DNA of 64,000 bases from an uncultured Chloroflexia bacterium. Its GTDB lineage: Bacteria; Chloroflexota; Limnocylindria; Limnocylindrales; CSP1-4. The translations under genes were made by a program, and so were the position numbers. Within the stretch, counting starts at the first letter, position 1. Each line of letters opens with the position of its first letter. Shown in pieces: positions 1 through 64,000 of the stretch. The stretch spans positions 43,937-107,936 of the forward strand of contig CAWHCW010000007.1 of assembly GCA_963827965.1 (NCBI GenBank). The letters run 5' to 3'. Below the pieces are notes generated by a model, which was given only the letters and a program-made list of their open reading frames with translations, made no database searches and had not been told where the DNA came from.

Positions 1-53
1 CGCAGCGCGCCTCCCGGGTGGGCGGGCCGCGCGAACACCCGTACGATGCGGGC

Positions 54-700
54 ATGACACCTGCCGACGTCCGCGCCCGGTTCGCGGCCGCTGCCGCACC
101 CGCTGCCGCCGCCGCCCGCGTGGCTGCGCCCGGAACGGCTGCCCGACGGCGTCCCTTTCGAGCGGCCTGCGGCGCCGCCCGATGCCCGGCCCGCCGCCGC
201 CCTCGTCCTCGTCTACCCCGGTCCCGACGGCGAGGCGCACCTCGTCCTGACCGAGCGGGTGGAGTACGGCGACCGACCATCACTCCGGCGAGGTCTCGCT
301 CCCCGGCGGCAAGGCCGATCCCGGCGACGCGGACCGGTCGCGACCGCGCTGCGCGAGGCGGCGGAGGAGGTCGGGCTCGACCCCGACGAGGCGGGCGTCG
401 AGGTGGTCGGCCGCCTCGACGCCCTCTGGATCCCGCCCAGCAACTTCCTCGTGACGCCCGATCGTGGCGCGTGGCCGCGCGCCGGCCGGCGTTCGTGCCG
501 GAGCCCCGGGAGGTGGCCGCCATCCTGGAGGTGCCGGTGGCGGCCTTCCTACCCGACGTCGCGCCCGTCATCGTCGACCCGGACCCGCGCGGCCGCCCGC
601 TCCGCTACGGCGCCTACGTCGTGGAGGGCCGGATCGTGTGGGGCGCGACGGCCGCGATCCTCGGCCAGCTCGGGGCGCGGTGCTGGGCGGCCGGTAGGGC
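54..700 (+). CDS. NUDIX hydrolase (CoA pyrophosphatase/NudL-like), interrupted by several frameshifts
   Basis: NUDIX box GEVSLPGGKADPGDAD...ALREAAEEVGL is split across two frames at about 255-335. The C-terminal YVVEGRIVWGATAAILGQL lies in a third frame. The likely N-terminus MTPADVRARF is at 54. Confidence 0.45.
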
Positions 701-1029
701 TCGCCCGGCGTGCGCACCGCCAGGCGGGCCGATCCCGCCGAGCCCGACCGCGCACGCGCCTGCGCGCCAGCCGTCCCTGCGCAGCCGGCTGTCGGACGCC
801 GGACCCGACGTCGTGCACGAGGTCGACCGCGCAGCAGCGCACACCGCTCGGTGGATCGGCGACGTCGTGCTCGACGGATCCAGGCGAATTCGGTCGAACG
901 GGCTGGACGGCTGCGCCGTCGCGGCGGATGAGCCGTCGTGAGCGGCCGCGGCCTGCCTGACGACCGGCCGCCGCGATGGCCCGCGCAGGCGGCGCCGAGC
1001 CCGGCGACCGGCCTGCCGCGAGCGGCCAG

Positions 1030-1524
1030 CTAGAGCGGCTCGCCCTCGATCGCGGAGCGGGCCGCGTCGGCGGGCGAGGCGGCAAGCTCGCCGTCGGCCA
1101 TCGCGGCCGCGGTCTCGGCGGCCTCCGTCGCGGCATCCCCCGCGCCGATCGCGAGCGCGCGCCCGTCCAGGATCCCGCGCAGGTGGGCGTCGTCCGGGCC
1201 GGAGAGCTCCACGACGATCGCCCGCATCTCGGAGAGCTCCGTCCACGCCGCGTGGGGCACGTCGGCCGGCCAGAGGACCGCCTCGCCGGCCGCGACCCGG
1301 GCCCGCTCGTCGGCGACCCGGACCAGGCCCCCGCCCTCGATGACGATGAACCACGTCGTGTGCGGGTTGGAGTGCAGCTCGACGCTCGCGCGCCGGGCGA
1401 AGGCCAGCTCCGACACGGTCCCGCGGGCGTCGGCGTGGATCACCTGGCCGGCCACGCCCGTCGTCCCGGGCGGGCCGTCGGGGCGCCGGTTGCCGACCCC
1501 GAAGCGGCGGATCTCCATGTCCCC
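1030..1524 (-). CDS. cupin domain protein
   Basis: Intact ORF starting MEIRRFGVGN... with a cupin-like core (HSNPHTTWFIVIEGGGLVRV, AVLWPADVPHAAWT). Confidence 0.5.
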   Translation of the reverse strand, partial: GDMEIRRFGVGNRRPDGPPGTTGVAGQVIHADARGTVSELAFARRASVELHSNPHTTWFIVIEGGGLVRVADERARVAAGEAVLWPADVPHAAWTELSEMRAIVVELSGPDDAHLRGILDGRALAIGAGDAATEAAETAAAMADGELAASPADAARSAIEGEPL

Positions 1525-1558
1525 CTCGGCCCGCCTGCCCTCGCCCCGCCTGCCGGCC

Positions 1559-2006
1559 TCAGCGCCGCCGGCGCTGCGAGCGGGCCGTCCGGGAGGCCCG
1601 CTTGGGGCGGATCGTCGCCTCGGGGTGGGCGAACTTCTGCTTCGAGTAGTAGCGGGCCCGGGCGAGCTGCGTCTCGTACGCGGCAAGGAAGGGCGGGAAG
1701 CGCATGAACCGGATCCAGAGAAGGATGCCGACGCCCACCGGGATGGAGAGGACGACGAAGAGGAAGTCGAAGTGGAAGAGGGCGTAGACGAGGAGCATGA
1801 AGAAGAAGATGACGCCCGCCCAGAGGAGCCACTCGTACAGGTCGAGGTAGACCTGGTGGCGGCGCAGCTGGCGCGAGCGCAGGTTGTACAGGAGGACCGT
1901 CGCGACCATCCCGACCAGCGCGAAGACCCAGATCGCATTGAAGAGATCGGGGAAGTTGGCGTCGTCGAACTTGACGAACAGGTATTCCCAGGGCGGGAGC
2001 GTCACG
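1559..2006 (-). CDS. small integral membrane protein, hypothetical
   Basis: Hydrophobic ORF (LWAGVIFFFMLLVYALFHFDFLFVVLSIPVGVGILLWI) with a basic C-terminal tail. The start is uncertain (a GTG near 2006). Confidence 0.3.
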
Positions 2007-2178
2007 GTCGCGAAGCCTCCTCGGCGGGAAGACGCCCGGTGGGCGCCACGGATCGGTCGGTCGAGTATGCCATGGTCGCGCGCTATACTCGGGCCACGGA
2101 GCGTGAACGCCGCCTCTCCCCGGGCGGCGAGATCGGCGCACGCGGCCCCGGCCGCACTCATACGGAGGTCCCAGCCGG

Positions 2179-3727
2179 GTGCGAGCCCTCCTCTCGGTCG
2201 CCAACCGCCAGGGACTGGCCGGCCTGGCGCGCGACCTCCTGGCCCTCGGCGTCGAGGTCTACGCCACCGACGGCACCCGCGAGCACCTCGCGGCCGACGG
2301 CATCGCCGTCCTCCCGGTGACCGCCCTCACCAGCCGTCCCCCCGCTCCTCGGCGGCATGGTCAAGACGTTCCACCCCGCCGTCTACGCCGGAATCCTCGC
2401 CCGCCGCGACCGCCCCGAGCAGCTGGCCGAGCTGGCCCAGCACCAGATCGGCCTCATCGACCTCGTCGTCGTCAACGTCAAGCCGTTCGCCCCCCAGGTG
2501 GGCGAGCGTCGCGTCCCCCTCGACGAGGCGATCGAGATGATCGACGTGGGCGGCACGGCGCTCCTCTCCGCCGCCGCCCGCAACCACGCCGGGGTCGCGG
2601 CCGTCCCCGGCCCCGCCGCCTACGAGCAGGTCGTGGCCGAGATCCGCGCCCGGGGCAGCGTCTCCGCGGAGCTCCGCCAGCGCCTGGCGGCCGAGGCCTT
2701 CGCGGTGGTGGCCGCCTACCACGCCGAGGTCGCGGCCTACCTGAACCAGGTGACCGGGACGACCTTCCCGCCCCACATCAGCGTCGTCCTGGAGAAGGTC
2801 ACGGACCTGGCCCACGGCGAGAACCCGCACCAGCGGGCCGCCTTCTACCGCGAGACGACCCACCGCGACGGCACGCTGGCCGACGCGAAGCGGCTGCAGG
2901 GCGGCGAGCCCTCGTTCAACGACCTCCTCGACCTCGACGCCGCCTGGCGGATCGCCGCCGACTTCGCAGCCCCGACGGCCGTCGTCGTGCGCCACACCGA
3001 CCCCGTCGGGATCGCCTCGAACCATGCCCTCGCGGGTGCGCTCCGGCACGCCCTCGAGACGGACCCGGCAGCCTCCTTCGGCAGCACGGTCGCCGTCAAT
3101 CGCACCGTCGACGAGGGAACCGCGCGGGCGATCGCGGAGGGCACCTTCGAGGCGCTGGTGGCACCCGGCTACGCCGACGAGGCCCTGCGGATCCTCTCGG
3201 CGCGGCCCGAGCTGGAGGTCCTTGCGGTCCCCCCGAACCCGTCGGACGGCCTCCGCGACTACGGGATCGCCGCCCTCGACTTCAAGCGGGTCGGCGGCGG
3301 GCTCCTGGCGGAGACGCTCGACGGGACGGCCCTCGACCGCGACCAGCTGCGCGTGGTGACGCAGCGGCGCCCGACCCTCGAGGAGCTGACCGACCTGATG
3401 TTCGCCTGGCGGGCTGCCGCCCATGTCCGCTCCAACGCGATCGTCCTGGCCCGGAGCCTCCAGACGGTGGGGATCGGCGGCGGCCAGGTGAGCCGCCAGG
3501 TCGCGGTGGAGATCGCCCTCCGCCGCGCCGGCGACCGGGCGAAGACGGCGGTGATGTCGTCCGACGCCTACTTCCCGTTCCCCGACGTGATCGCCCACGC
3601 GGCGATCGCCGGCGTGACCGCGATCATCCAGCCGGGCGGCTCGCGCCGCGACGAGATGGCGATCGAGGTGGCCGACCGGCACCACCTCGCGATGGTCTTC
3701 ACCGGCCGGCGGCATTTCCGGCACTGA
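2179..3727 (+). CDS. purH: bifunctional AICAR transformylase / IMP cyclohydrolase (one frameshift near 2340)
   Basis: The N-terminal MGS-like domain [33 protein letters not shown] is in frame 1. The remaining 456 aa ([26 protein letters not shown]...AICAR formyltransferase domain) is in frame 2. Confidence 0.85.
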
Positions 3728-3770
3728 GCCGGAGGCTGCGTCCCCCACCCGAGACCCGGAGGACCGACCC

Positions 3771-4754
3771 ATGGAGCGCCTCCTGTCGCTGGAGCTGATC
3801 CGCGTCACCGAAGCCGCCGCGATCGCGTCCGCCCGCCTGATGGGACGCGGCGACACCATGGACGCCGACCGAGTCGCCGTGGAGGCGATGCGGCGGGTCT
3901 TCGACGAGATCCCGATCGACGCCCGGATCGTCATCGGCGAGGGTGAGCGCGACCAGGCCCCGATGCTCTACATCGGCGAGCGCGTGGGCGATCCGTCGAG
4001 CGCCGTGGGCGAGGCGCCCGAGATCGACATCGCGGTGGACCCCCTGGAGGGCACGAACCTGGTCGCCCACGGCCAGGCGGGCTCGATCACGGTCCTCGCG
4101 GCGACCGAGCGGGGCGGGCTCCTGAACGCCCCCGACTGCTACATGGACAAGCTCTGCGTCGGGCCCGTGGTGGCGGGCAAGGTCGACATCACCGCGCCGC
4201 CGGCGGAGAACCTGCGGCGGATCGCCAGCGCCCTGGGGCGCGGCGTCAACGACATCACGGTCGTGATCCTGGAGCGGCCCCGCCACGAGGCCCTGATCGC
4301 CGAGGTCCGCGCGGCGGGCGCCCGGATCAAGCTGATCAGCGACGGCGACCTCTCCGCGGCGATCGCGTGCGCCGTCTCCGGCACCGGCGTCCACGCCGTC
4401 ATGGGGATCGGCGGCGCCCCGGAGGGCGTGATCACCGCGGCCGCCCTGCGCTGCCTCGGCGGCGAGATCCAGGCGCGACTCGTCTTCCGTTCCGACGCCG
4501 AGCGGGAGCGGGCGCAGGGGATGGGCCACGGCGACCCCACGCGCGTCTACCGGACCGACGAGCTGGCCTCGGGCGAGAACGTCGTCTTCGCGGCGACCGG
4601 CGTGACGAAGGGCGACCTCCTGGAGGGCGTCCGCTTCTTCGGCGGCGGCGCGCGGACGCACTCGCTCGTGATGGCCTACCAGACGAAGCAGGTCCGCTTC
4701 GTCGACACCGTCCACATGCTCGACCGCACCCGGCCGCCGGCCGTCCGGCTGTAG
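3771..4754 (+). CDS. glpX: fructose-1,6-bisphosphatase class II (GlpX)
   Basis: Intact 327 aa ORF: [28 protein letters not shown]...DPLEGTN...GGAPEGVI, typical of the GlpX family. Confidence 0.9.
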
Positions 4755-4789
4755 GGGGCGCGGCGCCGGCACGCTCGATCGCGCGGCCG

Positions 4790-5979
4790 TCAGCCGCCCG
4801 AGCCAGGGCGGCGTGGCGGCACCGCCGTGCCGCTGCCGCCCCTGGAGCTCCCGAGGGCGGCCACGTCGACCGCGGCGACGTCGGCGGCGAGGTCGCCGAG
4901 GCGGCGCAGCACCACGCCCAGCCGGGCGGTGGCCCAGGCGGACGGCAGCTTCTTCTGGCCGAACGAGAAGGACCCGAATCCCTGGCGCGCGGAGCGCGGG
5001 ATCACCACCCCGTCGGACGAGACGTTGTAGGCGACGAGGCAGGCCGCCAGCTCGGCGAGGGCGCGGCGGTCCTCGGGCCGGGCGGCGGCGCCACGCCACA
5101 GGACCGGGTAGCGACCGAGGACGTCGAGCACGAGGTACGCGCCGTACCAGGTCGGCGGCCACTTCACCGTCTTGAACTGGAGGCCGTGGCCGAAGAGGTA
5201 CGGCTTCTCGCTGCCCCGCTCCCGCCAGGCGCGCAGCGAGACGCGGGCGACATCGACCAGGCCGGGGCGGACGCTCGGCCTCGGCCAGCCGCGAGAAGGC
5301 GCGCAGGGCCTCGAGGGTGACGAGCGGGCAGAAGTCGGCCCTGCGACCGGGACCGCGGAAGCCGGCCGCGTCGTCCGGGCGGCACGGCCAGGCGCGACCC
5401 TGGGCCGTGTCCACGAGGTCGCCTGCCGCGCGAGCGAGGGCCCGCTCCACGCGCGGGTCCGCGCCCCGCCCGAAGCGCACGAGCACGTCGGCGATCGCGT
5501 GGGTGTCGCAGAGGAGGGCGCCCCAGCGCGGCTCGTCCATCTCCGCGAAGCGTGCCGCAGGTGGCGAAGCGCCCTTCGTCGTCGACGTGCTCGAGCATCG
5601 TGTCGAGCAACCGCCGGATGCGCGCGTCGTCGGCCTCGGCGACCCCCGTGTCGGCGAGCAGGTGGAGCAGGTTGGGCGCGAAGGCGGGCGCGTCGTGCCC
5701 CGAGATCTGTTGCGGCCGCTCCCAGTCGGGCAGGCGGGCGAGGAGCTCGCGGGTGCCCTCGTCGGCCAGGACGGCGTCGTGAGCCGCGCGCACCTCGCGG
5801 TCGCCAGGGGGTCGGTCGAGGAGCTCGACGAGCGCCACCCAGCGCGCGGCCGGCTCGGCGCTCTCGAGCAGCCACGGGAGCGGGTCGGCGGGAAGCATCG
5901 CCCGCCACCCGATGTCGCTCATTGGGGCACCCTCCGGCGTGCGAGCCGCGTTCTGCGGGCCCCGTCCAGCGAGCACCAT
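4790..5979 (-). CDS. conserved hypothetical protein (frameshifted)
   Basis: The N-terminal part is in the 5164-5979 frame. The C-terminal part is in the 4790.. frame (GSEKPYLFGHGLQFKTVKWPPTWYGAYLVLDVLGRY...). No family was recognised. Confidence 0.3.
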
Positions 5980-6036
5980 CGTCGATCGCGGTCCGTCCGG
6001 CCAGAGTCGATCGGCACGACCCCCGGGATCGAGCCG

Positions 6037-6640
6037 TCAGTCCCCGGCGCCTGGCGTCCAGCCGCCCCGGCGGCCGTCCCACGTGGCGATCGCGCGGACC
6101 GCGTCCCGACCCTCGCGCTCCTCGGCCCGGGCGCGGGCCGACGCGACGGTCTCGCCCCAGCCGGGCGGCCGGAGGCCGGGGGCCAGGTCGGCCAGCGGGG
6201 CGAGCACGAAGAGCCGCTCCCGGGCGCTGGCGTGGGGGACCTGCAGCCATTGGACGCCGGGCTTCGCGGGGTCCTCGCTGCGGGCGGCCGGCGGGCGTTC
6301 CACGCGGAGCGCGTGGCGACCGAAGACGAGGAGGTCGAGGTCGAGCTCGCGGGGGCCCCAGCGCTCGCGCGGCCTGGCGCCCGAAGGCACGCTCGATCGC
6401 CTTGAGCGCGAGGAGCAGGGCCAGCGCGCCGGTCTCGGGGTCGGGGCCGGCCGGGACGTCGAGGGCGACGACCGCGTTGCGGAACTCCGGCTGGTCCGTC
6501 ACGCCGACGGGCGCCGTGGCGTAGAGGCGGGAGACGCCGGCGAGGCGGGCGCCGGGCAGGGCCGCCAGGGCGTGGATGCCGGCGGCGAGCGTGCCCGCCG
6601 CGTCGCCGAGGTTCGCGCCCAGGCCGACGTAGGCACGGAC
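6037..6640 (-). CDS. folK: 2-amino-4-hydroxy-6-hydroxymethyldihydropteridine pyrophosphokinase (HPPK), frameshift near 6380
   Basis: The N-terminal VRAYVGLGANLGDAAGTLAAG...ALALLLALKAIERAFGR is in one frame. The C-terminal ELDLDLLVFG...RERLFVLAPLADLAP is in another. Confidence 0.7.
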
Positions 6641-6693
6641 CGCCGCGTCCGCGCCGCGCGCGCTCTCGTGTCGCCATGGCCCGAGAATACGCG

Positions 6694-7810
6694 CGTGGGC
6701 GCCGTCACGGTCCTGGTCCTCCATCCGCCGCTCCCCGCGGGCGCGGGTCCGCTGGCGGCCGCGCTCGACGCCGCCCGGCGGGAGCTGGCGACGCGCCACG
6801 TCGCCGGGTTCGGGGCGGCGGGCGCCGCGGCGGTCGCCCTCGTCGAGGAGGAGCTGGGCCGAGTCGTTCGGCGCCCGCCTGCGTCGCCTCGCGGCGGCGG
6901 CGGGCACGCCCGGGATCGTCGTCCTGGGATCGGGGGCGATGGCGCTGGCGCGCCCGGCCGACTACCGCGCCTTCGTGGCGGCGGCGGCCTCCGATCTCCG
7001 GGGCGCGCTGGCGAACAACCGCTACTCGGCGGACGCGATCGCCGTCGCCGGGGCTGCGGTGCTCCGCGACCTCCCCGATCTCCCCGCCGACAACGCCCTG
7101 CCGCGCTGGCTCGAGGAGGTCGCCGGGTATCGGCTGGACGACCTCCGGCGGCGGCCCCACCTCGGCCTGGACCTGGATTCGCCCGCCGACACGCTGCTCG
7201 CGGGGGGAGCGCTCCCGGCGGCCGCGGCGGGGTCGCCGTTCGCGGCGCGCCTCCACGCCCTCCGGACAGTGCTCGCAGACCGGCGGGCCGAGCTGACCGT
7301 TGCGGGGAGGACGTCGGCCGGCACGTTGGCCGCGCTCGAGCGCCACGCCGCCTGCCGGGTCCGGGCGTTGATCGAGGAGCGCGGGCTTCGAGCCGCCTCG
7401 AGGCTGGCCCTGGGTCGGGACCGCTCGCCGGAGGCGCCGCCCGAATCCGCGCCGGCTGCCCGCGCGGCCGGCCAGCTGTCGCGCCGGCCGCTCGTCCGCC
7501 GGCCTCGGTGCTCGGCCTCCTCCTGGACCGGGACGGCCCCGCGGAGCTCGGACGGCTCCTCGCCCGCCTCGGCGACGCGGCGGTCGTCGACACGCGGGTG
7601 CTCCTGGCCCATCGCCTGGGCGCCGACGAGGAGGCCTGGCCGCCGCCGGAGGACCGGTTCGCCTCGGACCTGCTGCTGCCGGAACGCATCGGCGATGCCT
7701 GGCTGCGGTCGCTGACCGCCGCTGCCGCTGCCGCGCCGATCCCGGTCCTCCTCGGCGGGCACACGCTCGTGGGACCTGGCCTGCGCCTGCTCGTGGAGCG
7801 GACGCGGTGA
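6694..7810 (+). CDS. DUF2064/nucleotidyltransferase-like hypothetical protein (two frameshifts)
   Basis: VTVLVLHPPLPAGAGPLAAALDAARREL... then GIVVLGSGAMALARPADYRAF... then ...AAVVDTRVLLAHRLGADEE... in three frames. The family call is weak. Confidence 0.3.
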
Positions 7811-7826
7811 TCGCGGAGGCCTGCCC

Positions 7827-8987
7827 GTGAGCACGCCGGCCGAGGACGCGATCCGGGCCGAGATTGCCCGCCGGGGGCCGATCCCGTTCGCGGATTTCAT
7901 GGCCCTGGCCCTGGGGCACGCCGAGGGGGGCTACTACACGGCGGCGGCGGCCCGGCCGACCCGCGGCGGCGACTTCCTGACGGCGCCCGAGCTGCACCCG
8001 GTCTTCGGGGCCGCGCTCGCCCGCCAGGTCGCCGAGGCCTGGGAGCGCCTCGGCCGGCCCGCCCCGTTCACGCTGATCGAGTACGGCGCGGGGGCCGGAA
8101 CGCTGGCGCTGGCGATCCTCGCCGGTCTCCGCGACGACGGCTCGCCGCTCGCCGGAGCCCTCGTCCACGCCCCGGTCGAGCTCAATCGCCACCGGCTGGG
8201 CGAGCTTCGCACGCGTGCCGCCGCGGCTGGCCTGCCCGTCGTCGACCCGGCCGGGCTCGACACGGCCCCGACCGCCGGCGCCGTCCTCGCCAACGAGTTC
8301 CTCGACGCGCTCCCGGTCCACCTCCTCGAGGTCCGCGACGGCCGAGCGCTGGAGGTCCGCGTGACCCTCGAGGCCGATGGATCGTTCGGCGAGACGCTGG
8401 AGGAGCCCGCGGACCCCGCGCTGCGCGATCGGCTGGAGAGCCTGGCCGGGGAGGGGATCGCCCTCGTCGAGGGCCAGCGGCTCGAAGTCCGGCCGGCCGT
8501 GGCGGCGTGGGCGCGGGAGGTGAGCCGGAGGCTCGCGGCGGGCCTCGTGCTCGTGCTCGACTACGGCGCACCGGCCGCCGACCTGTACGGGCCGCGCCGG
8601 CGGGCCGGCACGCTGATGACCTACCGGGGGCACGCGGCCGAGGGTGATCCCGGCGCCCCGTACCGCGACGTCGGGGAGCGGGACATCACGGCCCACGTCG
8701 ACACCACCGCCCTCGCCGCCGCCCTCGTGGACGCCGGCCTCGCCCTCCTGGGGGAGACCTCCCAGGCCGAGCTGCTCGTCGGCTGCGGACTCGAGGAGCT
8801 GGTCCAGCGGCGCCAGGCGGCGGCCGCGCGGGCGTCCGAGGCGCTGGAGCTGCGGAGCGCGGTCATCCGCCTGCTCGACCCGCGCCACCTCGGTGGCTTC
8901 CGGGCGGTGCTGGCCGGGCGCGGGATCGCCGCCGAGCCGCCCCTGCGCGGGCTGTCGTACCGCGGGCCGGGGGCGCGCCCGCGGTAG
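7827..8987 (+). CDS. DUF185/MidA-family SAM-dependent methyltransferase (NDUFAF7 homolog)
   Basis: Intact 386 aa ORF: [18 protein letters not shown]...[19 protein letters not shown]...[12 protein letters not shown], characteristic of COG1565/MidA. It sits directly upstream of nuoA on the same strand. Confidence 0.8.
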
Positions 8988-9244
8988 CCCGACGCAGGTT
9001 CGGGAGAGGAGCCGCTGCCGCTGCGGCGCCGTGCCGCCTGGCGTGCCGCCGCCGCTCCGTGTCGCCTGGCGTGCCGCCCCGCCACCCCCCCGCCGCGGCG
9101 GCACACAGCCCGCCAGCATCCCCTGCTACGATGCCGCTGCACGTCCGGGCCTCCGGCTGCGTGTGCGCGCGTCTCACCCGAGCTTCCCGCCGGGCCGGCG
9201 GACCGATCACCAAATTCGTGGTCCACCGGCCGCAGAGAGGTGCG

Positions 9245-9601
9245 ATGGAAGGCATCTGGTACGTCGTCGGCTTCGCCTTCGTGGGCGTCGCCTTCGTCTT
9301 CGTCGTGATCGGCGCCTCGTGGCTCATCAGCCACCGCACGAAGGGCAGTCCCCTCAAGGGCCTCCCGTACGAGAGCGGCATCCCGACGTACGGCGACACC
9401 CACGGGCGGTTCGGCGTCTCGTACTACATCTACGCGCTGCTCTTCGTCGCCTTCGACATCGAGGTGATCTTCATCTTCCTGTGGGCGCTGGTCGTGCGCG
9501 ACCCGATCCCCGGGCTGATCTCCTCCATGGGGATCTTCGTCCTCGTCCTCCTCCTGGGCCTGGCCTACGCCTGGCGCAAGGGCGTGTTGACGTGGCGCTG
9601 A
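9245..9601 (+). CDS. nuoA: NADH-quinone oxidoreductase subunit A
   Basis: [29 protein letters not shown]...[11 protein letters not shown]...[22 protein letters not shown]. Confidence 0.9.
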
Positions 9602-10326
9602 CCCGCCCGCCCGCCGGCGGCCCGCCCGCCGGCGCGCCCGGCAGCCGCCTGCCCGTCCCGGCCACGAAGGCCGAGGACGAGGTCGCCGAGGCGATCGTGG
9701 TCCCGAACGTGCTCTGGACGCCCGTCGATGACGAGGCCTACGGGGGCGTTCCCCTCGCCGAGACGCCGACCCTCGTTCTCAAGAAGTACGACGAGTCCGG
9801 CGAGGGACGCCGCAACGACGCCCGCTGGGGCGGCCTGGACGTGATCCCCACCAAGGCGGACTACGTCCTGGACCTGATCCGCCTCAACAGCCTCTGGCCG
9901 CTCCTCTCGGGGCTGGCCTGCTGCGCGTTCGAGATGATGTCCGGCGCCACGAGCAAGAACGACATGGACCGCTGGGGCATGTTCCCCTTCCGGGCCTCGC
10001 CGCGCCAGGCGGACGTCCTCATCGTGGCCGGCACGCTCACGACGAAGATGGCCGAGCCGCTCATCCGCCTCTGGGAGGAGATGCCCGAGCCGAAGTGGGT
10101 CGTCGCGATGGGCGACTGCACCTGCTCCGGGGGCCGCTACAAGCGGAGCTACAGCACGATCCAGGGGATCGACCGGGTCATGCCCGTCGACGTCTACGTC
10201 CCGGGCTGCCCGCCCCGCCCGGAGGGCCTCATCTACGCGATGATGAAGCTCCAGCACCTGGTGCGGGACCGCCGCGGCCACTGGCCGGAGCGCAACATCG
10301 GACCCACCGTCCCGGAGGGGATCTGA
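9592..10326 (+). CDS. nuoB: NADH-quinone oxidoreductase subunit B
   Basis: [12 protein letters not shown]...[13 protein letters not shown]...[12 protein letters not shown]...[10 protein letters not shown], the N2 cluster motifs. The GTG start overlaps the nuoA stop. Confidence 0.9.
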
Positions 10327-10328
10327 CC

Positions 10329-10880
10329 GTGGACCGCGCCTTCAAGGCACTCCTGGAGCGGAAGCTGGGCTCCGCGGTGGAGGGTCCGGTCCGCCAGCGC
10401 CACGACCAGACCGAGATCCGGATCCGGCCCGGCGACCTGCCGCAGGTGATGCGGACGCTGCACGACGAGCCGGACCTGCGCTTCGAGTACCTGGCCGACC
10501 TGTGCGGCGTGGACACGGGGACCACGTTCCAGGTGGTCTACCACCTCTGGAGCGACGTGACCCCCGACTGGCTGCGGGTCATCGTCGACGGGATCCCCCG
10601 CGACGAGCCGCGCCTCCCGTCGCTCACCTTCCTCTGGAAGGGCGCCGAGTGGATGGAGCGCGAGGCCTACGACATGTTCGGCCTCGTCTTCGAGGGGAAC
10701 CGCGACCTCCGCCGCATCTACCTGCCCGACGACTTCGTGAGCTTCCCGCTGCGCAAGGATTTCCACCTGGCCGACGACGTCGCGCGCTCGCCGGGCGGCG
10801 GGCTCCGGCCGATGGAGCGCGCCGGTCCTCCGCAGGACGCCGACGAGACCACGCTCCGGCGCACGTCGCCGGGGGCGTAG
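10329..10880 (+). CDS. nuoC: NADH-quinone oxidoreductase subunit C
   Basis: LCGVDTGTTFQVVYHLWS...FLWKGAEWMEREAYDMFGLVFEGNRDLRRIYLPDDF. Confidence 0.85.
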   Translation: MDRAFKALLERKLGSAVEGPVRQRHDQTEIRIRPGDLPQVMRTLHDEPDLRFEYLADLCGVDTGTTFQVVYHLWSDVTPDWLRVIVDGIPRDEPRLPSLTFLWKGAEWMEREAYDMFGLVFEGNRDLRRIYLPDDFVSFPLRKDFHLADDVARSPGGGLRPMERAGPPQDADETTLRRTSPGA

Positions 10881-10890
10881 GCGAGACGAC

Positions 10891-12105
10891 ATGACGACAC
10901 CGACCCGACCCAGCCTCGACGACCCGGCGCTCCAGATCCCGGTCGACCACGCCGGCATCTTCGAGCCGCTCCCCGTCGCCCACACCGAGCGACAGCGGGA
11001 GTTCTACGCCCTCCGCGATGGCGAGATGCTCCTCAACATGGGGCCTCACCACCCTGCGACGCATGGCGTCCTGCGGGTCGTCCTCAAGATCAACGGGGAA
11101 CAGGTCGTGGACCTGGACCCGATCCTGGGCTACCTCCACCGGGGCGTCGAGAAGCTCTGCGAGAACGCCGACTACCACCAGTCGATCGCGTACATGGACC
11201 CCCTCGACTACCTGGCCTCGATCTTCTGCGAGTGGCCGGCGGTCATGGCCTTCGAGAAGCTCCTCGACGTCGAGGTCCCGCGGCGGGCCGAGTACATCCG
11301 GGTCATCGCCGGCGAGCTCAACCGGATCGCCAGCCACACCCTGTTCCTGGGCTTCATGGCCCTGGACCTGGGCGGGATCACCCCCATCCTGTGGAGCTTC
11401 TCCGAGCGCGACGAGATCGTGGAGATGCTGGCCGGCCTGACCGGCGCCCGCATGCTCTTCAACTACTTCCGGATCGGCGGCGTCAACGGCGACCTGAACC
11501 ACGAGTTCATGAGCCGCCTGGGCGACTGGATGGGCCGGGCGAGCGAGCAGCTCGAGGCCGGCACGGGCCTCCTGAACGAGAACGAGATCTTCGTCCGGCG
11601 CGCCCGGGGCATCGGCGTGATCGACCGCGAGACGGCCCTCCGGATGTGCGCCAGCGGGCCGAACCTCCGGGCGTCGGGCGTCCCGTTCGATCTCCGCCGG
11701 GCCCACCCCTACAGCGTCTACCCGGAGCTGGACTTCGAGATCCCGACCCGCCAGGAGGGCGACTCGCTGGCCCGCTACCTGCTCCGGACCGACGAGGTCA
11801 AGCAGAGCCTCCGGATCATCGACCAGTGCCTCCACCAGATCCCCGACGGGCCCGTCATGGCCCGCCTGCCGCGCCTCCTGCGCCCGCGCCCGGGCCGTGC
11901 CTTCGGCGCGGTCGAGGGACCACGCGGCCAGTACTCCACCTACGTCGTCAGCGACGGCACGGACCAGCCGTTCCGGATGCGGATCCACGACCCCAGCTTC
12001 CTGCACCTCCAGCTCCTGGGTCTCCTGATGCCGGGCAACCTGATCGCGGACACGATGGCGATCATGTCGTCCCTGGACCCGGTCATGGGCGGCGCGGACA
12101 AGTGA
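10891..12105 (+). CDS. nuoD: NADH-quinone oxidoreductase subunit D
   Basis: LNMGPHHPATHGVLRVVLKINGEQVVDLDPILGYLHRGVEKLCE...; intact 404 aa ORF. Confidence 0.95.
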   Translation: MTTPTRPSLDDPALQIPVDHAGIFEPLPVAHTERQREFYALRDGEMLLNMGPHHPATHGVLRVVLKINGEQVVDLDPILGYLHRGVEKLCENADYHQSIAYMDPLDYLASIFCEWPAVMAFEKLLDVEVPRRAEYIRVIAGELNRIASHTLFLGFMALDLGGITPILWSFSERDEIVEMLAGLTGARMLFNYFRIGGVNGDLNHEFMSRLGDWMGRASEQLEAGTGLLNENEIFVRRARGIGVIDRETALRMCASGPNLRASGVPFDLRRAHPYSVYPELDFEIPTRQEGDSLARYLLRTDEVKQSLRIIDQCLHQIPDGPVMARLPRLLRPRPGRAFGAVEGPRGQYSTYVVSDGTDQPFRMRIHDPSFLHLQLLGLLMPGNLIADTMAIMSSLDPVMGGADK

Positions 12106-12118
12106 GGGCCGCTCACCG

Positions 12119-13462
12119 ATGACCGCCGTGACGTCCTACTGGAACCGGCTGTCGCTCCCCTCGCGGATCCTGCTGGTCCTGGTGCCCACGTTCCTGGTGC
12201 TGGGCGGCGCCGCGACGGTCGCGATCGTCCTGCTCGTGCCGCCGCTCCTCGACTTCCTGGGGGCGAACCCGGGCCTCGTCCGCTTCGCCGTCGCCATGCT
12301 GCTGGTGATCGTGGCCACGATCCCGACGGCCTTCGTGATCATCCTCCTGGAGCTGAAGGTGATCGCCCGGATGAACCTCCGGGTGGGGCCCGACCGGGTG
12401 GGACCGTTCGGGGTGGCCATGAGCGTGGTCCACGGGCTCAAGGTGCTCGCCAAGGAGGACTACACGCCGCGCGGCGTCGACGTCCTGATCTTCACCCTGG
12501 CCCCGGTCGCGGTCTTCCTGACCACGATCATGAGCTTCCTCGTGATCCCCTTCGGGCCCGGCCTGATCGCCCAGGACTTCAACATCGCCCTGCTCTACTT
12601 CTTCGCGATCGGCGGCCTCAACGTCGTGGGCCTGATGATGGCCGGCTGGGCCAGCTTCAACAAGTACAGCCTCATCGGCGCGCTGCGCGCCGCGGCCCAG
12701 GCGATCAGCTACGAGATCCCGCTCACCCTCTCCGTGGTCGGCGTGATCATCCTGGCCGGGACCATGAGCCTGGGCTCCATCGTGCAGCAGCAGGCCGGCT
12801 CGGCCCTGGACTGGAACGTCTGGAAGCAGCCCCTGGGCCTGCTCATCTTCTTCGTCGCCGGCATCGCGGAGGTGAACCGGACCCCGCTCGACATGACCGA
12901 GGCCGACCAGGAGATCGTGGCCGGCTTCGCCACCGAGTACTCCGGGATGCGCTTCGGCTTCTTCTTCTTCGCCGAGTACGTCAACGTCTTCGTCATGTCG
13001 GCGATGACGGTCGTCCTCTTCTTCGGCGGCTGGAACGCGCCCTTCGACTGGCCGTTCCCCGTCACCCTGGCCCTCGACCCGGGGAGCCTGGGGCTGGGCC
13101 TCCTCTTCGTCGTGGGGCTGGCCCCGGTGCTGGGAACGGTGCTCCTGGCGCTTCCCTTCTGGCTCGGCTCGTCGCGGATCTCGGCACTCCGGGCGCTCCT
13201 GATCGGGTTCCTCCTCTTCAACGTCCTGGCCGTCGGCGCCTTCCTCGGCTGGGCCTTCATCAGCTTCGACTGGGTGGTGGGGCTCTTCTGGATGAGCGCC
13301 AAGAGCTACGTCTTCGTGCTCGTCTTCGTCCAGATGCGGGCGACCTTCCCGCGGGTCCGGGTGGACCAGCTGATGAGCTTCGCCTGGAAGTGGCTCCTGC
13401 CTGCCGCCCTCCTCAACATCTTCGTGACCGCCATCGCGGTCTCCATCCTGGGCAACCGGTGA
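12119..13462 (+). CDS. nuoH: NADH-quinone oxidoreductase subunit H
   Basis: RMNLRVGPDRVGPFG...NRTPLDMTEADQEIVAGFATEYSGMRFGFFFFAEY; intact. It follows nuoD directly, with no nuoEFG in between. Confidence 0.95.
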   Translation: MTAVTSYWNRLSLPSRILLVLVPTFLVLGGAATVAIVLLVPPLLDFLGANPGLVRFAVAMLLVIVATIPTAFVIILLELKVIARMNLRVGPDRVGPFGVAMSVVHGLKVLAKEDYTPRGVDVLIFTLAPVAVFLTTIMSFLVIPFGPGLIAQDFNIALLYFFAIGGLNVVGLMMAGWASFNKYSLIGALRAAAQAISYEIPLTLSVVGVIILAGTMSLGSIVQQQAGSALDWNVWKQPLGLLIFFVAGIAEVNRTPLDMTEADQEIVAGFATEYSGMRFGFFFFAEYVNVFVMSAMTVVLFFGGWNAPFDWPFPVTLALDPGSLGLGLLFVVGLAPVLGTVLLALPFWLGSSRISALRALLIGFLLFNVLAVGAFLGWAFISFDWVVGLFWMSAKSYVFVLVFVQMRATFPRVRVDQLMSFAWKWLLPAALLNIFVTAIAVSILGNR

Positions 13463-13472
13463 GGGGGCCGCG

Positions 13473-14306
13473 ATGAGCAGCATCCCGGGCCTCGGCCTGG
13501 CCAGGGGCATGGCCCTGACCCTGCGCCGCTTCTTCCAGCCCCCGGTCACGATCAAGTACCCCGAGGTGGACGCGGACGTCGCGGTGAAGTACCGCGGCCG
13601 GCTCCAGCTCCTCTACGACGAGCACGGCACGCTCAAGTGCGAGACCTGCTTCCAGTGCGCCCAGGCCTGCCCCATCGAATGCATCGACATGGGCGGCACG
13701 GACACCAAGGGCCGCTTCGCGGTCCACTGGGGCGCCGCCGAGACGTACGGCGAGCGGCGCACGGAGTCGGCCCTCCGCCGCGCCGGGCGCGAGGTCCCCG
13801 ACGCGCTCTTCACGGCCTTCGAGCCGGCCGACCTCGACGCCGTGGACGCCATCCTGGAGGACCACGACCACGACCCGCACCGGATGCTCTCCATCCTGGA
13901 GGCCGTCCAGGCCGAGTTCGGCAACCTTCCGGTCGCCGCGCTCAAGCGGATCAGCCATCGGACGGGCGCCTGGTACGCGATGATCTACGGCACCGCCAGC
14001 TACTACCACCACTTCCGCTTCGAGCGGACGGTGGAGGAGGTCGCCGTCTGCCGCTGCACGGCCTGCCTGATGGCCGGCGGGGGCCGGCTTGCCGATGCGA
14101 TCAGCGCCGGGCTGCGGACCGAGATGGGCCGGCCCACCCCGGACGGCCGGATCCGCTTCGCCTGGCTCTCCACGCACCTGCCCGGCGCCGCCGCCCCGCT
14201 CGTTGCCCTCGACGGCGAGGCCCAGCCGGAGGTGACCGCCGCCAACGCCACCGCCTGGGCCCAGGCGCTCGCCGGGGAGCACCCGGCCAGCCGCACGGTC
14301 CACTGA
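13473..14306 (+). CDS. fusion of an N-terminal NuoI fragment (single 4Fe-4S motif) with a NuoE-like thioredoxin-fold domain
   Basis: Residues 1-85 (FFQPPVTIKYPEV...RGRLQLLYDEHGTLKCETCFQCAQACPIECIDM...KGRFAVHW) align with the first half of NuoI/TYKY. Residues about 125-245 (RMLSILEAVQAEFGNLPVAALKRISHRTGAWYAMIYGTASYYHHFRF...VCRCTACLMAGGG...DGRIRFAWLSTHLPGAAAPLVALDGE) align with NuoE, but the second Cys pair is replaced by W/H. It is a single continuous frame; the other frames are junk. Confidence 0.7.
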   Translation: MSSIPGLGLARGMALTLRRFFQPPVTIKYPEVDADVAVKYRGRLQLLYDEHGTLKCETCFQCAQACPIECIDMGGTDTKGRFAVHWGAAETYGERRTESALRRAGREVPDALFTAFEPADLDAVDAILEDHDHDPHRMLSILEAVQAEFGNLPVAALKRISHRTGAWYAMIYGTASYYHHFRFERTVEEVAVCRCTACLMAGGGRLADAISAGLRTEMGRPTPDGRIRFAWLSTHLPGAAAPLVALDGEAQPEVTAANATAWAQALAGEHPASRTVH

Positions 14307-14310
14307 GCCG

Positions 14311-15642
14311 ATGACGACGATCCTCGCGACACCCGCCGGCCGGCCCCGCCCGATCCTCGGCGACGCCACGGGGCCCGTCCCGGCCGACCTCGGCGCCGCG
14401 GTCGCCGGCGGCGCGTTCGCCGCGCTGCGCTCCGTCGTCGGCGACCTGGGGCCCACCGGCACCGTGGCGACGATCGCCGCCTCCGGGCTGCGCGGCCGGG
14501 GCGGCGCCGGCTACCCGGCCGGCGACAAGTGGCGGGCCGTCGCCGGTGCCGCCGACCCCGTCCGGTACGTGGTCGCCAACGGGTACGAGGCCGACCCGGC
14601 GCAGGCAACGAACCGCGTCCTCATGGAGACGCGGCCCTTCGCCGTCGTGGAGGGCACCGCCATCGCCGCCCTCGCCGTCGGCGCCCGCGAGGCGATCATC
14701 GCGGTCCGGGCCGAGTACGCCGACGCGGTGCGAGCCCTGGAGGCCGCCGCCTTCGCCGCCGAGGAGGCCGGCTTCCTCGGGGCGGACGTCCTGCGCTCCG
14801 GCCGCGACGTCGCCGTCACCGTCCGCACCGTGCAGGGCGCCTACATGCTGGGCGAGGAGACGGTCCTCCTGCAGGCCCTGGAGGGGAAGCGCGGCCAGCC
14901 CGAGCAGCGCCCGCCGTACCCCACCGAGCGCGGCCTCTTCGGCCATCCGACCCTCGTCCACAACGTGGCCACGCTGGCGACCGTGCCCTGGATCGTCCTC
15001 AACGGCGTCGACGCCTTCCGCGCCATCGGCGACCCCGACGCGCCGGGCACCGTGCTCGTCGGGGTCTCCGGCGCCGTGGCCAACCCGGGGATCGCCGAGA
15101 TCCCGACCGGGACGACCCTCCGCGAGATCATCGACCTCGCCGGGGGCCTCGCCGCCGGGCACACGTTCAAGGCGGCCCTGGTCGGGGGCCCCAGCGGCGG
15201 GCTCCTGCCGGCGGAGCTCCTCGACACGCCCTACTCGTTCGACGCGCTGCGGGCGACCGGCGCCCACGTCGGCTCGGGCGGGGTCGTGATCGCCGACGAG
15301 GGCACCTGCATCGTGGACCTGGCCCGGCTCCTCGTCCGCTACGGCGCCGACGAGGCCTGCGGCAAGACGATCCCCTGCCGGATCGGCCTGCGCCGGCTGG
15401 CCGAGATCGGCCAGCGCTACGTCGACGGCACGGCCCGGCCCACCGATCCGAAGCTCCTCGCCGACCTCGCCGACGACTGCGCCGCGAGCGCGCTCTGCGA
15501 TCACGAGCGGCTGGCCCCCTCGCCGCTCCGCACGGCGATGCGATACTTCGGGCCAGAGATCGACGATCACATCCTCCGGGGCGTCTGTCCCGCCGGCGTC
15601 TGCAGCCCGATCCGGGTCGCCGGCGCGAGCACCGGAAGGTAG
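14311..15642 (+). CDS. nuoF: NADH-quinone oxidoreductase subunit F-like (FMN/NADH-binding 51 kDa family)
   Basis: GLRGRGGAGYPAGDKW, GEETVLLQALEGKRGQPEQRPPYP, and the Fe-S region EACGKTIPCRIG...ALCDH. The middle Cys of the usual CxxCxxC is Thr here. Confidence 0.85.
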   Translation: MTTILATPAGRPRPILGDATGPVPADLGAAVAGGAFAALRSVVGDLGPTGTVATIAASGLRGRGGAGYPAGDKWRAVAGAADPVRYVVANGYEADPAQATNRVLMETRPFAVVEGTAIAALAVGAREAIIAVRAEYADAVRALEAAAFAAEEAGFLGADVLRSGRDVAVTVRTVQGAYMLGEETVLLQALEGKRGQPEQRPPYPTERGLFGHPTLVHNVATLATVPWIVLNGVDAFRAIGDPDAPGTVLVGVSGAVANPGIAEIPTGTTLREIIDLAGGLAAGHTFKAALVGGPSGGLLPAELLDTPYSFDALRATGAHVGSGGVVIADEGTCIVDLARLLVRYGADEACGKTIPCRIGLRRLAEIGQRYVDGTARPTDPKLLADLADDCAASALCDHERLAPSPLRTAMRYFGPEIDDHILRGVCPAGVCSPIRVAGASTGR

Positions 15643-15656
15643 GCGACGACCGCACG

Positions 15657-18254
15657 ATGGCCGACCTGATCTCCCGCCCCACCGACCTCGTCTCGACGAC
15701 CCGCCCCGAGCCGGTCGTCGACAGCGTCGCCGAGCGCCTCTTCCGGACCCAGGCGCCGCAGCGGCCGCAGTCGACGCCCGTCATCCGCCTCGAGGTCGAC
15801 GGACGACTCGTCGAGGGCCGCGAGGGCCAGACGATCCTGGAGGTCTGCCGCGACAACGGGATCGAGATCCCGACCCTCTGCTACGAGCCGAAGCTGCCGG
15901 GCTTCGGCGCCTGCCGGATGTGCGTGGTGGAGGTGGAGGGCGAGGAGCACCCGCCGATCTCGTGCTCGCGGGCGGCCGAGACGGGGATGGTGGTCCGGAC
16001 CCAGACCGAGGAGGTCCGGCGGATCCGCCGGACGAACCTCGAGCTCATCTTCTCCGACCACAACGCCTACTGCCTGCCGCCCTGCCAGAACAAGTGCCCC
16101 AGCCACATCGACATCCCGGGCTTCCTGAAGGCGAACGCGGAGGGCGAGTTCCGCGAGTCGGCCCGCATCTTCAAGCGGACGATCCCCTTCCCCTCCATCC
16201 TCGGCCGCGTCTGCCCGGCGCCCTGCGAGGAGCACTGCCGCCGCGACGAGGTCGACGAGGCGATCGCCATCCGCGACAGCCACCGCTACGCCGGCGACCA
16301 GGTCCTCCGCGAGATGCTGGAGCAGGACCTCGACCCGCCCGTCCCCTTCGAGCTGCAGCCGACGTCGGGCAAGCGGGTGGCGGTCATCGGCTCGGGGCCG
16401 GCCGGCGCTTCGGCGGCCTACTACCTCCTGATCGCGGGCCATGACGTCACCATCTTCGAGCGCGACGAGGCCCCCGGCGGGATGCTCCGCTACGGCATCC
16501 CCGAGTACCGCCTGCCGAAGGAGCGCGTCCTCGACCCCGAATACGAGAGCGTCACCCGCCTGGGCGGGCGCTTCGTCTGCGGCCAGGCCCTGGGGCGCGA
16601 CTTCAGCCTGGACGACCTCCAGAACCAGGGCTTCGACGCGGTCGTGGTGGCCATCGGCTGCTACGACACGAACAAGCTGGGGATCCCCAACGAGGACGCC
16701 GACGGCGTCATCGACGGCCTGGCGTACCTCAAGATCGCCACCCTCGGCCTGACCTACCCGGGCCACGCCGGCACGCGGGTCGTCGTGATCGGCGGCGGCT
16801 TCACGGCGATGGACTGCGTCCGCACCTCGGTCCGCCAGGCCGCCGCCGAGGTGACCCTCGTCTACCGCCGCGACATGAAGGACATGCCGGCCTCGAGCGA
16901 GGTCCACGAGGCGATCGAGGAGGGCGTGACCACCATCTTCCAGGCCGGCCCGACCCGCGTCCTCGTCGACGAGGCGAGCGGCAAGGTCTCCGGCGTCGAG
17001 TTCATCCGGATGCAGCTCGGCGCGCCCGACGCGTCCGGCCGCCGGCGCCCCGAGCCGGCGCCCGGGACCGAGTTCGTCATCGAGTGCGACCGGGTCCTGC
17101 TCGCCATCGGCCAGGGGCCGGACCTCGCCTGGATCGGCCCCGGCAACGACGGGCCGCAGGCCACGAAGCAGCGCCGCCTCAAGGTGGACCCCGTCACCTT
17201 CGAGACGGGCCGGCCCGGCATCTTCGGCACGGGCGACGTCCGCACCGGCGCCGCCACCGTGGTCCAGGCGATCGCCGACGGGCGGCGCGCGGCGTACGCC
17301 GTGGACGCCTTCCTGCAGGGCCTGGACCTCGGCGCGATCCGGACCCGCCAGACGCTGGCGGAGCCGCAGCCGGAGTTCCTCTCCATCGTCCCCTTCACCT
17401 CCGAGGTGAAGGAGTCGCGCCATCGCCTCGGCAGCATGCCGGCGGAGGAGCGGCGGACCTCGTACATCGAGTACGAGATCCCCTACAGCCGCGAGGCGGC
17501 GGTGGCGGAGAGCACGCGCTGCCTGCAGTGCACCTGCGAGGCGATCGGCTTCTGCGACCTCCGCCGCCTCGGCATCGAGTACGGGACGACCCTCCGGACC
17601 CTGGAACCGCAGAACAACCGGGGGGCCGGCTTCCGGAGCGTCACCGAGAATCGCTTCACCGGCACGAACCACGACTACCTCCGCGACGACAGCCACGCCT
17701 TCATCCTCCGCGAGCCGTCGCGCTGCATCGACTGCGGCCGCTGCGCCCAGGTCTGCTCGGAGGTGGTGGGCGCCGCCTGCTACGACTTCATGCGGATCGG
17801 CTTCGACACGCTGGTGACGACGCCGCTCGACATGAGCCTCAACGACACGCCCTGCGTCTCCTGCGGCCGCTGCGCCGAGACGTGCCCGACGGGCGCCCTC
17901 ATGCCGAAGCCGCGGATCCTGGAGAAGTACGAGGTCGACGAGAGCCGCTGCATCCTCTGCGGGATCTGCGTGGACGCCTGCCCCTACGACGCCCTCCGCT
18001 GCGGCCCCGACTTCGAGCTCGCCCACACGAGCCGCGAGGAGCCGGAGATCGACCTCATCGCGATCGCCGCCGTGGATCGCGAGACGGAGCTGACCTACGT
18101 GCGCCGCGAGCGCGACTGGGCCCAGCGGGCCCTCGCCTCCGGGCGCGACATCGGGCCGCGGATGCTGCCCGTCCTCCCGGCCTCCATCGCGGGCGGGGGC
18201 GGGAAGGGCAACGGGAGCGAGCACGCGGCGCCGCCCCCCCACGGAACCGACTGA
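15657..18254 (+). CDS. NuoG-like iron-sulfur protein with an inserted GltD-type (glutamate synthase small-subunit-like) FAD/NAD(P)H domain and a NuoI-like 2x[4Fe-4S] C-terminus; no molybdopterin-like domain
   Basis: Residues 40-110 form a NuoG-type 2Fe-2S domain (VIRLEVDGRLVEGREGQTILEVCRDNGIEIPTLCYEPKLPGFGACRMCVVEV). Residues about 135-555 match GltD closely (CLPPCQNKCPSHIDIPGFL, GKRVAVIGSGPAGASAAYYL, VVVIGGGFTAMDCVRTSVRQAAAEVTLVYRRDMKDMPASSEVHEAIEEGV, GVEFIRMQLGAPDASGRRR, GIFGTGDVRTGAATVV). Residues 675-745 resemble the NuoG N4 region (FILREPSRCIDCGRCAQVC...CPTGAL). Residues 730-800 read CVSCGRCAETCPTGALMPKPRILEKYEVDESRCILCGICVDACPYDALRCGPDFELA, which is NuoI-like. Confidence 0.75.
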   Translation: MADLISRPTDLVSTTRPEPVVDSVAERLFRTQAPQRPQSTPVIRLEVDGRLVEGREGQTILEVCRDNGIEIPTLCYEPKLPGFGACRMCVVEVEGEEHPPISCSRAAETGMVVRTQTEEVRRIRRTNLELIFSDHNAYCLPPCQNKCPSHIDIPGFLKANAEGEFRESARIFKRTIPFPSILGRVCPAPCEEHCRRDEVDEAIAIRDSHRYAGDQVLREMLEQDLDPPVPFELQPTSGKRVAVIGSGPAGASAAYYLLIAGHDVTIFERDEAPGGMLRYGIPEYRLPKERVLDPEYESVTRLGGRFVCGQALGRDFSLDDLQNQGFDAVVVAIGCYDTNKLGIPNEDADGVIDGLAYLKIATLGLTYPGHAGTRVVVIGGGFTAMDCVRTSVRQAAAEVTLVYRRDMKDMPASSEVHEAIEEGVTTIFQAGPTRVLVDEASGKVSGVEFIRMQLGAPDASGRRRPEPAPGTEFVIECDRVLLAIGQGPDLAWIGPGNDGPQATKQRRLKVDPVTFETGRPGIFGTGDVRTGAATVVQAIADGRRAAYAVDAFLQGLDLGAIRTRQTLAEPQPEFLSIVPFTSEVKESRHRLGSMPAEERRTSYIEYEIPYSREAAVAESTRCLQCTCEAIGFCDLRRLGIEYGTTLRTLEPQNNRGAGFRSVTENRFTGTNHDYLRDDSHAFILREPSRCIDCGRCAQVCSEVVGAACYDFMRIGFDTLVTTPLDMSLNDTPCVSCGRCAETCPTGALMPKPRILEKYEVDESRCILCGICVDACPYDALRCGPDFELAHTSREEPEIDLIAIAAVDRETELTYVRRERDWAQRALASGRDIGPRMLPVLPASIAGGGGKGNGSEHAAPPPHGTD

Positions 18255-18266
18255 GCGAGGCGAGAG

Positions 18267-18800
18267 GTGGCGATTCCGGACACCGTGCCGGTCCTGGGGA
18301 TGAGCTGGAACGACCTGCTCTTCCTCTTCCTCGCGGGGGCGCTGCTCGGCAGCGCCCTGCTGGTGGTCACCCTCCGCGACATCATCCGCTCCGGCATCGC
18401 GATGATCGCCGCGTTCGCCGCCCTGGCCGGCATCTACGTCATGCTGGGCGCCCCGCTCGTCGCCGCCGCCCAGGTCCTCGTCTACATCGGGGCGATCGCC
18501 GTCCTGATCCTCTTCGCCGTCATGCTGACCCAGGCCAAGAACGCGCCGGTCCGCCTCGTCTTCCAGACCCAGGCGATCCCGGCGGCCGTCGCCGCGATCG
18601 TCCTGGCGGTCATCGTGGCCCTGAGCGTCACGGCCACGGACTGGGGAGACGTCGGCCAGCGGGTGGTCACGGGCACCGACGCCCTCGCCCGGCTCCTCTT
18701 CACCGACTACGTGCTCCCCCTGGAGATCGTCAGCGTGCTCCTGCTGGCGGCCGTCATCGGCGGCGTCTACCTCGCGAAGCGGGAGGACCGTGACGCATGA
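18267..18800 (+). CDS. nuoJ: NADH-quinone oxidoreductase subunit J
   Basis: GTG start; hydrophobic 177 aa protein in the position and with the pattern of NuoJ ([17 protein letters not shown]). Confidence 0.85.
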
Positions 18801-19108
18801 GCCACTCCCTGGACGCCTACCTGATCCTCGCCGGGATCCTCTTCGCCATCGGGTCCTTCGGCTTCCTGGCCCGGCGGAACGCGATCAGCATGCTCATGTC
18901 GATCGAGCTGATGCTCAACGCCGTCAACCTTGCCATCGTCGCCTTCGGCGCCTTCGTGCCGGAGCTGAACGCCGACGCCTCGGTGATCGCCCTCATGGTG
19001 ATGGCGGTCGCCGCGGCCGAAGCGACCGCCGGCCTCGCCATCGTCATGGCGATCTACCGCAACCGGCGGACGCCGCTCGTCGACGAGTACGACGCCATGC
19101 GCCAGTAG
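18797..19108 (+). CDS. nuoK: NADH-quinone oxidoreductase subunit K
   Basis: [42 protein letters not shown]...; ATGA overlap with nuoJ. Confidence 0.9.
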
Positions 19109-19133
19109 CCGGCGAGGAGCCCGAGAGACCCGC

Positions 19134-21152
19134 GTGTTCGAACACCTGATCCCGAGCGCCGCCCCCTGGCTCGCCGCGGCCGTCGAGGCCGAGCCGAGCG
19201 CCGCCAGCGGCGCGATCAACCTGGTGCCGCTGCTGCTCCTGCTGCCGATCGCCGGCTTTGCCTTCACGGCGCTCTTCGGGCGGCGGATCGGGCGCTTCGC
19301 CTTCCTGGTCCCGCTGCTCCTGGTCGTGGCCACCTGGGCGATCGCCATGGTGGTCGTCTACGAGGCGCTCAGCGGCGGCTTCGGCGAGCACGGGGCGGGG
19401 ATCACGCTCTGGACCTGGATCCCGGCCGGCGCCTTCCAGGTGGAGATGGGCTTCTACGTCGACCAGCTGACGGCCTGCCTCCTGATCGTCGTGACCACGA
19501 TCGGGATGCTGGTCCACCTCTACTCGGTGGGCTACATGGCCCACGACCCGGGGCGCTGGCGCTTCTTCGCCTACCTCAACCTCTTCATGTTCAGCATGCT
19601 CCTGCTGGTCCTGGGTGACAGCTGGCTGACCGTCTTCGCCGCCTGGGAGCTGGTCGGGCTCAGCTCGTACCTCCTCATCGGGTTCTGGTACCCCAGGCGC
19701 TCCGCCGCGCTCGCGGCCAAGAAGGCGTTCATCGTCAACCGCGTCGGCGACCTCGGCTTCGCCCTCGGCATCATGCTCATCTGGGTCAGCACCGGGACGC
19801 TCGACATCCGGCAGTCCTTCGAGCTGATCGCGAAGCTCGACCCGACCACGATCGCCGCGATCGCCCTCCTCGTCTTCTGCGGCGCCGTGGGCAAGAGCGC
19901 CCAGTTCCCGCTCCACGTCTGGCTGCCCGACGCGATGGAGGGCCCGACGCCGGTCTCCGCCCTCATCCACGCCGCGACGATGGTCAACGCCGGCGTCTAC
20001 CTCGTGGCCCGGGCCAACCCGATCTTCGCCCTCGCCCCGGGAGTGATGGTGATCGTGGCCGCGATCGGCATCTTCACCGCGATCCTGGCGGCCTCGATCG
20101 CCTTCACCCAGACCGACATCAAGCGCGTCCTGGCCTACTCGACGCTCTCCCAGCTGGGCTACATGTTCGCCGCCCTGGGCGTGGGCGCCTTCGCCGCCGC
20201 GATCTTCCACCTCATGGCCCACGGCTTCTTCAAGGGCCTCCTCTTCCTTGGCTCGGGCAGCGTGATCCACGCCGTCCACGAGGAGCAGGACATGAACAAC
20301 ATGGGCGGCCTGTGGCGGAAGATCCCGGTCACCCACTGGACGATGTTCGTCGGCACCCTGGCCATCGCCGGGCTCCCTCCCCTGGCCGGCTTCTTCAGCA
20401 AGGACGAGATCCTGGGCGAGAGCTTCAAGTTCGGCTTCACCTGGGTCTGGGCCATCGGCCTCGTCGTCGCCGTGATGACGGCCTTCTACATGTGGCGCCT
20501 GATGGGCAAGACCTTCTACGGGGAGCCGTCGGCCCACGCGAGGCGGATCTGGGACCGGATCCACGAGTCGACCTGGACCATGACCGTGCCGCTCGTCCTC
20601 CTCGCCATCCCGTCGGCCCTCATCGGCATGGCCCTGGGCCTCCCGTTCGGGAGCTCGACCCTCAAGGGCTGGCTGGAGCCGGTCTTCGCCGAGTCGGAGG
20701 AGCTGCTCCACCCCGAGACACACCCCTTCGCGCTGGCCGGCATCGACGGCGCCCTGATCCTCGTCAGCGTCGCCGCGGCGACCGTCGGGCTGGTCGTCGC
20801 GATCTGGCTCTTCGGGGCGTTCCGACGGGCCGGGAACCGGTCCCGGGTCGAATCGCTCAGCGGGGCCAACGGCGCCACCCGCTTCCTCTACCGGGCCACC
20901 CTGAACAAGTGGTGGTTCGACGACCTGAACCACCTCCTCTTCATCGTGATCGGCGGCCGCGTGGCCGGGGCGATGTGGTGGTTCGACCGGACCATCGTCG
21001 ACGGGACGGTGAACGGCGTGGGCCGACTCACCGTCGACGCCGGCCGCGGCCTCCGCCGCGTGCAGACGGGGCGCGTCCAGAACTACGCGCTGGGCATCGC
21101 GATCGGGCTGATCGTGATGGCCGGCTCGTACCTCCTCATCGCGGCCAGGTAG
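19134..21152 (+). CDS. nuoL: NADH-quinone oxidoreductase subunit L
   Basis: Intact 672 aa antiporter-like subunit (WEL VGLSSYLLIGFWY..., HAATMVNAGVYLVAR, C-terminal long-helix region). Confidence 0.95.
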   Translation: MFEHLIPSAAPWLAAAVEAEPSAASGAINLVPLLLLLPIAGFAFTALFGRRIGRFAFLVPLLLVVATWAIAMVVVYEALSGGFGEHGAGITLWTWIPAGAFQVEMGFYVDQLTACLLIVVTTIGMLVHLYSVGYMAHDPGRWRFFAYLNLFMFSMLLLVLGDSWLTVFAAWELVGLSSYLLIGFWYPRRSAALAAKKAFIVNRVGDLGFALGIMLIWVSTGTLDIRQSFELIAKLDPTTIAAIALLVFCGAVGKSAQFPLHVWLPDAMEGPTPVSALIHAATMVNAGVYLVARANPIFALAPGVMVIVAAIGIFTAILAASIAFTQTDIKRVLAYSTLSQLGYMFAALGVGAFAAAIFHLMAHGFFKGLLFLGSGSVIHAVHEEQDMNNMGGLWRKIPVTHWTMFVGTLAIAGLPPLAGFFSKDEILGESFKFGFTWVWAIGLVVAVMTAFYMWRLMGKTFYGEPSAHARRIWDRIHESTWTMTVPLVLLAIPSALIGMALGLPFGSSTLKGWLEPVFAESEELLHPETHPFALAGIDGALILVSVAAATVGLVVAIWLFGAFRRAGNRSRVESLSGANGATRFLYRATLNKWWFDDLNHLLFIVIGGRVAGAMWWFDRTIVDGTVNGVGRLTVDAGRGLRRVQTGRVQNYALGIAIGLIVMAGSYLLIAAR

Positions 21153-21163
21153 GGGAGACGGCG

Positions 21164-22710
21164 ATGAACGTCGGCGACGTTCCCCATCCTGAGCGTCATC
21201 ACCTTCCTGCCGCTCGGCGGGGCGATCGTCGTGGCCCTCATCCCGCGCCGCAACGTCGGCGCGATCCGGGGCGCGGCGCTCGCCTTCTCGCTGGCCACCT
21301 GGGTGGTCAGCCTCTGGCTGCTCCTGGGCTACCTGCCCGGCCGGGACACCGGGACGGCGATGGCCTTCCAGTACGTGGAGCAGCTGGACTGGATCCCCCT
21401 CTTCGGCATCCAGTACAAGCTCGGCGTCGACGGCCTCGGCGTGGCGATGGTGGTCCTCACCACGACGCTGACCTGGATCTCCATCCTGGCCAGCTTCTCG
21501 CCGATCAAGGAGCGGGTGAAGGAGTACATGGTCTCCTTCCTCGTCCTCGAGGTCGGGATGCTCGGCGTCTTCGTCTCGCTGGACCTCTTCCTCTTCTACA
21601 TCTTCTGGGAAGTCGTCCTCGTCCCGATGTACCTGATCATCGGGATCTGGGGCGGGGCGAACCGCATCTACGCCACGATCAAGTTCGTCCTCTACACCCT
21701 GGTCGGATCGCTCCTGATGCTGGTGGCGATCCTGGCCACGGCGTTCACCTACCAGGCGGCGACCGGCAGCTGGGCTGGTGCCTTCGACCTCCAGAACCTG
21801 GCCGGCCACGGCTTCGACCGGACCTTCCAGCTGTTCGCCTTCGCCGCGTTCGCGCTCGCCTTCGCGATCAAGGTCCCCATGTTCCCGTTCCACACGTGGC
21901 TGCCCGACGCCCACGTGGAGGCGCCGACGGCGGGCTCGGTGATCCTCGCCGGGGTTCTCCTGAAGCTCGGCGCCTACGGCTTCATCCGCTTCGCGATCCC
22001 GCTCTTCCCGGAGGGGGCCCAGGCCTTCGCCCCCCTGATCATCGTGCTGTCGGTCATCGCGATCATCTACGGCGCGATCGTGGCCCTGGTGCAGCCGGAC
22101 CTCAAGAAGCTGGTGGCCTACAGCTCCGTCAGCCACATGGGCTTCGTGACGCTCGGGATCTTCGTCTTCCAGCAGCAGGCGCTCCAGGGGGCGATCCTCC
22201 AGATGGTCAACCACGGCCTCATCACCGGCGCCCTCTTCCTCCTGGTGGGCGTGATCTACGAGCGGACGCACGACCGCACGATCGCGAAGATGGGCGGGCT
22301 CGGGGCGCCCATGCCCGTCTACTCGGCGGCGTTCGGCTTCTTCGTCTTCGCCTCGGTCGGCCTGCCCGGCCTGGCCGGGTTCGTCGGCGAGTTCCTCGTC
22401 TTCCAGGGCACCTTCGCGTTCAGCCCGCCGACGGCCGCGACGATCGCCTTCGTCATGATCCTCGCCGCCGCCTATCTCCTCTGGATGCAGCAGCGCGTCC
22501 TGTTCGGGCCTCTCTCCGACTTCCTGAAGGGGACTGGGGCAGCACCTGACGGACATGCGCCCGGTGGAGATCCTGACGCTCGCCCCGCTGGGGGCGCTGA
22601 TCGTGATCCTGGGCCTCTTCCCCGGCCTCGTCCTGGACCTCATCGCCGGATCGGTCAAGGCCGTCCTCGCCGCCGTGGACCCGTCGCTCGCGACGGCGAT
22701 CGGGAACTGA
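21164..22710 (+). CDS. nuoM: NADH-quinone oxidoreductase subunit M (two frameshifts)
   Basis: ATG at 21164 (MNVGDVP), then a shift at about 21180 into the frame holding ILSVITFLPLGGAIVVALIP...FPFHTWLPDAHVEAPTAGS... An extra 10-nt run (actggggcag, about 22524-22533) shifts into the frame encoding HLTDMRPVEILTLAPLGALIVILGLFPGLVLDL...AIGN stop. Confidence 0.85.
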
Positions 22711-22723
22711 CGGGAGCCCGACG

Positions 22724-24199
22724 ATGTCCCTTGCCGACCTCACCGTCATCGCCCCGCTCGTCGTCGTCGTCCTCGTGGCGGGGGCCATCATCGTGGCCGA
22801 CATCATCAAGCCCGGGAACGCCACGCTCGCGGTCGGGGTGGGCCTCCTGGGCCTCGGGATCGCGGCCGCCCTGATCGTGCTCGTCGGGTCGACGCCGGGG
22901 ACCGCGTTCGGCGGCTCGTACCGGGTCGACGCCCTGACGACCTTCCTCCACCTCGTCTTCGTGGCGATCGCGGCCCTGACGATCCTCTTCGGGCCGGACT
23001 ACCTGGCGCCACGCGGGCTGCCGGTTCCCGAGTTCGCCGCGCTCCTCGTCTTCGCGATCGCGGGGATGATGCTCGTCGCGGCCTCGGCCGATCTCCTGGT
23101 CCTCTTCCTGGGCCTGGAGCTGATGGTGATCCCGGGCTACCTCCTGGCCGGCTACCACAAGCGCGACGCGCTCTCCACGGAGGGCGCGGTCAAGTACTTC
23201 CTGCTGGGCTCGTTCTCCAGCGCGATCTTCCTCTTCGGGCTGGCCTTCGTCTGGGGCCTCACCGGCTCCACGCGGATCGGCGACGTGGCGGGCTTCCTGG
23301 GCCGGATCGTCGAGGGGCAGACGGCGCTCTCGGCGGGCCTGGCGATGGGCCTCGCCTTCCTGACGACCGGCGTCGCCTTCAAGATCGCCGCCGTCCCCTT
23401 CCACTACTGGACGCCCGACGCCTACCAGGGCTCGCCGACCCCGATCACGGGCTACCTCTCGGTCGGGCCGAAGATCGGGGCCTTCGCCGTGATCCTGCGG
23501 GTCTTCGCCGAGGCGCTGGGGCCGCTGCGCGACGAGTGGGTGATCGTCTTCTTCGTCCTGGCCGCCCTGACCATGACCCTGGGCAACCTGGTCGCCCTCA
23601 CCCAGGACAACGTCAAGCGGATGCTGGCCTACTCCTCGATCGCCCACACCGGCTACATGCTGGTGGGGCTCGCGGCCTACGCCGCCGGCCAGATCCAGGG
23701 TCTCGAGGGGCTCCTCTTCTACAGCGCCGCCTACTCCTTCATGAACCTCGGCGCCTTCGCCGTCATCGGGGCCCTCCAGAAGCGGCCCGGCGTGACGAGC
23801 CGCCTGGAGACGTTCGCCGGCCTGGGGCGCCGCGAGCCGGTCCTCGGGATCCTGATGGTCCTCTTCCTGCTCTCGCTCACCGGGATCCCGCCGACGGCCG
23901 GCTTCTTCGCCAAGGCCTACGTGATCATCGCCGCGGTCCAGGGCGGCGGCTGGCTGACGCTCCTCGCCGTGATCGCGGTCCTCAACGCCGCGGCCGCCGC
24001 GTTCTACTACCTCCGGGTCGTCGTCTACATGTACATGCGCGAGCCGCAGGGCGAGCCGACCCCGGTGGCCCACGGGGCGCTCCTGCGCCTGGGGCTGGCG
24101 ATCACGGCGATCGTCACGGTGGTGCTGGGGCTCTTCCCGGGGCCCCTCCTCGAGGGCGTCGGGGCGGCCGCGAAGGCGATCGGGGCGGCGCTGCCGTAG
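22724..24199 (+). CDS. nuoN: NADH-quinone oxidoreductase subunit N
   Basis: Intact 491 aa ORF (FHYWTPDAYQGSPTPITGYLSVGPKIGAFAVILR...). Confidence 0.9.
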   Translation: MSLADLTVIAPLVVVVLVAGAIIVADIIKPGNATLAVGVGLLGLGIAAALIVLVGSTPGTAFGGSYRVDALTTFLHLVFVAIAALTILFGPDYLAPRGLPVPEFAALLVFAIAGMMLVAASADLLVLFLGLELMVIPGYLLAGYHKRDALSTEGAVKYFLLGSFSSAIFLFGLAFVWGLTGSTRIGDVAGFLGRIVEGQTALSAGLAMGLAFLTTGVAFKIAAVPFHYWTPDAYQGSPTPITGYLSVGPKIGAFAVILRVFAEALGPLRDEWVIVFFVLAALTMTLGNLVALTQDNVKRMLAYSSIAHTGYMLVGLAAYAAGQIQGLEGLLFYSAAYSFMNLGAFAVIGALQKRPGVTSRLETFAGLGRREPVLGILMVLFLLSLTGIPPTAGFFAKAYVIIAAVQGGGWLTLLAVIAVLNAAAAAFYYLRVVVYMYMREPQGEPTPVAHGALLRLGLAITAIVTVVLGLFPGPLLEGVGAAAKAIGAALP

Positions 24200-24211
24200 C
24201 CCGCGGGGCGA

Positions 24212-24224
24212 CCCGCCGGGCGGG
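24212..24224. terminator. GC-rich hairpin (cccgcc-g-ggcggg) between the convergent nuoN and redoxin-like gene; possible bidirectional terminator
   Basis: The inverted repeat is visible in the sequence. No U-tract follows, so this is weak. Confidence 0.25.
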
Positions 24225-24249
24225 GGCGCCGCAACAGGTCGGCCGCGGC

Positions 24250-24906
24250 CTACTCGCCGATCGTCACGCCCGGCAGGATCGTGCCGAGGCTGCGGGCCAT
24301 CTGGTCGGGGCCGAGGCCGCCGAGCGCCGCGTCCCGCACGATCCCCGCCTTGTCGATCCAGTAGTGGACGGGCAGGGCGAGGGCGTCCCACGTCGCGGCG
24401 CGGCTTCCGTCGCCATCGAGGGCCACCGGAAAGCTGACGTCGAGCCCGTCGACGAACGGCTTGACCGTCGCCGCGTCCTCCTTGACGTGGATGGCGAGGA
24501 CCACCAGGCCCGTCTCCGCGTAGCGGGCGGCAAAGCCGCTCATCAGCGGGTACTCGTCGCGGGCGAGCCGGGCGTCGGTGCTGGTGAAGACGAGCCAGAC
24601 CGGCTTCCCCAGGTAGGCCGCGAGATCGATCGTGGCTCCGTCCAGGCCGGGGGCGACGAGCGACGGAGCCGGCCGGCCGACGAGCGGGAAGGGCGACGGG
24701 CTGCGCGTGGAGCTGGGGACCGGCGAGGCGGTCGCCGTGGGCGTGGGGAGGGGCGTCGGCGAGGGGAGCACCGCGACCGGCGTCGCCGTCGCGGCCGGCG
24801 TCGGGGCGGGCGCGGCGGGCACGAGCGAGTAGACGACGACGGCCAGGCCGAGGGCGGCGACGACGCCGGCGAGCAGTCCCAGCGCGATCGCGATGAAGGT
24901 GCGCAT
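24250..24906 (-). CDS. membrane-anchored thioredoxin-fold (TlpA/ResA-like redoxin) protein lacking the CxxC motif
   Basis: N-terminal TM helix (MRTFIAIALGLLAGVVAALGLAVVVY), a Pro/Thr-rich linker, and a redoxin-like domain (GKPVWLVFTSTDARLARDEYPLM...YAETGLVVLAIHVKED...). The region that normally reads WCxxC has no Cys. Confidence 0.45.
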   Translation of the reverse strand: MRTFIAIALGLLAGVVAALGLAVVVYSLVPAAPAPTPAATATPVAVLPSPTPLPTPTATASPVPSSTRSPSPFPLVGRPAPSLVAPGLDGATIDLAAYLGKPVWLVFTSTDARLARDEYPLMSGFAARYAETGLVVLAIHVKEDAATVKPFVDGLDVSFPVALDGDGSRAATWDALALPVHYWIDKAGIVRDAALGGLGPDQMARSLGTILPGVTIGE

Positions 24907-25082
24907 CGGCGCGGAGCGTAGCGGACTGGCGCCGAGGCTGCGCGGCCAGCGCGACGGGGCCCGGTTCGGGCGCGGCGTCCAGGCCGCGCCGGCCCGTCGC
25001 CCGCCGCGCAACAGGACCGGGACCTCTGCCGTCCCAGCACCGGACAAACCGCCGGGCGGCGCCGCCCGAACTGCTTGCTAGG

Positions 25083-25815
25083 ATGCTCTCACCGATGCAC
25101 TCCCTCCTCGCCTGGATCCGCGGCCGCCTCCTGCCCGCCCTCGTGACGGCGGCCGGTGTCGCCCTGCTCGTGGCGGGGCTGCTCACCTACCAGGACCCCC
25201 CGGAGGTCGTGGCGGTCGCGCCGTCGCCCGCTCCGTCCGGGCTGGCCACCGAGTCGCCGCTGCCCAGCCTCCTGCCGCTCCCCACGCTGACGCCGCCCGC
25301 GTCCCCGGCCCCGTCGTCCGAGCCCCGGCGCGGCCCGCGTCGCGAGCCGGGTGGTGGTGCCCCTCCTCCGCATCGACCTGCCGGTCGTCAGGCCGCCCGA
25401 CGACCCGAACCACTTCCCCTATTGCGATGTCGCCGAGTACCTCCCCGACCTGAGCCAGCCGGGCAGCCCGGGCACGACGTACCTCTACGCTCACGCCCGC
25501 GAGGGGATGTTCCTGCCGCTGCTCCTCCGGTCGCGGGTCAATGACGGGAGCGCGATGCGCGGGATGCTCGTCCAGGTCTACACCAGCGACGACAGGCTCT
25601 TCCTCTACGAGATCACCAGCGTCCTGCGACACCAGTCGGGAGAGGTCTACAACGAGCCCGAGGAGCAGCTGGTGCTCCAGACCTCGGAAGGTCCCGCGGA
25701 AGGGGCTTCCCGGCTACACCGGCCTCGTGCTCGTCGTCGTCGCCCAGCCGCTCAGCTCGGTCCGGCCGACCACGCCGCGGCCAACCCGATCGCGCAGCCG
25801 GTCGCCTGCCGGTAG
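25083..25815 (+). CDS. sortase-like transpeptidase (class E-like), frameshift near 25350, predicted catalytic Cys replaced by Ser
   Basis: The N-terminal TM plus Pro-rich linker (LLPALVTAAGVALLVAGLL..PSPAPS) is in one frame. The catalytic-domain-like VVPLLRIDLPVV...SQPGSPGTTYLYAHAREGMFLPLL...VNDGSAMRGMLVQVYTSDDRLFLYEITSV...QLVLQTSEGP is in the next frame. TS occupies the TLxTC position. Confidence 0.4.
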
Positions 25816-25822
25816 CCGCCGC

Positions 25823-26852
25823 TCAGATCCAGCGGATGCGGCGCAGCACCAGGGCGAGCCCCACCGCCAGCCCGACGATGCCGAGGGTGACGATCCAGAA
25901 GCCGACCGCCTCGGTGCGGGCGAAGGCCGCGCCCGCCTCGCTCATGCCGAAGATGCCGGCGAAGGCGCCGATCCCGGCCAGGATGACCGTGACGCCGGTC
26001 AGCCGCTTCATGATCAGCGACAGGTTGTTGTTGATCGTCGAGAGGTAGACGTCGAGGGCCGCCGTGACGAGCTCCCGGAACGAGTCGTACTCGTCCGAGA
26101 GGTGGACGGCGTGGTCGTAGATGTCGCGGAAGTAGACGACGTGCTCCGGGTCGATGAACGGGAGCGTCCGGTTCGTCAGCTGGTTGAAGACCTCGCGCTG
26201 CGGCGAGCTGACGTGGCGCAGCTCGACGAGCTGGCGCTTGAGGCCGAACAGCTGCTCCAGGGTGTCGGCCTCCGGCCGGCTCACGATCCGGTCCTCCAGG
26301 TCGTCCACCGCGTCCTCGATCCGGTCGAAGACCGGGTAGTACTCGTCGACGACGTAGTCGAGGAGTGCCCACAGGAGGTAGTCGGTCCCCCGGGCCAGGA
26401 CGGGCCCCACCCCTTCCCGCAGGTGCTGGGCGCGGCGGGGGTCCCAGAACCTGCGCGTGGACCGTCAGGAGGTACGTGCTCCCCAGGACGATGTCGATCT
26501 CGTCGACGATGAGCTCCCGCTCCCAGGCGACGGCGAAGACGACGAGGTGGGCGAAGCCGTCGGTCAGCTCCAGCTTCGGCCGCTGGTTCCGCTCCAGGAT
26601 GTCCTCGGCGATGAGCGGGTGCAGGCCGAGCTCCGCCGCGACGGCCTCGACGAGCGCCGGCGACGGGTCCGTCAGGTCGACCCAGTGGCGGGCGGTCGAC
26701 TTGCTGACCGCGTGTTCGAGCGCCTCGAGCCCCACGAGCGTCCGCTGCTCGCCGTCGCGCCAGTGCTCGACCCGGAGCGACGTCTGCGCCTCGGCGGCGA
26801 GCGCGTCAGAGGGCGATGCCGGGCTCGGATGCGTCGTCGATCCCCGCTCCAT
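25823..26852 (-). CDS. corA: CorA-family magnesium transporter (frameshift near 26400-26470)
   Basis: C-terminal YPVFDRIEDAVDDLEDRI...LTGVTVILAGIGAFAGIFGMSEAGAAF plus two TM helices. The N-terminal soluble domain is in another frame (LVGLEALEHAVSKSTARHWVDLTDPSPA...). Confidence 0.75.
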
Positions 26853-28497
26853 CGCCACCTCCCGCTGCGACCGCGGCGCCGCCGGCCGTCTCGTCGCGGA
26901 GCATACGCGGCCGGGCCCCGAGCGCGACGCCCGCCGGGAACGCCGCGACGGTCACCCCCGCGGCCACCAGGAAGAGGGCGACCATCGTCTCCGCCGCCTT
27001 CCCGGCCGCCCACGCCTCCAGGGCGTCGATGACGAGCGGGTCCCGCAGGGGTCGGTCCGCCAGCGTCGGCCCGACGATCGCCTTGTAGGCGTCCGGCGAC
27101 CCGAAGACCTGGCCGGAGAATCGCTCGATCGCGGTGGAGCCGTAGGCGGTCAGGACCGCGAGCCCCACCGCCATCCCGATCATCCGGGCGACGGTGACGG
27201 TGGCCGACGCCGTCGCCGAAGCGGGCCCGCCCCACCGCCTCGACGGCGGCCGTGCTGCGGGGCGTCACGGTCAGGCCGAAGCCCAGCCCGAAGAGCCCGC
27301 CGGCGGCCGCGACGACCGGGTAGGTCACCTGCGCGTTCCAGGTGCCCATCCAGAGGAGGCCCGCGATCGACGCCCCCAGGCCCAGGGCCGTCACGGCGCG
27401 GAGCGACCAGTGCCGCACGAGCCAGCCCGACGCGAGGGCGCCGACCGCCGTGGCGGCCGCGAGCGACCCGAGGGCCAGGCGCTGGTCGTCGGGACCGCCG
27501 TAGAGGACCCGGTCCACGAAGACGGCCGAGCCGACGATCGCCGTGGCGAAGGCGTAGCCGGTCAGGAGGCTCACGAGGGCCGCCGAGGCGAAGACCCGGT
27601 CGGCGAAGAGCCGCGGGTCGAGGAAGGGTGCCTGCCGCCGCAGGCCGAGGACGATCGCCGCCAGGCCGGCCGCCAGGCCGACCACGATCAGCCCCGCGGA
27701 GACCAGGGCGGGGTCGAGACCGGCCCCTGCGCCGCCCCGGAGCCCTGCGCCGCCCCGGCCCCCTCGCCCAGGAGGGTCACCCCGAGGAGGATCGTCCCCA
27801 GGGCGACCGTGAAGAGGAGCGCGCCGGCGAGGTCGACGCGGGCCTTCGCCCGCGGGGTGTCCCAGCCCGCGGTGGCCGCCCAGCCCAGGGCGAGGGCGGC
27901 GATCCCCATCGGCACGTTGACGTAGAAGACGTAGCGCCACGCCGGGGCCAGGAGGTCCGGCGCGGGGCCGCCGAGGATCCCCAGCCGGATCAGGGCGGCC
28001 TCGGGCCGGATCGCGTCCAGGATGGCCGCCCCCAGGAACGGCCCGGCGGCCATGCCCAGGAACGTCAGCGCCCCGATCACGCCGAGCGCCCGGGGCCGCT
28101 CGTGGCCTTCGAAGAGGTGGGAGGCAGCGGCCGTCGCGACCGGGACGAGGGCACCGCCGCCGACCGCCTGGACGGCGCGCGCGGCGATCAGCTGGTCAAG
28201 CGTCTGGGCCATCCCCGCCAGGAGCGACCCGAGGGTGAAGAAGACGAGCGCGCCGAGGAAGAGGCGGCGGGCCCCCCACAGGTCGGCGAGGCGGCCGGCG
28301 AGGGGCATGGTCCCGACGTAGACGAGGAGGTAGGCGTTGATGATCCAGCTGGCGTGGCGGAGCTCCGTCCAGCTGCCCAGGTCGACGACGATCGCCGGCA
28401 GGGCGACGGCGGTGATCATCAGCTCCAGGCCGGCGAGGAAGACGCCGGTCCCCAGCACGGCAAGGAGGATCAGGGCAACCCGGCGGTCCATGCGCGG
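26806..28497 (-). CDS. MFS transporter (DHA2/EmrB-like), at least 2 frameshifts
   Basis: MDRRVALILLAVLGTGVFLAGLELMITAVALPAIVVDLG...AYLLVYVGTMPLAGRLADLWGARR..., then later TM segments in two other frames ending ...GPTLADRPLRDPLVIDALEAWAAGKAAETMVALFLVAAGV. Confidence 0.6.
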
Positions 28498-28569
28498 AGT
28501 GTAGGGCCGCGCCGGGGGCCGCCATCCGCCGGCCGGTCGGCCCGCGAACGTCGATGCATACTCAGCCCC

Positions 28570-29088
28570 GTGAGCGGCGGCAGCGGGCTCGAGATCGAGC
28601 GCAAGTACCTCCTCGCCGGCGTGCCGGCCGAGGCCGACCTCGTGGCGCTGGGCGCCCGCTCCGTCCGGATCGAGCAGGCCTACCTTCGGGCGGAGGACGA
28701 CTGGGTGCGTCGCGTGCGCCGCATCGACGCCCCGGAGGCCGTCCGATACGTGCTCACCCGCAAGCGCGAGCTGTCGGGAATCGTGCGGCAGGAGCTGGAG
28801 ACCGACCTGACGGCCGAGGAATACGGTCGCCTCCTGGCGGACGCCGACCCGGCGCGGCGGGTGATCCGCAAGACGCGGCAGGTGATCCTCTACGGCCCCT
28901 GGACGCTGGAGCTCGACGTCTTCAGCGAGCCCCCCGGGCTCGTCCTCCTGGAGGTCGAGCTGGACGACGCGGACCAGGTGCCCGAGCTGCCGCCGTCGAT
29001 CGCCGCCCTCGTCGTGCGCGAGGTGAGCACGGAGACGGCCTACCTGAACCATCACCTCGCGCTGCGGGGGACTCCGCCCGTGGCGTGA
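28570..29088 (+). CDS. CYTH-domain (triphosphate tunnel metalloenzyme / class IV adenylate cyclase-like) protein
   Basis: GSGLEIERKYLLAGVPAE...IEQAYL...LTRKRE...ELETDL...LELDVF...GLVLLEVEL. Confidence 0.75.
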   Translation: MSGGSGLEIERKYLLAGVPAEADLVALGARSVRIEQAYLRAEDDWVRRVRRIDAPEAVRYVLTRKRELSGIVRQELETDLTAEEYGRLLADADPARRVIRKTRQVILYGPWTLELDVFSEPPGLVLLEVELDDADQVPELPPSIAALVVREVSTETAYLNHHLALRGTPPVA

Positions 29089-29163
29089 CGACCGGCGCGG
29101 GTCGTCGGGGGGCGGCGTCCTGCCCGCTTGACGCGCCGGACCGCCCGCGGCACCCTCGTCGCG

Positions 29164-29445
29164 ATGACCCCGAAGCCGCGCGACGACCAGGCCGACGACC
29201 TGCCCTCCGCCGAGGCCGCGCGCGCCCGACGGCGCGACCGCGACGCGACCGCCGCCGAACGCTCCGGGATGCGGACCGGGCTGGCCAAGCAGTTCAAGCA
29301 GGTCCTCGACGCCCAGGTGAAGCGCGGCCGCGCCGCAGGCGAGGGAGACGAGGAGCCGCTGCCCGACGGCCGTCCGCCGGGCTCCTCGCGGACGAAGCGC
29401 CGCAAGCGCGGGCAACCCCCCGGCGACACGGCCCCGGAGCCCTGA
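29164..29445 (+). CDS. small hypothetical protein, low complexity (Arg/Asp/Lys-rich)
   Basis: ORF MTPKPRDDQADDLPSAEAARARRRDRDATAAERSGMRTGLAKQFKQVLDAQVKRGRAAGEG... It may be spurious. Confidence 0.2.
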   Translation: MTPKPRDDQADDLPSAEAARARRRDRDATAAERSGMRTGLAKQFKQVLDAQVKRGRAAGEGDEEPLPDGRPPGSSRTKRRKRGQPPGDTAPEP

Positions 29446-29580
29446 CCGCGGGACCGGAACGACCGGGGGATCCTCGTCAGGCGGCCGGCCGTTGGCACGA
29501 AGCCCCCGGTTCGTGCTCACGCAGTGCGTCCGCGCGGGCCACATCGCGCGCCAACCGGGGCCGCAGGCCCGGCCCGCCCC

Positions 29581-29632
29581 TTGACAGGCGCCGGAGCCGG
29601 CGTCTACCATCAACAACGCTTTATATAAACGC
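29581..29632 (+). promoter_or_regulatory. putative sigma70-type promoter (TTGACA-18-TACCAT) with an AT palindrome operator (cgcTTTATATAAAcgc) immediately downstream, upstream of the ArsR-family gene
   Basis: TTGACA at 29581-29586, TACCAT at 29605-29610. The 10-bp perfect palindrome TTTATATAAA at 29621-29630 is the lowest-GC spot in the window. Confidence 0.4.
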
Positions 29633-29635
29633 ACA

Positions 29636-30025
29636 TTGCTGAGCAGCGGCCGTCGACGGCCGGCGCCCCGCCACCCCGATCGGAGCCGCCCCCTGAGCCC
29701 CTCGCCCGCCCGCATCCGCTCCACGATCGCCTCGATCGTCGACCAGCCGGACGACCTTCGCGAGATCCGCATCTTCCACAAGGCGCTCGCGGACGTGAAC
29801 CGCCTCCGCATCGTGCGGCGCCTGGCGGACGGCCCGGCGAGCGTCGGCGACCTCATCGATCACGTGGGGCTCAGCCAGCCCCTGGTCAGCCATCACCTCC
29901 GCCGTCTCCGCGAGGCCGGGCTCGTCGTCAGCCGGCGCGCCGGCCGCGAGACGATCTGCTCCCTCCGGCCGGAGGCCTTCGGCGAGGTCGCCGCCCGCGA
30001 GCGGGCCATCCTGGGGATGACCTGA
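29636..30025 (+). CDS. ArsR-family HTH transcriptional regulator
   Basis: IFHKALADVNRLRIVRRLADGPASVGDLIDHVGLSQPLVSHHLRRLREAGLV. TTG start; the true start may be internal. Confidence 0.7.
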   Translation: MLSSGRRRPAPRHPDRSRPLSPSPARIRSTIASIVDQPDDLREIRIFHKALADVNRLRIVRRLADGPASVGDLIDHVGLSQPLVSHHLRRLREAGLVVSRRAGRETICSLRPEAFGEVAARERAILGMT

Positions 30026-30027
30026 TC

Positions 30028-30762
30028 GTGGCCATCTCGAACGGCACGCGGAGCAGGGTCAAGAAGGCCGGCGAGCCGCTCGCCCTCTTCCTGGGGCGCC
30101 GGGGGCTCACCCCGGACGGGCTCACCCTCATCGGCTTCGGGATCACGGCCGTCGGCGCCGTCCTGCTGGCCAACCAGCTCTGGCTGGCCGGCGGCCTCGT
30201 GGTGTTCGTGGGGGGCGCGTTCGACATGCTCGACGGAACCCTGGCCCGGGCCACGGGACGGGTGAGCCGGCTCGGCGCCTTCATGGATTCCGTCTTCGAC
30301 CGCATGGGTGAGGCGCTCGTCTACGTCGGCCTGATCTGGGGCACGCTCGACCTCGGCCTGTGGCGTCCCGTCGTCCTCGCCGCGGCGGCGATGGCGGCGG
30401 CATTCATGGTCAGCTACACGCGGGCCAAGGCCGAGGGCCTCGGCTTCTCCGCCGGCAGCGGCATGGCCGCCGTCGGCCTCGCCCCGCGCGAGGTCCGGAT
30501 CGTCATCCTGACCCTCGGTCTCGTCGTCGCGGGCATGCTCCCCGGCTTCCCGGAGGACATGGACACGCCCGGCGCCCTGGCCTACCCGCTGTCGGCGCTC
30601 GCGCTCGAGGCCGCGCTCGCGCTGATCGCGATCCTCGGGACGGTCACCGTCGTCCAGAGGATCCTCAACACCCGCGGCCAGGCGCGCCTCCAGGCGCGCG
30701 CGGACGCGATGAACGCGGCTGTCGACGCCACCACCACGGAGGCCGGCGAGCAGACGAGCTGA
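30028..30762 (+). CDS. CDP-alcohol phosphatidyltransferase (phosphatidylinositol-phosphate synthase-like)
   Basis: D-x2-DG-x2-AR...G-x3-D-x3-D motif ([31 protein letters not shown]) in a multi-TM protein. It is adjacent to ino1. Confidence 0.8.
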
Positions 30763-30817
30763 ACGAGCGAATCCACCCCCACCACCCACCAGCAGCAGGA
30801 GTGAGAGCAGACACCAG

Positions 30818-32059
30818 ATGGCCAAGAAGAACGGGAACAACGGCGCGAGCGGCAATGGAGCGAACGCCCCGGAGCGGGCGTGGGCCGGGTCCAGGCGCAA
30901 GGATGGCAAGATCCGCGTCGCCATCGTCGGCGTCGGCAACTGCGCCAGCAGCCTCGTCCAGGGGCGCTACTACTACGAGAACGCGAAGGAGACGGACTTC
31001 GTGCCCGGGCTCATGCACGTGAGCCTGGGCGGCTACCACGTCCGCGACATCGAGTTCGTGGCTGCCTTCGACATCAACAAGACGAAGGTCGGCAAGGACC
31101 TCTCCGAGGCGATCTACGCCCATCCGAACAACACGATCGTCTTCCAGCAGGTCGCCCCCATGGGCGTCACGGTCGATCGCGGGATGACCCACGACGGCCT
31201 TGGCAAGTACCTCAGCCAGATCATCGAGAAGGCGCCCGGCCCCACGGCCGACATCGTCGGGATCCTCAAGGAGCGCGAGGTCGACGTGATGGTCTCCTAC
31301 CTCCCGGTGGGGAGCGAGGAGGCCACGAAGTGGTATGCCGAGCAGGCCCTCAAGGCCGGCGTCGGCTTCGTCAACGCGATCCCGGTCTTCATCGGCCGCG
31401 AGCCGTACTGGCAGCGCCGCTTCGCCGAGGAGGGCCTGCCGGTCATCGGCGACGACATCAAGAGCCAGGTCGGCGCGACGATCAGCCACCGGGTCCTGAC
31501 CCGCCTCTTCATGGATCGCGGCGTCCGCCTGGACCGGACGTACCAGCTCAACTTCGGCGGGAACACGGACTTCCTGAACATGCTCGAGCGCGAGCGCCTC
31601 GAGAGCAAGAAGATCAGCAAGACGAACGCGGTCACCTCGATGCTCGACTACGAGCTCGAGCCCGGCGACGTCCACGTCGGCCCCAGCGACCACGTGCCGT
31701 GGCTCCTCGACCGCAAGTACTGCTACATCGTCATGGAGGGCACGACCTACGGCGACGTGCCCCTGAAGGCCGAGCTCAAGCTCGAGGTCTGGGACAGCCC
31801 CAACAGCGCCGGCGTCATCACCGACGCCATCCGCTGCCTGAAGCTCGGACTCGACCGGGGCCTGAAGGGCACGCTCGTCGCCCCGTCGGCGTACTTCATG
31901 AAGAGCCCGCCGCACCAGCTCCACGATGACATCGCCTACAACCGGGTCGAGGCGTTCATCCGCGGCGACGACAACGAGACCCTGGAGGGGACCGAGAAGC
32001 CGGCCGTGCGCAAGCTCCGGACTCTCGCCAAGGCACCGGCCAGGGTGGCCGCCAGGTGA
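30818..32059 (+). CDS. ino1: myo-inositol-1-phosphate synthase
   Basis: Intact 413 aa ORF: [18 protein letters not shown]...[32 protein letters not shown]...[25 protein letters not shown]. Confidence 0.95.
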
Positions 32060-33162
32060 CATCCGTCCCCGGGGGCCCGGACGGCGCGGCAGCGGCCGCG
32101 TCGCCGGGGACCGAGGCGAAGAACGGCAGCGAGGGGCGTCTGCGGGCGCCCCATCGCCGCCCGGGTGGCGGCCGCCGCGCCCGCGAGAAGGTCGTCGTGA
32201 GCGCCTACCGCGCGGGCTCCTGGATCCTGGGCCGGCTCCCCTTCGGCCCGACCGTCCGGGTCGGCGGCTGGATCGCCGTCGCCGTCTACGCCCTGTGGCC
32301 CCAGAAGCGGCGTCACGTCCGGGCGAACGCCGCCCGGATCCTCGATCTGCCCCCCGGCGACCGCCGGGTCGACGCCCTGGGCCGCGCCGTGTTCCGCAAC
32401 CAGGTTCGCTGGGTGATCGAGGGGATGCACCTGGCCCGAATGTCGCCGGCCCGGCGCCTCGCCCAGTTCGGGGGGCCGGGACCCGACAGGCTCCACGCGA
32501 TCTGGAAGGCATCGAGGGGCGTCATCCTGACGGGTCTCCACATCGGCAACGGAGACGCCGCCGCGGCTGGCATGGCCGGCCGCGGCCTGCCGATCCACAT
32601 CCTCGCCGACGACACCGCGCACGAGGAGCTCTTCGAGCGGTTCAGCGCCCAACGACAGAGCTGGGGCGTGGAGGTCATCCGCTGGCGGAACCTTCGCGAC
32701 GTCTACCGGGTCCTGCGCAACCACGAGATCCTCGGGCTCCTGGTCGACTGGGGCTACCGCCCGGAGGGGCAGGCGGTGCGCTTCCTGGGCGCCTGGACCA
32801 CGCTGCCCACGGGACCGGCCGTCCTGGCCGCCCGGACCGGGGCGACCATCCTTCCCTTCTGGACCATCCGCTGCCCCGACGGAACCTTCCTGGGCGAGGT
32901 CGGGACGCCGATCCAGGTCGCTTCGGGCGAGCCGGCGGAGATCGCCCGGGCGACGCAGGCGATCGCCGAAGCGCTCGAGCCGGCGGTCCGCGAAGCGCCG
33001 GAGCAATGGTGCGTCTTCAAGCCCATGTGGCCCGCCGACCCGGTGGCGGAGGCCTTCCTGGCCGAGCGCGCCCGGGACGACCGCGCCGCCCCCGCGCTGC
33101 CGGGCGACCGCACCGCGGCTGAGGACGACCGGACCGCCGCCGTGCACGGAGCCGCCGGATGA
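32056..33162 (+). CDS. LpxL/HtrB-family lipid acyltransferase (PIM acyltransferase PatA-like)
   Basis: [29 protein letters not shown]...[12 protein letters not shown]...[17 protein letters not shown], typical of the lauroyl/myristoyl acyltransferase family. Confidence 0.7.
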
Positions 33163-34188
33163 CCGTCGCGTCCGCCGACCCGGGGGACCAGGTGCGCGGC
33201 ACCGTCGCGCAGCGCGCCCGGGCGGCCCTCGTGGGCGGCCTCGCCGTCGTGCTCGACCACCTTCCCGCCGCCGTCGTCGACGGGGCGTGCGACGCCGCCG
33301 GCGAGCTCTGGTATCACGCCGCCCCCGGCCGCGCGGCGATCGCCCGCGGCAACCTCGGCCACATCGCGGAGCGACTCGCGGCCGAAGAGCGCGGCAGTGC
33401 CCGGGCTCGCGCCGCGGCGAGCGACCCGGCCGCCCTGGAGCGCCTGGTCCGAGCCGCGTTCCGCCATGCCGTGCGTGGCTACGCCGAGACGCTCAGCTGC
33501 GCCGCGGTCGCCCGCGACGTCCGCCGCCACCTCGTCGTGGACAACCCCGAGGTCGTGGACGCCGCCTTTGCCGCGGGCGGCCCGGCCGTCTTCGCCTCGC
33601 TCCATTTCGGCTCGATGACGGCCGTCGCCTCGATCCTGGGCAGCCGCTCGCGGGTCCCCGTGACGGCGCCGATGGAGACGCTCGTGGACCCCGAGCTCCA
33701 GCGGGTGATGCTGAGGGCCCGGGAGAGCGTCGGCGTCCGGATCGTCGGCCTCGCCGAGGCCCGCCGTGAGCTCCGCGCGGCGCTGGCCCGCGGCGAGGCC
33801 GCCGGGCTCGTCGCCGATCGCGACATCGCCGGGGGCGGGATGCGCGTCCCCCTCTTCGGCCTCCCGGCGTCGCTGCCGATCGGCCCGGCGTACCTGGCCC
33901 TCGACGCCGGGGTGCCGCTTCACGTGGCCGCCGCGCGGCGCTCGACCCGTGACCGCTTCCGGGGCCGGCTCGTCACGCTGCCGCATCCGTCGGCCGACGC
34001 TGCCTCGCCGGGCCCGCGTCGAGGCGCTCCTCGCCGCCACCGCGGCCGCCTTCGAGGACCTGGTGGCCGAGGCGCCGGAGCAGTGGTGGACCGTCTTCTT
34101 CCCGATCTGGGACGACGTGGGCCCGCGTCCCCGGGGTCGCGCGAGCGCGCCCGCCGGGACGCCCCGGCCCGCGGAGCCCACGCCGTGA
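33159..34188 (+). CDS. second LpxL/HtrB-family acyltransferase (frameshift near 34010)
   Basis: VFASLHFGSMTAVASILG...GLVADRDIAGGGMRVPLFGLPASLPIGPAYLALDAGVPLHVAAARR..., then a C-terminal ...EAPEQWWTVFFPIWDD in another frame. Confidence 0.55.
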
Positions 34189-34990
34189 GCTCCCCGGTCC
34201 TCCGCTCGGCTCACGGCCCGGATCCCGCCGCTCCGCACGGCCGGGCCGACCTCCACATCCATACCCTCGCCTCGGACGGCGTCTGCGGCGTCGAGGAGAT
34301 CCTCGCCTTCGCCGTGGAGCAGACGCAGCTCGACGTGATCGCCATCGCCGACCACGAGCGGGTCGACGCGGCGCACGCCGCCCGCGCCATCGCCCGGGCA
34401 CGGGACCTTCCCCTGGAGGTCGTCGTCGGCGAGGAGGTGACCACCCGCGGCGGCCACCTGCTCGCCCTCTTCATCGAGGAGGCGATCCCTCCGCTCCGTT
34501 CGCTGCGGGAATCGATCGGCCTGGTCCACGAGCAGGGTGGCCTCGCGATCCCGGCCCACCCGCTCTTCCCGTACCCGCTCTGCGCCCAGGCCTGGACGCT
34601 CCGGGCCCTGCTGGACGCGAAGGACCCGCGCGTCCGGCCCGACGCCCTGGAGGCATTCAACCCCACCACGTTCGGGCGCCCGGTGCACCGCCGCGTGGTC
34701 GCCTTCGCGGCCGAGCGCGGCCTGGCCGTGGTGGGCAACAGCGACGCCCACGAGGCCGCCGAGCGTGGGGACGGGCTGGACCACGTTCGCTGGCCGGACC
34801 GCCGAGGACGTCCGGGCCGCGATCCTGGCGGGCGCCAGCGGCTGGCACGGGAGCTTCCACGGCACCTCGTCGCAGCTGCCGACGTTCGGGCAGCAGCTCC
34901 GCAAGTACGGCCGCGACGCCCGGGCGGAGATCCTGGGCCGGGCCCGCCGCGACGGGATCGGGCCGCGACCACGGCTATCCCGGCGGCGAC
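34187..34990 (+). CDS. PHP-domain metal-dependent phosphoesterase (frameshift near 34775; stop not resolved)
   Basis: ADLHIHTLASDGVCGVEEILAFAVEQTQLDVIAIADHERVDAA...GGHLLALFIEE...LAIPAHPLFPYP...VVGNSDAHEAAERGDG, the PHP histidine/aspartate motifs. The tail GWTTFAGRTAEDVRAAILAG is in the next frame. Confidence 0.6.
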
Positions 34991-35047
34991 CGGCGGCCGC
35001 CAGCGCTCCAGATGCCGGCCGTCGCTCGGCGGGGAGAGGAGGAGCGG

Positions 35048-36231
35048 CCGTGAAGGTCGGGCTGGTGACGCCCTACGTCTATCCGCTCCCTGGCGGCGTC
35101 AACGACCACGTCGGGCACCTCTACGAGAGCCTCCGCGCCCGCGGCCACGACGTCCGGATCCTGACCGCCAGCCACGGCCTGCAGCGCAGCTCCGAGGGCG
35201 ACGTGATCCGGATCGGCAAGGGCTTCTCCGTGCCGTCCAACGGCTCCGTCGGGACGCTCACCGTCTCTCGCCCGCTACCCGTCGCAGATCCGGGACGTCC
35301 TGGAGCGGGAGCAGTTCGACCTGCTCCACTTCCACGAGCCGTTCGTCCCCTTCCTGACGCTCATGACGCTCGCGCGAATCGCGGAGCGTGAACGTCGCCA
35401 CGTTCCACGCCTTCGCCGGCTACGCCCCCGGCTACCAGCTGGGTGGCCGGATGCTTGGCCCGGTCGCGGCCAACCGGCTCCACGGGCGCATCGCCGTCAG
35501 CGCCGCCGCCCGCCACTTCGCGGACCGCTACCTGCCGGGCGACTACAAGGTCATCCCCAACGGGGTGGATCTGCGTCGCTTCGACCACGCCGTCCCGCTG
35601 GCCCGCTGGCAGGACGGCCACCCGAACATCCTCTTCGTCGGGCGCCTGGAGCCGCGCAAGGGCCTGGTGCACCTCCTGAAGGCGTTCCGGATGGTCCGCA
35701 AGGCAGGCTGCGACTGCCGCCTTCTCGTCGTCGGCTCCGGGCCCCTGGAGCGCGAGGCGCGGCGCTACGTCATGACCCGCCGCCTCGGCGGCGTCGAGTT
35801 CCTGGGGCGCGTCTCGGACCAGGAGAAGGTCCAGCTCTTCAAGACCGCCGACGTCTACGTCTCGCCGGCGACCGGGCGCGAGAGCTTCGGGATCGTCCTG
35901 CTCGAGGCGATGGCGGCCGGGACGGCCATCGTCTGCAGCGACATCCACGGCTACAAGGGCGTCGTGAAGCGCGGCGAGCAGGCCCTCCTCGTGCCGCCCG
36001 GCGACCATCGCCAGCTCGCCGAGGCCATCCTCCGCCTCGTCGGCGACGCGGACGCTGCGGGCGCGCATGGCGGCGAGCGGCCTGGTCCGCGTCCAGGAGT
36101 TCGGCTGGGACCGGATCGCGGCCCGCGTGGAGGCCTACTACGGGTTCGTCATCCGCCGCCTCGCGGCCCAGGGGGCGCTCCCGGCCCACTATGCCGCCGA
36201 CGTGCCCGCGGACCCGCGCCTGCCCGGCTGA
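35048..36231 (+). CDS. GT4 glycosyltransferase, PimA-like (phosphatidylinositol mannosyltransferase), 3 frameshifts
   Basis: VKVGLVTPYVYPLPGGVNDHVGHLYESLRARGHDVRIL..., then ...FDLLHFHEPFVPFLTLM..., then ...FVGRLEPRKGLVHLLKAF...SPATGRESFGIVLLEAMAAGTAIV..., then ...RVQEFGWDRIAARVEAYY. A good RBS (ggagaggagga) precedes the GTG. Confidence 0.75.
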
Positions 36232-36246
36232 GCCGCTCCGCGGCGG

Positions 36247-39200
36247 TCAGGCCGCGGCGGCGCCCGGATCGCAGTCGTCGTCCTCCGCCCTGCGCTCGGC
36301 GAGGGCCAGCCGCCAGACCCAGGCGGAGTAGGCCACGAAGCCCGCCGCCAGCATCACGGCAGCGAAGAGGAGCACCGGCCACGGGCCCAGGAGCGAGACG
36401 CTCACCGGCGGGTCGACGTTGACGGGGAACTGGAAGGGGTAGAGCCAGGTCGGCAGCAGGCCCTGGTACCAGTTGTAGACGGCGCTGGGCAAGGGCAGGC
36501 CGGACACGTTCGGGTAGAAGAGCACGAAGACGAAGCAGGCCGCCAGGACGAGGCCCACCGCGAAGCGCCGCGGCGAGGCCGCCCGCACGACGACCCAGGC
36601 GAGGGGACCCAGGATCCCGAGGAGGAGCAGGGCAAGGAGCTCGCCGGGCACGCCGCCGGTCTCCACGAGCGGCGTCGCGGGCAGGAGGAGGGCGGCGGCG
36701 GCGAGCGCCGCGACCCCGCCCCCGAGGGTGAGCCAGATCCGGACGATGGCCGGGTGCGCCTCGGTCGGCAGCCGCCCCGCGGCGCGATCGCCCGATCGAC
36801 GTCCAGGAGCTGCCAGACGAGGGCGATCCCGGCGACGGCGATGACGGCGATCAGGCCGACGGCCTGCAGGGTGAGGGCGATCGGCAGCGCCGCCGGCTGC
36901 GTGCAGGCCTGGGATCCCGGGTTGGCGCGTTCCACGTCGACGACGGCGCAGAGCGGCCCCCGGAAGAGCCAGAGCGCCACCGGCCCCAGCACGGCGCCCG
37001 CGGCGGCGGCCCGGACGAGGAGCCACGTCCGGCGCGACGGACCGTGCCAGATCTCGGCCACGAAGTAGGCCAGGGCGAGGAGCACGAAGGGCAGCGCCGT
37101 GTAGTAGTGGTACTGGAACGCCGCCCGGTCGATTCGCGCCCAGGGCAGCCACAGCGACGGCGAACATGATTCCCAACAGGGCGAGGGCCAGGCTGCGCCG
37201 GCGGAAGGCCTGCCACGCCACGAACGCCAGGGCGGGAATCGAGAGCCACCAGGTCAGCCAGGTTGCCGGCGTCGTAGATGGCCCCGACGGTGCCGCCGGC
37301 GAAGCTCTCCTGGTAGAACCAGACCGGCTTCAGGTTGGCTGGCCAGGCCCACCAGGGCGAGGCAGCGGCGTGCGTCGCCCGCAGGTCGTTGTGGTAGTCG
37401 TACATGTCGACGAGTCAGGTCGAGCAGCGTCTGCCCGTCGTGGCCCGGCGGCCAGCCGGGAACGATCTGGTTCCCGAGGTCGGCCCACGGCAGGTACGAG
37501 ACGACGTAGACGACGACCGGGATCGCGAGCAGGCAGAGCGCCGCCCAGGCGATCGGCAGGCCGGCCAGCCAGCCCGGGCGCAGCCAGCCCGGCGGCGCCG
37601 GATCGGCGGGCTCGAGCAGGGTCGCCGGGTCGTCCGGCGCCGGCAGCGGGGCGAGCGGCCCGAGGCCCAGGCGTCCGGCGAGCCAGAACGCCCCGGCGGC
37701 CGCGCCGCCGAGCGCCATCAGCCCGACCGCGGCGGCCTGCGCGAGCGGGCCCAGGCCCAGCGGACATGGAGGCCAGGCCCAGCAGGGCTCCCGCCGACGG
37801 CCGGCCCGCCGACGGCGATCCGGATCTCCTCCACGGTCCAGGCCACGGGATGGAGGACGGCCACCGCCGACGCGACCAGGGTCAGGGCGACCATGAGGAG
37901 CAGGAAGAGCAGGTTGCCGCCGGTCGTCGCCTCGGGGCCGGTGGAGATGGCCATGTAGCCGAGGGTCGCCGCGATCGCCGCCAGGCCGACCACGATGAGG
38001 GCCCGCCCCAGGGCCGAGCGGAGCAGGATCAGGAGCCCGATGCCGCCGATCGCGTACAGGGCAACCCACTTCGAGGCAAGGGCCAGCCCGAGGAGGATCC
38101 CGATGACGGGCAGGCCCACCCAGAAGGCGCCCGCCAGCGCCATGCGCCGGTCCAGATCGTGGCGAAGAGCGTCACGGCCGCGACGATGAAGAGCGCCACG
38201 TAGGCGTCGTTCATCGCGATCCGCGATTGGGCGAAGAGCATCCCGTCGGCCAGGACGAAGAGGCCCGCCAGGACGGCCACCGCCCGGCGCCGGAAGAGGA
38301 TCCGGGCCAGGAGGTAGAGCAGGCCCGCCATCAGGGCGCCGGCGAGGACGCCGGGAAGGCGCCAGGCGAAGGCGTTCTGGCCCATGTCCACCGCCGCGCC
38401 GGCCCCGTCCGCGGCGAAGAGGAGGAGCTGCTGGCGGTCGCTGCTGGGATAGGCCGTCGCGGTGTCCACGGCCCAGGCGGCCGGGGCGAAGGGAAGGACG
38501 GCGTCGGCGAAGACGGAGTTGCCGCGCGGCTCGACGACGTAGACGGTCGTGGCGGCGCCGTCCGCCGTCCGGCCCAGGGCGTGGACCAGCTGGCTCGCGT
38601 CGTTGAACGCCACGCGCTCCACGGCCCCCGGCATCCAGACGGTCCGCTGGAGCGAGGCCGCCTTGTCGCTCGTGGGCATCTTCACGACGGCGAGGGTGCT
38701 CCCGCTGGCGACGTAGAGCGTCGGCGCCTCGAGGCCCTCCACGGCGACGAGGCTCGTCGCGGCGGCCTCGAGCGGCACGCTCCCCGTGGCGCGCCCCGAG
38801 GCGGGCTCCAGGAAGGTGACGCCGGCCGCGCCGGCGACGGCCACCTGCGGCACCTGCTGGACGGCCAGCCCGGCCAGCCGGCCGTCCGCGATCGCCGCGT
38901 CGATCCCGGCGATGGTCGCGTCGATCGCCTCGCGGTCGGCTCCGAGGTCCGCCGTCACGATGACGCTGGGCGCATCGCGGGCCAGCAGATCGCGGTACGT
39001 CGCCTCGTCGCCGCCGGTCAGGCCGGCGACGACGGCGGCGGCGGCGGCGGGATCGGGCACCTCGGCCGGCGTGGCGACGAGCGCGTCGACACGTCCGGCG
39101 TCCGCCACGTCGGCGCGCCCGTCGATGGTGGTTCGCGAGAGCTCGGCCGCGGTCGCCGCGTCGAGGGTCACGAGGCCGTCGTCCGGCGTTCCCGCGACCA

Positions 39201-39941
39201 GGTAGTCGCCCACCGCCCACCGCCCAGAGCCGCTCGACGGGCGCCCCGACCGTGGCGAAGGCGATCGGCGCATGGTCGGCGGCGGCGGCGCGCAGGTCGT
39301 CCGCCGTGACCTCCGTCGCAAAGGCCAGGATCGTGCCGTCCTCCGTCCCGACGTAGGCCTCGCGGGCCACGCGATCCACCGCGACCGCCCGGGCGCCGGG
39401 CACCGCGAAGCGGGCCAGGAGGGCGCGCGTCCGCAGGTCGTACAGATCCAGGGAGTCGCCCGTCACGACGTAGAGGCGCTCGCCGCCGCGCGTCATGGCC
39501 CCCGGCTCGGACTCCTCCGTGACGTCCCAGCGCGGCTCGATCGCCGCGTCCCGGACCGCCGTCCCGAGGTCGCTCTCGGCGACGACCCGGTTGTTCCCGA
39601 AGAAGTCGATCCCCTCGGCGATCGCGTACTTGGCGAGGTGGGGATGGGTGTACTCGTAGATCCCGTGCGGGCTCGCCGTAGCGCCAGTCCTGGAGGAACT
39701 CGATCGCCGTCCGGGCGTGGTAGACCTCGTCGAAGTGCATCCGCATCGGCTCGCCGAGACGGAACGTCCGCAGGCAGAGCGCCGCCACGACCAGGACCAG
39801 CAGGAACCAGAGGTCGAGGCGGTCGAGGCGCCCGCCGCCCTCGCGGGCGAGCGAGGCGGTGCGGTCGAAGGGGAAGGGCGGCGGCGCGTCCGGGGCGTCG
39901 TGCGCGGATCGCGCGATGGCTCCCGCTGCGGCGCCCGGCAT
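36247..39941 (-). CDS. large PMT/GT39-family (protein O-mannosyltransferase-like) membrane glycosyltransferase with a central soluble repeat region; heavily frameshifted
   Basis: PMT signature LDLWFLLVLVVAALCLRTFRLGEPMRMHFDEVYHARTAIEFL (about 39700), then HGIYEYTHPHLAKYAIAEGIDFFG, many TM segments down to 36247 (..WYQGLLPTWLYPFQFP..), and a beta-strand-rich middle segment. The pieces are spread over all three minus frames. Confidence 0.45.
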
Positions 39942-39949
39942 GGCGCCCG

Positions 39950-41520
39950 AGGCGGCGGCATGGCGAGGGGCGGCGGCGCCACGCGCCCCGGGCCGCGTCC
40001 GGCGGCCGTCGGCGCGACGCGCGCCGGCGATCCCGGCGCTCGGTGGATGGCGGGTGGCCGCGCTCCCGCCGGGTCGCCCCCGCGAGGCGCGGCCGGATCC
40101 TCCTCGTCGTCGATCGGCGTCGATCGGTCCGTCGTCGAGCTCGCGGTCGGTCTCCCCGGCCACCGGCCGGACCAGGAAGGCCGCGGCCGCGACCAGGCCG
40201 CCGGCGTGGGCGAGGGCGGCGACCCAGACGCCCGCCTGCGAGCGGATCGCCTCCCCGAGCCGCGTGCCCGAGCCCCCCGAAGGCATCGAGCATCGGCGCG
40301 AGACCCGGGTTGTCGTAGAACGGCAGGGTCAGGATCCCGTAGAGGTTCGCGAAGTTGGCGGCCGCGAGGATCGCGTAGACCACCGCCCAGCGCGGCCGGA
40401 GGACCAGCAGGATCGCCCCGAGGGCGAAGAACGGGTAGAGGTAGCGCTCGTGGACGCGCGTGGGGATCACGAAGAAGGCGATGGCCATGACGGTCAGGGC
40501 CACCAGGAGCGCCCGCCGGTCGTCGTGGCGACGCCACAGGACGACCATGAGGCCGATGATCGCGACGCCGATGAGGGCCCCGCCGATGAGGACCGCCGGG
40601 ATGCCCAGGGGGGCCAGGAACGGATCGGTCGGGCGTGCCGGGTCGAGCACGTCGCGGATCCACGTCCCGGCCGACGCCAGCCCGGAGCCGTCGAGCGAGA
40701 CGAGGGCCCATGGGTTGTAGGCGTTCACCGTGGCGTACGGATAGCCGCCGGCGGTCGAGAGGATCTGGCCGAGGAGGCTGTTCTCGAACGGGATCCCCAG
40801 CGAAGGGGAGGGGCACGATCGCCAGGCCGAACGGGAGGCAGACGAGCGTCGCGGCCAGGATCCCGGCGATCGTCGTGGTGAGGATCCGGATGGGCCCGCC
40901 ACCCAGCGGGCCGCCGTCATCCGGCCGCTCGACCAGGTGGCGGCGGACGATCACGACGGCGGCGAGGGGGATCAGGATCCCGAACTGGGGCTTGATGATG
41001 GCGGCGATCGTGGTCAGGATCGCGGCCCGCTCGGACCTCCCCCGCCACAGCTCCCGGACGGCCAGCAGCAGGAAGAGCGTCCCGACGGAATCCACCTGGG
41101 CCCAGACGGCGCTGTCGAACCAGGTGATGGGCACGAGCAGGAAGACGGCCGCGGCGGCGATCGCGCCCCGGCGGGTCGCGCCGAGCTCGGCGGCCAGGGC
41201 GAAGATGGCCAGGGCCAGGGCCAGGTCGGCGACGATCGCGGGCAGCTTGAGGAGGTCGCCGATGGGGACCGCAAGCGCCTGGGAGACGAGCCCCAGCCCC
41301 CACAGGACGTAGAGGTAGCCCGGCGTGTAGTCGACGAAGATCTCGCGGTCGTAGAGGCCCCACGGCCCGTTCTTGGCGAGCTCCATCGCCCACCCGGAGA
41401 AGCTGCCGAGGTCCACCTCGAACCCGGAGCCGGGCAGGAGAACGTATGCGATGATGAGGCGGAGGGCGAGGCCGAGCGCAAGAAGGACGCCGAGCGGAAC
41501 GACGGCGTCCCGCATGCGAA
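39950..41520 (-). CDS. GT-C fold integral membrane glycosyltransferase (possibly fused to the downstream PMT-like gene)
   Basis: MRDAVVPLGVLLALGLALRLIIAYVLL...FEVDLGSFSGWAMEL...YTPGYLYVLWGLG...AIIKPQFGILIPL, then ...TRVHERYLYPFFALG... in another frame. No stop was resolved before the PMT-like region. Confidence 0.4.
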
Positions 41521-41612
41521 CCCGGGCCTGCTCGCCGGCCCGCGCGCTCTCGCCCGCTGCGGGGCCTGGCACGGGTTGTTGGTTCGGCCTCCCTGGAACG
41601 AGCGCTGAGGTG

Positions 41613-43017
41613 GACCGGAGTATAGCCCAGGGCACGCCGCCGGATCCCGGTGGCGCCCTCGTCGACGCGGCTGCCCCTCACGCGCGGACGGCGCTCGCCG
41701 TCGGCCTGGGTCTCGTGCTTGCCTGCCTCGTGCTCTACCAGCTGACGCGCCCCGCGGAGCAGGTCATCTACAACCACTTCGCCTGGCAGGCGCAGGCCTG
41801 GCTGGAGGGCCGGCTCGCGATCGAGTACCCCGTTGCCGCCTCGGTGACCGGACCGGGCAACGACTACTTCAACGACGTGATCCCCGTCGTCGACGCCGCC
41901 GGCCTCCCGACCGGCCGGGGCATGATCCCCTTCCCGCCGCTGCCTGCCGTCGTCCTCCTGCCCTTCGTGGCGGTTCTCGGCCTGGCCGTCGACCAGGGCC
42001 TGCTCGCGGTGGTCATCGGCGCGCTCGACGTCGCGGTCGCCCTGTGGGTCCTGGGGCGGCTCGGCGTGCGGCCGGCCCTCCGCGTCCTGCTGACCCTCTT
42101 CGTGGGCGCCGGGGCGGCCCTCTGGTATGCCGCGTCGCTCGGGTCGACCTGGTACTTCGCCCACGTGGTGGCGGTCGGCCTGACGCTCGGCGCCGTCGGC
42201 CTCGCCCTGGACGGTGCGAAGCCGCGTGCGGGGCGCGATCCGGCGGGGCGACAGCCGCTCCTCGACGGCCGCCAGGTGGCCGCCGGCTTCCTGCTCGGGC
42301 TCGCCGCGACGGCCCGCCTGACGGTCGCCTTCGGGTTCCCGTTCCTCCTCCTGGTCGGGAGTGGCGGATGGCGGCGGCGCGGGGGGTCCGCTGCGATCGG
42401 CATGGCGACTCCCGATCATCGGACTCCTTGCCTACAACCTGGTCGCCACGGGCTCCCTGTTCAGCCCGGTCTACGAGGCCCTCTATCGCTACGAGGTGCT
42501 CGCGTACCCGGAGCTTGACTACAACGCCGCGTGGTCCCTCCAGGACGTCCGCTACATCCCCCAGAATCTCGGACTCATGCTCTTCGGCCTGCCGACCCTC
42601 ATGCCGCACTGTGATCCGGGTGCTGTCCGCCTGGCCTGGAGCGCGACCGGCTGCTCGTGGGTGATTCCCGAGCAGACCGGGATGAGCGTGCTCCTCGCGA
42701 GCCCGGCCTGGCTGCTGGCCATGCCGTCGTTCGCGTTGCTGCGCGACCGTCGGGTCGGGGGTGCCCTCCTGGCCACGCTGGCGATCGCGGTCGTCAACCT
42801 GGCGCATTTCAGCCAGGGCTGGGTCCAGTTCGGCTATCGCTTCAGCCTGGACTTCGCCCCGTTCCTCCTCGTCGCGGTGGCCCTCGGCGCGGAGCGCTTC
42901 CTGGGCTCGCGCGGCGCGTCCCGGCGCGGCCGGATCGCGGTCGTGGTCAGCCTGGTGGTCCTCTCCGTCGCCATCCAGGCGTGGGGGATCGCCTGGGCCC
43001 GGACGCTCGGCTGGTGA
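41613..43017 (+). CDS. GT-C fold membrane glycosyltransferase (PMT_2/ArnT-like), frameshift near 42400
   Basis: YNHFAWQAQAWLEGRLAIEYPV...NDYFNDVIPV...MIPFPPLPAVVLLPFVAV..., then ...LLAYNLVATGSLFSPVYEALYRYEVLAYPELDYN...FSLDFAPFLLVAVALG. Confidence 0.45.
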
Positions 43018-44727
43018 GCGCGGCCGAGGCGCTCCGGCGTCCGTGGTCGGCGGTGGCGGCGCCAGTCGCTCGTCGGCGCGGTGGCCTTCGTCCTGGCCCG
43101 CGGCGTGGCTCCTCCCCGGCCAGGGCTTCTGGGACACCGGCGAGTTCCAGGCCGTGCCGCCGGTCTTCGGGACGGCCCATCCCACCGGCTATCCCAGCTA
43201 CGTGCTCCTGGGCTGGCTCGCGTCGCTCGTCCTGGTCCCGGCCGGCGAGGCCGCCCTGCGGATGAACCTCCTGTCGGCGCTTCTCCTGGCGACGGCGGCG
43301 GGCCTCGTGGTCGTCGTCGTCCGGCAGCTGACCGGTCGCTCGATCGTGGGTCTCGGCGCGGGCCTCCTCCTGGCGCTCACGCCGATCCCGTGGCGGATGG
43401 GCGGCTTCGCCGACCCCCACACCCTCCACCTCGCGCTCGTCGCGGTCCTGCTCGTCCTCCTGGTGGGCTGGGAGCGGCGGCGACGCGGGAGGTCGCCCCG
43501 GGCGGACCGCTGGCTCGTGGCCTCCGCCGCCCTCTACGGCGTGATGCTGGGCAATCACACGCTGGCGATCCTGCTGGCCCCCGGGATCGCCTTCTTCGTG
43601 GTCGCCGTGGAGCCGCGGATCCTGCTCCGCCCGGGGTTCATGGCCCTCTGCGCGGGAGCGCTCTTCGGCACGACCGCCGCCCTCTACCTGCAGCTGCCGA
43701 TCCGCGCCGCGATGGGGGCCCCGCTCGTCTACGGGCGCCCGGACACCTGGGACGGCTTCTGGTACGTCGTCTTCGCCGAGCAGTTCCGCGGCGACCTCGT
43801 GGACCCGTTCGGCGATCTGGGGCGGAAGGCGGGCGACCTGGTGAAGATGGCCGGGGACCAGCTCGGGGTCCTGGCCGCGGCCGTCCCGGCGGCGTTCCTG
43901 CTGACGGCGGTGCGGCGCCCCCGGTTCGCCCTCCTCACCGCGACCTGGCTCGGCGTCACCTGCTGGTTCGCGGCGTCCTACACGAACGCTGCCATCGACC
44001 GCTACTACCTGGGTCCGGCGCTCATCGTGGTCGCCTGGCTCGGCGTCGCGGCCGGCATCCTCGTGGATGCCCTCGCGCCCGCCGTCGGATCCGCGGGCGA
44101 CCGGGGGGACGACGCCGTCCCGGTGGACGGACGCTCTTCTTGCGGACCGGGTCCCGGGGGCGGCCAGCGACCCCCCGGTGGGCGGCGCCCACCTTGCGGA
44201 CGGGGTCCCGGAGGCGGGCAGCGGGGCGCGCCTGGTGGCGACCGCCCTCGCGGTGGCGCTGGCCGCGGCGATGGTGCTCCCGGCGGCCCTCGCCGCGCCG
44301 GTGACCGCCTCCCGCATCGACATGTCGCGCGACACGCGGGCGGCCGACTGGAGCCGCTGGGCGCTCCAGGTCATGGACGCCGACGCGGTCGTGGTCTCCT
44401 GGTGGAGCTTCTCCACGCCCCTCTGGTACCGGACCATCATCCTCGGCGAGCGGCCCGACGTCCGCGTCGTCGACGACCGCGATCGCCTCGACGAGGGCCT
44501 TGGAAGCGTCGACGACGTGATCCGGGCCAACCTCGAGGCGCGGCCGGTCTACCTCGTGCGCAACCCCGCCGAGATCGGGACCCTCGAGGCGACCTGGGTC
44601 CTGGAGACGCTCTCCGACCCGACCGACCTCCAGCCGCTCTACCGGGTCGTCGGTCGCCAACCGGCGGCGGGGCGGGCGCCGACCGTCAGCCACCGTTCAG
44701 GTCGGGCCCGCTACGATGCAGCCATGA
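43013..44727 (+). CDS. DUF2723 (GT117/TMEM260-like) membrane protein, about 3 frameshifts
   Basis: LLPGQGFWDTGEFQAVPPVFGTAHPTGYPSYVLLGWLASL... followed by many TM helices. The GTGA overlap with the upstream gene and the ATGA overlap with the downstream GT2 imply translational coupling. Confidence 0.55.
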
Positions 44728-45506
44728 GCCTCGACACCCCGGCGCGCGTCCCCGCCCTCTCCTACTTCTTCCCGGCCCACAACGAGGAGGCGAACCTCGA
44801 GGCGCTCGTGCTGGAGGCGCTCGACGCCCTGCCGGCGCTGGCGGACCGCTTCGAGATCATCGCCGTCGACGACGGCTCGAAGGACGCCACCGCCGCGATC
44901 GCCGACCGCCTGGCGGCGGCGCACCCGGACGTCGTCCGCGCCGTCCACCACCCCACCAACCTCGGCTACGGCGCCGCGCTCCGCTCGGGCTTCCGGGCGG
45001 CCCGCTACGACCTCGTCTGCTTCACCGACGGCGACCGCCAGTTCCGGGTCGCCGACCTCGGCCGGCTCACCGGCCGGCTCGGGGAGGCCGACGCCCCCGA
45101 CGTCGTCGTCGGCTACCGGATCAAGCGGGCCGACCCGCCGATCCGGACGATCTACGCCCGCCTGTACAAGCTGGCGAACCGGGTCTGGTTCGGCCTCCGG
45201 GTGGGCGACGTCGACTGCGCCTGCAAGCTCTTCCGGCGGGCGGCCCTCGAGGGGGTGCGGGTGGAGTCCGGCGGCGCCTTCTTCTCGGCCGAGCTGCTCA
45301 TCAAGCTGCGCGCCGCCGGACGGTCCCTCGTCGAGGTCGGCGTGCCGCACTACCCGCGGACGGCGGGCTCTCCGACCGGCGCCCGCCCGTCGGTCATCTG
45401 GCGCGCGGTGAAGGACTTCTGGGGCCTGCGCCTCCGCCTGTGGGCGAACCGGGCCCGCGCGCTGCGCCGGGGCGAGGCGATCGCGGGGGCCGCGCCCGGG
45501 GCCTGA
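44724..45506 (+). CDS. GT2 polyprenol-phosphate mannosyltransferase (Ppm1/Dpm1-like)
   Basis: LSYFFPAHNEEANLEALV...FEIIAVDDGSKDATAAIADRLAAAHPDVVRAVHHPTNLGYGAALRSGF...FTDGDRQF. Confidence 0.75.
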   Translation: MSLDTPARVPALSYFFPAHNEEANLEALVLEALDALPALADRFEIIAVDDGSKDATAAIADRLAAAHPDVVRAVHHPTNLGYGAALRSGFRAARYDLVCFTDGDRQFRVADLGRLTGRLGEADAPDVVVGYRIKRADPPIRTIYARLYKLANRVWFGLRVGDVDCACKLFRRAALEGVRVESGGAFFSAELLIKLRAAGRSLVEVGVPHYPRTAGSPTGARPSVIWRAVKDFWGLRLRLWANRARALRRGEAIAGAAPGA

Positions 45507-45517
45507 CGCCCGGCCGC

Positions 45518-46048
45518 CTACTCGCGCGGCGGCCCCTCCCGGGGCCTGTCGGTGCCCGGCTCGACGTCGAGCGAGTTCACGAAATCGCGGAAGATCGAGA
45601 GGCGCTCCTCGTCCACGGGCTCGTCGTCGTCCGCCCGGTCGCTCTCCACGCCGGCGCGGTCGAGGACCTCCTCCGCCGCGTAGATGCGCGCGCCCGTTCG
45701 CACGGCGAGGGCCAGGGCGTCGGACGGCCGGGCATCGATCTCGAGGACCCGGCCCGCGACCTCCAGCATGATCCGGGCGTGGAAGGTCTCATCGGCGAGG
45801 TCGGCGATGACGACCTCGCCGATCGTGGCCCCCAGCTCCGCCAGGACGCCGGCGAACAGGTCGTGGGTGAGTGGCCGCTCCGGGGAGAGCCCCTGGAGCT
45901 TCATCGCGATCGCGTTCGCCTCCCACGGCCCGATCCAGATCGGCAGGAAGCGGTGGCGTTCCAGGTCCTTGAGGATCACGACGTGCTGGGTCGAGAGCAT
46001 GTGCACCCGCACGCTCTCGACCGTCATCTCGACCAGGCGTCCGCCCAT
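45518..46048 (-). CDS. bifunctional nuclease (BFN/DUF151) domain protein
   Basis: MTVESVRVHMLSTQHVVILKDLERHRFLPIWIGPWEANAIAM...RPLTHDLFAGVLAELG...ARPSDALALAVRTGARIYAAEEVL. Confidence 0.65.
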   Translation of the reverse strand: MGGRLVEMTVESVRVHMLSTQHVVILKDLERHRFLPIWIGPWEANAIAMKLQGLSPERPLTHDLFAGVLAELGATIGEVVIADLADETFHARIMLEVAGRVLEIDARPSDALALAVRTGARIYAAEEVLDRAGVESDRADDDEPVDEERLSIFRDFVNSLDVEPGTDRPREGPPRE

Positions 46049-46155
46049 GGGACGATTATCCCATGCTCGATCGAACGGGGGTCCGCGCGGCGGCGGTCGG
46101 CGCGGACGGGAGCCGGAGCGTGCCGACGGGAGCCGGGCGTGCCGGCGCCGGTCGG

Positions 46156-48440
46156 CTAGGGCTTGACGGTCGGCTTGGGCTTGGCCGTCGGCTTGGCCGA
46201 GCCCGACGGGGACGCCGCCGGGCTGCCGGAAGGCGCCGGGGTGCGGGCAGCGTGGAGATGTCCTGCAGCTCCGCCATGCCGACCCGCTGCGCGTCGATCC
46301 AGTAGACGACCGGCGCCTGCCCGTTCGCCCGGTTCACGACGAAGAGGCCCCGGACGTCGGCCCAGTCGGGGCCGCCCGCGGCGATGCGGAACTGGGCCTG
46401 GTACTTCCCGCTCGCCTTGTCGAAGGCCACGATCCGATCGCTGCCGGAATCGTACCCGTACAGCGTTCCCTCGCCGCGCGTCCCCGGGCGACGCGATGAG
46501 CCGGTAGGTCGGCAGGGGCCGCAGGAGCACGTCCGGCGGCTCGTCCGGGCCCCAGGTGCCGCCCCGCCCCGAGACGAACCGCTCGACGATCCCGCCGTCC
46601 GCAAGGTAGACCTCGCCGTCGATGTACATCGAGGTGACGCGCGACACGTCCTGCGGCGACGTCAGGTACCCGGACCCGACTCCCGGGTAGCCGCTGCCGT
46701 CCTGGGCCGGCGTGTAGCGCAGGATCTGCTGCTCGGACGGGTCCAGGACGTAGAGGTTGTAGAGGCCGTCCTCGGCATTGCGGACGTAGGTGCCGAACCC
46801 GAGGATGTCCGCGCCCCACGTGGCTGACTCGGCGATCCGGATGCGGGCCGGCGTCCCCTTGCCCTTGGCGTCGGCCGGCCGCCAGCGCCACAGGACGTTC
46901 TTGGCGTCGAGGACCACCACGTCCGGGCCGCCCGCCGCGAGGAGCTTCGGGTCGCCGACCTTGATCCCCGAGACGCTGGCCCCGGAGCGCAGGACAGCGG
47001 TGGCCTTCTTGGCCCGCAGGTCGACCCGGTAGACCGTCTTCGTGGTCCGGTCGAGGACGTAGGGGACGCCGTCCGGCCCCAGCACGATGGCCGACGAGGT
47101 CGAAGGGCTTCTCCTGGCCCTCGAACGAGAACGCCGTCCGGGGGGCCACGTCGACGACGCTGTAGAGGTCGTCGAGACCGCCGACCACCTCCGCGCGGAG
47201 AGGCCGCAGCGTGCCGGCGGGGACGCCGTTGGCGGCGGCCTGGTCGAGCTCGGCGTAGGCGTCCTTGAGGAGCTCCTCGGCCTTCCTGGGGTCGTCGACC
47301 ACCAGGTTGGCCCCGTTGTGGAAGACGAGCCGGAGGTCCTCCTTGATGGCCGCGAGGGCCTTCTCGCCCGCGGTCACCTCCTCGATCGCGCCGCTGCCGG
47401 ATCCCCCGACCACCCACAGCCCCACGCCAAGCGTCGCCGCGATCACGACGAAGGCGAGGACGGCGACGGCCGCCCGGCGCTGCGATTCCCGGCGGGTCGC
47501 GGCCGGGGTCACCCGGCGGTAGCGGGGCCCGCGGCGCGGCAGGAGCTCCTGGAGGCGGGCGATGGCGCGGCCGACCGCGCTGCCGGCGGCCGATCGCGCC
47601 CGGCTGGCGCCGGAGCTGACGGCCGCCACGCCGCCGGCGACCGAGTCGGCGAGCGGGATCGGCGAGCGATCCGGGGTGCCGGCCAGCGGCTCGGGCGGGC
47701 GGACGGGCACGAGGCGGCCACGCTGGCTGGTCGACGAGATCTCCACCGCCTCGATGGCGATCGCGCCGTCGCTGCCCGCGCCGCCGGCGGCCGTGAAGCG
47801 CCCGTGGACCCGCTCCATCGCCGCCTGCGGGTGCATGCGTGTTGATGGCGTCCTTCAGCTCGTCGGTCCCGAGCGCGGCCGTGATGTTCCGGGAGACGAG
47901 GACCAGCGTGTCGCCCGGCGCCACCTCGCCGCGCCAGATGTGCGGCGCGAGGTCGTCGGCGGGCAGGTCGATGGCGGCGTTGGGTTCGGGCAGCGTCAGC
48001 AGGTGCGCCTGGTGGACCAGGTAGGCCTCCACCGGTCCCGCCGTGGTGACGTAGAGCTCGCTCCCCCGCACGACCGCGACGCCGAGCCCGACGGAGCCGC
48101 CCCCGTCGCTCCCGAGGCCCAGCCGGTCGCGATTCGCGGCCAGCTTCCGGTTGGCGGCCCGGATCGACTTCTCCAGGCAGGCGACGAGGCCGGCCGACTC
48201 GTCGTAGTAGTACTCGCCCTGCACCGTGTCCGCGACCAGCCGGGTGGCCTCCTGCAGCCGCCGCGCCCGGCCCACGCCGGAGACGACGACGAAGAGGCTT
48301 CCCTTGGATCGCGACGTCGCCCCGATCGTCGGCTCGACGACCACGACGGTGTCCGGGGAGTCCTCCAGGCGCTCGGCCTCGGCGACCACGCCGAGCTTCA
48401 TCTGCAATCGGACGGCCATCGGCTCACACGACGTTGGAGA
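46156..48440 (-). CDS. large hypothetical membrane protein: cytoplasmic N-domain, one TM helix, C-terminal beta-propeller-like repeats; at least 4 frameshifts
   Basis: N-domain (..LFVVVSGVGRARRLQEATRLV..), TM (AAVAVLAFVVIAATLGVGLWVV), then repeats (VYRVDLRAKKATAV..., LYNLYVLDPSEQQILRY..., IVAFDKASGKYQAQFRI...). The pieces lie in three frames and end KPTAKPKPTVKP. Confidence 0.35.
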
Positions 48441-48498
48441 GGTGGCCGGCGTGACGCCGGCCACCCGGGCCGGGCGGTGCGCGGGCGGCTCGCCGAGC

Positions 48499-48864
48499 CT
48501 AGGGCGAGCGGATCATACCCCGGCCCACCACCACCCGCAGCCGGTCCGCCGGGATGCCGCCGGGTCGCCCGCCGAACGCCTCGAGCAGCTCCTCGGCGCG
48601 AATCCGCAGCTCCTGTCCGATGGCCGGCGCCACGACCTCCACGACGAGGGTCCCCGTCCCCTCCACCCGGACCGGCCGCGATCCGCCGGCGGCGCCGGGC
48701 ACCCGCTCGACGACCACGGCCTCCCAGGCGGCTCCCGCCAGCGCCCAGCGCAGCTGCTCGACGAGCCCGAGCTCGCGGGCGGCGTCCGGGAGGAGGTCGC
48801 CGACGCGGCGGACGGGACGGCGGGATGGCAGGCGGGGGTCGTCGAAGGAGCGCGCCGGGCTCAC
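48499..48864 (-). CDS. DUF721 (DciA-like; Rv0004 homolog) protein
   Basis: LLPDAARELGLVEQLRWALAGAAWEAVVVERVPGAAGG...GTLVVEVVAPAIGQELRIRAEEL. It follows recF with a GTGA overlap, as in the actinobacterial dnaA-dnaN-recF-DUF721 cluster. Confidence 0.65.
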   Translation of the reverse strand: MSPARSFDDPRLPSRRPVRRVGDLLPDAARELGLVEQLRWALAGAAWEAVVVERVPGAAGGSRPVRVEGTGTLVVEVVAPAIGQELRIRAEELLEAFGGRPGGIPADRLRVVVGRGMIRSP

Positions 48865-50040
48865 GCCGACGCCTCGACCAGGCGGGCGCCGCTGCCCGCA
48901 ACGCCCGGTCCCGGCGGCTCCCCGCCGTCCACGCGCCACGCCGTCCCGGCGGCGCGGAGCGCGGGGTCCAGGTCGTCGAGCGTCGTCGTCGTCACGAACG
49001 CCTGGGGGAGAGTCGGCAATCCGGCGGACGAGGTGGGCCCGGCGTGCCGGGATCGAGCTCCGAGAAGACGTCGTCCAGGAGGAGGAGCGGGGGCCTGCCG
49101 TCGCTCGCCGTCAGGAGGTCCAGCTCGGCGAGCTTGAGGGCAAGGATCGCCGTCCGCTGCTGGCCGCGCGAGGCGAAGGAGGAGAGGTCGCGGCCGTCGA
49201 GCGCGAAGGCGATGTCGTCGCGGTGCGGACCGACGAGGGTCGAGCCGTTCCAGACCTCCTTCTCGGCCGTCTCGCGCAGGCGCCGGGCGAGCGCCGCCGC
49301 CGGCCGTCTCGCCGCCGCCGGCCGGGGCGTTCGTCACGTACGCCAGCCGCAAGGCGCCTTCCTCCGGGGCGATCTCGGCGTGCGCCGCCGCCAGCGGCGC
49401 CGCCAGCTCGGCGAGGAGGAGGTGGCGCGCCTCCAGCACGGCGGCCCCGGCCTCGACGAGCTTCGCGTCCCAGAAGGGGAGCTGGTCGCGGGACGCCTGC
49501 TCCTCGCGGATCGCCCGCAGCAGGTGGTTGCGCTGGGCCAGGGCCCGCCCGTAGGTCGAGAGGTCGGCCGCGTAGGCCGGGAAGCGCTGCGTGGCCAGGG
49601 CGTCGAGGGTCGTCCGGCGGAGACTCGGGGGCCCCGACGACCAGGAGCATCTCCTCGGGCGCGAAGACGACCGTCCGCAGGACCGCGGCGAGGGCCGCCG
49701 CTCCGGCGCGCCACTCCGTTGACGCGAATCCGCTTCCGGCCCGCCGGAGGGGCCCTCACGGACCAGCGTCACGTCCACCTCGGCCGGCCCGCCGTCGCCG
49801 CCCCGCCGGCCGTCGACGCGGGCGAAGGGCGCGGCCCAGCGGATCATCTCGACGTCGGCCCCGGTGCGGTGCGAGGAGCCGCGGGCCAGGAGGACGATCG
49901 CCTCCAGGAGGCTCGTCTTGCCCGCGGCGTTCGGGCCCCAGACCAGGTGCGGACCGGGCCCGAACGAGGCCTCGAGCGCGTCGTAGGCGCGGAACCCGGC
50001 GAGGCGAAGGGAGGTCAGCAGGGTCGTGCCGGGCGCGGAG
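48861..50040 (-). CDS. recF: DNA replication and repair protein RecF (multiple frameshifts; start unresolved)
   Basis: TLLTSLRLAGFRAY...WGPNAAGKTSLLEAIVLLARGSS (Walker A), then ..KRIRVNGVARRS.. and ..EMLLVVGAPES.. in other frames, then ..LDALATQRFPAYAADL...QAFVTTTTLDDLD. Confidence 0.8.
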
Positions 50041-50059
50041 CCCGGCCTCCCGGGTCTGC

Positions 50060-51177
50060 CTAGGAGGTCGTCCGGACCGGCATCACGACGTGCGTGTAGT
50101 CACGTCCGTCGGCCGGCCGGAAGACGCCCGGCGAGAGGGGGCCGTTCAGCTCGATCGACGAAGCGGTCGGCGTCGACGTTCTGGAGGACGTCGCCCAGGT
50201 AGCGGGCGTTGAAGGCGATCGTCGTTCCGTCGCCCTCGATCACGGCGTCCACGACGCCCTGGTGATCACCGACGTCGGCGGCCGCCCCGACGGTCACCTG
50301 CGGCGCCCCGTCGGGCGCGACCTGCAGCTTCACGATGTTGGCCGAGGCGCTGGCGATGTAGGCGGCGAGGCGAACGGCCTTGAGCAGGTCGTCGCGGTCC
50401 AGCTCGACGCGAGTCGTGTGGGTCGCCGGGCAGGACCTGCTGGTAGTTCGGGAACTGGCCGTCGATGAGGCGGCTGACCAGGTCGACGCCGTCGACGTGG
50501 AAGAGGACCTGGTTCTTCTGGGCCGAGAGGATGATCTCGACCGGGTCGTCGGTGTCGGAGAGCACCCGCGCCAGCTCGGTGTACGAGCGGGCCGGCACGA
50601 CGACGCTCGTCTCCTCGACGGCATCGAGCCCCGGGATCGTGGTGATCGCGATGCGGTAGTTGTCGGCGGCAGCGAGCGTGATCCGGTCGCCCTCGAAGCG
50701 GGTCAGGACGCCGGTCAGGATCGGCCGGGCCTCGTCGCTCGCGGCCGCGAAGACGATCTCGGCCAGGGCGCGCCGCAGGACCTTCTGGCTCACGCGGGTC
50801 GTGGGCCGCTCGCCGGCCGCCGGGATCGCCGGGAACTCGTCGGCGTCGATCCCGCGGAGGTGCGTCTCGAAGCGGCCGCAGCGGAGGTGGAGCCGATCGC
50901 CGTCGCGAACCTCGAGGTCGATCCGCTCGTTCGGCAGCGAGTTGACGACGTCGGTCAGGAGCCGGGCCGGCACGGTGATCGCGCCGTCGGTCTCGATCTT
51001 GCCCGGGACCCAGTACGTGATCCCGATCTCGAGGTTCGTGGCGGTGAGCTTGAGCCCGGCGTCCTCGGTCCGGAGGAGGACGTTGGCGAGCACCGGCAGC
51101 GTGCTCCGGCTCGACACCGCGTGGCTGACGACCGACAGGCCGCGGGCGAGGTTCTCCTGGATGACCGACAGGTTCAC
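50060..51177 (-). CDS. dnaN: DNA polymerase III beta sliding clamp (2 frameshifts)
   Basis: MNLSVIQENLARGLSVVSHAVSSRSTLPVLANVLL...; the C-terminal VMPVRT stop is in a different frame. Confidence 0.9.
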
Positions 51178-51602
51178 GGACGTGTCACTCCGGGTGAGCG
51201 GGCGGGACGGTCCGGTGGGCTGATGTCGAGGCGAGTCCCACCGGTGGATTCGTGGTGGGTCTCATCTTCGCATGAACGTCATCACCGTATTCATCATGGT
51301 GTGGATGTCGTGGACGGGCGAGCGCGGTCGTGCGCACCGCGGCCGTGGAGCACCACCGGCCGGGACGTGGACAGCTCGGCGCGCGCCGGGGGCCGCGCGA
51401 GGGGACGAGGGGTGGACAGGCCGGCGCCGGCCGGCGCGAAAGCCCGCGGCGACCGACGCCCGGAGGCCGAGCTGTCGACACCGCACGCCCCGGTCCGCCG
51501 ACGCCCTGCCCACGCGACGGGTGCGGCCATCCACGGTCCAGCGGCGGAGATCCACGAGGGACGGCGCGACGACCGCCGGGAGACGGGGCGCGTCCCGGGC
51601 GC
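51178..51602. other. candidate oriC: dnaA-dnaN spacer with at least 6 DnaA-box-like 9-mers and an AT-richer stretch
   Basis: Boxes with an (A/G)TCCAC core on both strands: TGTGGATGT (about 51300), CGTGGACGG (51309), CGTGGACAG (51366), GGTGGACAG (51411), CCATCCACG (51526), AGATCCACG (51548). The stretch 51262-51300 (tcatcttcgcatgaacgtcatcaccgtattcatcatgg) is about 45% GC against a 72% background. Confidence 0.55.
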
Positions 51603-52958
51603 TCAGTCGGCGTAGATCAGCTCGCGGACGGCCGCGATGTCGCGGCGCAGCTCGTCGTTGACCGCGGCCTCGCGGTTGATCTTGTCGCAGGCGTGGAGGA
51701 CGGTCGAGTGGTCGCGGCCGCCCAGCTCGGCGCCGATGCGCAGGAGCGAGACGTCGGTCTCCTCGCGCATCAGGAACATCGCGATCTGGCGCGGCGTGAC
51801 GATCGCCCTGTCGCGCTTCTGGCCCCGCAGCTGCTCCATGGCGACCCCGTAGTACTCGGAGACCGCGCGGGCGATCTTCTCCGGGGTGACCTGGCGCTTC
51901 TTCGGGTTGTAGAGGACGTTCGACAGGACCGCCTGGGCGAGCTCGATCGTGATCGGCATCGCCCCCATGCTGGCGTAGGCGACGACCCGGTTGAGGGCGC
52001 CCTCGAGCTCGCGGATGTTGCTGACCACCTTGCGGGCGATGAACTCCACCACGTCGGAGCCGATCGGCACCGAGGACTCCTCGGCCTTGGCCCGCAGGAT
52101 GGCGATCCGGGTCTCCAGGTCGGGGGCCGTGAGGTCGGCGATGAGGCCCCACTCGAACCGGCTGCGCAGGCGCTCCTCGAGCGTGGTGATCTGCTTCGGC
52201 GGCCGGTCGGAGGAGAGGACGATCTGCTTCCCGTCCTCGTGGATGGTGTTGAAGGTGTGGAAGAACTCCTCCTGGGTCCGCTCCTTGTCGGCGATGAACT
52301 GGATGTCGTCGATCAGGAGGAGGTCGATCCGCCGGTAGCGCGCCCGGAAGTCGTCGATCCGTCCCTGCTGGATGCTCGTGATGAACTCGTTGGTGAACTT
52401 CTCGCTGGTGGCGTAGACGACCTTCTTGCGCGGGAAGCGGGCGATCACGGCGTTGCCGATCGCGTGCATCAGGTGCGTCTTGCCCAGGCCCACACCGCCG
52501 TACAGGAAGAGCGGGTTGTAGGCGTGGCCCGGCCGCTCGGCGACCGAGAGGGCGGCTGCGTGGGCCAGCCGGTTGGCCGAGCCGACGATGAAGTTGCCGA
52601 AGGCGTAGCGAGCGTTCAGGCTCGACGAGCCGCCCTCGGCACCGACGCGGGTCGGCTCGACGCGGACCTGCTGGGCGGCCGCTTCGGCAGGGGCGAGGCC
52701 GGCCTGCCCCGCATCCTCGCGGACCAGGAACTCCACCTGGACGCTGTAGCCGACGATGCGGGCCAGCGTCTGCGAGATGAGCGACCGGTAGCGGGTCTCC
52801 AGCCAGTCCTTGGCGAAGCCATTCGGGACCGCGATCCGGAAATGGGTGTCGTCCACGTCGACGAGCGAGGTGTGGCGGAGCCACGTCTCGAAGTTCGCCG
52901 GGGACAAGGCGACCTGGAGCTCCCCGAGCGCCGCGCGCCAGATGTGCTTCGCGTCCAT
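51603..52958 (-). CDS. dnaA: chromosomal replication initiator DnaA
   Basis: Intact 451 aa ORF: LFLYGGVGLGKTHLMHAIGN, LLIDDIQFIADKERTQEEFFHTFN, and the C-terminal DNA-binding HTH (GGRDHSTVLHA). Confidence 0.97.
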   Translation of the reverse strand: MDAKHIWRAALGELQVALSPANFETWLRHTSLVDVDDTHFRIAVPNGFAKDWLETRYRSLISQTLARIVGYSVQVEFLVREDAGQAGLAPAEAAAQQVRVEPTRVGAEGGSSSLNARYAFGNFIVGSANRLAHAAALSVAERPGHAYNPLFLYGGVGLGKTHLMHAIGNAVIARFPRKKVVYATSEKFTNEFITSIQQGRIDDFRARYRRIDLLLIDDIQFIADKERTQEEFFHTFNTIHEDGKQIVLSSDRPPKQITTLEERLRSRFEWGLIADLTAPDLETRIAILRAKAEESSVPIGSDVVEFIARKVVSNIRELEGALNRVVAYASMGAMPITIELAQAVLSNVLYNPKKRQVTPEKIARAVSEYYGVAMEQLRGQKRDRAIVTPRQIAMFLMREETDVSLLRIGAELGGRDHSTVLHACDKINREAAVNDELRRDIAAVRELIYAD

Positions 52959-53454
52959 AGGGCCCTGTCGGCCCGGCGCCGGGGCGCCGGATGGGAGGTT
53001 GGGGATGGGATGAGGTGAGGCTGACGGAGGAAGGGCGGCGGCGTGACGATGAGCCGCTCCGGACTGCCGGAGTCGCCCACCAGCCTCCCCGTGGAAGGCC
53101 CCCCAGGGTCACCCGCGGGCGTCCCCGGAGCCGTGGGCCGCCGCATCGTAGCACCGCCCCAGAGGGCCCCGCAAGGCGATTCGGCCTCCAATCGCCGATA
53201 CTCCGGGGGGGTATCGGCCCACTGCCTCTGCCTGCTCTGTCCGCCTCGGCCACCCGTCGCAGCAAACCACTCCCCACCGGGGTCCGCCGCGACTGTTCGC
53301 GAGCCCGGCCGGGCAGGCGACCGGTCGCGCCAGGCTCCTCGAGCCGCTCGAGGACTCGGCCGGTGTATCGACACCACCACCAGCGTGCGGAAGGGGCTCA
53401 ACCCGTGTCGGACGCGTCACAGGCGCTGGGATGCTCCGGCGACGGGCACCTCCT

Positions 53455-53482
53455 TTGACACGCCGGGGTGGCGTTCCATAAT
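53455..53482 (+). promoter_or_regulatory. putative rpmH promoter (TTGACA-16-CATAAT)
   Basis: TTGACA at 53455-53460, CATAAT at 53477-53482, about 110 nt upstream of the rpmH ATG. Confidence 0.4.
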
Positions 53483-53483
53483 C

Positions 53484-53530
53484 GCCCGGCGTTGACGCGC
53501 CCGGCGTTCGCGCGCCCGGCGCGTTGGCGT
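53484..53530. repeat. three tandem 15-17 nt direct repeats (cgcccggcgtt[g/c][a/g]cg) immediately downstream of the putative rpmH -10
   Basis: cgcccggcgttgacg / cgcccggcgttcgcg / cgcccggcgcgttggcg, read directly in the sequence. Confidence 0.5.
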
Positions 53531-53595
53531 GCCTCTTCGAATCGCGCGGCGGTTCGATCCGGAGGCTGGACACCAAGAGGAAGACACGACGCCCG

Positions 53596-53730
53596 ATGAA
53601 GCAGACCTACCAGCCGAAGAAGCGCCATCGCGCGAAGGAGCACGGCTTCCGCGCCCGGATGAAGACCGCCGGGGGCCGCCGCGTTCTGGCCACTCGTCGC
53701 GCTCGGGGCCGCAAGCGGCTGGCGGTCTGA
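53596..53730 (+). CDS. rpmH: 50S ribosomal protein L34
   Basis: [44 protein letters not shown]. Confidence 0.95.
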
Positions 53731-53751
53731 CACCGGCACCGGGCCGCCCCC

Positions 53752-54101
53752 GTGGACGGCTCGCGACGCTCACCCGACCCGCGGACTTCGCGGCGATCCA
53801 GGCTCGCGGGACCTCCCGGTCCCACCCGCTGATGACCGCCCGGTTCCTGCGGACCGGCTCCGACGGCGTCCGGTTCGGCCTCGCCACCGGCCGCGCCCTC
53901 GGGGGCTCGGTCGTCCGAAACCGGGCCCGGCGGCGGCTCCGGGAGACACTCAGGGTGATGGCGCCCTCGTTCCAGCCGGGCTGGGACGTTCTGATCATCG
54001 CCCGGCCGGCGCTCGTGGACGCGGACCATGGGGCGCTCGTCGAGGCGCTGGAGCGACTCCTCCGGCGGGGGGGAGTGCTCGGAGGATCGGCGGACGCGTG
54101 A
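53752..54101 (+). CDS. rnpA: ribonuclease P protein component (start unresolved, probable indel near the start)
   Basis: [15 protein letters not shown]...[26 protein letters not shown]...DVLIIARP. No in-frame start codon lies between the rpmH stop and this sequence. Confidence 0.75.
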
Positions 54102-54304
54102 AGCGGATCGGGATCGGGCTCATTCACCTCTACCGAACGGTCTTCGCGTGGCTGCCGTCGAGCTGCCGCTACCACCCCACCTGCTCGCACTACGCGGAGC
54201 AGGCGATCGACAAGTACGGCCTGGCACGGGGCAGCTGGATGGGCGCAAAGCGGATCGCGCGATGCCACCCCTGGCACCCTGGCGGATATGACCCCGTTCG
54301 ATGA
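54098..54304 (+). CDS. yidD: membrane protein insertion efficiency factor YidD
   Basis: [62 protein letters not shown]. Confidence 0.85.
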
Positions 54305-55511
54305 AGCCGAGGACCTCGTGACCCTCCCCCGCATCCGGCGCGACCACCTGCTTCTTCTCGCCCTCCTGGCGCTCGTCATCCTCGTCGTGGCCGCCTGTGC
54401 CGGTTCGCCGGCGGTCGTCCCGGGCGGCTCGGCGGCACCGTCCGCCACGGCGTCGCCGCATCCGCCTCTGACCCCGGCCGAGCCCGGGGCGGACCCCGTC
54501 AAGCTCCTGGCCTGGATCTTCAACCCGATCTTCCAGGCCCTCTTCATCGTCCTCGCGGGGATGGAGCAGGTCACGGGCGACATCGGCATCGCGATCATCG
54601 TGATGACGCTCATCGTTCGCGCCGCCCTCATCCCGCTCTTCCGCCGCCAGATCGTGTCCATGAAGCGGACGCAGATCCTCCAGCCCGAGCTCAAGGAGCT
54701 GCAGAAGCGCTACAAGGGTGACCGGGCGCGCTTCAGCCAGGCCCAGATGGAGCTCTACAAGGAGCGCGGGGTCAACCCGGCGTCGGGCTGCCTCCCGATG
54801 CTGCTCCAGCTGCCCCTCCTCCTGATCATCTACCAGGTCATCAGCCAGGGCCTCACCAACCCGGACCCGACCGCCATGTTCAACGTCTTCGGGCTCCAGG
54901 TCCTCAACATCCATTGCGTCAACGGTCTCGGGACAGCGGCCTACGACGCCTACAAGCCGTGCATCGACACGACGGTCGCCTGGCTCGGCAACATGGACGT
55001 CTCGAAGGCGCAGGTGCTCTTCAGCCTGCCCCTCATCGGCGGGTTCAGCCTCCTGGCCTTCATCTCGGCGATTCTCCAGCTCGTCCAGAGCCGGATGACG
55101 ATGCCGCCGTCGGACCCCTCCTACCAGGACCAGAACAGCAAGGTCCAGCGCCAGCTGGTCCTGTTCCTGCCCCTCATCTCGATCCTCTACGGCGGGTTCC
55201 TGCCCGCCGGCCTCTTCATCTACTGGATCGTCACGACGGTCTTCGGGATCGCCCAGCAGTACCTGATCGTCGGCTGGGGCTCCATGTTCCCCATCCTCCG
55301 CTGGACGCCGGGCTTCGCCAGGGACCACCGCCCGCGCTTCCCGGTCGCGCCGCCGTCGCTGCGATCCGCCCCGCCCGACGACGCGAAATCCGGGCGGACC
55401 ACTCCATCACGAGCCACTGCGCGCACCGAGGCCGACCGCACCAAATCCGCGGCGGCCACCGTGCGATCGCGCGAACGAGGCCGCCAGGGCCGCCGAGGGA
55501 GAAAGCGCTGA
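54288..55511 (+). CDS. yidC: membrane protein insertase YidC/Oxa1 family
   Basis: [46 protein letters not shown]...[16 protein letters not shown]...[20 protein letters not shown]. Confidence 0.9.
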
Positions 55512-55515
55512 GACC

Positions 55516-56649
55516 ATGAGCGAGTACCGCGAGTTCACCGGCAAGTCCGTCGAGGAAGCCCTCCGCAACGCCCGCGAGGCGTTCGGGGTCGGCCTCGACG
55601 AGCTCGACTTCGAGATCCTCACCCCCGGCAGCCGGGGCGTCCTGGGGATGGGCGCGGAGCCCGCCCGCATCGTTGCTGCGCCGCGCAGCGCCCTCGGAGG
55701 AGCAGCGCCCAAGCGGTCGGCCGCCGAGGCCACGCCGCTCCCGGCCCGCCCGCCGCGCGACGACCGCGGCCCGCGCGACGACCGCGGCCCGCGCGACGAC
55801 CGCGGACCTCGCCGCGACGAGCGCCCGCGCCGCGACGAGCGCCCGCGCGACGACCGCGGACCTCGCCGCGACGAGCGCCCCGTGGGGTACGAGGAGCGCC
55901 CGCGCGACGACCATGGCCCGCGGCGCGACGACCGCCCGCGCGACGAGCGCCCCGTGGGGCACGAGGAGCGCCCCGTGCGCCGCGAGGAGCGCCCGCGCGA
56001 CGACCATGGCCCGCGGCGCGACGAGCGCCCGCGCCGCGATCGCGGCGAGCGCGTCGCCCGTCCCGCCGGCGCGCCGGATCGCCGCGGCGCCTCGACCGTC
56101 TCGACCGCCGAGGAGGAGATGGTCCAGGTCGCCCGTTCGCTCATCCGCGAGCGCGAGGAGCTCCAGGCCGCCGAGGCATCGCCCGCGGCGCTCGCCGCCG
56201 GCGAGACGATCCTGGCGCAGCTCATGGAGCACCTCGGCTTCGAGGTGGACGTCGTCGTCGAGACCGGCGAGACGAACCGCCTGAACGTCGTCGGGGTGGA
56301 CGACGAGGAGCACGAGGCCCTCGGCGCCCTCATCGGGCGCAAGGGCGAGCGGCTCTCCGCGCTCCAGCACATCGTGAACCTGATGCTCTCGCGCAAGATG
56401 GGCGAGTGGACCCGCGTCCTCGTCGACGTCGAGGGCTATCGCGGGCGCCGCGAGCAGCAGCTCCGCGAGATCGCGCTGCGGGCGGCCGACAAGGTCGTCG
56501 AGTCGGGGAAGATGCTGCAGCTCGAGCCGATGCCCGCGCTCGAGCGGCGCTGGATCCACCTCACCCTCCGCGGGCACGCTTCCGTCGGGACCCAGTCGAT
56601 CGGCGAGGAGCCGAACCGCCGGATCGTGATCATCCCGCGGGCAGGCTGA
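55516..56649 (+). CDS. jag: Jag/KhpB-like R3H-domain RNA-binding protein with an expanded Arg/Asp/Glu/Pro repeat linker
   Basis: The N-terminal Jag_N (MSEYREFTGKSVEEALRNAREAFGV) and the C-terminal KH/R3H (GRKGERLSALQHIVNLMLSRK...RRWIHLTLRG) flank a repetitive RDDRGPRRDERP region. Confidence 0.8.
   Translation: MSEYREFTGKSVEEALRNAREAFGVGLDELDFEILTPGSRGVLGMGAEPARIVAAPRSALGGAAPKRSAAEATPLPARPPRDDRGPRDDRGPRDDRGPRRDERPRRDERPRDDRGPRRDERPVGYEERPRDDHGPRRDDRPRDERPVGHEERPVRREERPRDDHGPRRDERPRRDRGERVARPAGAPDRRGASTVSTAEEEMVQVARSLIREREELQAAEASPAALAAGETILAQLMEHLGFEVDVVVETGETNRLNVVGVDDEEHEALGALIGRKGERLSALQHIVNLMLSRKMGEWTRVLVDVEGYRGRREQQLREIALRAADKVVESGKMLQLEPMPALERRWIHLTLRGHASVGTQSIGEEPNRRIVIIPRAG
55755..56045 (+). 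repeat. imperfect tandem repeat (18-nt units cgcgacgaccgcggcccg and variants) encoding the RDDRGP/RDERPR linker inside jag
   Basis: Direct repetition is visible in both the DNA and the translation. Confidence 0.6.
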
Positions 56650-56753
56650 GCGGCGGCCGGCGAAGGCTCCCGCGCGCGCGAAACGCGGGGGCGCCCTTAC
56701 GCGTCCCATCCCCGCAATGCTGGTAAATTCCGCGATCCAATGACCGCCATCCA

Positions 56754-58659
56754 ATGACCGCCCCCGCGACGCCACCGGCGTCCTCCAGGAGCTTCCCGTT
56801 CGGGAAGCTCATCCTCGGCGTGGTCGCCGGGTTCATGCTCGCCCTCGGGTTCGGCGCCGGCGCTCTGCTCGCCTACCAGGGCCAGTACGCGGAGCGGATC
56901 TACCCCGGCGTGACCGTCGCCGGCGTTGATGTCGCCGGCCTGTCGCGCGACGGCGCCGCGGCCCTCCTCGAGCGAGAGCTCGCCGGCTACGCCACCGGCG
57001 AGGCCGTCATCGACGTTGACGGAGCCACGCTCCGCATCCCCTACGCCGCCCTCGGACGACGCGCCGACGTCGCCACCCTCGTCGAGCTGGCGTGGTCGGT
57101 CGGCCGGAGCGAGCCGGACCCGGTCGGCCGGGCGGCGCTGGGCGTCCGCAGCCTGCTCGACGGCACCCGGATCGAGCCCCTCGTGGTCCTCGATCCCGCT
57201 GCGGTCGGCCTCGAGGTCGCCCGGGCGGCACGCAGCATCGCCCGGGCCCCGGTGAGCGCGACGGCGGCCGCGACGAAGACCGGCTTCTCCACCACGCCCG
57301 CGGCCACGGGTCGCGGGCTCGCCAACGAGGAGGTCGCCCGAGCGCTCCTCGACCGACTGGCGGACCCGGGCGCTCCCGAGACGCTCGAGCTCGCCTTTGA
57401 CGCCGTGGTGATCCAGCCGTCCGTCTCCGACGTGGAGGCCGCCTGCGTCGGTCGCCGCCGCCGAGCGCATGGCCAAGGACGTCGTGCTGGCCCACGCCAA
57501 GGAGACCTGGACCATCAAGGCGGCGACGGTTCGGAGCTGGATCACCTTCACCCCGACCGCCGCGGGCGACTACGGCCCGGCGATCGCGCCCGACGCCCCG
57601 ACGCAGGCACTGGCGGCCCTCGCCAAGAAGATCGACCGCGCGCCGAAGGACGCCACCTTCCTCGTGGGTCGCGGCACGGCCGTGGTCGGCGTCGTGGCGG
57701 CGAAGAACGGCCGGGCCCTGGATGTCGCGGCGTCGGCGCCGCTCGTCGCCCAGGCGGTCCTCGATCGCGCGACGGCCACCACGACCGAGCCGCCGGCGCC
57801 CGTCGCCCTCGCGATCGCCGTCGTCAAGCCGAAGCTGACGACCGAGGAGGCCCAGAAGGCCGCGCCGCTCATGAAGCGCCTGTCGACCTGGACCACCAAC
57901 TTCCACCGCTACGAGGCGAACGGGTTCGGCAACAACATCTCCATCCCCACGAGCGACATCAACGGCTACGTGGTCCAGCCCGGCGCCGTCTTCGACTTCT
58001 GGTCGGCGCTCGGCCCGGTCACCTACGCGCGCGGCTACCGGGACGGCGGGGCGATCCTCAACGGGCGCACCCAGCCCACGGGCGCCCTGGCCGGCGGGAT
58101 CTGCTCCGTCTCCACGACGCTCTTCAACGCGGCGGCGCGAGGGGGGTTCGCAATCCTCGAACGGGCCGCTCACTACTACTACATCGATCGCTACCCGGTC
58201 GGTCTCGACGCGACGGTCTGGAGGACGGGGGGCGCGACGCGGAGCATGCGCTTCCGCAACGACACCAAGTACCCGATCCTCATCCGGGGGGTCACGGGGG
58301 TCAACTTCGTCCGCTTCGAGATCTGGGGGCCGCCCACCGGACGCACCGTCTCGTTCAGCCGGCCGACCACGAAGGGCTTCCAGCGCGCGACCGACTCGAT
58401 CCAGTACACGACGAGCCTCCGCGCCGGGGCGACGAAGCGGATCGAGTACCCGGTCAACGGCTTCCAGGCGTGGGTGACCCGGACCGTCCGCGACGCCAAC
58501 GGCAAGGTCATCCACAAGGAGACGTGGTACTCGAACTACAAGCGGGTCAACGGCATCCTGCTGGTCGGCAGGAGCGCGGCGACGAGCGGCGGGACGACCC
58601 CGACGCCGACGCCGACCCCGGTGCCGACCCCGACCCCGACGCCGGCGCCGACCCAGTAG
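56754..58659 (+). CDS. VanW-family protein with an N-terminal TM anchor and a C-terminal Thr/Pro-rich tail (frameshift near 57445)
   Basis: N-terminal ...YPGVTVAGVDVAGLSRDGAAALLEREL...; VanW core ...ICSVSTTLFNAAARGGFAILERAAHYYYIDRYPVGLDATV...; ends GGTTPTPTPTPVPTPTPTPAPTQ. Confidence 0.65.
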
Positions 58660-58747
58660 CCGAGCACGGCGGCGCGGCTCGATCGGTCGTCAGGCAGCCC
58701 GCCGGCTCCGACGCCGTCTCTCCCCCCGGGCGACTCGCCATCGACAG

Positions 58748-59897
58748 TCAGCGCGGGCCGGCGGCCACGCGCGAGACGCCGCTCGACTGGCGGACGACGA
58801 GCTGGGTGGGCAGGACGATCCGGGAGGTCTCGCTGCGAATCCCCTCGATCCGGTCTGCGATCAGGCGGGCGGCCGTCCGCCCCATCTGCTCGCGCGGTTG
58901 GGCGACGGTCGTCAGCGGCACCCGCAGCTTCTGGGCCAGCGGGTCGTCGTCGAACCCCACGATGGCGATGTCGTCGGGCACGCGGAGCCCGAGTCCCGCG
59001 CACGCCTCCAGGACGCTGATCGCGATCCGGTCGTGGAGGGCGAAGACCGCCGTCGGGAGCTCGCGACTCGAGAGAAACCGCGCGATCCGGCGCGCGTTGT
59101 CCGCGATGGTCCGGTCCTCGTCGGTCGGATCGGGCGGGATCGTCGGCAGGCGGGTGAAGATCAGCGCCGCGTCCGGTGCGATGCCAGCCGCGCGGAGCGC
59201 CTGCTCGTAGCCCTGGAGGCGCTCGAGGACCGACGTGGTCGAGAGGTTGTCACTCGAGATGAAGGCGATCCGGCGATGCCCGAGCTCGACGAGATGCGAG
59301 ACCGCCAGGAAGGCCCCGCCAACGTTCTCGGGCAGCACCGCGTCGATCGACAGGCCAACGATATGGCGGTCGATGAGCACCATGGGGAAGGCGTCCTCGA
59401 CGAGCTGGCGGTACGTCGCGTGGTCCGGCCGACTGTCGATCGGCAGGACGATCAGCCCGCTCACCCCCTCTCCGAGGATGCGATGGACCCGGCCATCCTC
59501 CTGCTCGCGCGTGTTGCCGCTCGTCCCGACCAGAAGGGAGTACCCGCGCCCATGAAGCTCGTCCTCGATCGCGGTCAGCATCGCCGGCAGGGCGGGCCGG
59601 GCGATCGACGGAACGATCAGGCCGACGACGCGACGCCGGGCCTCCAGGACGCGCGGTCGTGGCCCGCGCACGAAGGTTCCGCGCCCCGGGATGGAGTCGA
59701 GATAGCCGGCCAGACGGAGCGACGCGAGCGCCTGGCGGAGCGTCCCCCGGCTGACGCCGAACTCGGCGGCCAGGCGCGGCTCGGACGGCAGCCTGGCACC
59801 CGCCGGATAGCGCCCCGACTGGATCCCGGCCTCGATCTCTTCCGAGATCCGGCGGTGCGCCGGCGGTACGAGATCGAGGGAGCCGTCCTCGCGCGTC
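58748..59897 (-). CDS. GntR-family transcriptional regulator with a periplasmic-binding-protein-like sugar-binding domain
   Basis: HTH ARLPSEPRLAAEFGVSRGTLRQALASLRLAGYLDSIPGRGTFV, then a LacI/PBP-type effector domain (VGLIVPSIARPALPAMLTAIEDEL...LIVLPID). Confidence 0.7.
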
Positions 59898-59933
59898 ATC
59901 GTCGCCTGGCCAGCGCCCGTTGAGGGCGGGGTC

Positions 59934-61199
59934 TCATGTTCGGGGAATCCGCACGTCGCCGAGGCAGGGCACGGTCCCGGTGGCGACAGCCCGGTAGGCG
60001 AACAGGTAGAGCGCGGCCGACCACGCCTGCAGGGTGACTCCCATTGGACGACCAGTCCGTCCATGCAGCCACTCGTTGAATTCCCAGCCCTCGCCGTGGC
60101 TCTCCCGGAGCGCGCGGGCCAGCCGGTCCAGGTGCTCCGCGGCTTCCCCGTGTCGGCCGGCATCGACCAGGGCGGCCACGAGGAAGCCGCCGATGAAGGG
60201 CCAGATGCCGCCGTTGTGGTACTGGTCCGGCAGGCTCAGGTACCCGTTCCGGTAGTAGTCCCGCCAGTCCTTGTGCCCGGGCTCGATCGGCGGGTGGATG
60301 GCCTTGGCCGGGTAGGGCCGGGCGACCCCAACCTCGTCGAAGTAGGACAGAATCTGGTCGGCCCGGCGGGCGCTCGCGACGCCGGCGACGATCGCCAGGC
60401 TGTTGCCCAGGACGTCGCACCAGTCGCCGAAGTCGCGGAAGGCCACCCAGGGCAGGTAGAACGGACGGCCCCACAGCTGGACCACCGTCGCCTGCACCAG
60501 CCGGCGGCTCTCCTGGTGGGCTCCGGTGAGTCCGGGCGACGTGGCGCTCGCCCACAGCCCGTGGTCGGACTCGACCCAATGGAGGGCGTTGAGCCGTTCG
60601 GTCACGATCCCGGCCAGGTTCGCGTGCAGCTCCGGATCCGGCAGGTCGATGCGGCTCGCCAGGGCCGAGTAGGCGCGCAGCGCCATCGCGTACAGGACGT
60701 TGGTGTAGAGCACCTTGCCGCGATTTGCCAGGAGATCGGCCCAGTCGGCCGCCTCTTGTGATTCGACCAGCCCGTCATCGTCGGTGTCCTGGTAGCGCAC
60801 CCAGAGCATGGCCCGGGCGATCCCCTCGCGATGCCGCTCCAGGAGGTCCTGCGCCCCGAACGTCCGGTCCATCACGTGGTGGCCGAGGATGTACCACAGG
60901 TTGCTGTCGATGGCACCGGCATTGGCCGAGCTCGGATGTCCATCGGACGCGATGTTGAGGGGGACGTAGCCGAGCGGCGACTGGTGGGCCGTCAACGTCT
61001 GGAGCGAGGCGCGGAGCGGGGGGAGCAGGTCCTCGAGCCCGTCCGCGCAGATGCCCAGGAGCGAGATCATCGCGTCGCGGGCCCACACCTCCGGGTAGCC
61101 GGCCTCGCCGGCGGAGGCGCGCAGCCCGAGCGAGGTGACGCAGCCGGCGAGGACGTCCCGCGCTCGGCCCGCGGCCTCCTCGGTCAGGGAGGGGCTCAT
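59934..61199 (-). CDS. (alpha/alpha)6-barrel glycoside hydrolase (GDE_C / GH100 invertase-like)
   Basis: GYPEVWARDAMISLLGI...IDSNLWYIL...ADWADLLANRGKVLYTNVLYAMALRA...YHNGGIWPFIGGFLVAALV. Confidence 0.6.
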   Translation of the reverse strand: MSPSLTEEAAGRARDVLAGCVTSLGLRASAGEAGYPEVWARDAMISLLGICADGLEDLLPPLRASLQTLTAHQSPLGYVPLNIASDGHPSSANAGAIDSNLWYILGHHVMDRTFGAQDLLERHREGIARAMLWVRYQDTDDDGLVESQEAADWADLLANRGKVLYTNVLYAMALRAYSALASRIDLPDPELHANLAGIVTERLNALHWVESDHGLWASATSPGLTGAHQESRRLVQATVVQLWGRPFYLPWVAFRDFGDWCDVLGNSLAIVAGVASARRADQILSYFDEVGVARPYPAKAIHPPIEPGHKDWRDYYRNGYLSLPDQYHNGGIWPFIGGFLVAALVDAGRHGEAAEHLDRLARALRESHGEGWEFNEWLHGRTGRPMGVTLQAWSAALYLFAYRAVATGTVPCLGDVRIPRT

Positions 61200-61259
61200 C
61201 GGGCCACCGTCCCTTCGAGGCTCCGGGCGATGACGCTGTCAGGGGGACCGGCCTGCCCT

Positions 61260-62080
61260 TCAGGCGGGCGTTCCCAGCGCACGTCCGGGTCGGGCTCGGG
61301 AACGGAGCCGATGAGCAGGCGCGTGTACGGGATCGACGGGGGCGTCGATGACGCTCCGTGTCGGTCCCCGCTCGACGATCCGGCCGCGGTGAAGGATGAA
61401 GATCTCGTCGCTCACCTGGTACGCGGTCGCGAGATCGTGGGTGATGTACAGGATGGACACGCCGAGCTTCTCCTTGAGCTGGACAGGGCGTCGAGGATGG
61501 CGGCGCGCAGCGAGGCATCGACCATCGAGACAGGCTCGTCGGCCACGATCAGGCTGGGCCGCAGCAGGAGGGCCCGGGCGATCATCAGCCGCTGCGCCTG
61601 GCCACCGCTCAGCTCGTGGGCGTACCGACCGAGGGTCTGGTCCGGGTCGAGGCCCACGGACCGGAGCGCATCGCGGACCAGCTCCCGGCCCGCTGCGCGC
61701 GACGGGGCAAGATGGAAGCGACCGAGCACCATGTCGAAGACATGGTCGACCCGATAGAAGGGGTTGAAGACGTCGGCGGGGTCCTGGAAGATCGCCTGGA
61801 CCTCGCGGCGGAAAGCCAGGCCCTCGTTCCGCAGCAGCGACCCGACCGGGCGCGCCGCGATAGCGGACCTCCCCCGCGGTCGGGGAGAGGAGGCCGAGGA
61901 CCAGGTGGGCGAGGGTCGACTTGCCGCTGCCGCTCTCGCCCGCGATCGCGGCGATGACCGGACGGTCTCGCCGGAAGCGCGAGCGACACGTCATCGAGGG
62001 CGACGACCTCGTGGCGGCGCAACGCGCCGCCGCCGAACGACCTTGCGCACGTGGTCGACCTCGAGGAGCGGCGGCGCGAT
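61260..62080 (-). CDS. oligopeptide/dipeptide ABC transporter ATP-binding protein (DppF-like), multiple frameshifts
   Basis: Walker A IAGESGSGKSTLAHLVLGLL, signature LSGGQAQRLMIARAL, and C-terminal VSILYITHDLATAYQVSDEIFILHRGRIVERGP, spread over three frames. Confidence 0.55.
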
Positions 62081-63145
62081 GCGGCCCGGGCGGTGTCAGC
62101 CATGGGCGATCGGGCGCTGCCGTTCCCGCGGCCACGCTCGCCGAGCGGACAGGCAACCAGGTGACCGTTCGTGATCTCGTGCATGAGCGGACGGGCCTCG
62201 GCCGGCCGACGCGCCGCCCTGGGTGCAGGCGTCGCCGAGGAAGCAGCGTGACGGATCGACCGGCGCCGCGGGCCATGAGCGACGGCGCGACCCCGAGCGG
62301 GTCGCGGATCGAGGGGACCGCGGCCATCAGGGCCCGCGTGTACGGATGGACCGGCTCGCGGAAGATCGCTCGCACCGGTCCGATCTCCACGAGCCGCCCG
62401 GCCCGCATGACCGCGAGCCGGTCGACCATCTGCGCCTGGAGCGCGAGGTCGTGGCCGATCAGGAGGAGCGACGCGCCGAGCCGCCCGGTCGCTTCGAGCA
62501 GCGTCTCGGCGACCGCGCGCTGGACGACGACGTCGAGGGCGCTCGTCGGTTCGTCGGCGATGAGCAGCCGCGGGTCCGAGGGCGGTGGCCATCGCGATGC
62601 AGACCCGCTGGCGCATTCCGCCGCTCAGCTCGTGCGGATACCGCCCGGCGACGTCGGGTTGCAGGCGCACGGACTCGAGCAGCCATCTCCACGCGCAGGC
62701 GGAGCGCCGCCCGGTCAGTCCGGTCCTCGTGGGCCGTGATCGCGTCGGCGATCTGCTCCCGGCCCGCATCACGGGGTTCAGGGCGTTCATCGATCCCTGC
62801 GGGATGCAGGCGACCCGGCGCCATCGAAGCCGCTGCAGCTCGCGCTCGGTTGACCGCCAGGAGGTCAACGCCATCGAGGACGGCCCGGCCCTCCTCGACC
62901 AGCCCCGGCGGCCGGATCAGGCGAAGGATCGCCAGGGCAGTGGTCGACTTGCCGCTGCCCGACTCGCCGACCAGGCCCAGGACCTCGCCCGGGTGCCACG
63001 TCGAAGCTGATCCCGTCCACGGCCGCGGACCCGTCCGGCGCGTCCGGGGTATGACACGCGCAGGCCCTCGACCGGAGAGCGTGGCGGCGCCCGGGACGGG
63101 CCCCGTTCCGCTTCGACGGCCGCGATGCCGGGCCCGGCGGTCATG
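62080..63145 (-). CDS. oligopeptide/dipeptide ABC transporter ATP-binding protein (DppD-like), multiple frameshifts
   Basis: N-terminal VEGLRVSYPGRAGRV...; signature LSGGMRQRVCIAMA. The start overlaps the upstream permease stop (ATGA). Confidence 0.5.
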
Positions 63146-64000
63146 GCTTGACCCCGGTTAGGCGAAGCCGCGGGTTGGACCACTCGTCCAGCGAGACGCT
63201 GATGAGGAAGAGACCGGCAAAGAGCAGCACCAGGAAGAGCGTCGGCGGCCCCCACCACCACCACATGCCTCGGGCGACGGCGGCGTAGCTGAACGCGTAC
63301 TGGAGCATCAGGCCCATCGTCGGGCGTGGTGATCGGCCCGAGCCCGAGGAGCTGGAGGCCGACCGACACCATGATCCCGCCGGATACGGCCCCCACGAGG
63401 CTCGCGGTGACGTACGGCAGGAGGTTGGGCAGGATCTCGAGGAACACAGTCTCGACGGCGTTCCGGCCGGACAGGACGGCGAGCGTCACGAACCCGCGCT
63501 CGCGCAGCGTCAGCGTCTGGGCCCGGATCGCCCGGGTGGGATACGGCCAGGCGAGCAGCCCGACGATGAGCGCCATCAGCTCGATCGACTGGGTTCGCAG
63601 CAGCGCTGCGAGGACGACGAGGACGGCCAGCGCGGGGATCGTCAGGGCGACGTCCGCGGCGCTCCGGATGAGCGCGTCGAGCGGCCCGCGCACGTATCCG
63701 GACACCAGGCCCAGCACGACGCCGAGGACCGTGCCGATGCCGCCGGCAAGCAGCCCGATCTCGAGCGTCGGTAGCGCCCCGTGGACGATCATCGTCGAGC
63801 ACGTCCCGCCCGGTCGAGTCGGTCCCGAGGAGGTGGGCCGATCGAGGCGTCTCCGCGAGTACGGCCCCGAGCCCAGTCGCAGCCCCGGACGAGCCGACCA
63901 GCAGCGAGCCGACCGGCCCGAGGGCGACGAGGCCGAGCGACGATGCGCAGGCCCGAACTCGCAGGCGCGGGTCGCGCGGGATCCAGCCGCCGGCGCAGAG
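63143..64000 (-). CDS. ABC transporter permease (DppC-like), 5-prime end beyond the window; frameshifted
   Basis: EIGLLAGGIGTVLGVVLGLVSGYVRGPLDALIRSAADVALTIPALAVLVVLAAL...; the C-terminal ...MWWWWGPPTLFLVLLFAGLFLISVSL... is in another frame. Confidence 0.55.

Follow-up and report, generated by a model that had tools for sequence, protein, structure and literature searches.

What does a gene for a MidA-type methyltransferase do directly upstream of the genes for respiratory complex I in a member of the Chloroflexota, and does its product act on that complex? The question is raised by a 64,000-nucleotide stretch of DNA from an uncultured Chloroflexia bacterium, referred to here as the window, in which a plus-strand gene at 7827..8987 precedes nuoA. 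The gene starts with GTG, ends with TAG at 8985-8987, and carries the ribosome-binding site GGAGG on the same strand (7816..7820), 6 nt 5′ of the GTG, all as read from the sequence. It is intact, encodes 386 amino acids, and shows codon-position GC fractions of 0.83, 0.58, and 0.94 in one phase throughout, which is of the coding type for a window of ∼74% GC. The preliminary description had assigned the product to the NDUFAF7/MidA-like (DUF185) family and proposed a profile search with COG1565 or Pfam Methyltransf_28 as a check. That search upheld the assignment, matching Methyltransf_28 (PF02636, formerly DUF185, COG1565) with an E value of 5.9e-46 and 157.4 bits, well above the curated cutoff of 23.3 bits, and aligning residues 63 to 309 with profile positions 1 to 247 of 249. 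An NCBIfam scan of the protein returned no matching model. More than 1000 homologs are present in databases, and the closest are 383 to 387 amino acids long with 95 to 100% query coverage, so the predicted start is sound. JGI names these closest homologs "SAM-dependent MidA family methyltransferase"; a small number are assigned to an organism, in most cases a Chloroflexota metagenome-assembled genome. The family also occurs within a giant multidomain protein, the 3,371-residue database entry P0211, which has a MidA-like domain at residues 895 to 1208.

Structural comparison gave the same family placement. Sequence matches in the PDB were 4f3n (E, 4.7e-37), 1zkd, and 5ztz, the last of these being Dictyostelium MidA, for which the direct match is modest (E, 5e-13). 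A family profile built from 38 diverse PF02636 members recognized Dictyostelium MidA over its full length (E, 2.6e-55; profile 11 to 370 on chain 20 to 397). Foldseek comparison of an AF2 model of the window protein (pLDDT, 82.8; pTM, 0.85) yielded TM scores of 0.77 with 4f3n, 0.74 with 1zkd, and 0.72 with 5zu0 MidA, and at most 0.36 with other methyltransferases. The full-length protein is modeled as a seven-β-strand SAM methyltransferase core joined by the extra domain specific to the family. Methyltransferase motif I, the SAM-binding glycine-rich loop, is located by family alignment at E85-Y-G-A-G-A-G-T92 (8079..8102, plus strand) and aligns with EMGPGRGT of Dictyostelium MidA; E85, G87, and G91 are invariant or nearly so in the 38-sequence alignment. 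The motif (ExGxGxG) is intact, and all 17 invariant columns of the alignment are present in the window protein, a set that includes the GYY, D49, E157/D160, D245-Y-G, and D286 motifs.

Human NDUFAF7 and Dictyostelium discoideum MidA (5ztz/5zu0) thus share with the window protein the PF02636 domain, the same two-part fold, and the motifs GYY, GDFxTAPE, ExGxGxG, NEFxDALPxH, and IDYG. The differences are that identity to Dictyostelium MidA is only 19% in the structural alignment, that a late motif reads DITAHVD in the window protein and DLSVWVD in Dictyostelium, and that the window protein has no targeting sequence, unlike NDUFAF7 and MidA. The closest solved structures are the Burkholderia thailandensis COG1565 protein (4f3n/4g67) and the Rhodopseudomonas palustris DUF185 protein (1zkd), which are 25 to 34% identical to the window protein and were matched by the family profile with E values of 3e-91 (4f3n) and 6e-66 (1zkd). 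Both are structural-genomics entries without an assigned function or substrate, and they therefore add nothing on mechanism.

The predicted substrate is NuoD, encoded at 10891..12105 on the plus strand (Pfam Complex1_49kDa; E, 5.5e-84). The arginine that the preliminary description had singled out, R84 of a conserved LHRGVEK motif at 11140-11142, is indeed in place. Residue 84 is encoded by CGG (11140..11142, plus strand) and lies in GYLHRGVEK, within DLDPILGYLHRGVEK. Alignment places it on Arg85 of the mature bovine protein (5o31_D; ungapped offset, query 45 to 170 on chain 46 to 171) and on Arg65 of Paracoccus denitrificans (8qby_D; query 48 to 170 on chain 29 to 151). By this alignment, R84-G85 is the conserved Arg-Gly of the β3-α1 loop in NuoD/NDUFS2, so that the substrate site of the NDUFAF7/MidA system is kept as LHRG in the window. 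The same LHRG is kept in every complex I-linked NuoD or NdhH of the surveyed loci. Cluster N2 is no more than a few angstroms from this arginine once complex I is assembled, and the dimethylarginine adjoining N2 matters for mitochondrial complex I assembly.

Bovine Arg85 and P. denitrificans Nqo4 Arg65 are symmetrically dimethylated; the equivalent arginine of Escherichia coli is present and unmodified, and Thermus has a threonine there (Carroll et al., PMC3750175). Since E. coli carries the same residue unmodified, the presence of the arginine does not discriminate between modified and unmodified complexes. To our knowledge, E. coli has no PF02636 gene. The modification in P. denitrificans, at exactly the aligned position, demonstrates that it exists in prokaryotes (PMC3750175, PMC11522691), and as of 2024, this was the only bacterium reported to have it (PMC11522691). 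P. denitrificans is an alphaproteobacterium close to mitochondria, whereas the window derives from a member of the Chloroflexota with a very different nuo operon. The unmodified arginine of E. coli would suit a second reading, in which the MidA-fold methyltransferase serves complex I in some other manner, by modifying another residue or another subunit or by acting mainly as a noncatalytic chaperone of NuoD. Speaking against that reading are the intact SAM-binding motif and invariant residues of the window protein and the record of the family, as the only characterized PF02636 members methylate exactly the NDUFS2 arginine (PMC3829151, PMC9006661), with NDUFAF7 making this modification in human cells (Rhein et al., PMC3829151). 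It is likely, in our view, that the window protein, as a SAM-dependent protein arginine methyltransferase, dimethylates Arg84 of NuoD and is thereby a complex I maturation factor.

Three genes, nuoA, nuoB, and nuoC, lie between the methyltransferase gene and that for its predicted substrate. The gene for the methyltransferase had been described as codirectional with nuoA and about 250 nt upstream of it, and the distance from its stop to the nuoA start is 257 nt, on the same strand. nuoA (9245..9601, plus strand; Pfam Oxidored_q4; E, 1.2e-28) starts with ATG at 9245. nuoB (9592..10326, plus strand; Pfam Oxidored_q6), the product of which carries cluster N2, starts with a GTG that overlaps the end of nuoA; this start, taken from the letters themselves, is also the one called in the closest relative (L085). 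nuoB is followed by nuoC (10329..10880, plus strand; Pfam Complex1_30kDa; E, 2.3e-39), and nuoH (12119..13462) comes after nuoD. The junction between MidA and nuoA, at 257 nt, is not of the operon type. The intergenic region (8988..9244, plus strand) holds a conserved extended -10-like motif and a conserved leader. The motif, TGCTAsGAT, reads TGCTACGAT at 9124-9132 and is kept in the window and in three relatives (L002, L003, and L004), in alignment with which the block CCTGCTA.GATG is invariant. A leader of ∼105 nt before nuoA, extending to 9244, is conserved in the window and the same three relatives. Judged from these letters, the motif and leader possibly constitute a nuo promoter plus a structured 5′ untranslated region, and because a conserved promoter-like motif lies in the gap, nuo probably has a promoter of its own there. 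A scan of 7600-9400 for consensus sigma-70 promoters and intrinsic terminators found none, which is not informative at 74% GC, and Rfam scans (6000-10000 and the whole window) and a tRNA scan found nothing. In the close relative L001, an unrelated reading frame of 255 amino acids (11449-12216) separates the MidA gene from nuoA. It matches no family, and neither the window nor any other locus examined contains a homolog.

A separate promoter for nuo would agree with a third reading, that the adjacency has no functional meaning, the gene order having simply been inherited, and that the enzyme acts on something unrelated, for example another protein, a nucleic acid (RNA or DNA), or a small molecule. 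The immediate relatives of the window do not settle the matter. Four of them, with MidA proteins 67 to 83% identical to that of the window, have the order folK on the minus strand (called in three of the four), a gene for ∼350 to 420 amino acids, MidA, and nuoA. The whole neighborhood of this clade is syntenic, including clpB, NUDIX, cupin, purH, and folK genes, so linkage in four close relatives proves little alone and could there be passive. For a broader survey, each GTDB species was represented by one genome and scanned with a family profile; of the 594 loci confirmed, the best 80 were retained, and tblastn was used to find Nuo homologs in the flanking DNA.

Linkage to complex I genes recurred in three phyla among the best 80 of the 594 loci. 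Limnocylindria-type and unclassified Chloroflexota contributed 17 loci, and in 11 of these, MidA precedes a codirectional nuoA by less than 1 kb, with gaps of 145 to 749 nt; one more Chloroflexota locus (L015) is linked at 8.3 kb. Across the Limnocylindria-type clade, MidA is upstream of nuoA in 16 of 16 loci (gaps, 145 to 1,287 nt), and the adjacency is kept down to 43 to 56% MidA identity. The Nitrospirota were represented by 20 loci, in 13 of which MidA and nuoA follow each other in that order and direction, with gaps of 102 to 244 nt. Their nuo operon is canonical (A-B-C-D-..F..-H), and its proteins are ∼40 to 50% identical to those of the window. In half of the 18 cyanobacterial loci (L019, L050, L067, L083, L082, L026, L054, L066, and L081), the distance from MidA to ndhH or ndhC-K-J is at most 4.1 kb, and the strand is always shared. 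None of the nine loci from Dehalococcoidia/SAR202, the three from Thermomicrobia, and the 13 from other phyla, Desulfobacterota included, was linked, which would favor adjacency without functional meaning.

The recurrence outside the clade of the window argues the other way. The three phyla show four arrangements, with MidA upstream of nuoA, before ndhH, after ndhH, or after ndhJ, and the remaining neighborhood differs between phyla; in Nitrospira, for example, secA is the upstream neighbor of MidA. MidA directly adjoins nuoA in 24 of the best 80 of 594 loci, each representing a species, and this is far above chance for one gene among thousands. A fourth phylum is known from the literature, as "Candidatus Actinomarina" has an NDUFAF7 gene after an 11-subunit nuo operon (bioRxiv 10.1101/2021.02.01.429150). 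That case resembles the window in having a bacterial PF02636 gene in a nuo cluster, which its authors read as a complex I accessory factor; it differs in belonging to the Actinobacteria, in having the gene after nuoN and not before nuoA, and in being mentioned only briefly, in work on the gene context of heliorhodopsins. Passive synteny of one clade was rejected as the explanation of the linkage, which recurs in other phyla with different neighbors. As for an unrelated substrate, the MidA of Wolbachia has been proposed to methylate DNA, a proposal that its authors call preliminary (PMC12455994); we considered a DNA methyltransferase role, and the present analysis gave it no support. Overall, we judge it improbable that the adjacency is without functional meaning. 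The earlier suggestion that the genomic context supports a role in complex I has accordingly gained ground, since the linkage to nuoA or ndh genes recurs in Chloroflexota, Nitrospirota, and cyanobacteria; given the promoter-like motif in the gap, cotranscription is not implied.

The history of the linkage was examined with a rough neighbor-joining tree of 88 MidA sequences, built with no support values. The tree follows taxonomy, and the complex I-linked forms fall into three separate clades, so the linkage either arose repeatedly or has persisted over a very long period. The window protein lies within a Chloroflexota clade, and 1zkd and 5ztz lie outside all sampled non-proteobacterial sequences. 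In this rough tree, the window protein is thus placed outside the alphaproteobacterial/mitochondrial NDUFAF7 subclade, and the tree gives no support to strict orthology with NDUFAF7.

Linkage to nuo or ndh genes supports an association with complex I indirectly and does not give the exact target, and to that extent, it would agree equally with a different role of the methyltransferase in the complex. The cyanobacterial loci bear on the target more directly. In Chroococcus (L019, 8736-11119), ndhH is followed by MidA with a 56-nt gap, and in Aphanocapsa (L050, 2511-4943), MidA is followed by ndhH with a gap of at most 36 nt; in both, the flanking genes are on the opposite strand. Because the pair occurs in both orders, these isolated two-gene clusters point at NuoD/NdhH specifically as the partner, which counts against another subunit. 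Among the papers searched, none links NDUFAF7 with cyanobacteria or reports arginine methylation of NdhH, and a search for NdhH and dimethylarginine was dominated by clinical papers.

The nuo operon of the window is itself unusual. Its order is A-B-C-D-H-[I'::E]-F-[G'::GltD::I'']-J-K-L-M-N, and relatives show the same order as far as their loci extend. nuoI is apparently split, with the electron-input module inserted inside it (13473-18254). The first gene of this segment (13473-14306; 277 amino acids) encodes the N-terminal half of NuoI (amino acids 8 to 80, with a single CxxCxxCxxxCP motif) joined to a NuoE-like [2Fe-2S] thioredoxin-like domain. A NuoF-like protein is encoded next (14311-15642). 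In the product of the third gene (15639-18254; 871 amino acids), a NuoG-N-like 2Fe-2S domain and a GltD-like NAD(P)H flavoprotein occur together with an extra 4Fe-4S motif (ferredoxin) and the C-terminal half of NuoI (amino acids ∼760 to 808). The only precedent that we found is a partial one, from Mbx-like operons, where a GltD-like protein stands in for NuoI (PMC4758237). The split-nuoI operon may merit more attention than the methyltransferase. With NuoI split and a flavoprotein module added, this complex I could need a maturation of its own, which would again suit a role for the methyltransferase other than on Arg84. Against this, the linkage is also found with the canonical nuo operons of the Nitrospirota, and we regard a different role within complex I as unlikely, if less so than an adjacency without meaning.

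The gene on the other side of the methyltransferase is its closer neighbor. It occupies 6674..7810 on the plus strand and is broken in the window into three frames (6674-6853, 6861-7454, and 7505-7810), with a +1 insertion at ∼6855 and a +2 insertion at ∼7469 relative to two relatives. The folK (HPPK) gene on the minus strand (6037-6700) likewise shows a frame switch, at ∼6380-6400, between its N- and C-terminal halves. As both genes change frame, the window may carry indel errors or young pseudogenes at the upstream gene and folK; the MidA gene itself is intact. The upstream gene and MidA overlap by 4 nt in relatives and are 16 nt apart in the window, and MidA is translationally coupled to this gene and not to nuoA or any other nuo gene. 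The upstream family consists of proteins of ∼350 to 420 amino acids, a large set of "hypothetical proteins," and the protein had no match in Pfam or NCBIfam even at an E value of 10. A fold search gave the sole lead, a CofC/FbiD/MobA-like nucleotidyltransferase fold at the N terminus. Among the loci surveyed, the family was found only in Limnocylindria-type Chloroflexota, directly before MidA; the exception is L015, in which the upstream-family gene alone stands directly before nuoA, with MidA 8.3 kb away. tblastn gave no match to the family in the Nitrospirota or cyanobacterial loci surveyed.

A pairing of this kind suggests a fourth reading, in which MidA and its nucleotidyltransferase-fold partner belong to a separate pathway, either for a cofactor of the F420 or molybdopterin type or for quinone biosynthesis, that the complex I of this clade needs and that does not act on NuoD. 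We know of no MidA-family member that acts on small molecules, which weighs against this reading. In the surveyed loci, the upstream family is confined to Limnocylindria-type Chloroflexota, and the linkage of MidA to complex I is much broader; the P0380 fusion, moreover, may be an indel artifact of overlapping genes. A separate pathway is in our view the least probable of the explanations, and very improbable in itself.

Methylation of NuoD by the MidA protein, the reading that we prefer, would proceed as follows. The enzyme would bind free NuoD and place two SAM-derived methyl groups on the guanidino nitrogens of Arg84 in LHRG, giving symmetric dimethylarginine. Because the arginine is within a few angstroms of N2 in assembled complex I, methylation would precede the docking of NuoD onto NuoB. 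The methylated side chain would then help the Q-module assemble and would shape the environment of N2. Expression of the two partners would be separate: MidA probably shares a promoter with the nucleotidyltransferase-fold gene that precedes it, and nuo probably uses its own promoter in the gap.

A role for prokaryotic MidA in NuoD methylation is not a new idea. Bacterial MidA homologs were proposed in silico to methylate this arginine by Shahul Hameed in 2018, as that work is cited in later papers (PMC9006661, PMC12455994), and the function of bacterial MidA has so far been inferred in silico only (PMC9006661, PMC12455994). The value of the present analysis is that it extends the prediction to Chloroflexota, Nitrospirota, and cyanobacterial NDH-1, where it is easily testable. 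In particular, the pairing of cyanobacterial MidA with ndhH or ndhC-K-J predicts arginine methylation of NdhH in photosynthetic NDH-1.

Since the pairing of MidA with complex I recurs in three phyla, modification of the NuoD arginine is probably much wider than the single reported bacterial case. The stronger proposition is that MidA-type dimethylation of the N2-adjoining arginine of NuoD/NdhH is ancient and widespread in bacterial complex I, including that of cyanobacteria (photosynthetic NDH-1), Nitrospirota, and Chloroflexota, and is not an alphaproteobacterial or mitochondrial specialty; for this, we hold the chances to be evenly balanced. If the prediction is true, MidA would be the first dedicated complex I maturation factor common to bacteria and mitochondria across phyla, and in Limnocylindria-type Chloroflexota, it would work with a previously undescribed partner of nucleotidyltransferase fold. 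The origin of NuoD arginine methylation would then move to well before the proteobacteria, and there would be bacterial systems in which the assembly and N2-tuning roles of the modification could be separated genetically.

What the first reader, a model, noticed from the sequence alone, without database searches (positions are those of the whole stretch)
13473..18254. A Stn/Nfn-like NuoE-NuoF-GltD flavoprotein cassette embedded in a complex I operon, in place of canonical nuoEFG
The operon order is nuoA-B-C-D-H-[I fragment::E-like]-F-[G-like::GltD::ferredoxin]-J-K-L-M-N. The G-like protein keeps the NuoG 2Fe-2S and N4-type Fe-S regions. It carries a complete glutamate-synthase-small-subunit-type FAD/NAD(P)H domain (near-identical motifs VVxGGGxTAMDCVRTSVRQ, GRRR, GxGDVRTG) inserted after the N5-position motif. 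It lacks the molybdopterin-like domain. NuoE-like + NuoF-like + a GltD-containing NuoG/HydA-N-terminal-like subunit is the composition of Sporomusa-type Nfn (StnABC) and related electron-bifurcating transhydrogenases. Here that module is co-operonic with, and fused into, the membrane complex I genes. It could give a complex-I-like enzyme with a second flavin and nucleotide site (NADPH or bifurcating input) instead of a standard NADH dehydrogenase module. I am not aware of a described complex I with this architecture.
Basis: partly seen in the sequence, partly recalled or inferred. Interest (0 to 1): 0.9.

Follow-up and report, generated by a model that had tools for sequence, protein, structure and literature searches.

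The report
Complex I with Stn-like NADPH module
In this Chloroflexota bacterium the respiratory complex I operon has no ordinary NADH-input genes: a transhydrogenase-type flavoprotein cassette sits inside the gene for the NuoI iron-sulfur subunit and is fused to both of its halves, so the proton pump probably takes electrons from NADPH as well as NADH.

Summary
Three tightly spaced genes (13473-14306, 14311-15642, 15657-18254) lie between nuoH and nuoJ.

- **Composition.** They encode a NuoE-like protein, a NuoF-like protein and an 865-aa 2Fe-2S/GltD/NuoG-like protein. The closest solved relatives are the NfnABC and StnABC transhydrogenases (E 4e-157 and 1e-138). There is no molybdopterin domain.
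- **New point.** nuoI is split. Its N-half is fused to the E-like protein. Its C-half is the "ferredoxin" at the end of the 865-aa protein. The two pieces cover NuoI profile positions 1-64 and 71-113.
- **Distribution.** The arrangement recurs in at least 579 loci of species-representative genomes. The best 80 are all Chloroflexota, those named more closely Limnocylindria. It also recurs in Thermoleophilia (Actinomycetota).
- **F subunit.** In Thermoleophilia it is a complete bifurcation-type BfuB. In the window it has lost the ferredoxin-reducing domains, so bifurcation is unlikely here.
- **Best reading.** A proton-pumping NAD(P)H:quinone oxidoreductase with an FAD/NADPH port.
- **Novelty.** "Nuo-Bfu" complexes were predicted in 2022 for other phyla. 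Those lack both the GltD domain and the split NuoI. This is a new variant of a known kind, and I found no description of it.

The parts
9059..9601 (+). nuoA. This is the mechanical ORF. The true start is probably near 9245, by comparison with the 118-aa gene call in L001.
   Evidence: PF00507, E 4.5e-28; L001 gene calls
9592..10326 (+). nuoB. The N2 cluster ligands are present: [18 protein letters not shown] and GCPP.
   Evidence: PF01058, E 1.6e-26; motifs read
10329..10880 (+). nuoC. The start is inferred from the 183-aa call in L001.
   Evidence: PF00329, E 5.8e-39
10891..12105 (+). nuoD. The quinone-site motifs GPHHPATHGVLR and GYLHRG are present.
   Evidence: PF00346, E 5.5e-84
12119..13462 (+). 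nuoH
   Evidence: PF00146, E 2e-103
13473..13715 (+). N-terminal half of NuoI (residues 1-81 of the 277-aa protein). It carries the first CxxCxxCxxxCP motif (C56, C59, C62, C66), which is invariant in the homologues.
   Evidence: TIGR01971 positions 1-64, 49.8 bits; PDB NuoI chains; invariance in A1
13821..14306 (+). NuoE/StnA/HydC-like thioredoxin-like domain, fused to the NuoI N-half. C193, C195, C198 and H235 are invariant. The canonical second Cys pair is absent.
   Evidence: PF01257, E 7e-19; 9bov_C 6.6e-14 and 8oh5_A 6.3e-13; 78/78 conservation
14311..15642 (+). NuoF/BfuB-core flavoprotein (FMN and NAD(H) site). It lacks the Bfu N-terminal 2Fe-2S domain and the C-terminal 2x[4Fe-4S] domain. 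Its N3/B1 motif is C-G-K-T-I-P-C, with the second Cys replaced by Thr.
   Evidence: Pfam; HydB, NfnB and StnB E 1e-107 to 1e-101, against NuoF E 2e-87 or weaker; conservation
15780..16007 (+). G' protein: NuoG/HydA-type 2Fe-2S domain (residues 42-117; C75, C86, C89, C103)
   Evidence: PF13510, E 9e-20; invariant Cys
16071..17321 (+). G' protein: GltD/NfnB-type domain (residues 139-555). It has two predicted 4Fe-4S sites, an FAD GxGxxG motif, and the NADPH motif GGGFTAMD...YRRDMKDMPA. H209 stands in place of StnC K170.
   Evidence: PF14691 and PF07992; alignment to StnC; Foldseek TMt 0.77-0.79 to NfnI-L and GltD
17502..17912 (+). G' protein: NuoG/HydA-like Fe-S region (residues 616-752). It has four invariant Cys (622, 625, 627, 633) and a two-motif dicluster domain (C690-C700 and C733-C743).
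   Evidence: PF22117 and Fer4 hits; colinear with StnC up to residue 700; invariance
17913..18056 (+). C-terminal half of NuoI, fused to the end of G' (residues 753-800). It carries the second CxxCxxCxxxCP motif (C765-C775) and the NuoI-type 'GPDFELAHTSREE' tail.
   Evidence: TIGR01971 positions 71-113, 48.2 bits; 8qby_I residues 93-141, E 3.5e-12
18057..18254 (+). Variable C-terminal tail of G' (residues 801-865). It is poorly conserved.
   Evidence: 0.48 identity in distant loci
18267..18800 (+). nuoJ
   Evidence: PF00499
18797..19108 (+). nuoK
   Evidence: PF00420
19134..21152 (+). nuoL
   Evidence: PF00361 and PF00662
21231..22710 (+). nuoM. The window sequence has an apparent 1-base frameshift near 22528-22538. 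The last 60 residues are in another frame and end near 22710.
   Evidence: PF00361; tblastn of L001 NuoM
22724..24199 (+). nuoN
   Evidence: PF00361

Best explanation
This is a functional, class-wide variant of respiratory complex I. It arose when a bfuC-bfuB-bfuA (StnA-B-C / NfnC-B-A type) cassette landed inside nuoI of an 11-gene nuo operon.

**Shown.**
- The NuoI N-half, with its first 4-Cys motif, is fused to the E-like subunit.
- The StnC-like subunit has lost its formate-dehydrogenase-like domain. It now ends in the NuoI C-half, with the second 4-Cys motif.
- All Fe-S ligands, the FAD/NADPH motifs, the N2 site of NuoB and the quinone site of NuoD are conserved.

**Inferred.**
- The two NuoI halves reassemble into the 2x[4Fe-4S] fold (clusters N6a and N6b). 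Each cluster would then be ligated by two polypeptides, which staples the flavoprotein module to the Q-module.
- Electron path from NADPH: FAD in the GltD domain, then its two 4Fe-4S clusters, then the NuoG-like clusters.
- In soluble Stn, one branch of these clusters is a dead end (C2 to C1). Here that branch leads to N6a, N6b, N2 and quinone, and drives the proton pump.
- The F subunit's FMN site offers a second port, for NADH, that joins the same wire.
- F lacks the ferredoxin-reducing domain, so the window's enzyme is a non-bifurcating NAD(P)H:quinone oxidoreductase. It derives from a fuller Bfu-type ancestor that Thermoleophilia still carry.
For: **Architecture.**

**Complementary NuoI halves.** The halves score 49.8 and 48.2 bits against TIGR01971. 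A re-joined sequence scores 102.2 bits over profile positions 1-113. The split point is the same in Thermoleophilia, at profile 2-66 and 71-117.

**No other NuoI-type motif.** The 64-kb window holds no further CxxCxxCxxxC motif in any of six frames.

**Conservation and synteny.**
- At least 579 loci in species-representative genomes.
- 78 of 80 fetched loci are syntenic.
- All cluster Cys are invariant.
- The G' Fe-S region is 0.90 identical and the GltD domain 0.79 identical in distant loci, at least as conserved as NuoD at 0.76.

**Domain details.**
- The NADPH motif and the FAD fold are kept.
- NuoB and NuoD motifs are intact.
- F aligns only to HydB residues 130-540 of 599.
- The Thermoleophilia F matches BfuB end to end, with E down to 4e-237.

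**Stn cofactor path and dead-end branch.** PMC10482914.
Against: - There are no biochemical, expression or structural data.
- AF2 gave pLDDT below 35 for residues 626-817, so the geometry of the junction is untested.
- The re-joined NuoI scores 102 bits, just under the 113-bit family cut-off.
- The FMN arm is unusual, so the NADH port may be altered or weak:
  - N3 motif Cys to Thr.
  - NADEGEPG changed to N(G/A)YE(A/S)DPA.
  - NNVET changed to HNVxT.
  - The E-domain has lost two canonical Cys.
  - E and F evolve faster than the membrane subunits.
- An open wire between an NADPH site and an NAD site would act as a wasteful transhydrogenase unless it is gated.
- I could not check whether these genomes carry a second, intact nuoI or nuoEFG elsewhere.
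Confidence: 0.6

Rival explanations
1. NADPH-only complex I. The GltD FAD site is the sole working input. The E and F subunits are structural remnants of the ancestral Bfu core that no longer oxidise NADH.
For: - E and F are the fastest-evolving soluble parts of the operon, at 0.53 and 0.58 identity, against 0.79-0.90 for G'.
- One N3/B1 ligand Cys is replaced by Thr in 58 of 59 sequences.
- Residues of the FMN pocket are changed.
- The E-domain has lost its canonical second Cys pair.
Against: - The Gly-rich FMN loop (GRGGAGxP..KW), GEET, three N3 Cys and an invariant H398 are conserved.
- C193, C195, C198 and H235 of the E-domain are invariant in 78 of 78 sequences. This looks like re-ligation of clusters rather than decay.
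- The genes are intact in all loci examined.
Confidence: 0.2
2. Electron-bifurcating or confurcating complex I (Nuo-Bfu type). Ferredoxin and NAD(P)H are oxidised together, or NAD(P)H reduces quinone and ferredoxin at once.
For: - All three proteins are most similar to subunits of bifurcating NfnABC, StnABC and HydABC.
- The sister architecture in Thermoleophilia carries a complete BfuB with the ferredoxin domain.
- Nuo-Bfu was proposed by Schut et al. 2022 (PMC9304861).
Against: - In the window and in all 58 Limnocylindria homologues, F ends about 10 residues after the CPAGVC motif. It lacks the B2 domain and the B3/B4 domain where ferredoxin binds (PMC12018979).
- The BfuC-type 2Fe-2S site is remodelled.
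- The published criterion is that non-bifurcating homologues lack B2-B5.
Confidence: 0.07
3. Redox-balancing machine run in reverse, or as a transhydrogenase. Proton-motive force drives quinol to NADP+ to make NADPH, or the complex mainly equilibrates NADPH and NADH through the shared Fe-S wire.
For: - Two nucleotide sites lie on one Fe-S chain, as in Stn, where electrons pass from FAD to FMN (PMC10482914).
- Complex I is reversible (established knowledge).
Against: - Nothing in the sequence argues specifically for reverse operation.
- The relatives are aerobic-type heterotroph MAGs from soil and lakes, judged by the names of the records only.
- The FMN arm is under the weakest constraint.
Confidence: 0.08
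4. Assembly chimera, or a soluble Stn-like enzyme merely encoded inside the nuo operon without being part of complex I.
For: - The window does carry at least one sequencing-type indel, in nuoM.
- The cassette's closest solved relatives are soluble enzymes.
Against: - Gene order is identical in 78 of 80 independent loci and in two phyla. These include a closed chromosome and megabase long-read contigs.
- Both junctions are in-frame fusions to halves of NuoI, with all eight Cys invariant.
- There is no other nuoI in the window.
Confidence: 0.03

Closest known systems
StnABC / NfnABC (Nfn-Bfu) electron-bifurcating transhydrogenases (PDB 8oh5, 9bov, 9n5u)
   Same: - Same three-subunit composition and gene order.
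- G' is colinear with StnC residues 4-700: 2Fe-2S, a GltD insertion with FAD and NADPH, then NuoG-like clusters (E 1e-138 to 4e-157).
- The E-like and F-like proteins also have their best hits here.
   Different: - The formate-dehydrogenase-like domain of StnC (residues 683-1172) is absent and is replaced by the NuoI C-half.
- StnC K170 is a His here.
- F lacks the B2 domain and the B3/B4 domains.
- The E-domain cluster ligands are changed.
- The proteins are fused to a membrane complex rather than being soluble.
Nuo-Bfu, predicted by Schut et al. 2022 (PMC9304861) in Geobacter, Deferribacteres, Planctomycetes and Nitrospirae
   Same: A Bfu-type C-B-A module sits in the middle of a nuo operon in place of NuoEFG. 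Quinone is the 'third substrate' and the complex is thought to pump protons.
   Different: - As described, Nuo-Bfu has 14 separate subunits, a BfuB with the ferredoxin domain, and no GltD domain.
- Here NuoI is split and fused, BfuA carries a GltD FAD/NADPH domain and no pterin-type domain, and the window's BfuB is trimmed.
- The hosts differ: Limnocylindria and Thermoleophilia.
Canonical bacterial complex I (T. thermophilus Nqo1-14; M. smegmatis 8e9g)
   Same: All membrane and Q-module subunits are present, with N2 ligands and quinone-site motifs. The NuoF-like core and the 2Fe-2S domain of NuoG are recognisable.
   Different: - No NuoG molybdopterin-like domain.
- An extra FAD/NADPH domain with two more clusters.
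- NuoI is delivered as two halves on two polypeptides.
- The E-F-G' genes lie between H and J rather than between D and H.
Mbx-like operons of Thermotoga, in which a GltD-related flavoprotein takes the place of NuoI (Degli Esposti 2015, PMC4758237)
   Same: A GltD-type NAD(P)(H) flavoprotein is joined to a complex-I-related membrane module at the NuoI position.
   Different: - There the GltD protein substitutes for NuoI in an Mrp/Mbx-type complex that reduces NAD(P)+.
- Here NuoI is retained in two halves, and the module includes E-like, F-like and G-like parts in a true nuo operon.

Membership tests
Respiratory complex I (Nuo / NDH-1) | Eleven core genes (A, B, C, D, H, I, J, K, L, M, N) in one operon | tested here: met
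   Pfam hits for all subunits. NuoI is present as two halves.
Respiratory complex I (Nuo / NDH-1) | N2 cluster ligands in NuoB, and His/Tyr quinone-site motifs in NuoD | tested here: met
   NuoB has CCAFE, DCTC and GCPP. NuoD has GPHHP..HGVLR and GYLHRG.
Respiratory complex I (Nuo / NDH-1) | NuoI as a single 2x[4Fe-4S] polypeptide | tested here: not met
   The halves lie on two proteins. They cover TIGR01971 positions 1-64 and 71-113. Re-joined, they score 102.2 bits against a cut-off of 113.
Respiratory complex I (Nuo / NDH-1) | Canonical N-module: NuoE with a 4-Cys N1a site, NuoF with a CxxCxxC...C N3 site, and NuoG with a molybdopterin-like domain | tested here: not met
   - No molybdopterin domain.
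- The N3 motif is CxxTxxC.
- The E-domain has C193, C195, C198 and H235.
Respiratory complex I (Nuo / NDH-1) | NADH:quinone oxidoreduction coupled to proton translocation | not testable with these tools
   This needs membranes or purified enzyme.
StnABC / Nfn-Bfu transhydrogenase | Large subunit with an N-terminal 2Fe-2S domain, an inserted GltD FAD/NADPH domain, and NuoG-like 4Fe-4S clusters | tested here: met
   Colinear alignment to 9bov_A residues 3-698 and 8oh5_C residues 4-700. Foldseek top hits agree.
StnABC / Nfn-Bfu transhydrogenase | C-terminal formate-dehydrogenase-like domain of StnC (residues 683-1172), which mediates tetramer formation | tested here: not met
   The protein ends at residue 865. 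After residue 752 it is NuoI-like.
StnABC / Nfn-Bfu transhydrogenase | Lys (StnC K170) as fourth ligand of the FAD-proximal cluster, reported as strictly conserved in StnC | tested here: not met
   The aligned residue is H209. It is invariant in Limnocylindria and Thermoleophilia.
Bfu family (bifurcating BfuBC core) | BfuB with B2-B5 clusters: an N-terminal 2Fe-2S domain and a C-terminal 2x[4Fe-4S] ferredoxin-binding domain | tested here: not met
   The window's F aligns only to HydB residues 130-540 of 599. The feature is met in the Thermoleophilia relatives, which match end to end.
Bfu family (bifurcating BfuBC core) | BfuC 2Fe-2S cluster with four Cys ligands | tested here: not met
   The second Cys pair is absent. 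H235 and C195 are invariant instead. The canonical four Cys are present in Thermoleophilia.
Bfu family (bifurcating BfuBC core) | Ferredoxin-dependent electron bifurcation | not testable with these tools
   Biochemical assay needed.
Nuo-Bfu (predicted, PMC9304861) | Bfu C-B-A genes inside a nuo gene cluster, replacing nuoEFG | tested here: met
   Gene order.
Nuo-Bfu (predicted, PMC9304861) | Fourteen separate subunits including an intact NuoI, with BfuB carrying the ferredoxin-type domain (IPR017896) | tested here: not met
   Thirteen genes with a split NuoI. F has no Fer4 domain.
GltD / NfnB-type FAD-NAD(P)H domain | Fer4_20 plus Pyr_redox_2 fold, an FAD GxGxxG motif, and the NADPH motif GGGxTAMD...YRR | tested here: met
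   - Pfam E 9e-18 and 9e-28.
- Motifs conserved.
- pLDDT mostly above 80.
- TMt 0.77-0.79 to NfnI-L and GltD.

The most novel reading that the evidence does not exclude
This is a previously unrecognised class of respiratory complex I, shared by two abundant soil and freshwater lineages (Limnocylindria and Thermoleophilia). NuoI's two clusters would each be built from two polypeptides. The pump would be fed directly by NADPH through an FAD site. The Thermoleophilia form would be a four-substrate (NADH, NADPH, ferredoxin, quinone), proton-pumping, electron-bifurcating machine. The window's form would be its streamlined aerobic derivative, which doubles as a gated NADPH/NADH redox balancer tied to the quinone pool.
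Probability: 0.25. Interest if true: 0.92.

Novelty: new variant of a known kind. Interest (0 to 1): 0.78.

Why it matters
- **A new input for complex I.** Complex I is regarded as an NADH-specific enzyme, or ferredoxin- or F420-specific in some relatives, with a fixed Fe-S wire. A version with an FAD/NADPH port would mean NADPH can be respired with energy conservation and without a transhydrogenase.
- **A natural split subunit.** A NuoI assembled from halves of two other subunits would be a natural 'split-subunit' experiment on how input modules dock to the Q-module.
- **A concrete evolutionary event.** It documents a soluble Bfu/Stn cassette captured by insertion into nuoI. It also gives a graded series, from the full BfuB in Thermoleophilia to the trimmed F in Limnocylindria, for asking how bifurcating modules became plain dehydrogenase modules.
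- **Ecological weight.** The hosts are widespread uncultured soil and lake bacteria, so the enzyme may be quantitatively important in those ecosystems.

Tried and rejected
1. **Heterodimer model.** I built a paired, linker-joined IE+G' alignment (A2) to model the two chains together and test whether the NuoI halves pair.
2. **AF2 of G' alone.** With 61 sequences the model was good only for residues 41-560. Residues 626-817 had pLDDT below 35. It therefore says nothing about the junction. The tool returns no coordinates, so cluster-to-cluster distances could not be measured.
3. **Second nuoI or nuoEFG in the same genomes.** Only the 64-kb window could be scanned, and it was negative.
4. **Cultured hosts.** Cluster members with names were all MAGs.
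5. **Literature.** Nine searches found no description of this architecture in Limnocylindria, CSP1-4, Ellin6529 or Thermoleophilia. They did find the related Nuo-Bfu prediction.
6. **Other 800-850-aa hits from the representative search.** I considered P0272, P0256, P0267 and P0315 as further truncated forms and rejected them. They continue into the formate-dehydrogenase-like domain and break off at a '...DHCARL' motif. They are probably cut at a selenocysteine codon or a contig end (my inference). They do not end in a NuoI-type tail.
7. **Promoter and terminator scan.** It showed nothing meaningful at the gene junctions.

Full report
**1. What is in the sequence**

The window has about 74% G+C. 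On the + strand, Pfam identifies the following genes, all in one direction:
- nuoA, nuoB and nuoC.
- nuoD (10891-12105).
- nuoH (12119-13462).
- Three further genes: 13473-14306, 14311-15642 and 15657-18254.
- nuoJ (18267-18800) and nuoK.
- nuoL, nuoM and nuoN (to 24199).

The three middle genes are separated from their neighbours and from each other by 10, 4, 14 and 12 bases. A consensus scan finds no terminator at any junction.

NuoB keeps the N2 ligands. NuoD keeps the HHP...HGVLR and GYLHRG quinone-site motifs. The Q-module therefore looks functional.

**2. The three cassette proteins**

*The 277-aa protein.* It is a fusion.
- Residues 8-81 match the N-terminal half of NuoI. M. smegmatis NuoI residues 8-78 give E 1.8e-10, and many other NuoI/TYKY chains match. 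TIGR01971 positions 1-64 score 49.8 bits. This half contains one CxxCxxCxxxCP motif.
- Residues 117-261 form a NuoE/HydC-type thioredoxin-like domain (PF01257, E 7e-19).
- The best solved matches are the small subunits of NfnABC (9bov_C) and StnABC (8oh5_A).

*The 443-aa protein.* It has the NuoF core domains.
- It is closer to the B subunits of bifurcating enzymes (HydB, NfnB, StnB; E 1e-107 to 1e-101) than to any NuoF (2e-87 or weaker).
- It aligns only to their core, for example HydB residues 130-540 of 599.
- It lacks their N-terminal 2Fe-2S domain and their C-terminal two-cluster ferredoxin domain.
- It ends about ten residues after a CPAGVC motif. In HydB that motif precedes the ferredoxin domain.

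*The 865-aa protein (G').*
- Its Pfam domains are Fer2_4 (42-117), Fer4_20 (139-217), Pyr_redox_2 (240-542), Fer4_Nqo3 (683-748) and Fer4 (758-781). There is no molybdopterin domain.
- It is colinear with C. saccharolyticus NfnA (9bov_A residues 3-698, E 4e-157) and S. ovata StnC (8oh5_C residues 4-700, E 1e-138).
- An AF2 model is confident for the 2Fe-2S and GltD parts.
- Its best structural matches are those same chains. NfnI-L and GltD follow, with TM 0.77-0.79 normalised to the target.

**3.

The last Cys motif of G' and the 30 residues after it read CILCGICVDACPYDALRCGPDFELAHTSREE. They match the second half of NuoI (P. denitrificans NuoI residues 93-141, E 3.5e-12; TIGR01971 positions 71-113, 48.2 bits).

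In StnC the chain continues at this point into a formate-dehydrogenase-type CxxCxxxC motif instead.

The two NuoI pieces are complementary and do not overlap. Joined in silico, they match the NuoI profile over positions 1-113 of 121. The score is 102.2 bits (E 1.4e-29), roughly the sum of the parts and just under the curated cut-off of 113.

A six-frame search of the whole window finds only four CxxCxxCxxxC motifs. One is in the 277-aa protein and three are in G'. No intact nuoI exists in the 64 kb.

Motifs A and B of G' (C690-C700 and C733-C743) have the 32-residue spacing of the HydA/NuoG dicluster domain, which I know from the published structures. That leaves motif C without a partner inside G'. 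The natural partner is the motif in the NuoI N-half. In a 2x[4Fe-4S] ferredoxin fold each cluster takes three Cys from one motif and one from the other (established knowledge). Both NuoI clusters would therefore bridge two polypeptides. This step is inferred, not shown.

**4. It is not an artefact, and it is widespread**

- G' has more than 120 clusters at 80-96% identity in public data. Those that are named are Chloroflexota or Candidatus Limnocylindrales.
- The fusion protein behaves likewise.
The best 80 are all Chloroflexota. Those named more closely are Limnocylindria or Limnocylindrales (taxonomy).
- In 78 of those 80 loci the order A-B-C-D-H-IE-F-G'-J-K-L-M is present as far as the contig reaches. 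These loci include a closed 3.68-Mb chromosome and contigs of 2-3.5 Mb.
- All cluster-binding Cys are invariant.

**5. A second lineage with the fuller module**

An exhaustive search of 50%-identity representatives showed that the next relatives of G' are StnC/NfnA-like proteins of 1000-1270 aa at 38-47% identity.

One 816-aa cluster (P0260) also ends in a NuoI-type tail. Its contigs, and those of relatives P0440 and P0405, show the same operon. The named relatives are Thermoleophilia, in Actinomycetota.

In these loci:
- The NuoI split falls at the same profile positions, 2-66 and 71-117.
- The E-domain has the canonical four Cys.
- The F-like subunit is 635-638 aa. It matches bifurcating BfuB subunits from end to end, including the ferredoxin-binding domain (7t2r_B residues 5-594 of 597, E 4e-237; StnB 2-582 of 584; NfnB 11-595 of 602).
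- The Thermoleophilia consensus keeps the NADPH motif and the same His in place of StnC K170. The P0260 subclade has a degenerate NADPH motif.

The shared split point and the shared Lys-to-His change suggest a single origin (inference).

**6. What has changed in the window's version**

- The N3/B1 motif of F is C-G-K-T-I-P-C, with the second Cys replaced by Thr, in 58 of 59 sequences. H398 in 'LCDHE' is invariant.
- The FMN-pocket motifs differ from canonical: N(G/A)YE(A/S)DPA for NADEGEPG, and HNVxT for NNVET.
- The E-domain has C193, C195, C198 and H235 invariant in 78 of 78 sequences, but lacks the canonical CxxxC pair.
- Conservation differs sharply between parts. The table gives identity to the window across distant Limnocylindria loci.

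| Part | Identity |
|---|---|
| E-domain | 0.53 |
| F | 0.58 |
| NuoD | 0.76 |
| NuoI N-half | 0.77 |
| GltD domain | 0.79 |
| NuoI C-half | 0.83 |
| NuoB | 0.84 |
| G' Fe-S region | 0.90 |

NuoF is normally among the best-conserved complex I subunits (my own knowledge). The FMN arm is therefore under relaxed or shifting constraint, while the FAD arm and the wire are under strong constraint.

**7. How it most likely works**

In Stn, electrons go from FAD through C7, C6, C5, C4, C3 and B1 to FMN. The C2-C1 branch into the formate-dehydrogenase-like domain is described as a non-functional remnant (PMC10482914).

In G' everything up to the C2-equivalent is kept, and the C1 domain is replaced by the NuoI C-half. 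The most economical reading (inferred) is this:
- The dead-end branch of Stn is the exit here: C2-equivalent to N6a, N6b, N2 and quinone.
- NADPH enters at FAD.
- NADH enters at FMN and joins at the C3-equivalent.
- The membrane arm pumps protons as usual.

Published work treats the B2-B5 clusters, especially the B3/B4 ferredoxin domain, as the mark of bifurcating Bfu enzymes (PMC9304861; PMC12018979). The window's F lacks them, so I consider bifurcation unlikely here. It remains plausible for the Thermoleophilia form.

**8. Comparison with what is known**

- Schut et al. 2022 predicted 'Nuo-Bfu'. This is a 14-subunit complex I with BfuABC in place of NuoEFG, in Geobacter, Deferribacteres, Planctomycetes and Nitrospirae. 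That is the nearest published concept. As described, it has no GltD domain and no split NuoI, and it is in other phyla.
- Degli Esposti 2015 noted a GltD-like flavoprotein replacing NuoI in Mbx-like operons of Thermotoga.
- Searches for Limnocylindria, CSP1-4, Ellin6529 or Thermoleophilia together with complex I found nothing on this architecture.
- I therefore rate it a new variant of a known kind: a hybrid of Nuo-Bfu and Nfn-Bfu with a split, doubly fused NuoI. The window carries a trimmed derivative of the non-bifurcating type.

**9. Limits**

- There is no biochemistry and no expression data.
- There is no reliable model of the junction.
- There was no check for a second nuoI or nuoEFG elsewhere in these genomes.
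- NADPH rather than NADH specificity of the GltD site rests on motif homology only.

Noticed in passing
window 7827-8987 (+): A 386-aa Methyltransf_28 protein (the NDUFAF7/MidA family of SAM methyltransferases; E 6e-46) lies directly upstream of nuoA. The same gene precedes nuoA in L001. In mitochondria this family methylates the NuoD homologue during complex I assembly (my own knowledge). It may therefore be an assembly factor for this complex.
   Followed up: partly
window 22528-22538 (nuoM): There is an apparent single-base frameshift. L001 NuoM residues 6-467 and 464-523 align in two different frames. The true end is probably near 22710, and the mechanical ORF runs on to 22874, overlapping nuoN. 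This is most likely a sequencing indel. The three cassette genes show no such break.
   Followed up: yes
L072 8001-8867 and L075 5784-6584: An orphan second copy of the NuoI-N::E fusion (288 aa in L072, about 59% identical) sits outside any nuo operon. The L072 copy, which I translated, keeps the Cys and His ligands. In L072, the locus whose neighbours I examined, it lies beside a fused 2-oxoglutarate dehydrogenase E1/E2 gene and a DUF255 thioredoxin-domain gene. The same two MAGs also carry the operon copy (L040, L055).
   Followed up: partly
L082-L085 (Thermoleophilia contigs), e.g. L084 3565-18336: The same split-NuoI operon is present, but with a full-length BfuB (635-638 aa) that carries the ferredoxin-binding domain, and with a canonical 4-Cys E-domain. 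These are candidates for a proton-pumping, electron-bifurcating complex I that also has an NADPH site.
   Followed up: partly
P0260 / L082 10001-12451: One Thermoleophilia subclade has a degenerate NADPH-binding motif in the GltD domain: GDGFAAAE instead of GGGFTAMD, and no YRR. The Fe-S ligands and the NuoI tail are kept. The class consensus keeps the NADPH motif.
   Followed up: partly
window 14311-15642 and 13821-14306, compared across L002-L081: Within Limnocylindria the E-domain and F evolve faster (0.53 and 0.58 identity in distant loci) than NuoD (0.76), NuoB (0.84) and G' (0.79-0.90). This is the reverse of the usual pattern, in which NuoF is among the most conserved subunits.
   Followed up: yes
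window 51603-53108 (-): dnaA, with DnaA_N, Bac_DnaA and Bac_DnaA_C domains, lies about 27 kb from the end of the nuo operon. The window is ordinary chromosome near the presumed origin. It also holds purH, glpX, corA and inositol-1-phosphate synthase genes.
   Followed up: no
window 15657-18254, residue H209: The residue aligned with StnC K170 is an invariant His in both phyla. K170 is the unusual Lys ligand of the FAD-proximal 4Fe-4S cluster, reported as strictly conserved in StnC. F has an invariant H398 next to the fourth N3 Cys, and the E-domain has an invariant H235. This suggests three 3Cys-1His cluster sites in one module.
   Followed up: partly

What the first reader, a model, noticed from the sequence alone, without database searches (positions are those of the whole stretch)
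13473..18060. nuoI appears split by the cassette: the N-terminal half is fused to the NuoE-like domain and a NuoI-like 2x[4Fe-4S] core sits at the C-terminus of the G-like protein
The protein at 13473 begins like NuoI (YPEV...RGRL...CETCFQCAQACP...KGRFAVHW) but stops after the first CxxCxxCxxxCP motif and continues as a NuoE-like domain. The last roughly 70 residues of the G-like protein (17844-18060) read CVSCGRCAETCPTGALMPKPRILEKYEVDESRCILCGICVDACPYDALRCGPDFELA. This matches the NuoI pattern CP.GA(I/L)...P...R...YE(I/V)(N/D)..RCI(F/L)CG.C.(E/D)ACP...DFE(M/L)A and sits directly ahead of nuoJ. This looks like an in-frame insertion of the E-F-G cassette into an ancestral nuoI, or a complementation arrangement where the two polypeptides rebuild the TYKY ferredoxin and so dock the flavin module at the NuoI position.
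Basis: partly seen in the sequence, partly recalled or inferred. Interest (0 to 1): 0.75.

Follow-up and report, generated by a model that had tools for sequence, protein, structure and literature searches.

The report
Complex I with a split NuoI subunit
In this soil bacterium the gene for one core iron-sulfur subunit of respiratory complex I (NuoI) has been cut in two by three inserted genes for an NADPH/NADH-oxidising flavoprotein module. This arrangement is conserved in hundreds of species and appears undescribed, and it probably both wires and anchors a new kind of electron-input module on the enzyme.

Summary
The split is real. The 277-aa protein at 13473-14306 carries NuoI residues about 1-80 (docking helix and first CxxCxxCxxxCP motif) fused to a NuoE/BfuC-like domain. 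The 865-aa protein at 15657-18254 ends with NuoI residues about 83 to the end. The halves match the NuoI profile at positions 1-64 and 71-113, and joined they give one collinear match of 99.6 bits.

One correction: only the second quoted motif (CILCGICVDACP) is NuoI. CVSCGRCAETCP is the native last motif of an NfnA/StnC-type subunit. The "G-like" protein is not NuoG. It has a [2Fe-2S] domain, a GltD-type FAD/NADPH domain and a HydA-type dicluster domain, with the NuoI half replacing the dead formate-dehydrogenase-like domain.

The order nuoD-H-[I-N/E]-[F]-[G/I-C]-J-K-L holds in 59 of 60 Limnocylindria loci, and at least 477 species genomes carry the fusion. All cluster cysteines are invariant. 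The same junction occurs in Thermoleophilia (with a full bifurcating-type BfuB) and in a third lineage.

Most likely the halves assemble in trans to bind N6a/N6b, stapling an Nfn-like NAD(P)H module to the quinone module. Trans-assembly and substrates are inferred. No published description was found.

The parts
9245..9601 (+). nuoA
   Evidence: ORF and start-codon scan. Its homologue in related loci carries PF00507.
9592..10326 (+). nuoB. Carries the N2 ligands: tandem [10 protein letters not shown] and GCPP. Has an N-terminal extension.
   Evidence: Translation, start scan. The motifs were read directly from the sequence.
10329..10880 (+). nuoC
10891..12105 (+). nuoD. The quinone-site His (HPATHG) and Tyr (DPLDY) are present.
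   Evidence: translation. 45% identical to NuoD of L081 and L086.
12119..13462 (+). nuoH. At 447 aa it is longer than usual.
   Evidence: PF00146, E 2e-103
13473..13721 (+). NuoI N-terminal half (residues 1-83 of the 277-aa protein): docking helix, YPE, RGRL and first motif C56-x2-C59-x2-C62-x3-C66-P (nt 13638-13673)
   Evidence: TIGR01971 positions 1-64. Matches NuoI chains 8e9g_I and 2fug_9. The Cys residues are invariant.
13728..13829 (+). Conserved linker (residues 86-119, WG..ETYGERR.ESALRR.GR.VPD), specific to Limnocylindria
   Evidence: Many invariant columns in this stretch. Absent from the Thermoleophilia family.
13830..14306 (+). NuoE/BfuC-like thioredoxin-fold domain. Invariant C193, C195, C198 and H235. 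The canonical second Cys pair is missing.
   Evidence: PF01257. Alignments. AF2 pLDDT about 90. Best structural match is NfnC 9bp5_C, TM 0.85.
14311..15642 (+). F-like flavoprotein (443 aa): BfuB/NuoF core only. N3/B1 motif is C350-GK-T353-IP-C356 ... C396-D-H398. Y92 stands in place of the Asp that I recall, from memory, as an FMN contact. The H420/C426/C431 site is retained.
   Evidence: Pfam. PDB: HydB 363 bits, NfnB 358 bits, NuoF 297 bits or less. Conservation.
15657..16055 (+). G-like protein, N-terminal region with the [2Fe-2S] domain (Fer2_4; C75, C86, C89, C103)
   Evidence: PF13510. Cys invariant in 54 of 54 sequences.
16056..17336 (+). GltD/NfnL-type insert: Fer4_20 (two [4Fe-4S]) plus FAD and NADPH Rossmann folds (GSGPAG; GGGFTAMD...VYRR)
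   Evidence: PF14691 and PF07992. Aligned to 9BOV_A and 8OH5_C. Y403, R404 and R405 are invariant.
17337..17696 (+). Linker carrying C622, C625, C627 and C633. These probably complete the His-ligated cluster begun at H135/C139.
   Evidence: Aligned to NfnA/StnC. Cys invariant. The assignment of ligands to the cluster is inference.
17697..17903 (+). HydA/NuoG-type 2x[4Fe-4S] domain (motifs C690-C700 and C733-C743). This is native to NfnA/StnC and is not NuoI.
   Evidence: PF22117 covers residues 683-748. Alignment to 9BOV_A and 8OH5_C runs through CPTGA.
17904..18056 (+). NuoI C-terminal half (residues 750-800): second motif C765-x2-C768-x2-C771-x3-C775-P (nt 17949-17984) and DFELA
   Evidence: TIGR01971 positions 71-113. 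Aligns to NuoI 83-128 and TYKY 99-143. Cys invariant.
18057..18254 (+). NuoI-type C-terminal tail and stop codon
   Evidence: Conserved up to about residue 845 across loci.
18267..18800 (+). nuoJ
   Evidence: PF00499
18797..19108 (+). nuoK
19134..21152 (+). nuoL
21231..22705 (+). nuoM, with an apparent frameshift near 22530. The true C-terminus continues in the +1 frame.
22724..24199 (+). nuoN

Best explanation
The window holds the complex I operon of a Limnocylindria (Chloroflexota) bacterium. Its nuoI gene was cut, in frame, in the loop between its two [4Fe-4S] motifs. The cut was made by insertion of a three-gene flavoprotein cassette derived from the NfnABC/StnABC branch of the Bfu family.

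NuoI residues about 1-80 (NuoH-docking helix plus motif 1) became the N-terminus of the BfuC/NuoE-like subunit. NuoI residues about 83 to the end (motif 2, DFELA, tail) became the C-terminus of the NfnA/StnC-like subunit. There they replace the catalytically dead formate-dehydrogenase-like domain.

This much is shown by sequence: the gene order, the domain boundaries, the complementary collinear halves, the invariant ligands, and conservation across at least 477 genomes and two phyla.

The rest is inferred. In a 2x[4Fe-4S] fold each cluster takes three Cys from one motif and one Cys from the other. The two polypeptides must therefore come together to bind N6a and N6b. That would complete the wire to N2 in NuoB and to the quinone site in NuoD, and it would staple the input module to the membrane arm by two covalent tethers.

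Electrons would enter as NADPH at the GltD-type FAD, and probably as NADH at the F-like FMN. They would meet at the HydA-type dicluster domain. The cluster branch that is a non-functional remnant in Stn (C2 to C1) would here lead straight into the NuoI clusters and on to menaquinone, coupled to proton pumping.

The Limnocylindria form looks like a reduced, probably non-bifurcating derivative, because its F-like subunit has lost the ferredoxin-side domains. Thermoleophilia keep a full BfuB.
For: - Complementary NuoI profile matches: positions 1-64 and 71-113, and 99.6 bits when the halves are joined.
- Collinear, non-overlapping alignment to solved NuoI/TYKY chains.
- The C-half taken alone is NuoI-specific in three lineages.
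- The cassette's best solved relatives are Csac NfnABC (9BOV), Stn (8OH5) and T. sibiricus NfnABC (9N5U). G aligns to NfnA 3-698, exactly up to where the Fdh-like domain starts.
- Tight operon spacing of 4-14 nt between genes.
- Synteny holds in 59 of 60 loci.
- All FeS Cys residues are invariant.
- The NuoI halves are the best-conserved segments of both proteins.
- The same junction is present in Thermoleophilia (L081, L083) and in a third lineage (L086).
- The N2 and quinone-site motifs are intact in NuoB and NuoD (read from the translations).
- The Stn electron path and its dead C2/C1 branch are described in PMC10482914.
- NADPH oxidation at the NfnA FAD is reported in PMC11829005.
- The AF2 model of the fusion folds the E-like domain confidently but leaves the lone NuoI half unfolded, with pLDDT below 50.
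Against: - There are no biochemical or structural data. Assembly in trans is inference.
- A multimer prediction was not possible, and the single-chain model of the G-like protein was too poor to use (mean pLDDT 50).
- Generic dicluster HMMs (Fer4_7, Fer4_9) also fit motif C733 plus motif C765 as one domain.
- The F-like subunit has family-wide substitutions: the middle N3 Cys is Thr, CGLGQ has become CDHER, and NADE has become NGYE. The E-like domain lacks two canonical Cys residues. The NADH/FMN arm may therefore work differently or not at all.
- I could not scan a whole Limnocylindria genome for a separate intact nuoI or a second nuo operon.
Confidence: 0.78

Rival explanations
1. The last two motifs of the G-like protein (C733-C743 and C765-C775) form a self-contained dicluster ferredoxin that acts as the whole NuoI equivalent. 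The half on the E-like protein would then be vestigial or would bind something else.
For: Generic Pfam dicluster models (Fer4_7, Fer4_9, Fer4_21) match residues 729-780 as one unit. The 21-residue spacing is typical of ferredoxins.
Against: - Motif C733 is homologous to the second motif of the HydA/NuoG-type domain, which pairs with motif C690 in the solved NfnA and StnC structures (PF22117 covers 683-748).
- Under this rival, motif C690 and the motif on the E-like protein would both be left without a partner.
- The NuoI profile covers only positions 71-113 in G.
- The N-half on the E-like protein is invariant at all four Cys residues and is the best-conserved part of that protein.
Confidence: 0.1
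2. The cassette encodes an independent soluble Nfn-like transhydrogenase that merely sits in the nuo operon. The working NuoI would be a normal gene elsewhere in the genome.
For: - Whole genomes could not be scanned here.
- Some genomes carry an orphan second copy of the fusion gene outside nuo (L065 and L068).
- A related cassette is attached to pyruvate:ferredoxin oxidoreductase genes (L085).
Against: - The fusion keeps NuoI's N-terminal NuoH-docking segment (profile positions 1-21), whereas the Por-linked version has lost it.
- There is no nuoI in the operon or in the 64-kb window.
- G lacks the Fdh-like domain that mediates tetramer formation of soluble Stn and Nfn.
- Gene order is fixed in 59 of 60 loci and in two phyla.
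Confidence: 0.07
3. The split is an assembly error, a frameshift artefact or a decaying pseudogene.
For: The same window does contain an apparent frameshift in nuoM.
Against: The same architecture appears in thousands of independent metagenome proteins and in at least 477 species genomes. Ligands are invariant and purifying selection is strong.
Confidence: 0.01

Closest known systems
NuoI / Nqo9 / TYKY (NDUFS8), the two-cluster ferredoxin subunit of complex I
   Same: It has the same sequence family for both halves, the same position between nuoH and nuoJ, the same two CxxCxxCxxxCP motifs, the same N-terminal docking segment, and the same DFELA motif and tail.
   Different: Here it is encoded as two pieces on two different polypeptides, separated by about 4.2 kb (nt 13722-17903) that encodes the E-like domain, the F-like protein and most of the G-like protein. 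In every solved complex I that matched, NuoI is one chain.
NfnABC (C. saccharolyticus 9BOV/9BP5; T. sibiricus 9N5U) and StnABC (S. ovata 8OH5), the Bfu-family electron-bifurcating transhydrogenases
   Same: These are the best solved relatives of all three cassette proteins. They share the [2Fe-2S] domain, the GltD-type FAD/NADPH insert, the HydA-type dicluster in the large subunit, the BfuB-like FMN subunit and the BfuC-like thioredoxin-fold subunit.
   Different: - They are soluble tetramers held together by the Fdh-like domain (PMC10482914, PMC11829005). That domain is absent here and is replaced by the NuoI C-half.
- The window's F-like subunit lacks the N-terminal [2Fe-2S] domain and the C-terminal dicluster domain needed for ferredoxin reduction.
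- The Thermoleophilia relatives keep both domains.
Nuo-Bfu and Mbh-Bfu, predicted membrane-bound Bfu complexes (Schut et al. 2022, PMC9304861)
   Same: [quoted passage not shown]
   Different: - Nuo-Bfu was described as a 14-subunit A-N operon in Deferribacteres, Proteobacteria, Planctomycetes and Nitrospirae.
- The passages I read mention no NuoI split and no GltD/NADPH domain in the Nuo-Bfu large subunit. [quoted passage not shown]
- Neither Limnocylindria nor Thermoleophilia is mentioned in those passages.
- I did not inspect those loci myself.
Mbx-like operons of Thermotoga and proteobacteria in which NuoI is replaced by a gltD-related flavoprotein (Degli Esposti 2015, PMC4758237)
   Same: A GltD-type NAD(P)H flavoprotein sits at the NuoI position of a complex I-like enzyme.
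   Different: There NuoI is substituted outright. Here NuoI is retained but split, and the GltD domain is one part of a three-subunit Nfn-type module.
Canonical N-module NuoE-NuoF-NuoG
   Same: The E- and F-like folds are homologous, and so are the first [2Fe-2S] domain and the dicluster-fold domain of NuoG.
   Different: - Gene position differs: between H and J rather than between D and H.
- There is no molybdopterin-like domain.
- There is an extra FAD/NADPH domain.
- The ligand sets of the N3-like and N1a-like clusters are altered.

Membership tests
NuoI/TYKY | N-terminal segment that docks on NuoH, then YPE...RGR before motif 1 | tested here: met
   Residues 12-76 match TIGR01971 positions 1-64. 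Residues 10-80 align to NuoI 8-78.
NuoI/TYKY | Two CxxCxxCxxxCP motifs that bind N6a and N6b | tested here: met
   Motif 1 is C56-C66 on the 13473 protein. Motif 2 is C765-C775 on the 15657 protein. All eight Cys residues are invariant. Actual cluster binding was not tested.
NuoI/TYKY | A single polypeptide of about 140-230 aa | tested here: not met
   The halves lie on two proteins separated by the cassette.
NuoI/TYKY | Gene between nuoH and nuoJ in the operon | tested here: met
   The N-half starts 10 nt after nuoH. The C-half-bearing gene ends 12 nt before nuoJ.
NuoI/TYKY | Forms one ferredoxin fold next to N2 in the assembled enzyme | not testable with these tools
Single-chain models were uninformative for this region.
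Bfu family (BfuABC: NfnABC/StnABC/HydABC) | BfuB with FMN plus the B1 cluster, and also the extra N-terminal [2Fe-2S] and C-terminal dicluster domains (B2-B5 sites), per PMC9304861 | tested here: not met
   The window F-like protein is 443 aa and aligns only to HydB 130-540 and NfnB 115-525. The feature is met in Thermoleophilia relatives, whose BfuB is 636-643 aa with both extra domains.
Bfu family (BfuABC: NfnABC/StnABC/HydABC) | BfuC with a four-Cys [2Fe-2S] cluster (C1) | tested here: inconclusive
   The fold is NfnC-like (TM 0.85). The ligand set here is C193, C195, C198 and H235 instead of CxxxxC...CxxxC.
Bfu family (BfuABC: NfnABC/StnABC/HydABC) | Nfn/Stn-type large subunit: [2Fe-2S] domain, GltD-type FAD/NADPH insert and HydA-type dicluster | tested here: met
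   E 4e-157 to 9BOV_A over residues 42-774. Pfam finds Fer2_4, Fer4_20, Pyr_redox_2 and Fer4_Nqo3.
Bfu family (BfuABC: NfnABC/StnABC/HydABC) | C-terminal Fdh-like (molybdopterin-fold) domain of NfnA/StnC | tested here: not met
   The alignment stops at NfnA residue 698 of 1178. The NuoI C-half follows instead.
Bfu family (BfuABC: NfnABC/StnABC/HydABC) | Electron bifurcation with ferredoxin | not testable with these tools
   This needs enzymology. Absence of the ferredoxin-side domains argues against it in the window form.
Canonical NuoEFG N-module | NuoF N3 motif CxxCxxC...C, and NuoG with a molybdopterin-like domain | tested here: not met
   The motif reads ACGKTIPC, with an invariant Thr. 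No molybdopterin-type Pfam domain is found in the G-like protein.
Complex I (quinone-reducing, not hydrogenase-type) | NuoB tandem-Cys N2 ligands, and NuoD His/Tyr quinone-site residues | tested here: met
   [15 protein letters not shown] and GCPP in NuoB. HPATHG and DPLDY in NuoD. All were read from the translations.

The most novel reading that the evidence does not exclude
The split-NuoI cassette may define a new class of respiratory complex I whose input module has three nucleotide or ferredoxin sites. In the Thermoleophilia form, which has a full BfuB, the enzyme would be an electron-bifurcating or confurcating proton pump linking NADPH, NADH, ferredoxin and menaquinone in one machine. 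In the Limnocylindria form it would be a proton-pumping NADPH (and NADH) dehydrogenase. A naturally split two-cluster ferredoxin, reassembled from two polypeptides, would serve as a portable docking connector. That connector appears to have been reused to attach the same module to pyruvate:ferredoxin oxidoreductase (L085).
Probability: 0.35. Interest if true: 0.9.

Novelty: new variant of a known kind. Interest (0 to 1): 0.8.

Why it matters
- **A new exception for complex I.** Complex I is one of the most studied enzymes in bioenergetics. As far as I know, NuoI/TYKY is a single chain in every characterised form, and it was one chain in every solved complex I that matched here. A natural version in which TYKY is rebuilt from two polypeptides, each dragging a flavoprotein subunit to the quinone module, would be a new way of attaching an electron-input module.
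- **Direct use of NADPH.** It would give complex I a GltD-type NADPH site. That could let abundant soil and freshwater bacteria (Limnocylindria, Thermoleophilia) respire NADPH directly.
- **A possible bifurcating pump.** In the form with a full BfuB, ferredoxin, NADH and NADPH could be coupled to quinone reduction and proton pumping.
- **Annotation.** Databases label these genes 'NAD(P)H-dependent oxidoreductase subunit E', 'FAD-dependent oxidoreductase' or 'formate dehydrogenase major subunit'. Pathway tools will therefore probably report complex I as lacking NuoI and NuoG in these taxa.
- **Protein engineering.** It offers a natural precedent for split-ferredoxin complementation.

Tried and rejected
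1. **Chimeric structure prediction.** I tried a single-chain chimera (NuoI N-half, linker, C-half) as a stand-in for a multimer.
2. **AF2 of the G-like protein.** With 29 close homologues the mean pLDDT was 50, and residues 562-815 were below 50. The model cannot settle motif pairing, so I did not run a fold search on it.
3. **AF2 of the fusion protein.** Only the E-like domain is confident. The NuoI half is below pLDDT 50. This fits a half-domain but proves nothing.
4. **Literature searches.** I searched for Limnocylindria or Ellin6529 with complex I or NADH, for split NuoI, for NuoI with GltD, and for Nuo-Bfu. I found no description of this arrangement. The library holds open-access papers only.
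5. **Second NuoI or N-module in the window.** None was found in the 64-kb window.
6. **Recent horizontal acquisition of the cassette alone.** Rejected. The cassette proteins are about as diverged between lineages (27-51%) as the core Nuo subunits (38-62%).
7. **Artefact or pseudogene.** Rejected on conservation.

Full report
**Context**

The window is about 74% G+C. A tightly packed + strand operon runs in this order:
- nuoA (9245-9601), nuoB (9592-10326), nuoC (10329-10880), nuoD (10891-12105), nuoH (12119-13462)
- three cassette genes (13473-14306, 14311-15642, 15657-18254)
- nuoJ (18267-18800), nuoK, nuoL, nuoM, nuoN (to 24199)

Gaps between nuoH, the three cassette genes and nuoJ are only 4-14 nt, and purine-rich RBS-like stretches precede the starts of the 13473 gene and of nuoJ. 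No separate nuoI, nuoE, nuoF or nuoG exists in the operon or anywhere else in the 64-kb window.

NuoB keeps the tandem-Cys N2 ligands, and NuoD keeps the His/Tyr quinone-site residues (read from the translations). The enzyme is therefore a quinone-reducing complex I and not a hydrogenase-type relative.

**Checking the observation**

The 277-aa protein at 13473 matches the NuoI model TIGR01971 at profile positions 1-64 with its residues 12-76 (49.8 bits). Its residues 10-80 align to residues 8-78 of the solved M. smegmatis NuoI. After one CxxCxxCxxxCP motif (C56-P67) and a conserved linker, it continues as a thioredoxin-like [2Fe-2S] NuoE-type domain (PF01257, residues 125-261).

The 865-aa protein at 15657 matches the same NuoI model at positions 71-113 with residues 753-795 (48.2 bits). 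Joining the two pieces gives one uninterrupted match to positions 1-113 of 121, at 99.6 bits.

Against solved chains the halves are collinear and do not overlap:
- M. smegmatis NuoI: residues 8-78 and 83-128
- Arabidopsis TYKY: residues 23-88 and 99-143

The break therefore lies in the loop between the two cluster motifs, with about four residues unaccounted for.

The C-terminal segment taken alone scores 46 bits on NuoI models against 30 bits or less on generic ferredoxins. The same holds for the equivalent segments of two other lineages.

**Corrections to the observation**

The quoted string CVSCGRCAETCPTGAL...CILCGICVDACP is not a NuoI 2x[4Fe-4S] core.
- The first motif aligns residue for residue with the second motif of the HydA/NuoG-type dicluster domain of NfnA (9BOV_A) and StnC (8OH5_C). 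Their alignment to the window protein runs from residue 42 to about 775 and stops where their formate-dehydrogenase-like domain begins.
- Pfam's Fer4_Nqo3 domain covers residues 683-748, that is, motifs C690-C700 plus C733-C743, as one unit.
- Only C765-C775, DFELA and the tail are NuoI.

G thus carries half a NuoI, which makes a partner half necessary. The protein also does not end at 18060. The stop codon is at 18252-18254.

**What the cassette is**

All three proteins have their best solved relatives in the Bfu-family transhydrogenases:
- C. saccharolyticus NfnABC (9BOV/9BP5)
- S. ovata StnABC (8OH5, identified through PMC10482914)
- T. sibiricus NfnABC (9N5U)

The large subunit has a [2Fe-2S] domain, a GltD/NfnL-type insert and the HydA-type dicluster. 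The insert holds two [4Fe-4S] sites, a GSGPAG FAD fold, and a GGGFTAMD...VYRR NADPH fold with invariant Y403, R404 and R405.

The F-like subunit scores 358-363 bits on HydB and NfnB, against 228-297 bits on true NuoF. It aligns only to their core (HydB 130-540). It therefore lacks the N-terminal [2Fe-2S] domain and the C-terminal dicluster domain of bifurcating BfuB.

The AF2 model of the fusion protein gives a confident E-like domain (pLDDT about 90). Its best structural matches are NfnC, HydC and StnA (TM 0.85-0.87), ahead of complex I NuoE (TM 0.5-0.7).

**Conservation and distribution**

- The fusion protein has thousands of database relatives. The top 120 are full length (61-93% identity), and the named ones are Chloroflexota or Ca. 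Limnocylindrales.
- A scan of one genome per species found at least 477 genomes. The best 80 are all named as Chloroflexota MAGs, and every name more specific than phylum or class belongs to Limnocylindria (Limnocylindrales, Ca. Limnocylindrus, Ca. Aquidulcis).
- The order nuoD-H-[I-N/E]-[F]-[G/I-C]-J-K-L is kept in 59 of 60 loci that have room downstream.
- All FeS cysteines of the large subunit are invariant in 54 of 54 sequences, including the NuoI motif. The four Cys of the NuoI N-half are invariant too.
- The NuoI pieces are among the best-conserved parts of both proteins: 0.82 against 0.67 for the E-domain, and 0.89 for G residues 750-800.

The split is therefore under purifying selection. 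It is not an artefact.

**Beyond Limnocylindria**

A search of 1.84 billion cluster representatives found more distant full-length fusions at 26-38% identity.

One family has at least 1201 proteins, and its named members are Thermoleophilia. It sits in nuoA-B-C-D-H-[I-N/E, 253 aa]-[BfuB, 636-643 aa]-[G-like, 824 aa]-J-K-L-M-N.
- Its large subunit ends ...CISCGKCAETCPTGAITTNPRLLIRYDLDESRCIFCGDCVEACPYDALEQTSYFELA. This is the same junction.
- Its BfuB is complete and canonical, with ESCGKCVPC, NGDEGDPGAF, an N-terminal [2Fe-2S] domain and a C-terminal dicluster.
- Its E-domain has the canonical four Cys.

A third lineage (L086) has the same junction and a trimmed F-like subunit.

Between lineages the cassette proteins are about as diverged (27-51%) as NuoA, B, D, H and L (38-62%). 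The arrangement is therefore old and has been inherited or transferred as a whole operon. The window's version looks like a reduced derivative of a full Nfn-type Bfu module.

**Family-specific oddities in the window's version**

- *F-like subunit.* The N3/B1 motif reads C350-GK-T353-IP-C356, with Thr invariant where Cys is expected. The fourth ligand region is C396-D-H398-E-R, invariant, where relatives have CGLGQ. NADE has become NGYE, with invariant Y92. The HydB-type H420/C426/C431 site is kept.
- *Third lineage.* It shows a different swap: ACGRCIPG together with SLCGLC. This suggests that ligands were exchanged rather than the cluster being lost.
- *E-like domain.* It keeps C193 and C198, adds invariant C195, and has H235 at the position of a lost Cys. 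A 3Cys-1His site is plausible.

These points are read from the sequence. Their effect on cofactors is inference.

**How it most likely works**

In a 2x[4Fe-4S] fold each cluster uses three Cys from one motif and the CP-Cys of the other. This is established knowledge of the fold. With one motif on each polypeptide, N6a and N6b can only form if the two chains assemble.

Assembly would place the E-like and large subunits on the NuoI site of the Q-module. NuoI's own N-terminal docking segment is retained, and the module would be joined to the membrane arm through two covalent tethers.

In Stn, electrons run FAD-C7-C6-C5-C4-C3-B1-FMN. The C2 to C1 branch toward the dead FdhF-like domain is described as a non-functional remnant (PMC10482914). 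In the window protein that branch ends 21 residues before the NuoI motif. It is therefore the obvious route to N6a/N6b, then N2, then quinone.

I propose a T-junction. NADPH (FAD arm) and NADH (FMN arm) would both feed the quinone arm, with proton pumping by NuoH and NuoJ-N. The window form lacks the ferredoxin-side domains that Schut et al. treat as diagnostic of bifurcation (PMC9304861). It is therefore probably a plain NAD(P)H:quinone oxidoreductase. The Thermoleophilia form could bifurcate or confurcate.

All steps from assembly onward are inferred.

**Comparison with what is known**

- Schut et al. predicted Nuo-Bfu (Geobacter and others) and Mbh-Bfu (Dehalococcoides), with Bfu genes embedded in the membrane-complex clusters. 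The passages I read do not mention a split NuoI, a GltD domain in the Nuo-Bfu large subunit, or these taxa.
- Degli Esposti described mbx-like operons in which a gltD-like flavoprotein substitutes for NuoI.
- Eight literature searches on these taxa and features (papers read) found no description of the present arrangement.
- Databases label the genes generically.

I file it as a new variant of a known kind. It fails single-chain NuoI membership, and in the window form it fails the BfuB domain criterion. By sequence it nevertheless works like NuoI plus an Nfn-type input module.

**Limits**

- No multimer prediction was possible.
- The large-subunit model was too poor to use.
- I could not check whole genomes for an additional one-piece nuoI.
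- Substrate use is inferred from motif conservation with characterised enzymes.

Noticed in passing
L081:6255-20762; L083/L084 (whole loci): Thermoleophilia-type operons carry the same split NuoI, but with a complete bifurcating-type BfuB (636-643 aa, with an N-terminal [2Fe-2S] domain and a C-terminal dicluster) and a canonical four-Cys E-domain. This could be a four-substrate complex I using NADH, NADPH, ferredoxin and quinone.
   Followed up: partly
L085:7819-15933: The gene order is porG-porD-porA-[NuoI-type half plus NuoE-like, 280 aa]-[full BfuB]-[GltD-type large subunit, frameshifted in this contig]-[...CPTGALTFNQRELASFNIDESRCILCRECVGICPVDAL...NHFEDA fused to the PorB TPP domain]. The split halves still score as NuoI (82.8 bits when joined) but lack NuoI's N-terminal docking segment. 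The cassette and its split connector seem to have been reused to dock on pyruvate:ferredoxin oxidoreductase.
   Followed up: partly
L086:4693-12917: A third lineage has nuoABCDH, then the split cassette, with a trimmed F-like subunit whose N3-like motif is ACGRCIPG...SLCGLC (third Cys replaced by Gly, extra Cys beside the fourth). No nuoJ follows on this contig.
   Followed up: partly
L065:10001-10867; L068:5784-6536: Some Limnocylindria genomes carry a second, orphan copy of the NuoI-N/NuoE fusion gene (58-60% identity) outside any nuo operon. In L065 it lies next to a 2-oxoglutarate dehydrogenase E1/E2 fusion and a DUF255 thioredoxin-like gene. Its partner is unknown.
   Followed up: partly
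window 14311-15642: The F-like subunit has invariant, family-wide substitutions at cofactor sites. The N3/B1 motif is C-GK-T-IP-C (Thr in place of Cys). CDHER replaces CGLGQ after the fourth Cys. NGYE replaces NADE/NGDE (Tyr in place of the Asp that I recall, from memory, as an FMN contact). The H420/C426/C431 site matches HydB's HI..KCPAGVC segment. I believe, from memory, that this segment is the Zn hinge.
   Followed up: partly
window 14049-14180: The E-like domain has lost the canonical second Cys pair of the [2Fe-2S] site. It has invariant C193, C195, C198 and H235 instead, which suggests a 3Cys-1His ligand set.
   Followed up: partly
window 22500-22705: nuoM appears frameshifted near 22530. 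The expected C-terminus (GLGQHLTDMRPVEILTLAPLGALIVILGLFPG...AIGN*) continues in the +1 frame, while the called ORF runs on into low-complexity sequence that overlaps nuoN. Several related MAG loci align through the same frame, so this may be a recurrent assembly error.
   Followed up: partly
window 7827-8987: A PF02636 (Methyltransf_28) gene sits on the same strand, ending 258 nt upstream of nuoA. From memory, this is the family of the complex I assembly factor NDUFAF7/MidA, which methylates the NuoD homologue.
   Followed up: no
window 12119-13462 and 9592-10326: NuoH is unusually long: 447 aa against 363-375 aa in the other split-NuoI lineages, with about 80 residues of insertions relative to the Pfam model. 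NuoB has an N-terminal extension of about 45 residues relative to where it aligns to NuoB of L081 and L086.
   Followed up: no
window 50266-56649: dnaN (50266-51261, minus strand), dnaA (51603-53108, minus strand), yidC (54102-55511) and a jag/KhpB-like gene (55267-56649) lie here. The nuo operon therefore sits about 30 kb from the likely replication origin.
   Followed up: no

Follow-up and report, generated by a model that had tools for sequence, protein, structure and literature searches.

A seven-gene operon of a soil-type Chloroflexota bacterium of the class Limnocylindria, not an actinobacterium, appears to encode the path from glucose-6-phosphate to an acylated glycolipid of the phosphatidylinositol mannoside (PIM) type, a reading that we consider probable. 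The genes are tightly packed on the plus strand at positions 29581 to 36231 of the 64,000-nucleotide stretch of DNA analyzed here (the window). As the preliminary description had it, an ArsR-type regulator, a phosphatidylinositol phosphate (PIP) synthase-type transferase (PIPS), ino1, two PatA-like acyltransferases (AT1 and AT2), a PHP phosphoesterase, and a PimA-like GT4 glycosyltransferase follow one another, and searches of Pfam, NCBIfam, and PDB agreed on the domains and returned the expected family for each of the seven (Table 1). Because start and stop codons overlap by 4 nt (GTGA or ATGA) at four gene junctions and one promoter serves the block, the genes are regarded as an operon. Specifically, Ino1 would convert glucose-6-phosphate to inositol-3-phosphate, which the PIPS-type membrane enzyme would combine with CDP-diacylglycerol to PIP. 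The PHP metallophosphoesterase, as proposed PIP 3-phosphatase, would remove the ring phosphate to yield phosphatidylinositol (PI), the PimA-like GT4 would transfer a hexose (most likely mannose, with GDP-mannose as donor), and the two acyltransferases would attach one or two further fatty acids at presumptive acylation sites.

Table 1. Features of the operon and its flank (positions in the window)
Feature	Position	Strand	Details or basis
Sigma-70-type promoter, TTGACA-18 nt-TACCAT	29581-29610	+	-35 box 29581-29586, -10 box 29605-29610
Putative ArsR operator, two abutting 16-bp inverted repeats	29609-29640	+	overlaps -10 box
ArsR/SmtB-family winged-helix regulator	29693 (or 29636)-30025	+	Pfam, NCBIfam
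PIPS-like CDP-alcohol phosphatidyltransferase, 244 aa	30028-30762	+	PF01066, NCBIfam, PDB
ino1, myo-inositol-1-phosphate (inositol-3-phosphate) synthase, 413 aa	30818-32059	+	PF01658, TIGR03450
AT1, LpxL-family acyltransferase 1, 368 aa	32056-33162	+	PF03279, PRK07920, PDB
AT2, LpxL-family acyltransferase 2, 342 aa once frame mended	33159-34188	+	Pfam, NCBIfam, PatA comparison
PHP-family metal-dependent phosphoesterase, 288 aa once frame mended	34185-35053	+	Pfam, NCBIfam (PHP_C)
PimA-like GT4 glycosyltransferase, 392 aa once frame mended	35050-36231	+	Pfam, PDB
Convergent neighbor, large PMT-family (GT-C) membrane glycosyltransferase	36247-39970 (approximate 5' limit)	-	PF02366, PF16192
Convergent neighbor, membrane protein, weak GT87 match	40128-41665	-	PF09594, 20.5 bits, below cut-off

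A promoter and a palindrome had been described ahead of the block, and both are present and conserved across orthologous loci. The promoter is the sole site of its kind within 7.8 kb (29000 to 36800; 0.1 expected), and across 25 aligned sequences (the window and 24 orthologous loci) TTGAC and TAnnAT show no or almost no variation. The AT-rich palindrome TTTATATAAA (29620 to 29629), which occurs once in the window (0 expected by chance) and keeps its position in the 24 orthologous loci, lies inside the putative operator. The family consensus of this operator comprises two copies of ATCAAC-N4-GTTGAT; the window reads ATCAAC AACG CTTTAT, followed by ATAAAC GCAC ATTGCT. Exact matches to the operator motif were found in 13 fetched loci, each with a single, equivalently placed site, and in 12 of the 13 the motif is present on both strands 10 nt apart. 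The half-sites covary between clades, ATCAAC/GTTGAT in one corresponding to ATAAGC/GCTTAT in another. The regulator itself matches HTH_5 (63.6 bits) and NF033788 (85.9 bits; cut-off, 55). Its start is probably the CTG at 29693, which follows a GGAG and is replaced by ATG or GTG in orthologues, with an in-frame TTG at 29636 as the alternative. Neither the CXC nor the α5 His/Asp/Glu metal-sensing motif is conserved in the ArsR family of this operon. The repressor, lacking such motifs, would probably bind the tandem inverted repeats that overlap the -10 box, presumably under the influence of a ligand, and so control its own synthesis and that of the whole pathway. In Corynebacterium and Mycobacterium, ino1 is controlled by the LacI-type regulator IpsA, likewise a dedicated transcription factor over inositol-phosphate synthesis for cell-envelope inositol lipids; the window regulator, in contrast, is an ArsR/SmtB winged-helix protein, is encoded by the first gene of the operon presumably under its control, and has a tandem inverted-repeat putative operator.

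The close relatives of the cluster proteins all belong to Chloroflexota, mostly with a Limnocylindria label. The Actinobacteria, which had been suggested for a synteny comparison, are therefore the wrong phylum. The order ArsR-PIPS-INO1-AT1-AT2-PHP-GT4 is kept in about 35 Limnocylindria loci, short-read assemblies included, and, with the genes rearranged, the module is also present in further Chloroflexota, in MAGs that carry a Chloroflexota or Dormibacteraeota label, and in Thermodesulfobium. Other orders are INO1-AT-AT-PHP-GT4-PIPS (loci L054, L076, L077, L087-L089, and L091), INO1-PHP-GT4-PIPS (L047), and PHP-Ino1-AT-PHP-PIPS-AT-GT4 on a metagenome contig (L085), whose PHP protein clusters with one of Thermodesulfobium. 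The arrangement is thus a widespread conserved module and no peculiarity of the window genome. The synteny extends to both convergent neighbors: the PMT-family protein, of 1,231 residues in the orthologous locus L001 and broken by frameshifts in the window, has counterparts in about 20 loci (44 to 53% identity) and also in L081, and the protein with the weak GT87 match, for which a PDB search found no relatives, has 536 residues in L001.

The assignment of the CDP-alcohol transferase to the PIP synthase type holds: by NCBIfam scores it groups with AIP synthases (135 bits) and PIP synthases (122 bits) and not with PgsA/PssA (about 25 bits), a BT_1523-type model reaching 94 bits. Its best PDB match is PgsA1 of M. 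tuberculosis (6h53; 68.5 bits), it carries the signature DMLDGTLAR-x8-G-x3-D-x3-D, and S132, K135 (Arg here), R152, and R155 of the PgsA1 inositol-phosphate pocket (PMC6506517) have aligned equivalents. Ino1 scores 116 bits with PF01658 and 523.8 bits with TIGR03450 (cut-off, 638) and is 92% identical to its L001 orthologue. PatA is the best match for both acyltransferases, in keeping with their earlier description as PatA-like members of the LpxL family. AT1 is the more PatA-like (PF03279, 103.7 bits; PIM acyltransferase PRK07920, 135 bits, cut-off 209; PatA structure 5f2t, 68.9 bits), and the His of its HIGNGD motif aligns with that of HSGNWD in PatA. AT2 is a divergent paralogue (PatA, 39.9 bits) that retains the His in HFGSMT and has DRD aligned to ERD of PatA; in every full cluster the two belong to distinct conserved lineages. 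Note that none of PIPS, Ino1, and the PatA-like proteins reaches its NCBIfam equivalog cut-off.

The likeness of the GT4 to PimA (2gej/4n9w) extends over the full length at 209 bits, against 78 bits for the next GT4, PimB', and 68 bits for MshA (61 to 78 bits over all searches), as the preliminary description would lead one to expect. Among the key residues of PimA (PMC9202250), Y9, G15-G16, N63, H118, R196, E199, R201, K202, E274, and E282 are conserved, the last six of them donor-site residues, as are further residues contacting GDP-mannose (E274-S-F, I278-V279, D253, and K256). On the acceptor side, Q18 is replaced by Asn, Y62 by Ser, and R68 by Thr, and the basic amphipathic helix with 77-RKVKK-81 is not conserved in the alignment to PimA, so the two enzymes may differ in their acceptor or in how they bind the membrane. 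Together with an identity of just 37% (36.9% across 360 residues) and the lack of a specific NCBIfam name, these changes would suit a PimA relative using another sugar or another inositol or lipid acceptor, the product then not being a strict PIM. We consider this unlikely, given that PimA is far ahead among characterized matches, that the GDP-mannose contacts, which include G16, R196, K202, and E282, are retained, and that PatA-like acyltransferases are encoded alongside, as they are in mycobacteria. It is extremely improbable that the genes act in a soluble inositol pathway (mycothiol or di-myo-inositol phosphate) instead of a membrane glycolipid. MshA, another user of inositol phosphate, is also a GT4, and TIGR03450 is named for the mycothiol-type Ino1; however, MshA scores fall far short of that of PimA, genes for MshB, MshC, MshD, or a cytidylyltransferase are absent, the DIPP-synthase model reaches just 48 bits, and the block includes a membrane PIPS along with two LpxL acyltransferases of the lipid type.

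The claim that the whole route to acylated PIM is encoded in the block stands as far as enzyme families are concerned, but its completeness depends on the PHP protein, to which the preliminary description gave no role: for the PIP-to-PI step, the block offers no other candidate. The PIP phosphatase of Actinobacteria was called unidentified in papers of 2019 and 2022 (PMC6506517). The mended PHP protein is 97% identical to the intact 288-residue protein P0001 and is predicted to adopt the PHP fold (AF2 pLDDT of 81); metal-binding residues of the HxH, DH, E, H, H, DxH type are invariant or nearly so in the family. Its best sequence and structure matches are 9etk, 7ug9, and 2yb1, and it shares fold and kind of metal-binding motifs with the TrpH/YciV-type enzymes RNase AM and Cv1693, the latter a 3',5'-nucleoside bisphosphate phosphatase. 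However, it remains below the cut-offs of all characterized PHP equivalogs, far below for RNase RNM (54 bits; cut-off, 375) and pAp phosphatase (34 bits; cut-off, 400), its genomic context is lipid synthesis and not nucleotide or RNA metabolism, and it has a distinct conserved C-terminal helix. This helix is basic and weakly amphipathic, which hints at membrane contact. By chemical analogy, pAp may be likened to PIP, both being ring polyols with a phosphomonoester and a second phosphoryl substituent. Among PHP enzymes, none known to us acts on a lipid headgroup. Since the gene is retained in the PI/PIM module through at least four gene orders in distant lineages and across phyla, gene context makes it the best candidate for the phosphatase.

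A possible, though rather unlikely, alternative is that the operon makes PI glycolipids while PIP is dephosphorylated by an enzyme encoded elsewhere, the PHP protein acting on free inositol phosphate, a nucleotide by-product (pAp or GDP), or RNA. The nearest characterized relatives, RNase AM and 3',5'-bisphosphate nucleotidases, point that way, as does the absence of a transmembrane segment. L073 and the minimal Dehalococcoidia clusters (INO1-GT4-PIPS) likewise lack PHP, although PIP must still be dephosphorylated there and no substitute phosphatase was found; a PHP gene at the same locus is thus not obligatory for the pathway. Two relatives (35 to 37% identity) lie in an unrelated context beside DUF5656, and one of these has an LCP-family gene as a further neighbor. 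Against this alternative stand the low equivalog scores and the retention of PHP in the module, and no other gene of the block fits the step; in addition, a phosphatase of free inositol phosphate would compete for substrate with PIPS of the same operon.

The genes do form a block, as described earlier, yet AT2, PHP, and GT4 are broken reading frames in the given sequence. Each carries single-nucleotide insertions causing +1 shifts (AT2, 33999; PHP, 34763 and 34957; GT4, 35270, 35371, and 36053), and dropping the inserted bases restores full-length proteins. Six shifts within 2.1 kb could be taken as real, in which case three genes would be dead in this genome and at most PI or PIP would be made; we judge this very unlikely. 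All six are insertions outside homopolymers, breaks of the same type occur in patches over the window in unrelated genes (e.g., PMT-like and MFS), and neither GC3 periodicity nor protein conservation (86 to 97% to L001) diminishes past any shift. In L001 and L002, the orthologues of all three genes have uninterrupted frames, and P0001, the intact match of the mended PHP, is a metagenome protein. As intact orthologues are 91 to 97% identical and similar frame breaks recur across the window, the shifts are most likely sequence or assembly errors.

In mycobacteria, the pgsA1-patA-pimA cluster (Rv2612c to Rv2610c) of early PIM synthesis has HIT and Nudix genes as neighbors, and ino1 (Rv0046c) lies elsewhere. 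The window shares with it three enzyme families adjacent on one strand, with catalytic residues conserved in the PIPS, PatA-like, and PimA-like proteins at identities of about 25 to 37%, but differs in the Chloroflexota host, ino1 within the block, two acyltransferase paralogues versus one, an embedded PHP phosphoesterase, and an ArsR-type regulator with its own putative operator at the head. A cluster for de novo PI synthesis outside Actinobacteria, which the window resembles by its genes, is BT_1522 to BT_1526 of Bacteroides thetaiotaomicron, which combines MIPS (ino1), PIP synthase, and PIP phosphatase (Heaver et al. 2022, PMC9246714). The end products there are inositol sphingolipids, genes of the PimA-like and PatA-like kinds are lacking, and the phosphatase is PgpA-like and unrelated to the PHP candidate. 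The window operon is thus a variant of the known PI/PIM pathway clusters whose embedded PHP protein is a testable candidate for the missing phosphatase step; if our reading is true, it would be a non-actinobacterial, self-regulated seven-gene operon for a membrane glycolipid of the mycobacterial type.

The genes at positions 29581 to 36231 are likely to form a phosphatidylinositol (PI)-glycolipid operon of the PI mannoside (PIM) type. Domain searches identified an ArsR regulator, a CDP-alcohol phosphatidyltransferase, ino1, two acyltransferases (AT1 and AT2), a PHP phosphoesterase, and a GT4 glycosyltransferase, in agreement with the gene content named in the preliminary description. The G+C content of the window is 74%, the reading frame is tracked cleanly by third-codon-position G+C, and the coding signal in this region lies exclusively on the plus strand. 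Four junctions are 4-nt GTGA/ATGA overlaps, and gaps of 2 nt and 55 nt separate the transferase gene from arsR and from ino1, respectively, which from the sequence is the layout of one translationally coupled operon.

Genes of the predicted operon and its glycosylation-related neighbors
Feature	Position	Strand	Basis or remark
ArsR/SmtB regulator	29693 (or 29636)-30025	+	HTH_5, NF033788
PIPS-like CDP-alcohol phosphatidyltransferase	30028-30762	+	PF01066
ino1, inositol-1-phosphate synthase	30818-32059	+	Domain search
AT1, Lip_A_acyltrans	32056-33162	+	PF03279, PRK07920, PDB PatA
AT2, Lip_A_acyltrans	33159-34188	+	Same models as AT1, lower scores
PHP/PHP_C phosphoesterase	34185-35053	+	Domain search
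GT4 glycosyltransferase	35050-36231	+	Domain search, PDB PimA match
PMT-family GT-C protein, 1231 aa, with central insert of ~400 aa	36247-41665 region, convergent with operon	-	L001 15356-20662
Membrane protein, 536 aa, sub-threshold GT87 match	36247-41665 region, convergent with operon	-	L001 15356-20662
Conserved membrane protein, no Pfam match	41700-42260 and beyond	+	Envelope-glycosylation run to 45476
TMEM260/PMT_2-like protein	43109-44128	+	Same run, 41700-45476
GT2	44130-45476	+	Best solved relatives are the polyprenyl-phosphate glycosyltransferases ArnC, DPMS, and GtrB

In the sequence as given, the frames of AT2, PHP, and GT4 are broken. DNA alignment to L001, the most closely related locus (83% DNA identity over 12.7 kb), located single-base insertions at 33999, 34763, 34957, 35270, 35371, and 36053, each causing a +1 shift; once the inserted bases are removed, the three products comprise 342, 288, and 392 aa. 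The corrected PHP protein shares 97% full-length identity with the intact metagenomic protein P0001. In L001, as in short-read metagenome-assembled genomes (MAGs) such as L002, the pieces of all three proteins fall into one frame. If the frameshifts were real, the three genes would be pseudogenes. This is very improbable, as the six changes are exclusively insertions, none of them lies in a homopolymer, comparable breaks affect unrelated genes, and both codon periodicity and protein conservation continue undiminished past each break. Many +1 frame breaks are found at 33999 to 40264 and in patches at 1023 to 2015, 4852 to 6867, 24195 to 29510, and 45478 to 51186; those at 29.6 to 42.2 kb, which could be checked against a close relative, proved to be insertions of one base, none in a homopolymer. 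Stretches such as 15620 to 22533 (nuo genes) and 29581 to 33998 are free of frame breaks. The insertion-only, patchy pattern across the window suggests an unpolished long-read assembly or other sequence corruption rather than biology, and the breaks are therefore treated as errors in what follows.

The CDP-alcohol phosphatidyltransferase (PF01066, 52.5 bits) possesses the complete signature D-x2-DG-x2-AR-x8-G-x3-D-x3-D. It scored 135.2 bits against the profile model of archaetidylinositol-phosphate (AIP) synthases, 122.2 against that of phosphatidylinositol-phosphate (PIP) synthases (PIPS), and 94 against the BT_1523 type, compared with 29.7, 25.7, and 24.9 bits for ClsA, PgsA, and PssA. The best PDB match was PgsA1 of M. 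tuberculosis (68.5 bits; PssA, 22; PgsA, 19), and the protein thus groups with PIP and AIP synthases rather than with PgsA or PssA, as had been proposed. Since both values are below the NCBIfam equivalog cut-offs (180 for AIP synthase and 170 for PIP synthase), it is described as a divergent PIPS-type enzyme and not filed as a strict equivalog. The inositol-phosphate pocket of M. tuberculosis PgsA1 is formed by S132, K135, R152, R155, and R195 (PMC6506517). Of these, the HMMER alignment shows S132, R152, and R155 unchanged and an Arg in place of K135. R195 stands opposite an Ile, which is probably a misalignment; a VVQRIL segment five residues downstream resembles CVQRLH.

The other refuting condition of the preliminary description, a GT4 protein that groups with non-PimA enzymes, was likewise not borne out. 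The corrected GT4 protein aligns with PimA of M. smegmatis (2gej/4n9w) over residues 2 to 365 with 209 bits and 36.9% identity, whereas the next-best characterized GT4 enzymes reached 78.7 (PimB'), 68 (MshA type), and 58 bits (BshA). Among the residues listed as required for activity or contacting GDP-mannose in PimA (PMC9202250), Y9, P14-G15-G16, N63, H118, R196, E199, P200-R-K-G203 (including R201 and K202), D253, K256, E274-S-F, I278-V279, and E282 are kept. On the acceptor side, Q18 is replaced by Asn, the PI-binding loop (residues 59 to 70) is not conserved in parts, with Y62 replaced by Ser and R68 by Thr, and the basic amphipathic helix 77-RKVKK-81 is not conserved, reading SQIRD instead. 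Judged from these substitutions, acceptor or membrane recognition may differ from that of PimA.

PatA is the best characterized match for both acyltransferases, which bear a Lip_A_acyltrans domain and were rightly called PatA-like in the preliminary description. AT1 scored 103.7 bits with PF03279, 135 with PRK07920, and 68.9 with PatA in the PDB; the respective values for AT2 were 65, 78, and 39.9 bits. AT1 is clearly closer to PatA than AT2 (69 versus 40 bits). Neither protein reached the PRK07920 equivalog cut-off of 209 bits, and by this measure both are classed as PatA-like but not as strict equivalogs. The His of the HX4D-type motif is kept (HIGNGD in AT1 and HFGSMT in AT2, opposite HSGNWD in PatA), and the Glu of the PatA ERD motif stands opposite an Asp in both (VDWG in AT1, ADRD in AT2). 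In PatA numbering, the catalytic His and its acidic partner are H126 and E200. AT1 and AT2 constitute separately conserved lineages, which suggests that the two paralogues perform two distinct acylations. We know of no enzyme assigned to the second PIM acylation in mycobacteria.

The regulator at the head of the operon scored 63.6 bits with PF01022 (HTH_5) and 85.9 with NF033788 (cut-off, 55). An alignment of 19 ArsR sequences revealed no conserved metal-sensing site, i.e., neither an α3 CXC motif nor an α5 Asp/His/Glu cluster, and the lone semiconserved Cys is located in V/T-I-C-S/T-L; the protein is probably a non-metal sensor. Its putative CTG start at 29693 is preceded by GGAG, and orthologues have ATG or GTG at this position. 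A promoter and a palindrome had been noted upstream, and both were recovered. The promoter is TTGACA-18 nt-TACCAT at 29581 to 29610, the sole promoter-like site in 7.8 kb (0.1 expected), and the palindrome corresponds to the AT-rich center of an element at 29609 to 29640 (ATCAAC AACG CTTTAT / ATAAAC GCAC ATTGCT), which starts within the -10 box. When the window and 24 orthologous loci were aligned, a shared architecture emerged: TTGACA, a spacer of 17 to 19 nt, TAGCAT, and a pair of directly adjoining 16-bp inverted repeats (consensus, ATCAAC-N4-GTTGAT). In a more distant clade the repeats read ATAAGC-N4-GCTTAT instead, so that both arms change together. The operator motif occurs once in the window (0 expected). 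Exact matches were found in 13 fetched loci, one per locus and at the same position, and in 12 of them it matches both strands with an offset of 10 nt, the pattern that tandem palindromes should give. The element at 29609 to 29640 is arranged like a textbook operator of an autoregulated repressor, to which the ArsR protein would bind.

The preliminary description had proposed Actinobacteria for comparison of gene order. This was the wrong comparison set, because the best 80 ino1 relatives among 185,579 species genomes were almost all labeled Chloroflexota. The closest ~35 mostly carry the labels Candidatus Limnocylindria, Limnocylindrales, or "uncultured Chloroflexia," and a few short-contig MAGs are labeled otherwise (Binatia, Verrucomicrobiia). 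All Limnocylindria-type loci of sufficient length (~35, short-read assemblies among them, with protein identities down to ~35 to 50%) have the order ArsR-PIPS-INO1-AT1-AT2-PHP-GT4. Rearranged modules read (ArsR)-INO1-AT-AT-PHP-GT4-PIPS in L054, L076, and L077 and INO1-PHP-GT4-PIPS in L047; several Dehalococcoidia have INO1-GT4-PIPS without PHP.

A search started from PHP, in which 1.84 billion representative proteins were scanned and the genomic context of the matches was looked up, returned homologues of 33 to 41% identity again inside PI/PIM modules. L081 displays the gene order of the window together with the PMT gene, here encoding a 2048-aa product, and in L091 an epimerase gene and a GT2 gene come after the module. 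L087 to L089 derive from a protein cluster in which the named members carry the label Chloroflexota or Candidatus Dormibacteraeota. The metagenome contig L085 reads PHP-Ino1-AT-PHP-PIPS-AT-GT4, and its PHP clusters with a Thermodesulfobium protein (cluster member WP_448589677.1). A second PHP gene is found in some modules, where one paralogue lies within the cluster and the other beside ino1 (L085, 5508 to 6164 and 8001 to 8735; L091, 2033 to 2797 and 6001 to 6774). The more distant PHP relatives P0219 and P0193 (35 to 37% identity) are located outside inositol clusters and adjoin DUF5656, a context that marks the edge of the subfamily; this sister group and DUF5656 form a different, uncharacterized conserved pair. 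Such DUF5656-paired genes are found in L090 (5935 to 7548, adjoined by an LCP [LytR-CpsA-Psr] gene) and L093 (763 to 2418). Two further PHP relatives are on contigs too short to judge their context. Fusion proteins of the PHP-GT4, AT-PHP, and PHP-GT2 types (P0135, P0233, P0236, and P0238) were set aside as possible read-through artifacts, given the 4-nt gene overlaps and the high-GC metagenome contigs involved.

In the known bacterial route, PatA converts PIM1 to AcPIM using acyl-CoA. In the steps preceding this acylation, Ino1 converts glucose-6-phosphate to inositol-3-phosphate, PIPS joins the latter with CDP-DAG to PIP, and PIP is dephosphorylated to PI by a phosphatase that is unidentified in Actinobacteria (PMC6506517, PMC9246714), whereupon PimA forms PIM1 from PI with GDP-mannose (PMC9202250). 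Ino1, the PIPS-like protein, PHP, GT4, and AT1/AT2 would supply the five steps in that order. The operon thus offers a candidate for every step only if PHP is the phosphatase. A mycothiol or DIP pathway was also considered for the block and rejected.

We judge the chance that PHP dephosphorylates PIP to PI to be about even or slightly lower, from the pathway gap and the conserved gene context. The PIP phosphatase was called "yet unidentified" in PMC6506517 and was likewise unidentified before the Bacteroides result reported in PMC9246714. That enzyme, BT_1525, is PgpA-like, whereas the present candidate is a PHP-family protein and unrelated to PgpA; a Pfam scan of the seven operon proteins detected no PgpA domain. 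AlphaFold2 predicted a PHP barrel (pLDDT, 81; pTM, 0.76), for which Foldseek returned 3e38, 7ug9, 2anu, and 9etk with E values of 1e-9 to 1e-11. H24, H26, D31, H57, H115, and H125 are invariant in 45 orthologues, and E83/E84, D187, and H189 are conserved in at least 90% of them, resulting in the pattern HxH, D, DH, E, H, H, DxH. By analogy with YcdX-type sites, these residues presumably are metal ligands. The protein scored far below the equivalog cut-offs for RNase RNM (54.4 versus 375 bits) and bisphosphate phosphatase (34.5 versus 400 bits), with matches confined to the N-terminal ~70 residues, and in terms of these models falls outside all characterized PHP equivalogs. The nearest characterized relatives act on pAp, which may be regarded as similar to PIP in that each is a ring polyol in which a phosphomonoester neighbors a second phosphoryl group. 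The C-terminal helix is conserved, basic, and moderately amphipathic, and could conceivably provide peripheral membrane contact.

The minimal Dehalococcoidia clusters, which lack PHP and have no nearby substitute, argue against this assignment. In the flanks of four minimal INO1-GT4-PIPS clusters (L040, L044, L066, and L073), no replacement phosphatase family was found; because these flanks hold only housekeeping genes (truB, purA, rbfA, and holB-like), non-orthologous displacement lends no support to the assignment. On the other hand, PHP is kept in the module through several gene orders and in distant lineages, and it is this retention, together with the conserved metal-motif residues, the confidently predicted fold, and the lack of a characterized equivalog, that leads us to propose PHP as the PIP phosphatase. 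In the literature searched, which excluded most subscription journals, no report was found that connects PIP dephosphorylation with a PHP enzyme or that describes a Chloroflexota PimA cluster. In Thermomicrobia, diol lipids of the acyl-mannosyl phosphoinositol type occur; this is background and carries no weight in the argument.

The PMT-family gene and the gene for the 536-aa membrane protein are syntenic with the operon in ~20 Limnocylindria loci, with 44 to 53% identity. A PimE-like identity was not adopted for the latter protein, as its Pfam match is sub-threshold and no relative was found in the PDB. Further downstream, the GT2 protein could make the donor for the GT-C proteins, and from their families one possibility for these neighbors is lipid-linked-sugar-dependent extension of a PIM anchor or protein O-mannosylation. 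Upstream of the operon are an MFS transporter gene and the nuo operon. Just before the promoter, at 28594 to 29445 on the plus strand, are a weak CYTH-like ORF (17 bits, below the cut-off) and a highly charged 105-aa ORF (29128 to 29445) whose region is conserved in L001 (82% DNA identity); the segment from 28498 to 29121, which holds the CYTH-like ORF, has no match there.

Elsewhere in the window, dnaA (51606 to 52955, minus strand) is followed after ~1.35 kb by yidC and jag/khpB on the plus strand, and the span from 51606 to 56640 is probably the replication-origin region. The ~1.35 kb between dnaA and yidC (52958 to 54307) shows no clear coding periodicity. DnaA boxes of the E. coli consensus type show no enrichment: the whole window contains a single one-mismatch match, located outside the origin region. 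Scanning the window for Rfam families and tRNA genes gave no match. Two further segments in this otherwise densely coding genome, 61204 to 63316 (2.1 kb) and 1 to 1022 (1.0 kb), are without clear codon periodicity and matched no Rfam or tRNA model.

The pathway and its core enzymes are already known. What appears to be new is the combination of the phylum, the complete organization as one operon including ino1, an ArsR-type autoregulator for which an operator is defined, an additional PatA paralogue, and, above all, a conserved PHP phosphoesterase where the missing phosphatase would be expected. The literature searched contained no description of this combination. A more extended reading, in which PHP is the missing bacterial PIP-to-PI phosphatase (outside Bacteroides), AT2 performs the second acylation of the glycolipid, and the GT-C and GT2 proteins build a lipomannan-like lipoglycan on the PIM anchor, is offered more tentatively, as something less than an even prospect. 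If true, the PHP superfamily would gain PIP dephosphorylation as a new activity, and the GT-C proteins, together with the polyprenyl-phosphate GT2, may build a lipoglycan on a PIM anchor outside Actinobacteria. PIMs with their PI anchor are commonly regarded as an actinobacterial hallmark, and in tuberculosis they fall within an area of drug-target interest. The module places one candidate for each of two gaps, the PIP phosphatase and the second PIM acyltransferase, beside known enzymes in many genomes and several gene orders, so both questions become testable by heterologous expression. Production of PI-mannoside-type glycolipids is probably widespread among the abundant and largely uncultured Chloroflexota of soils, organisms represented by Dormibacteraeota-labeled MAGs, and Thermodesulfobium; this bears on cell-envelope construction in these groups and on the reading of inositol-lipid biomarkers in soil.
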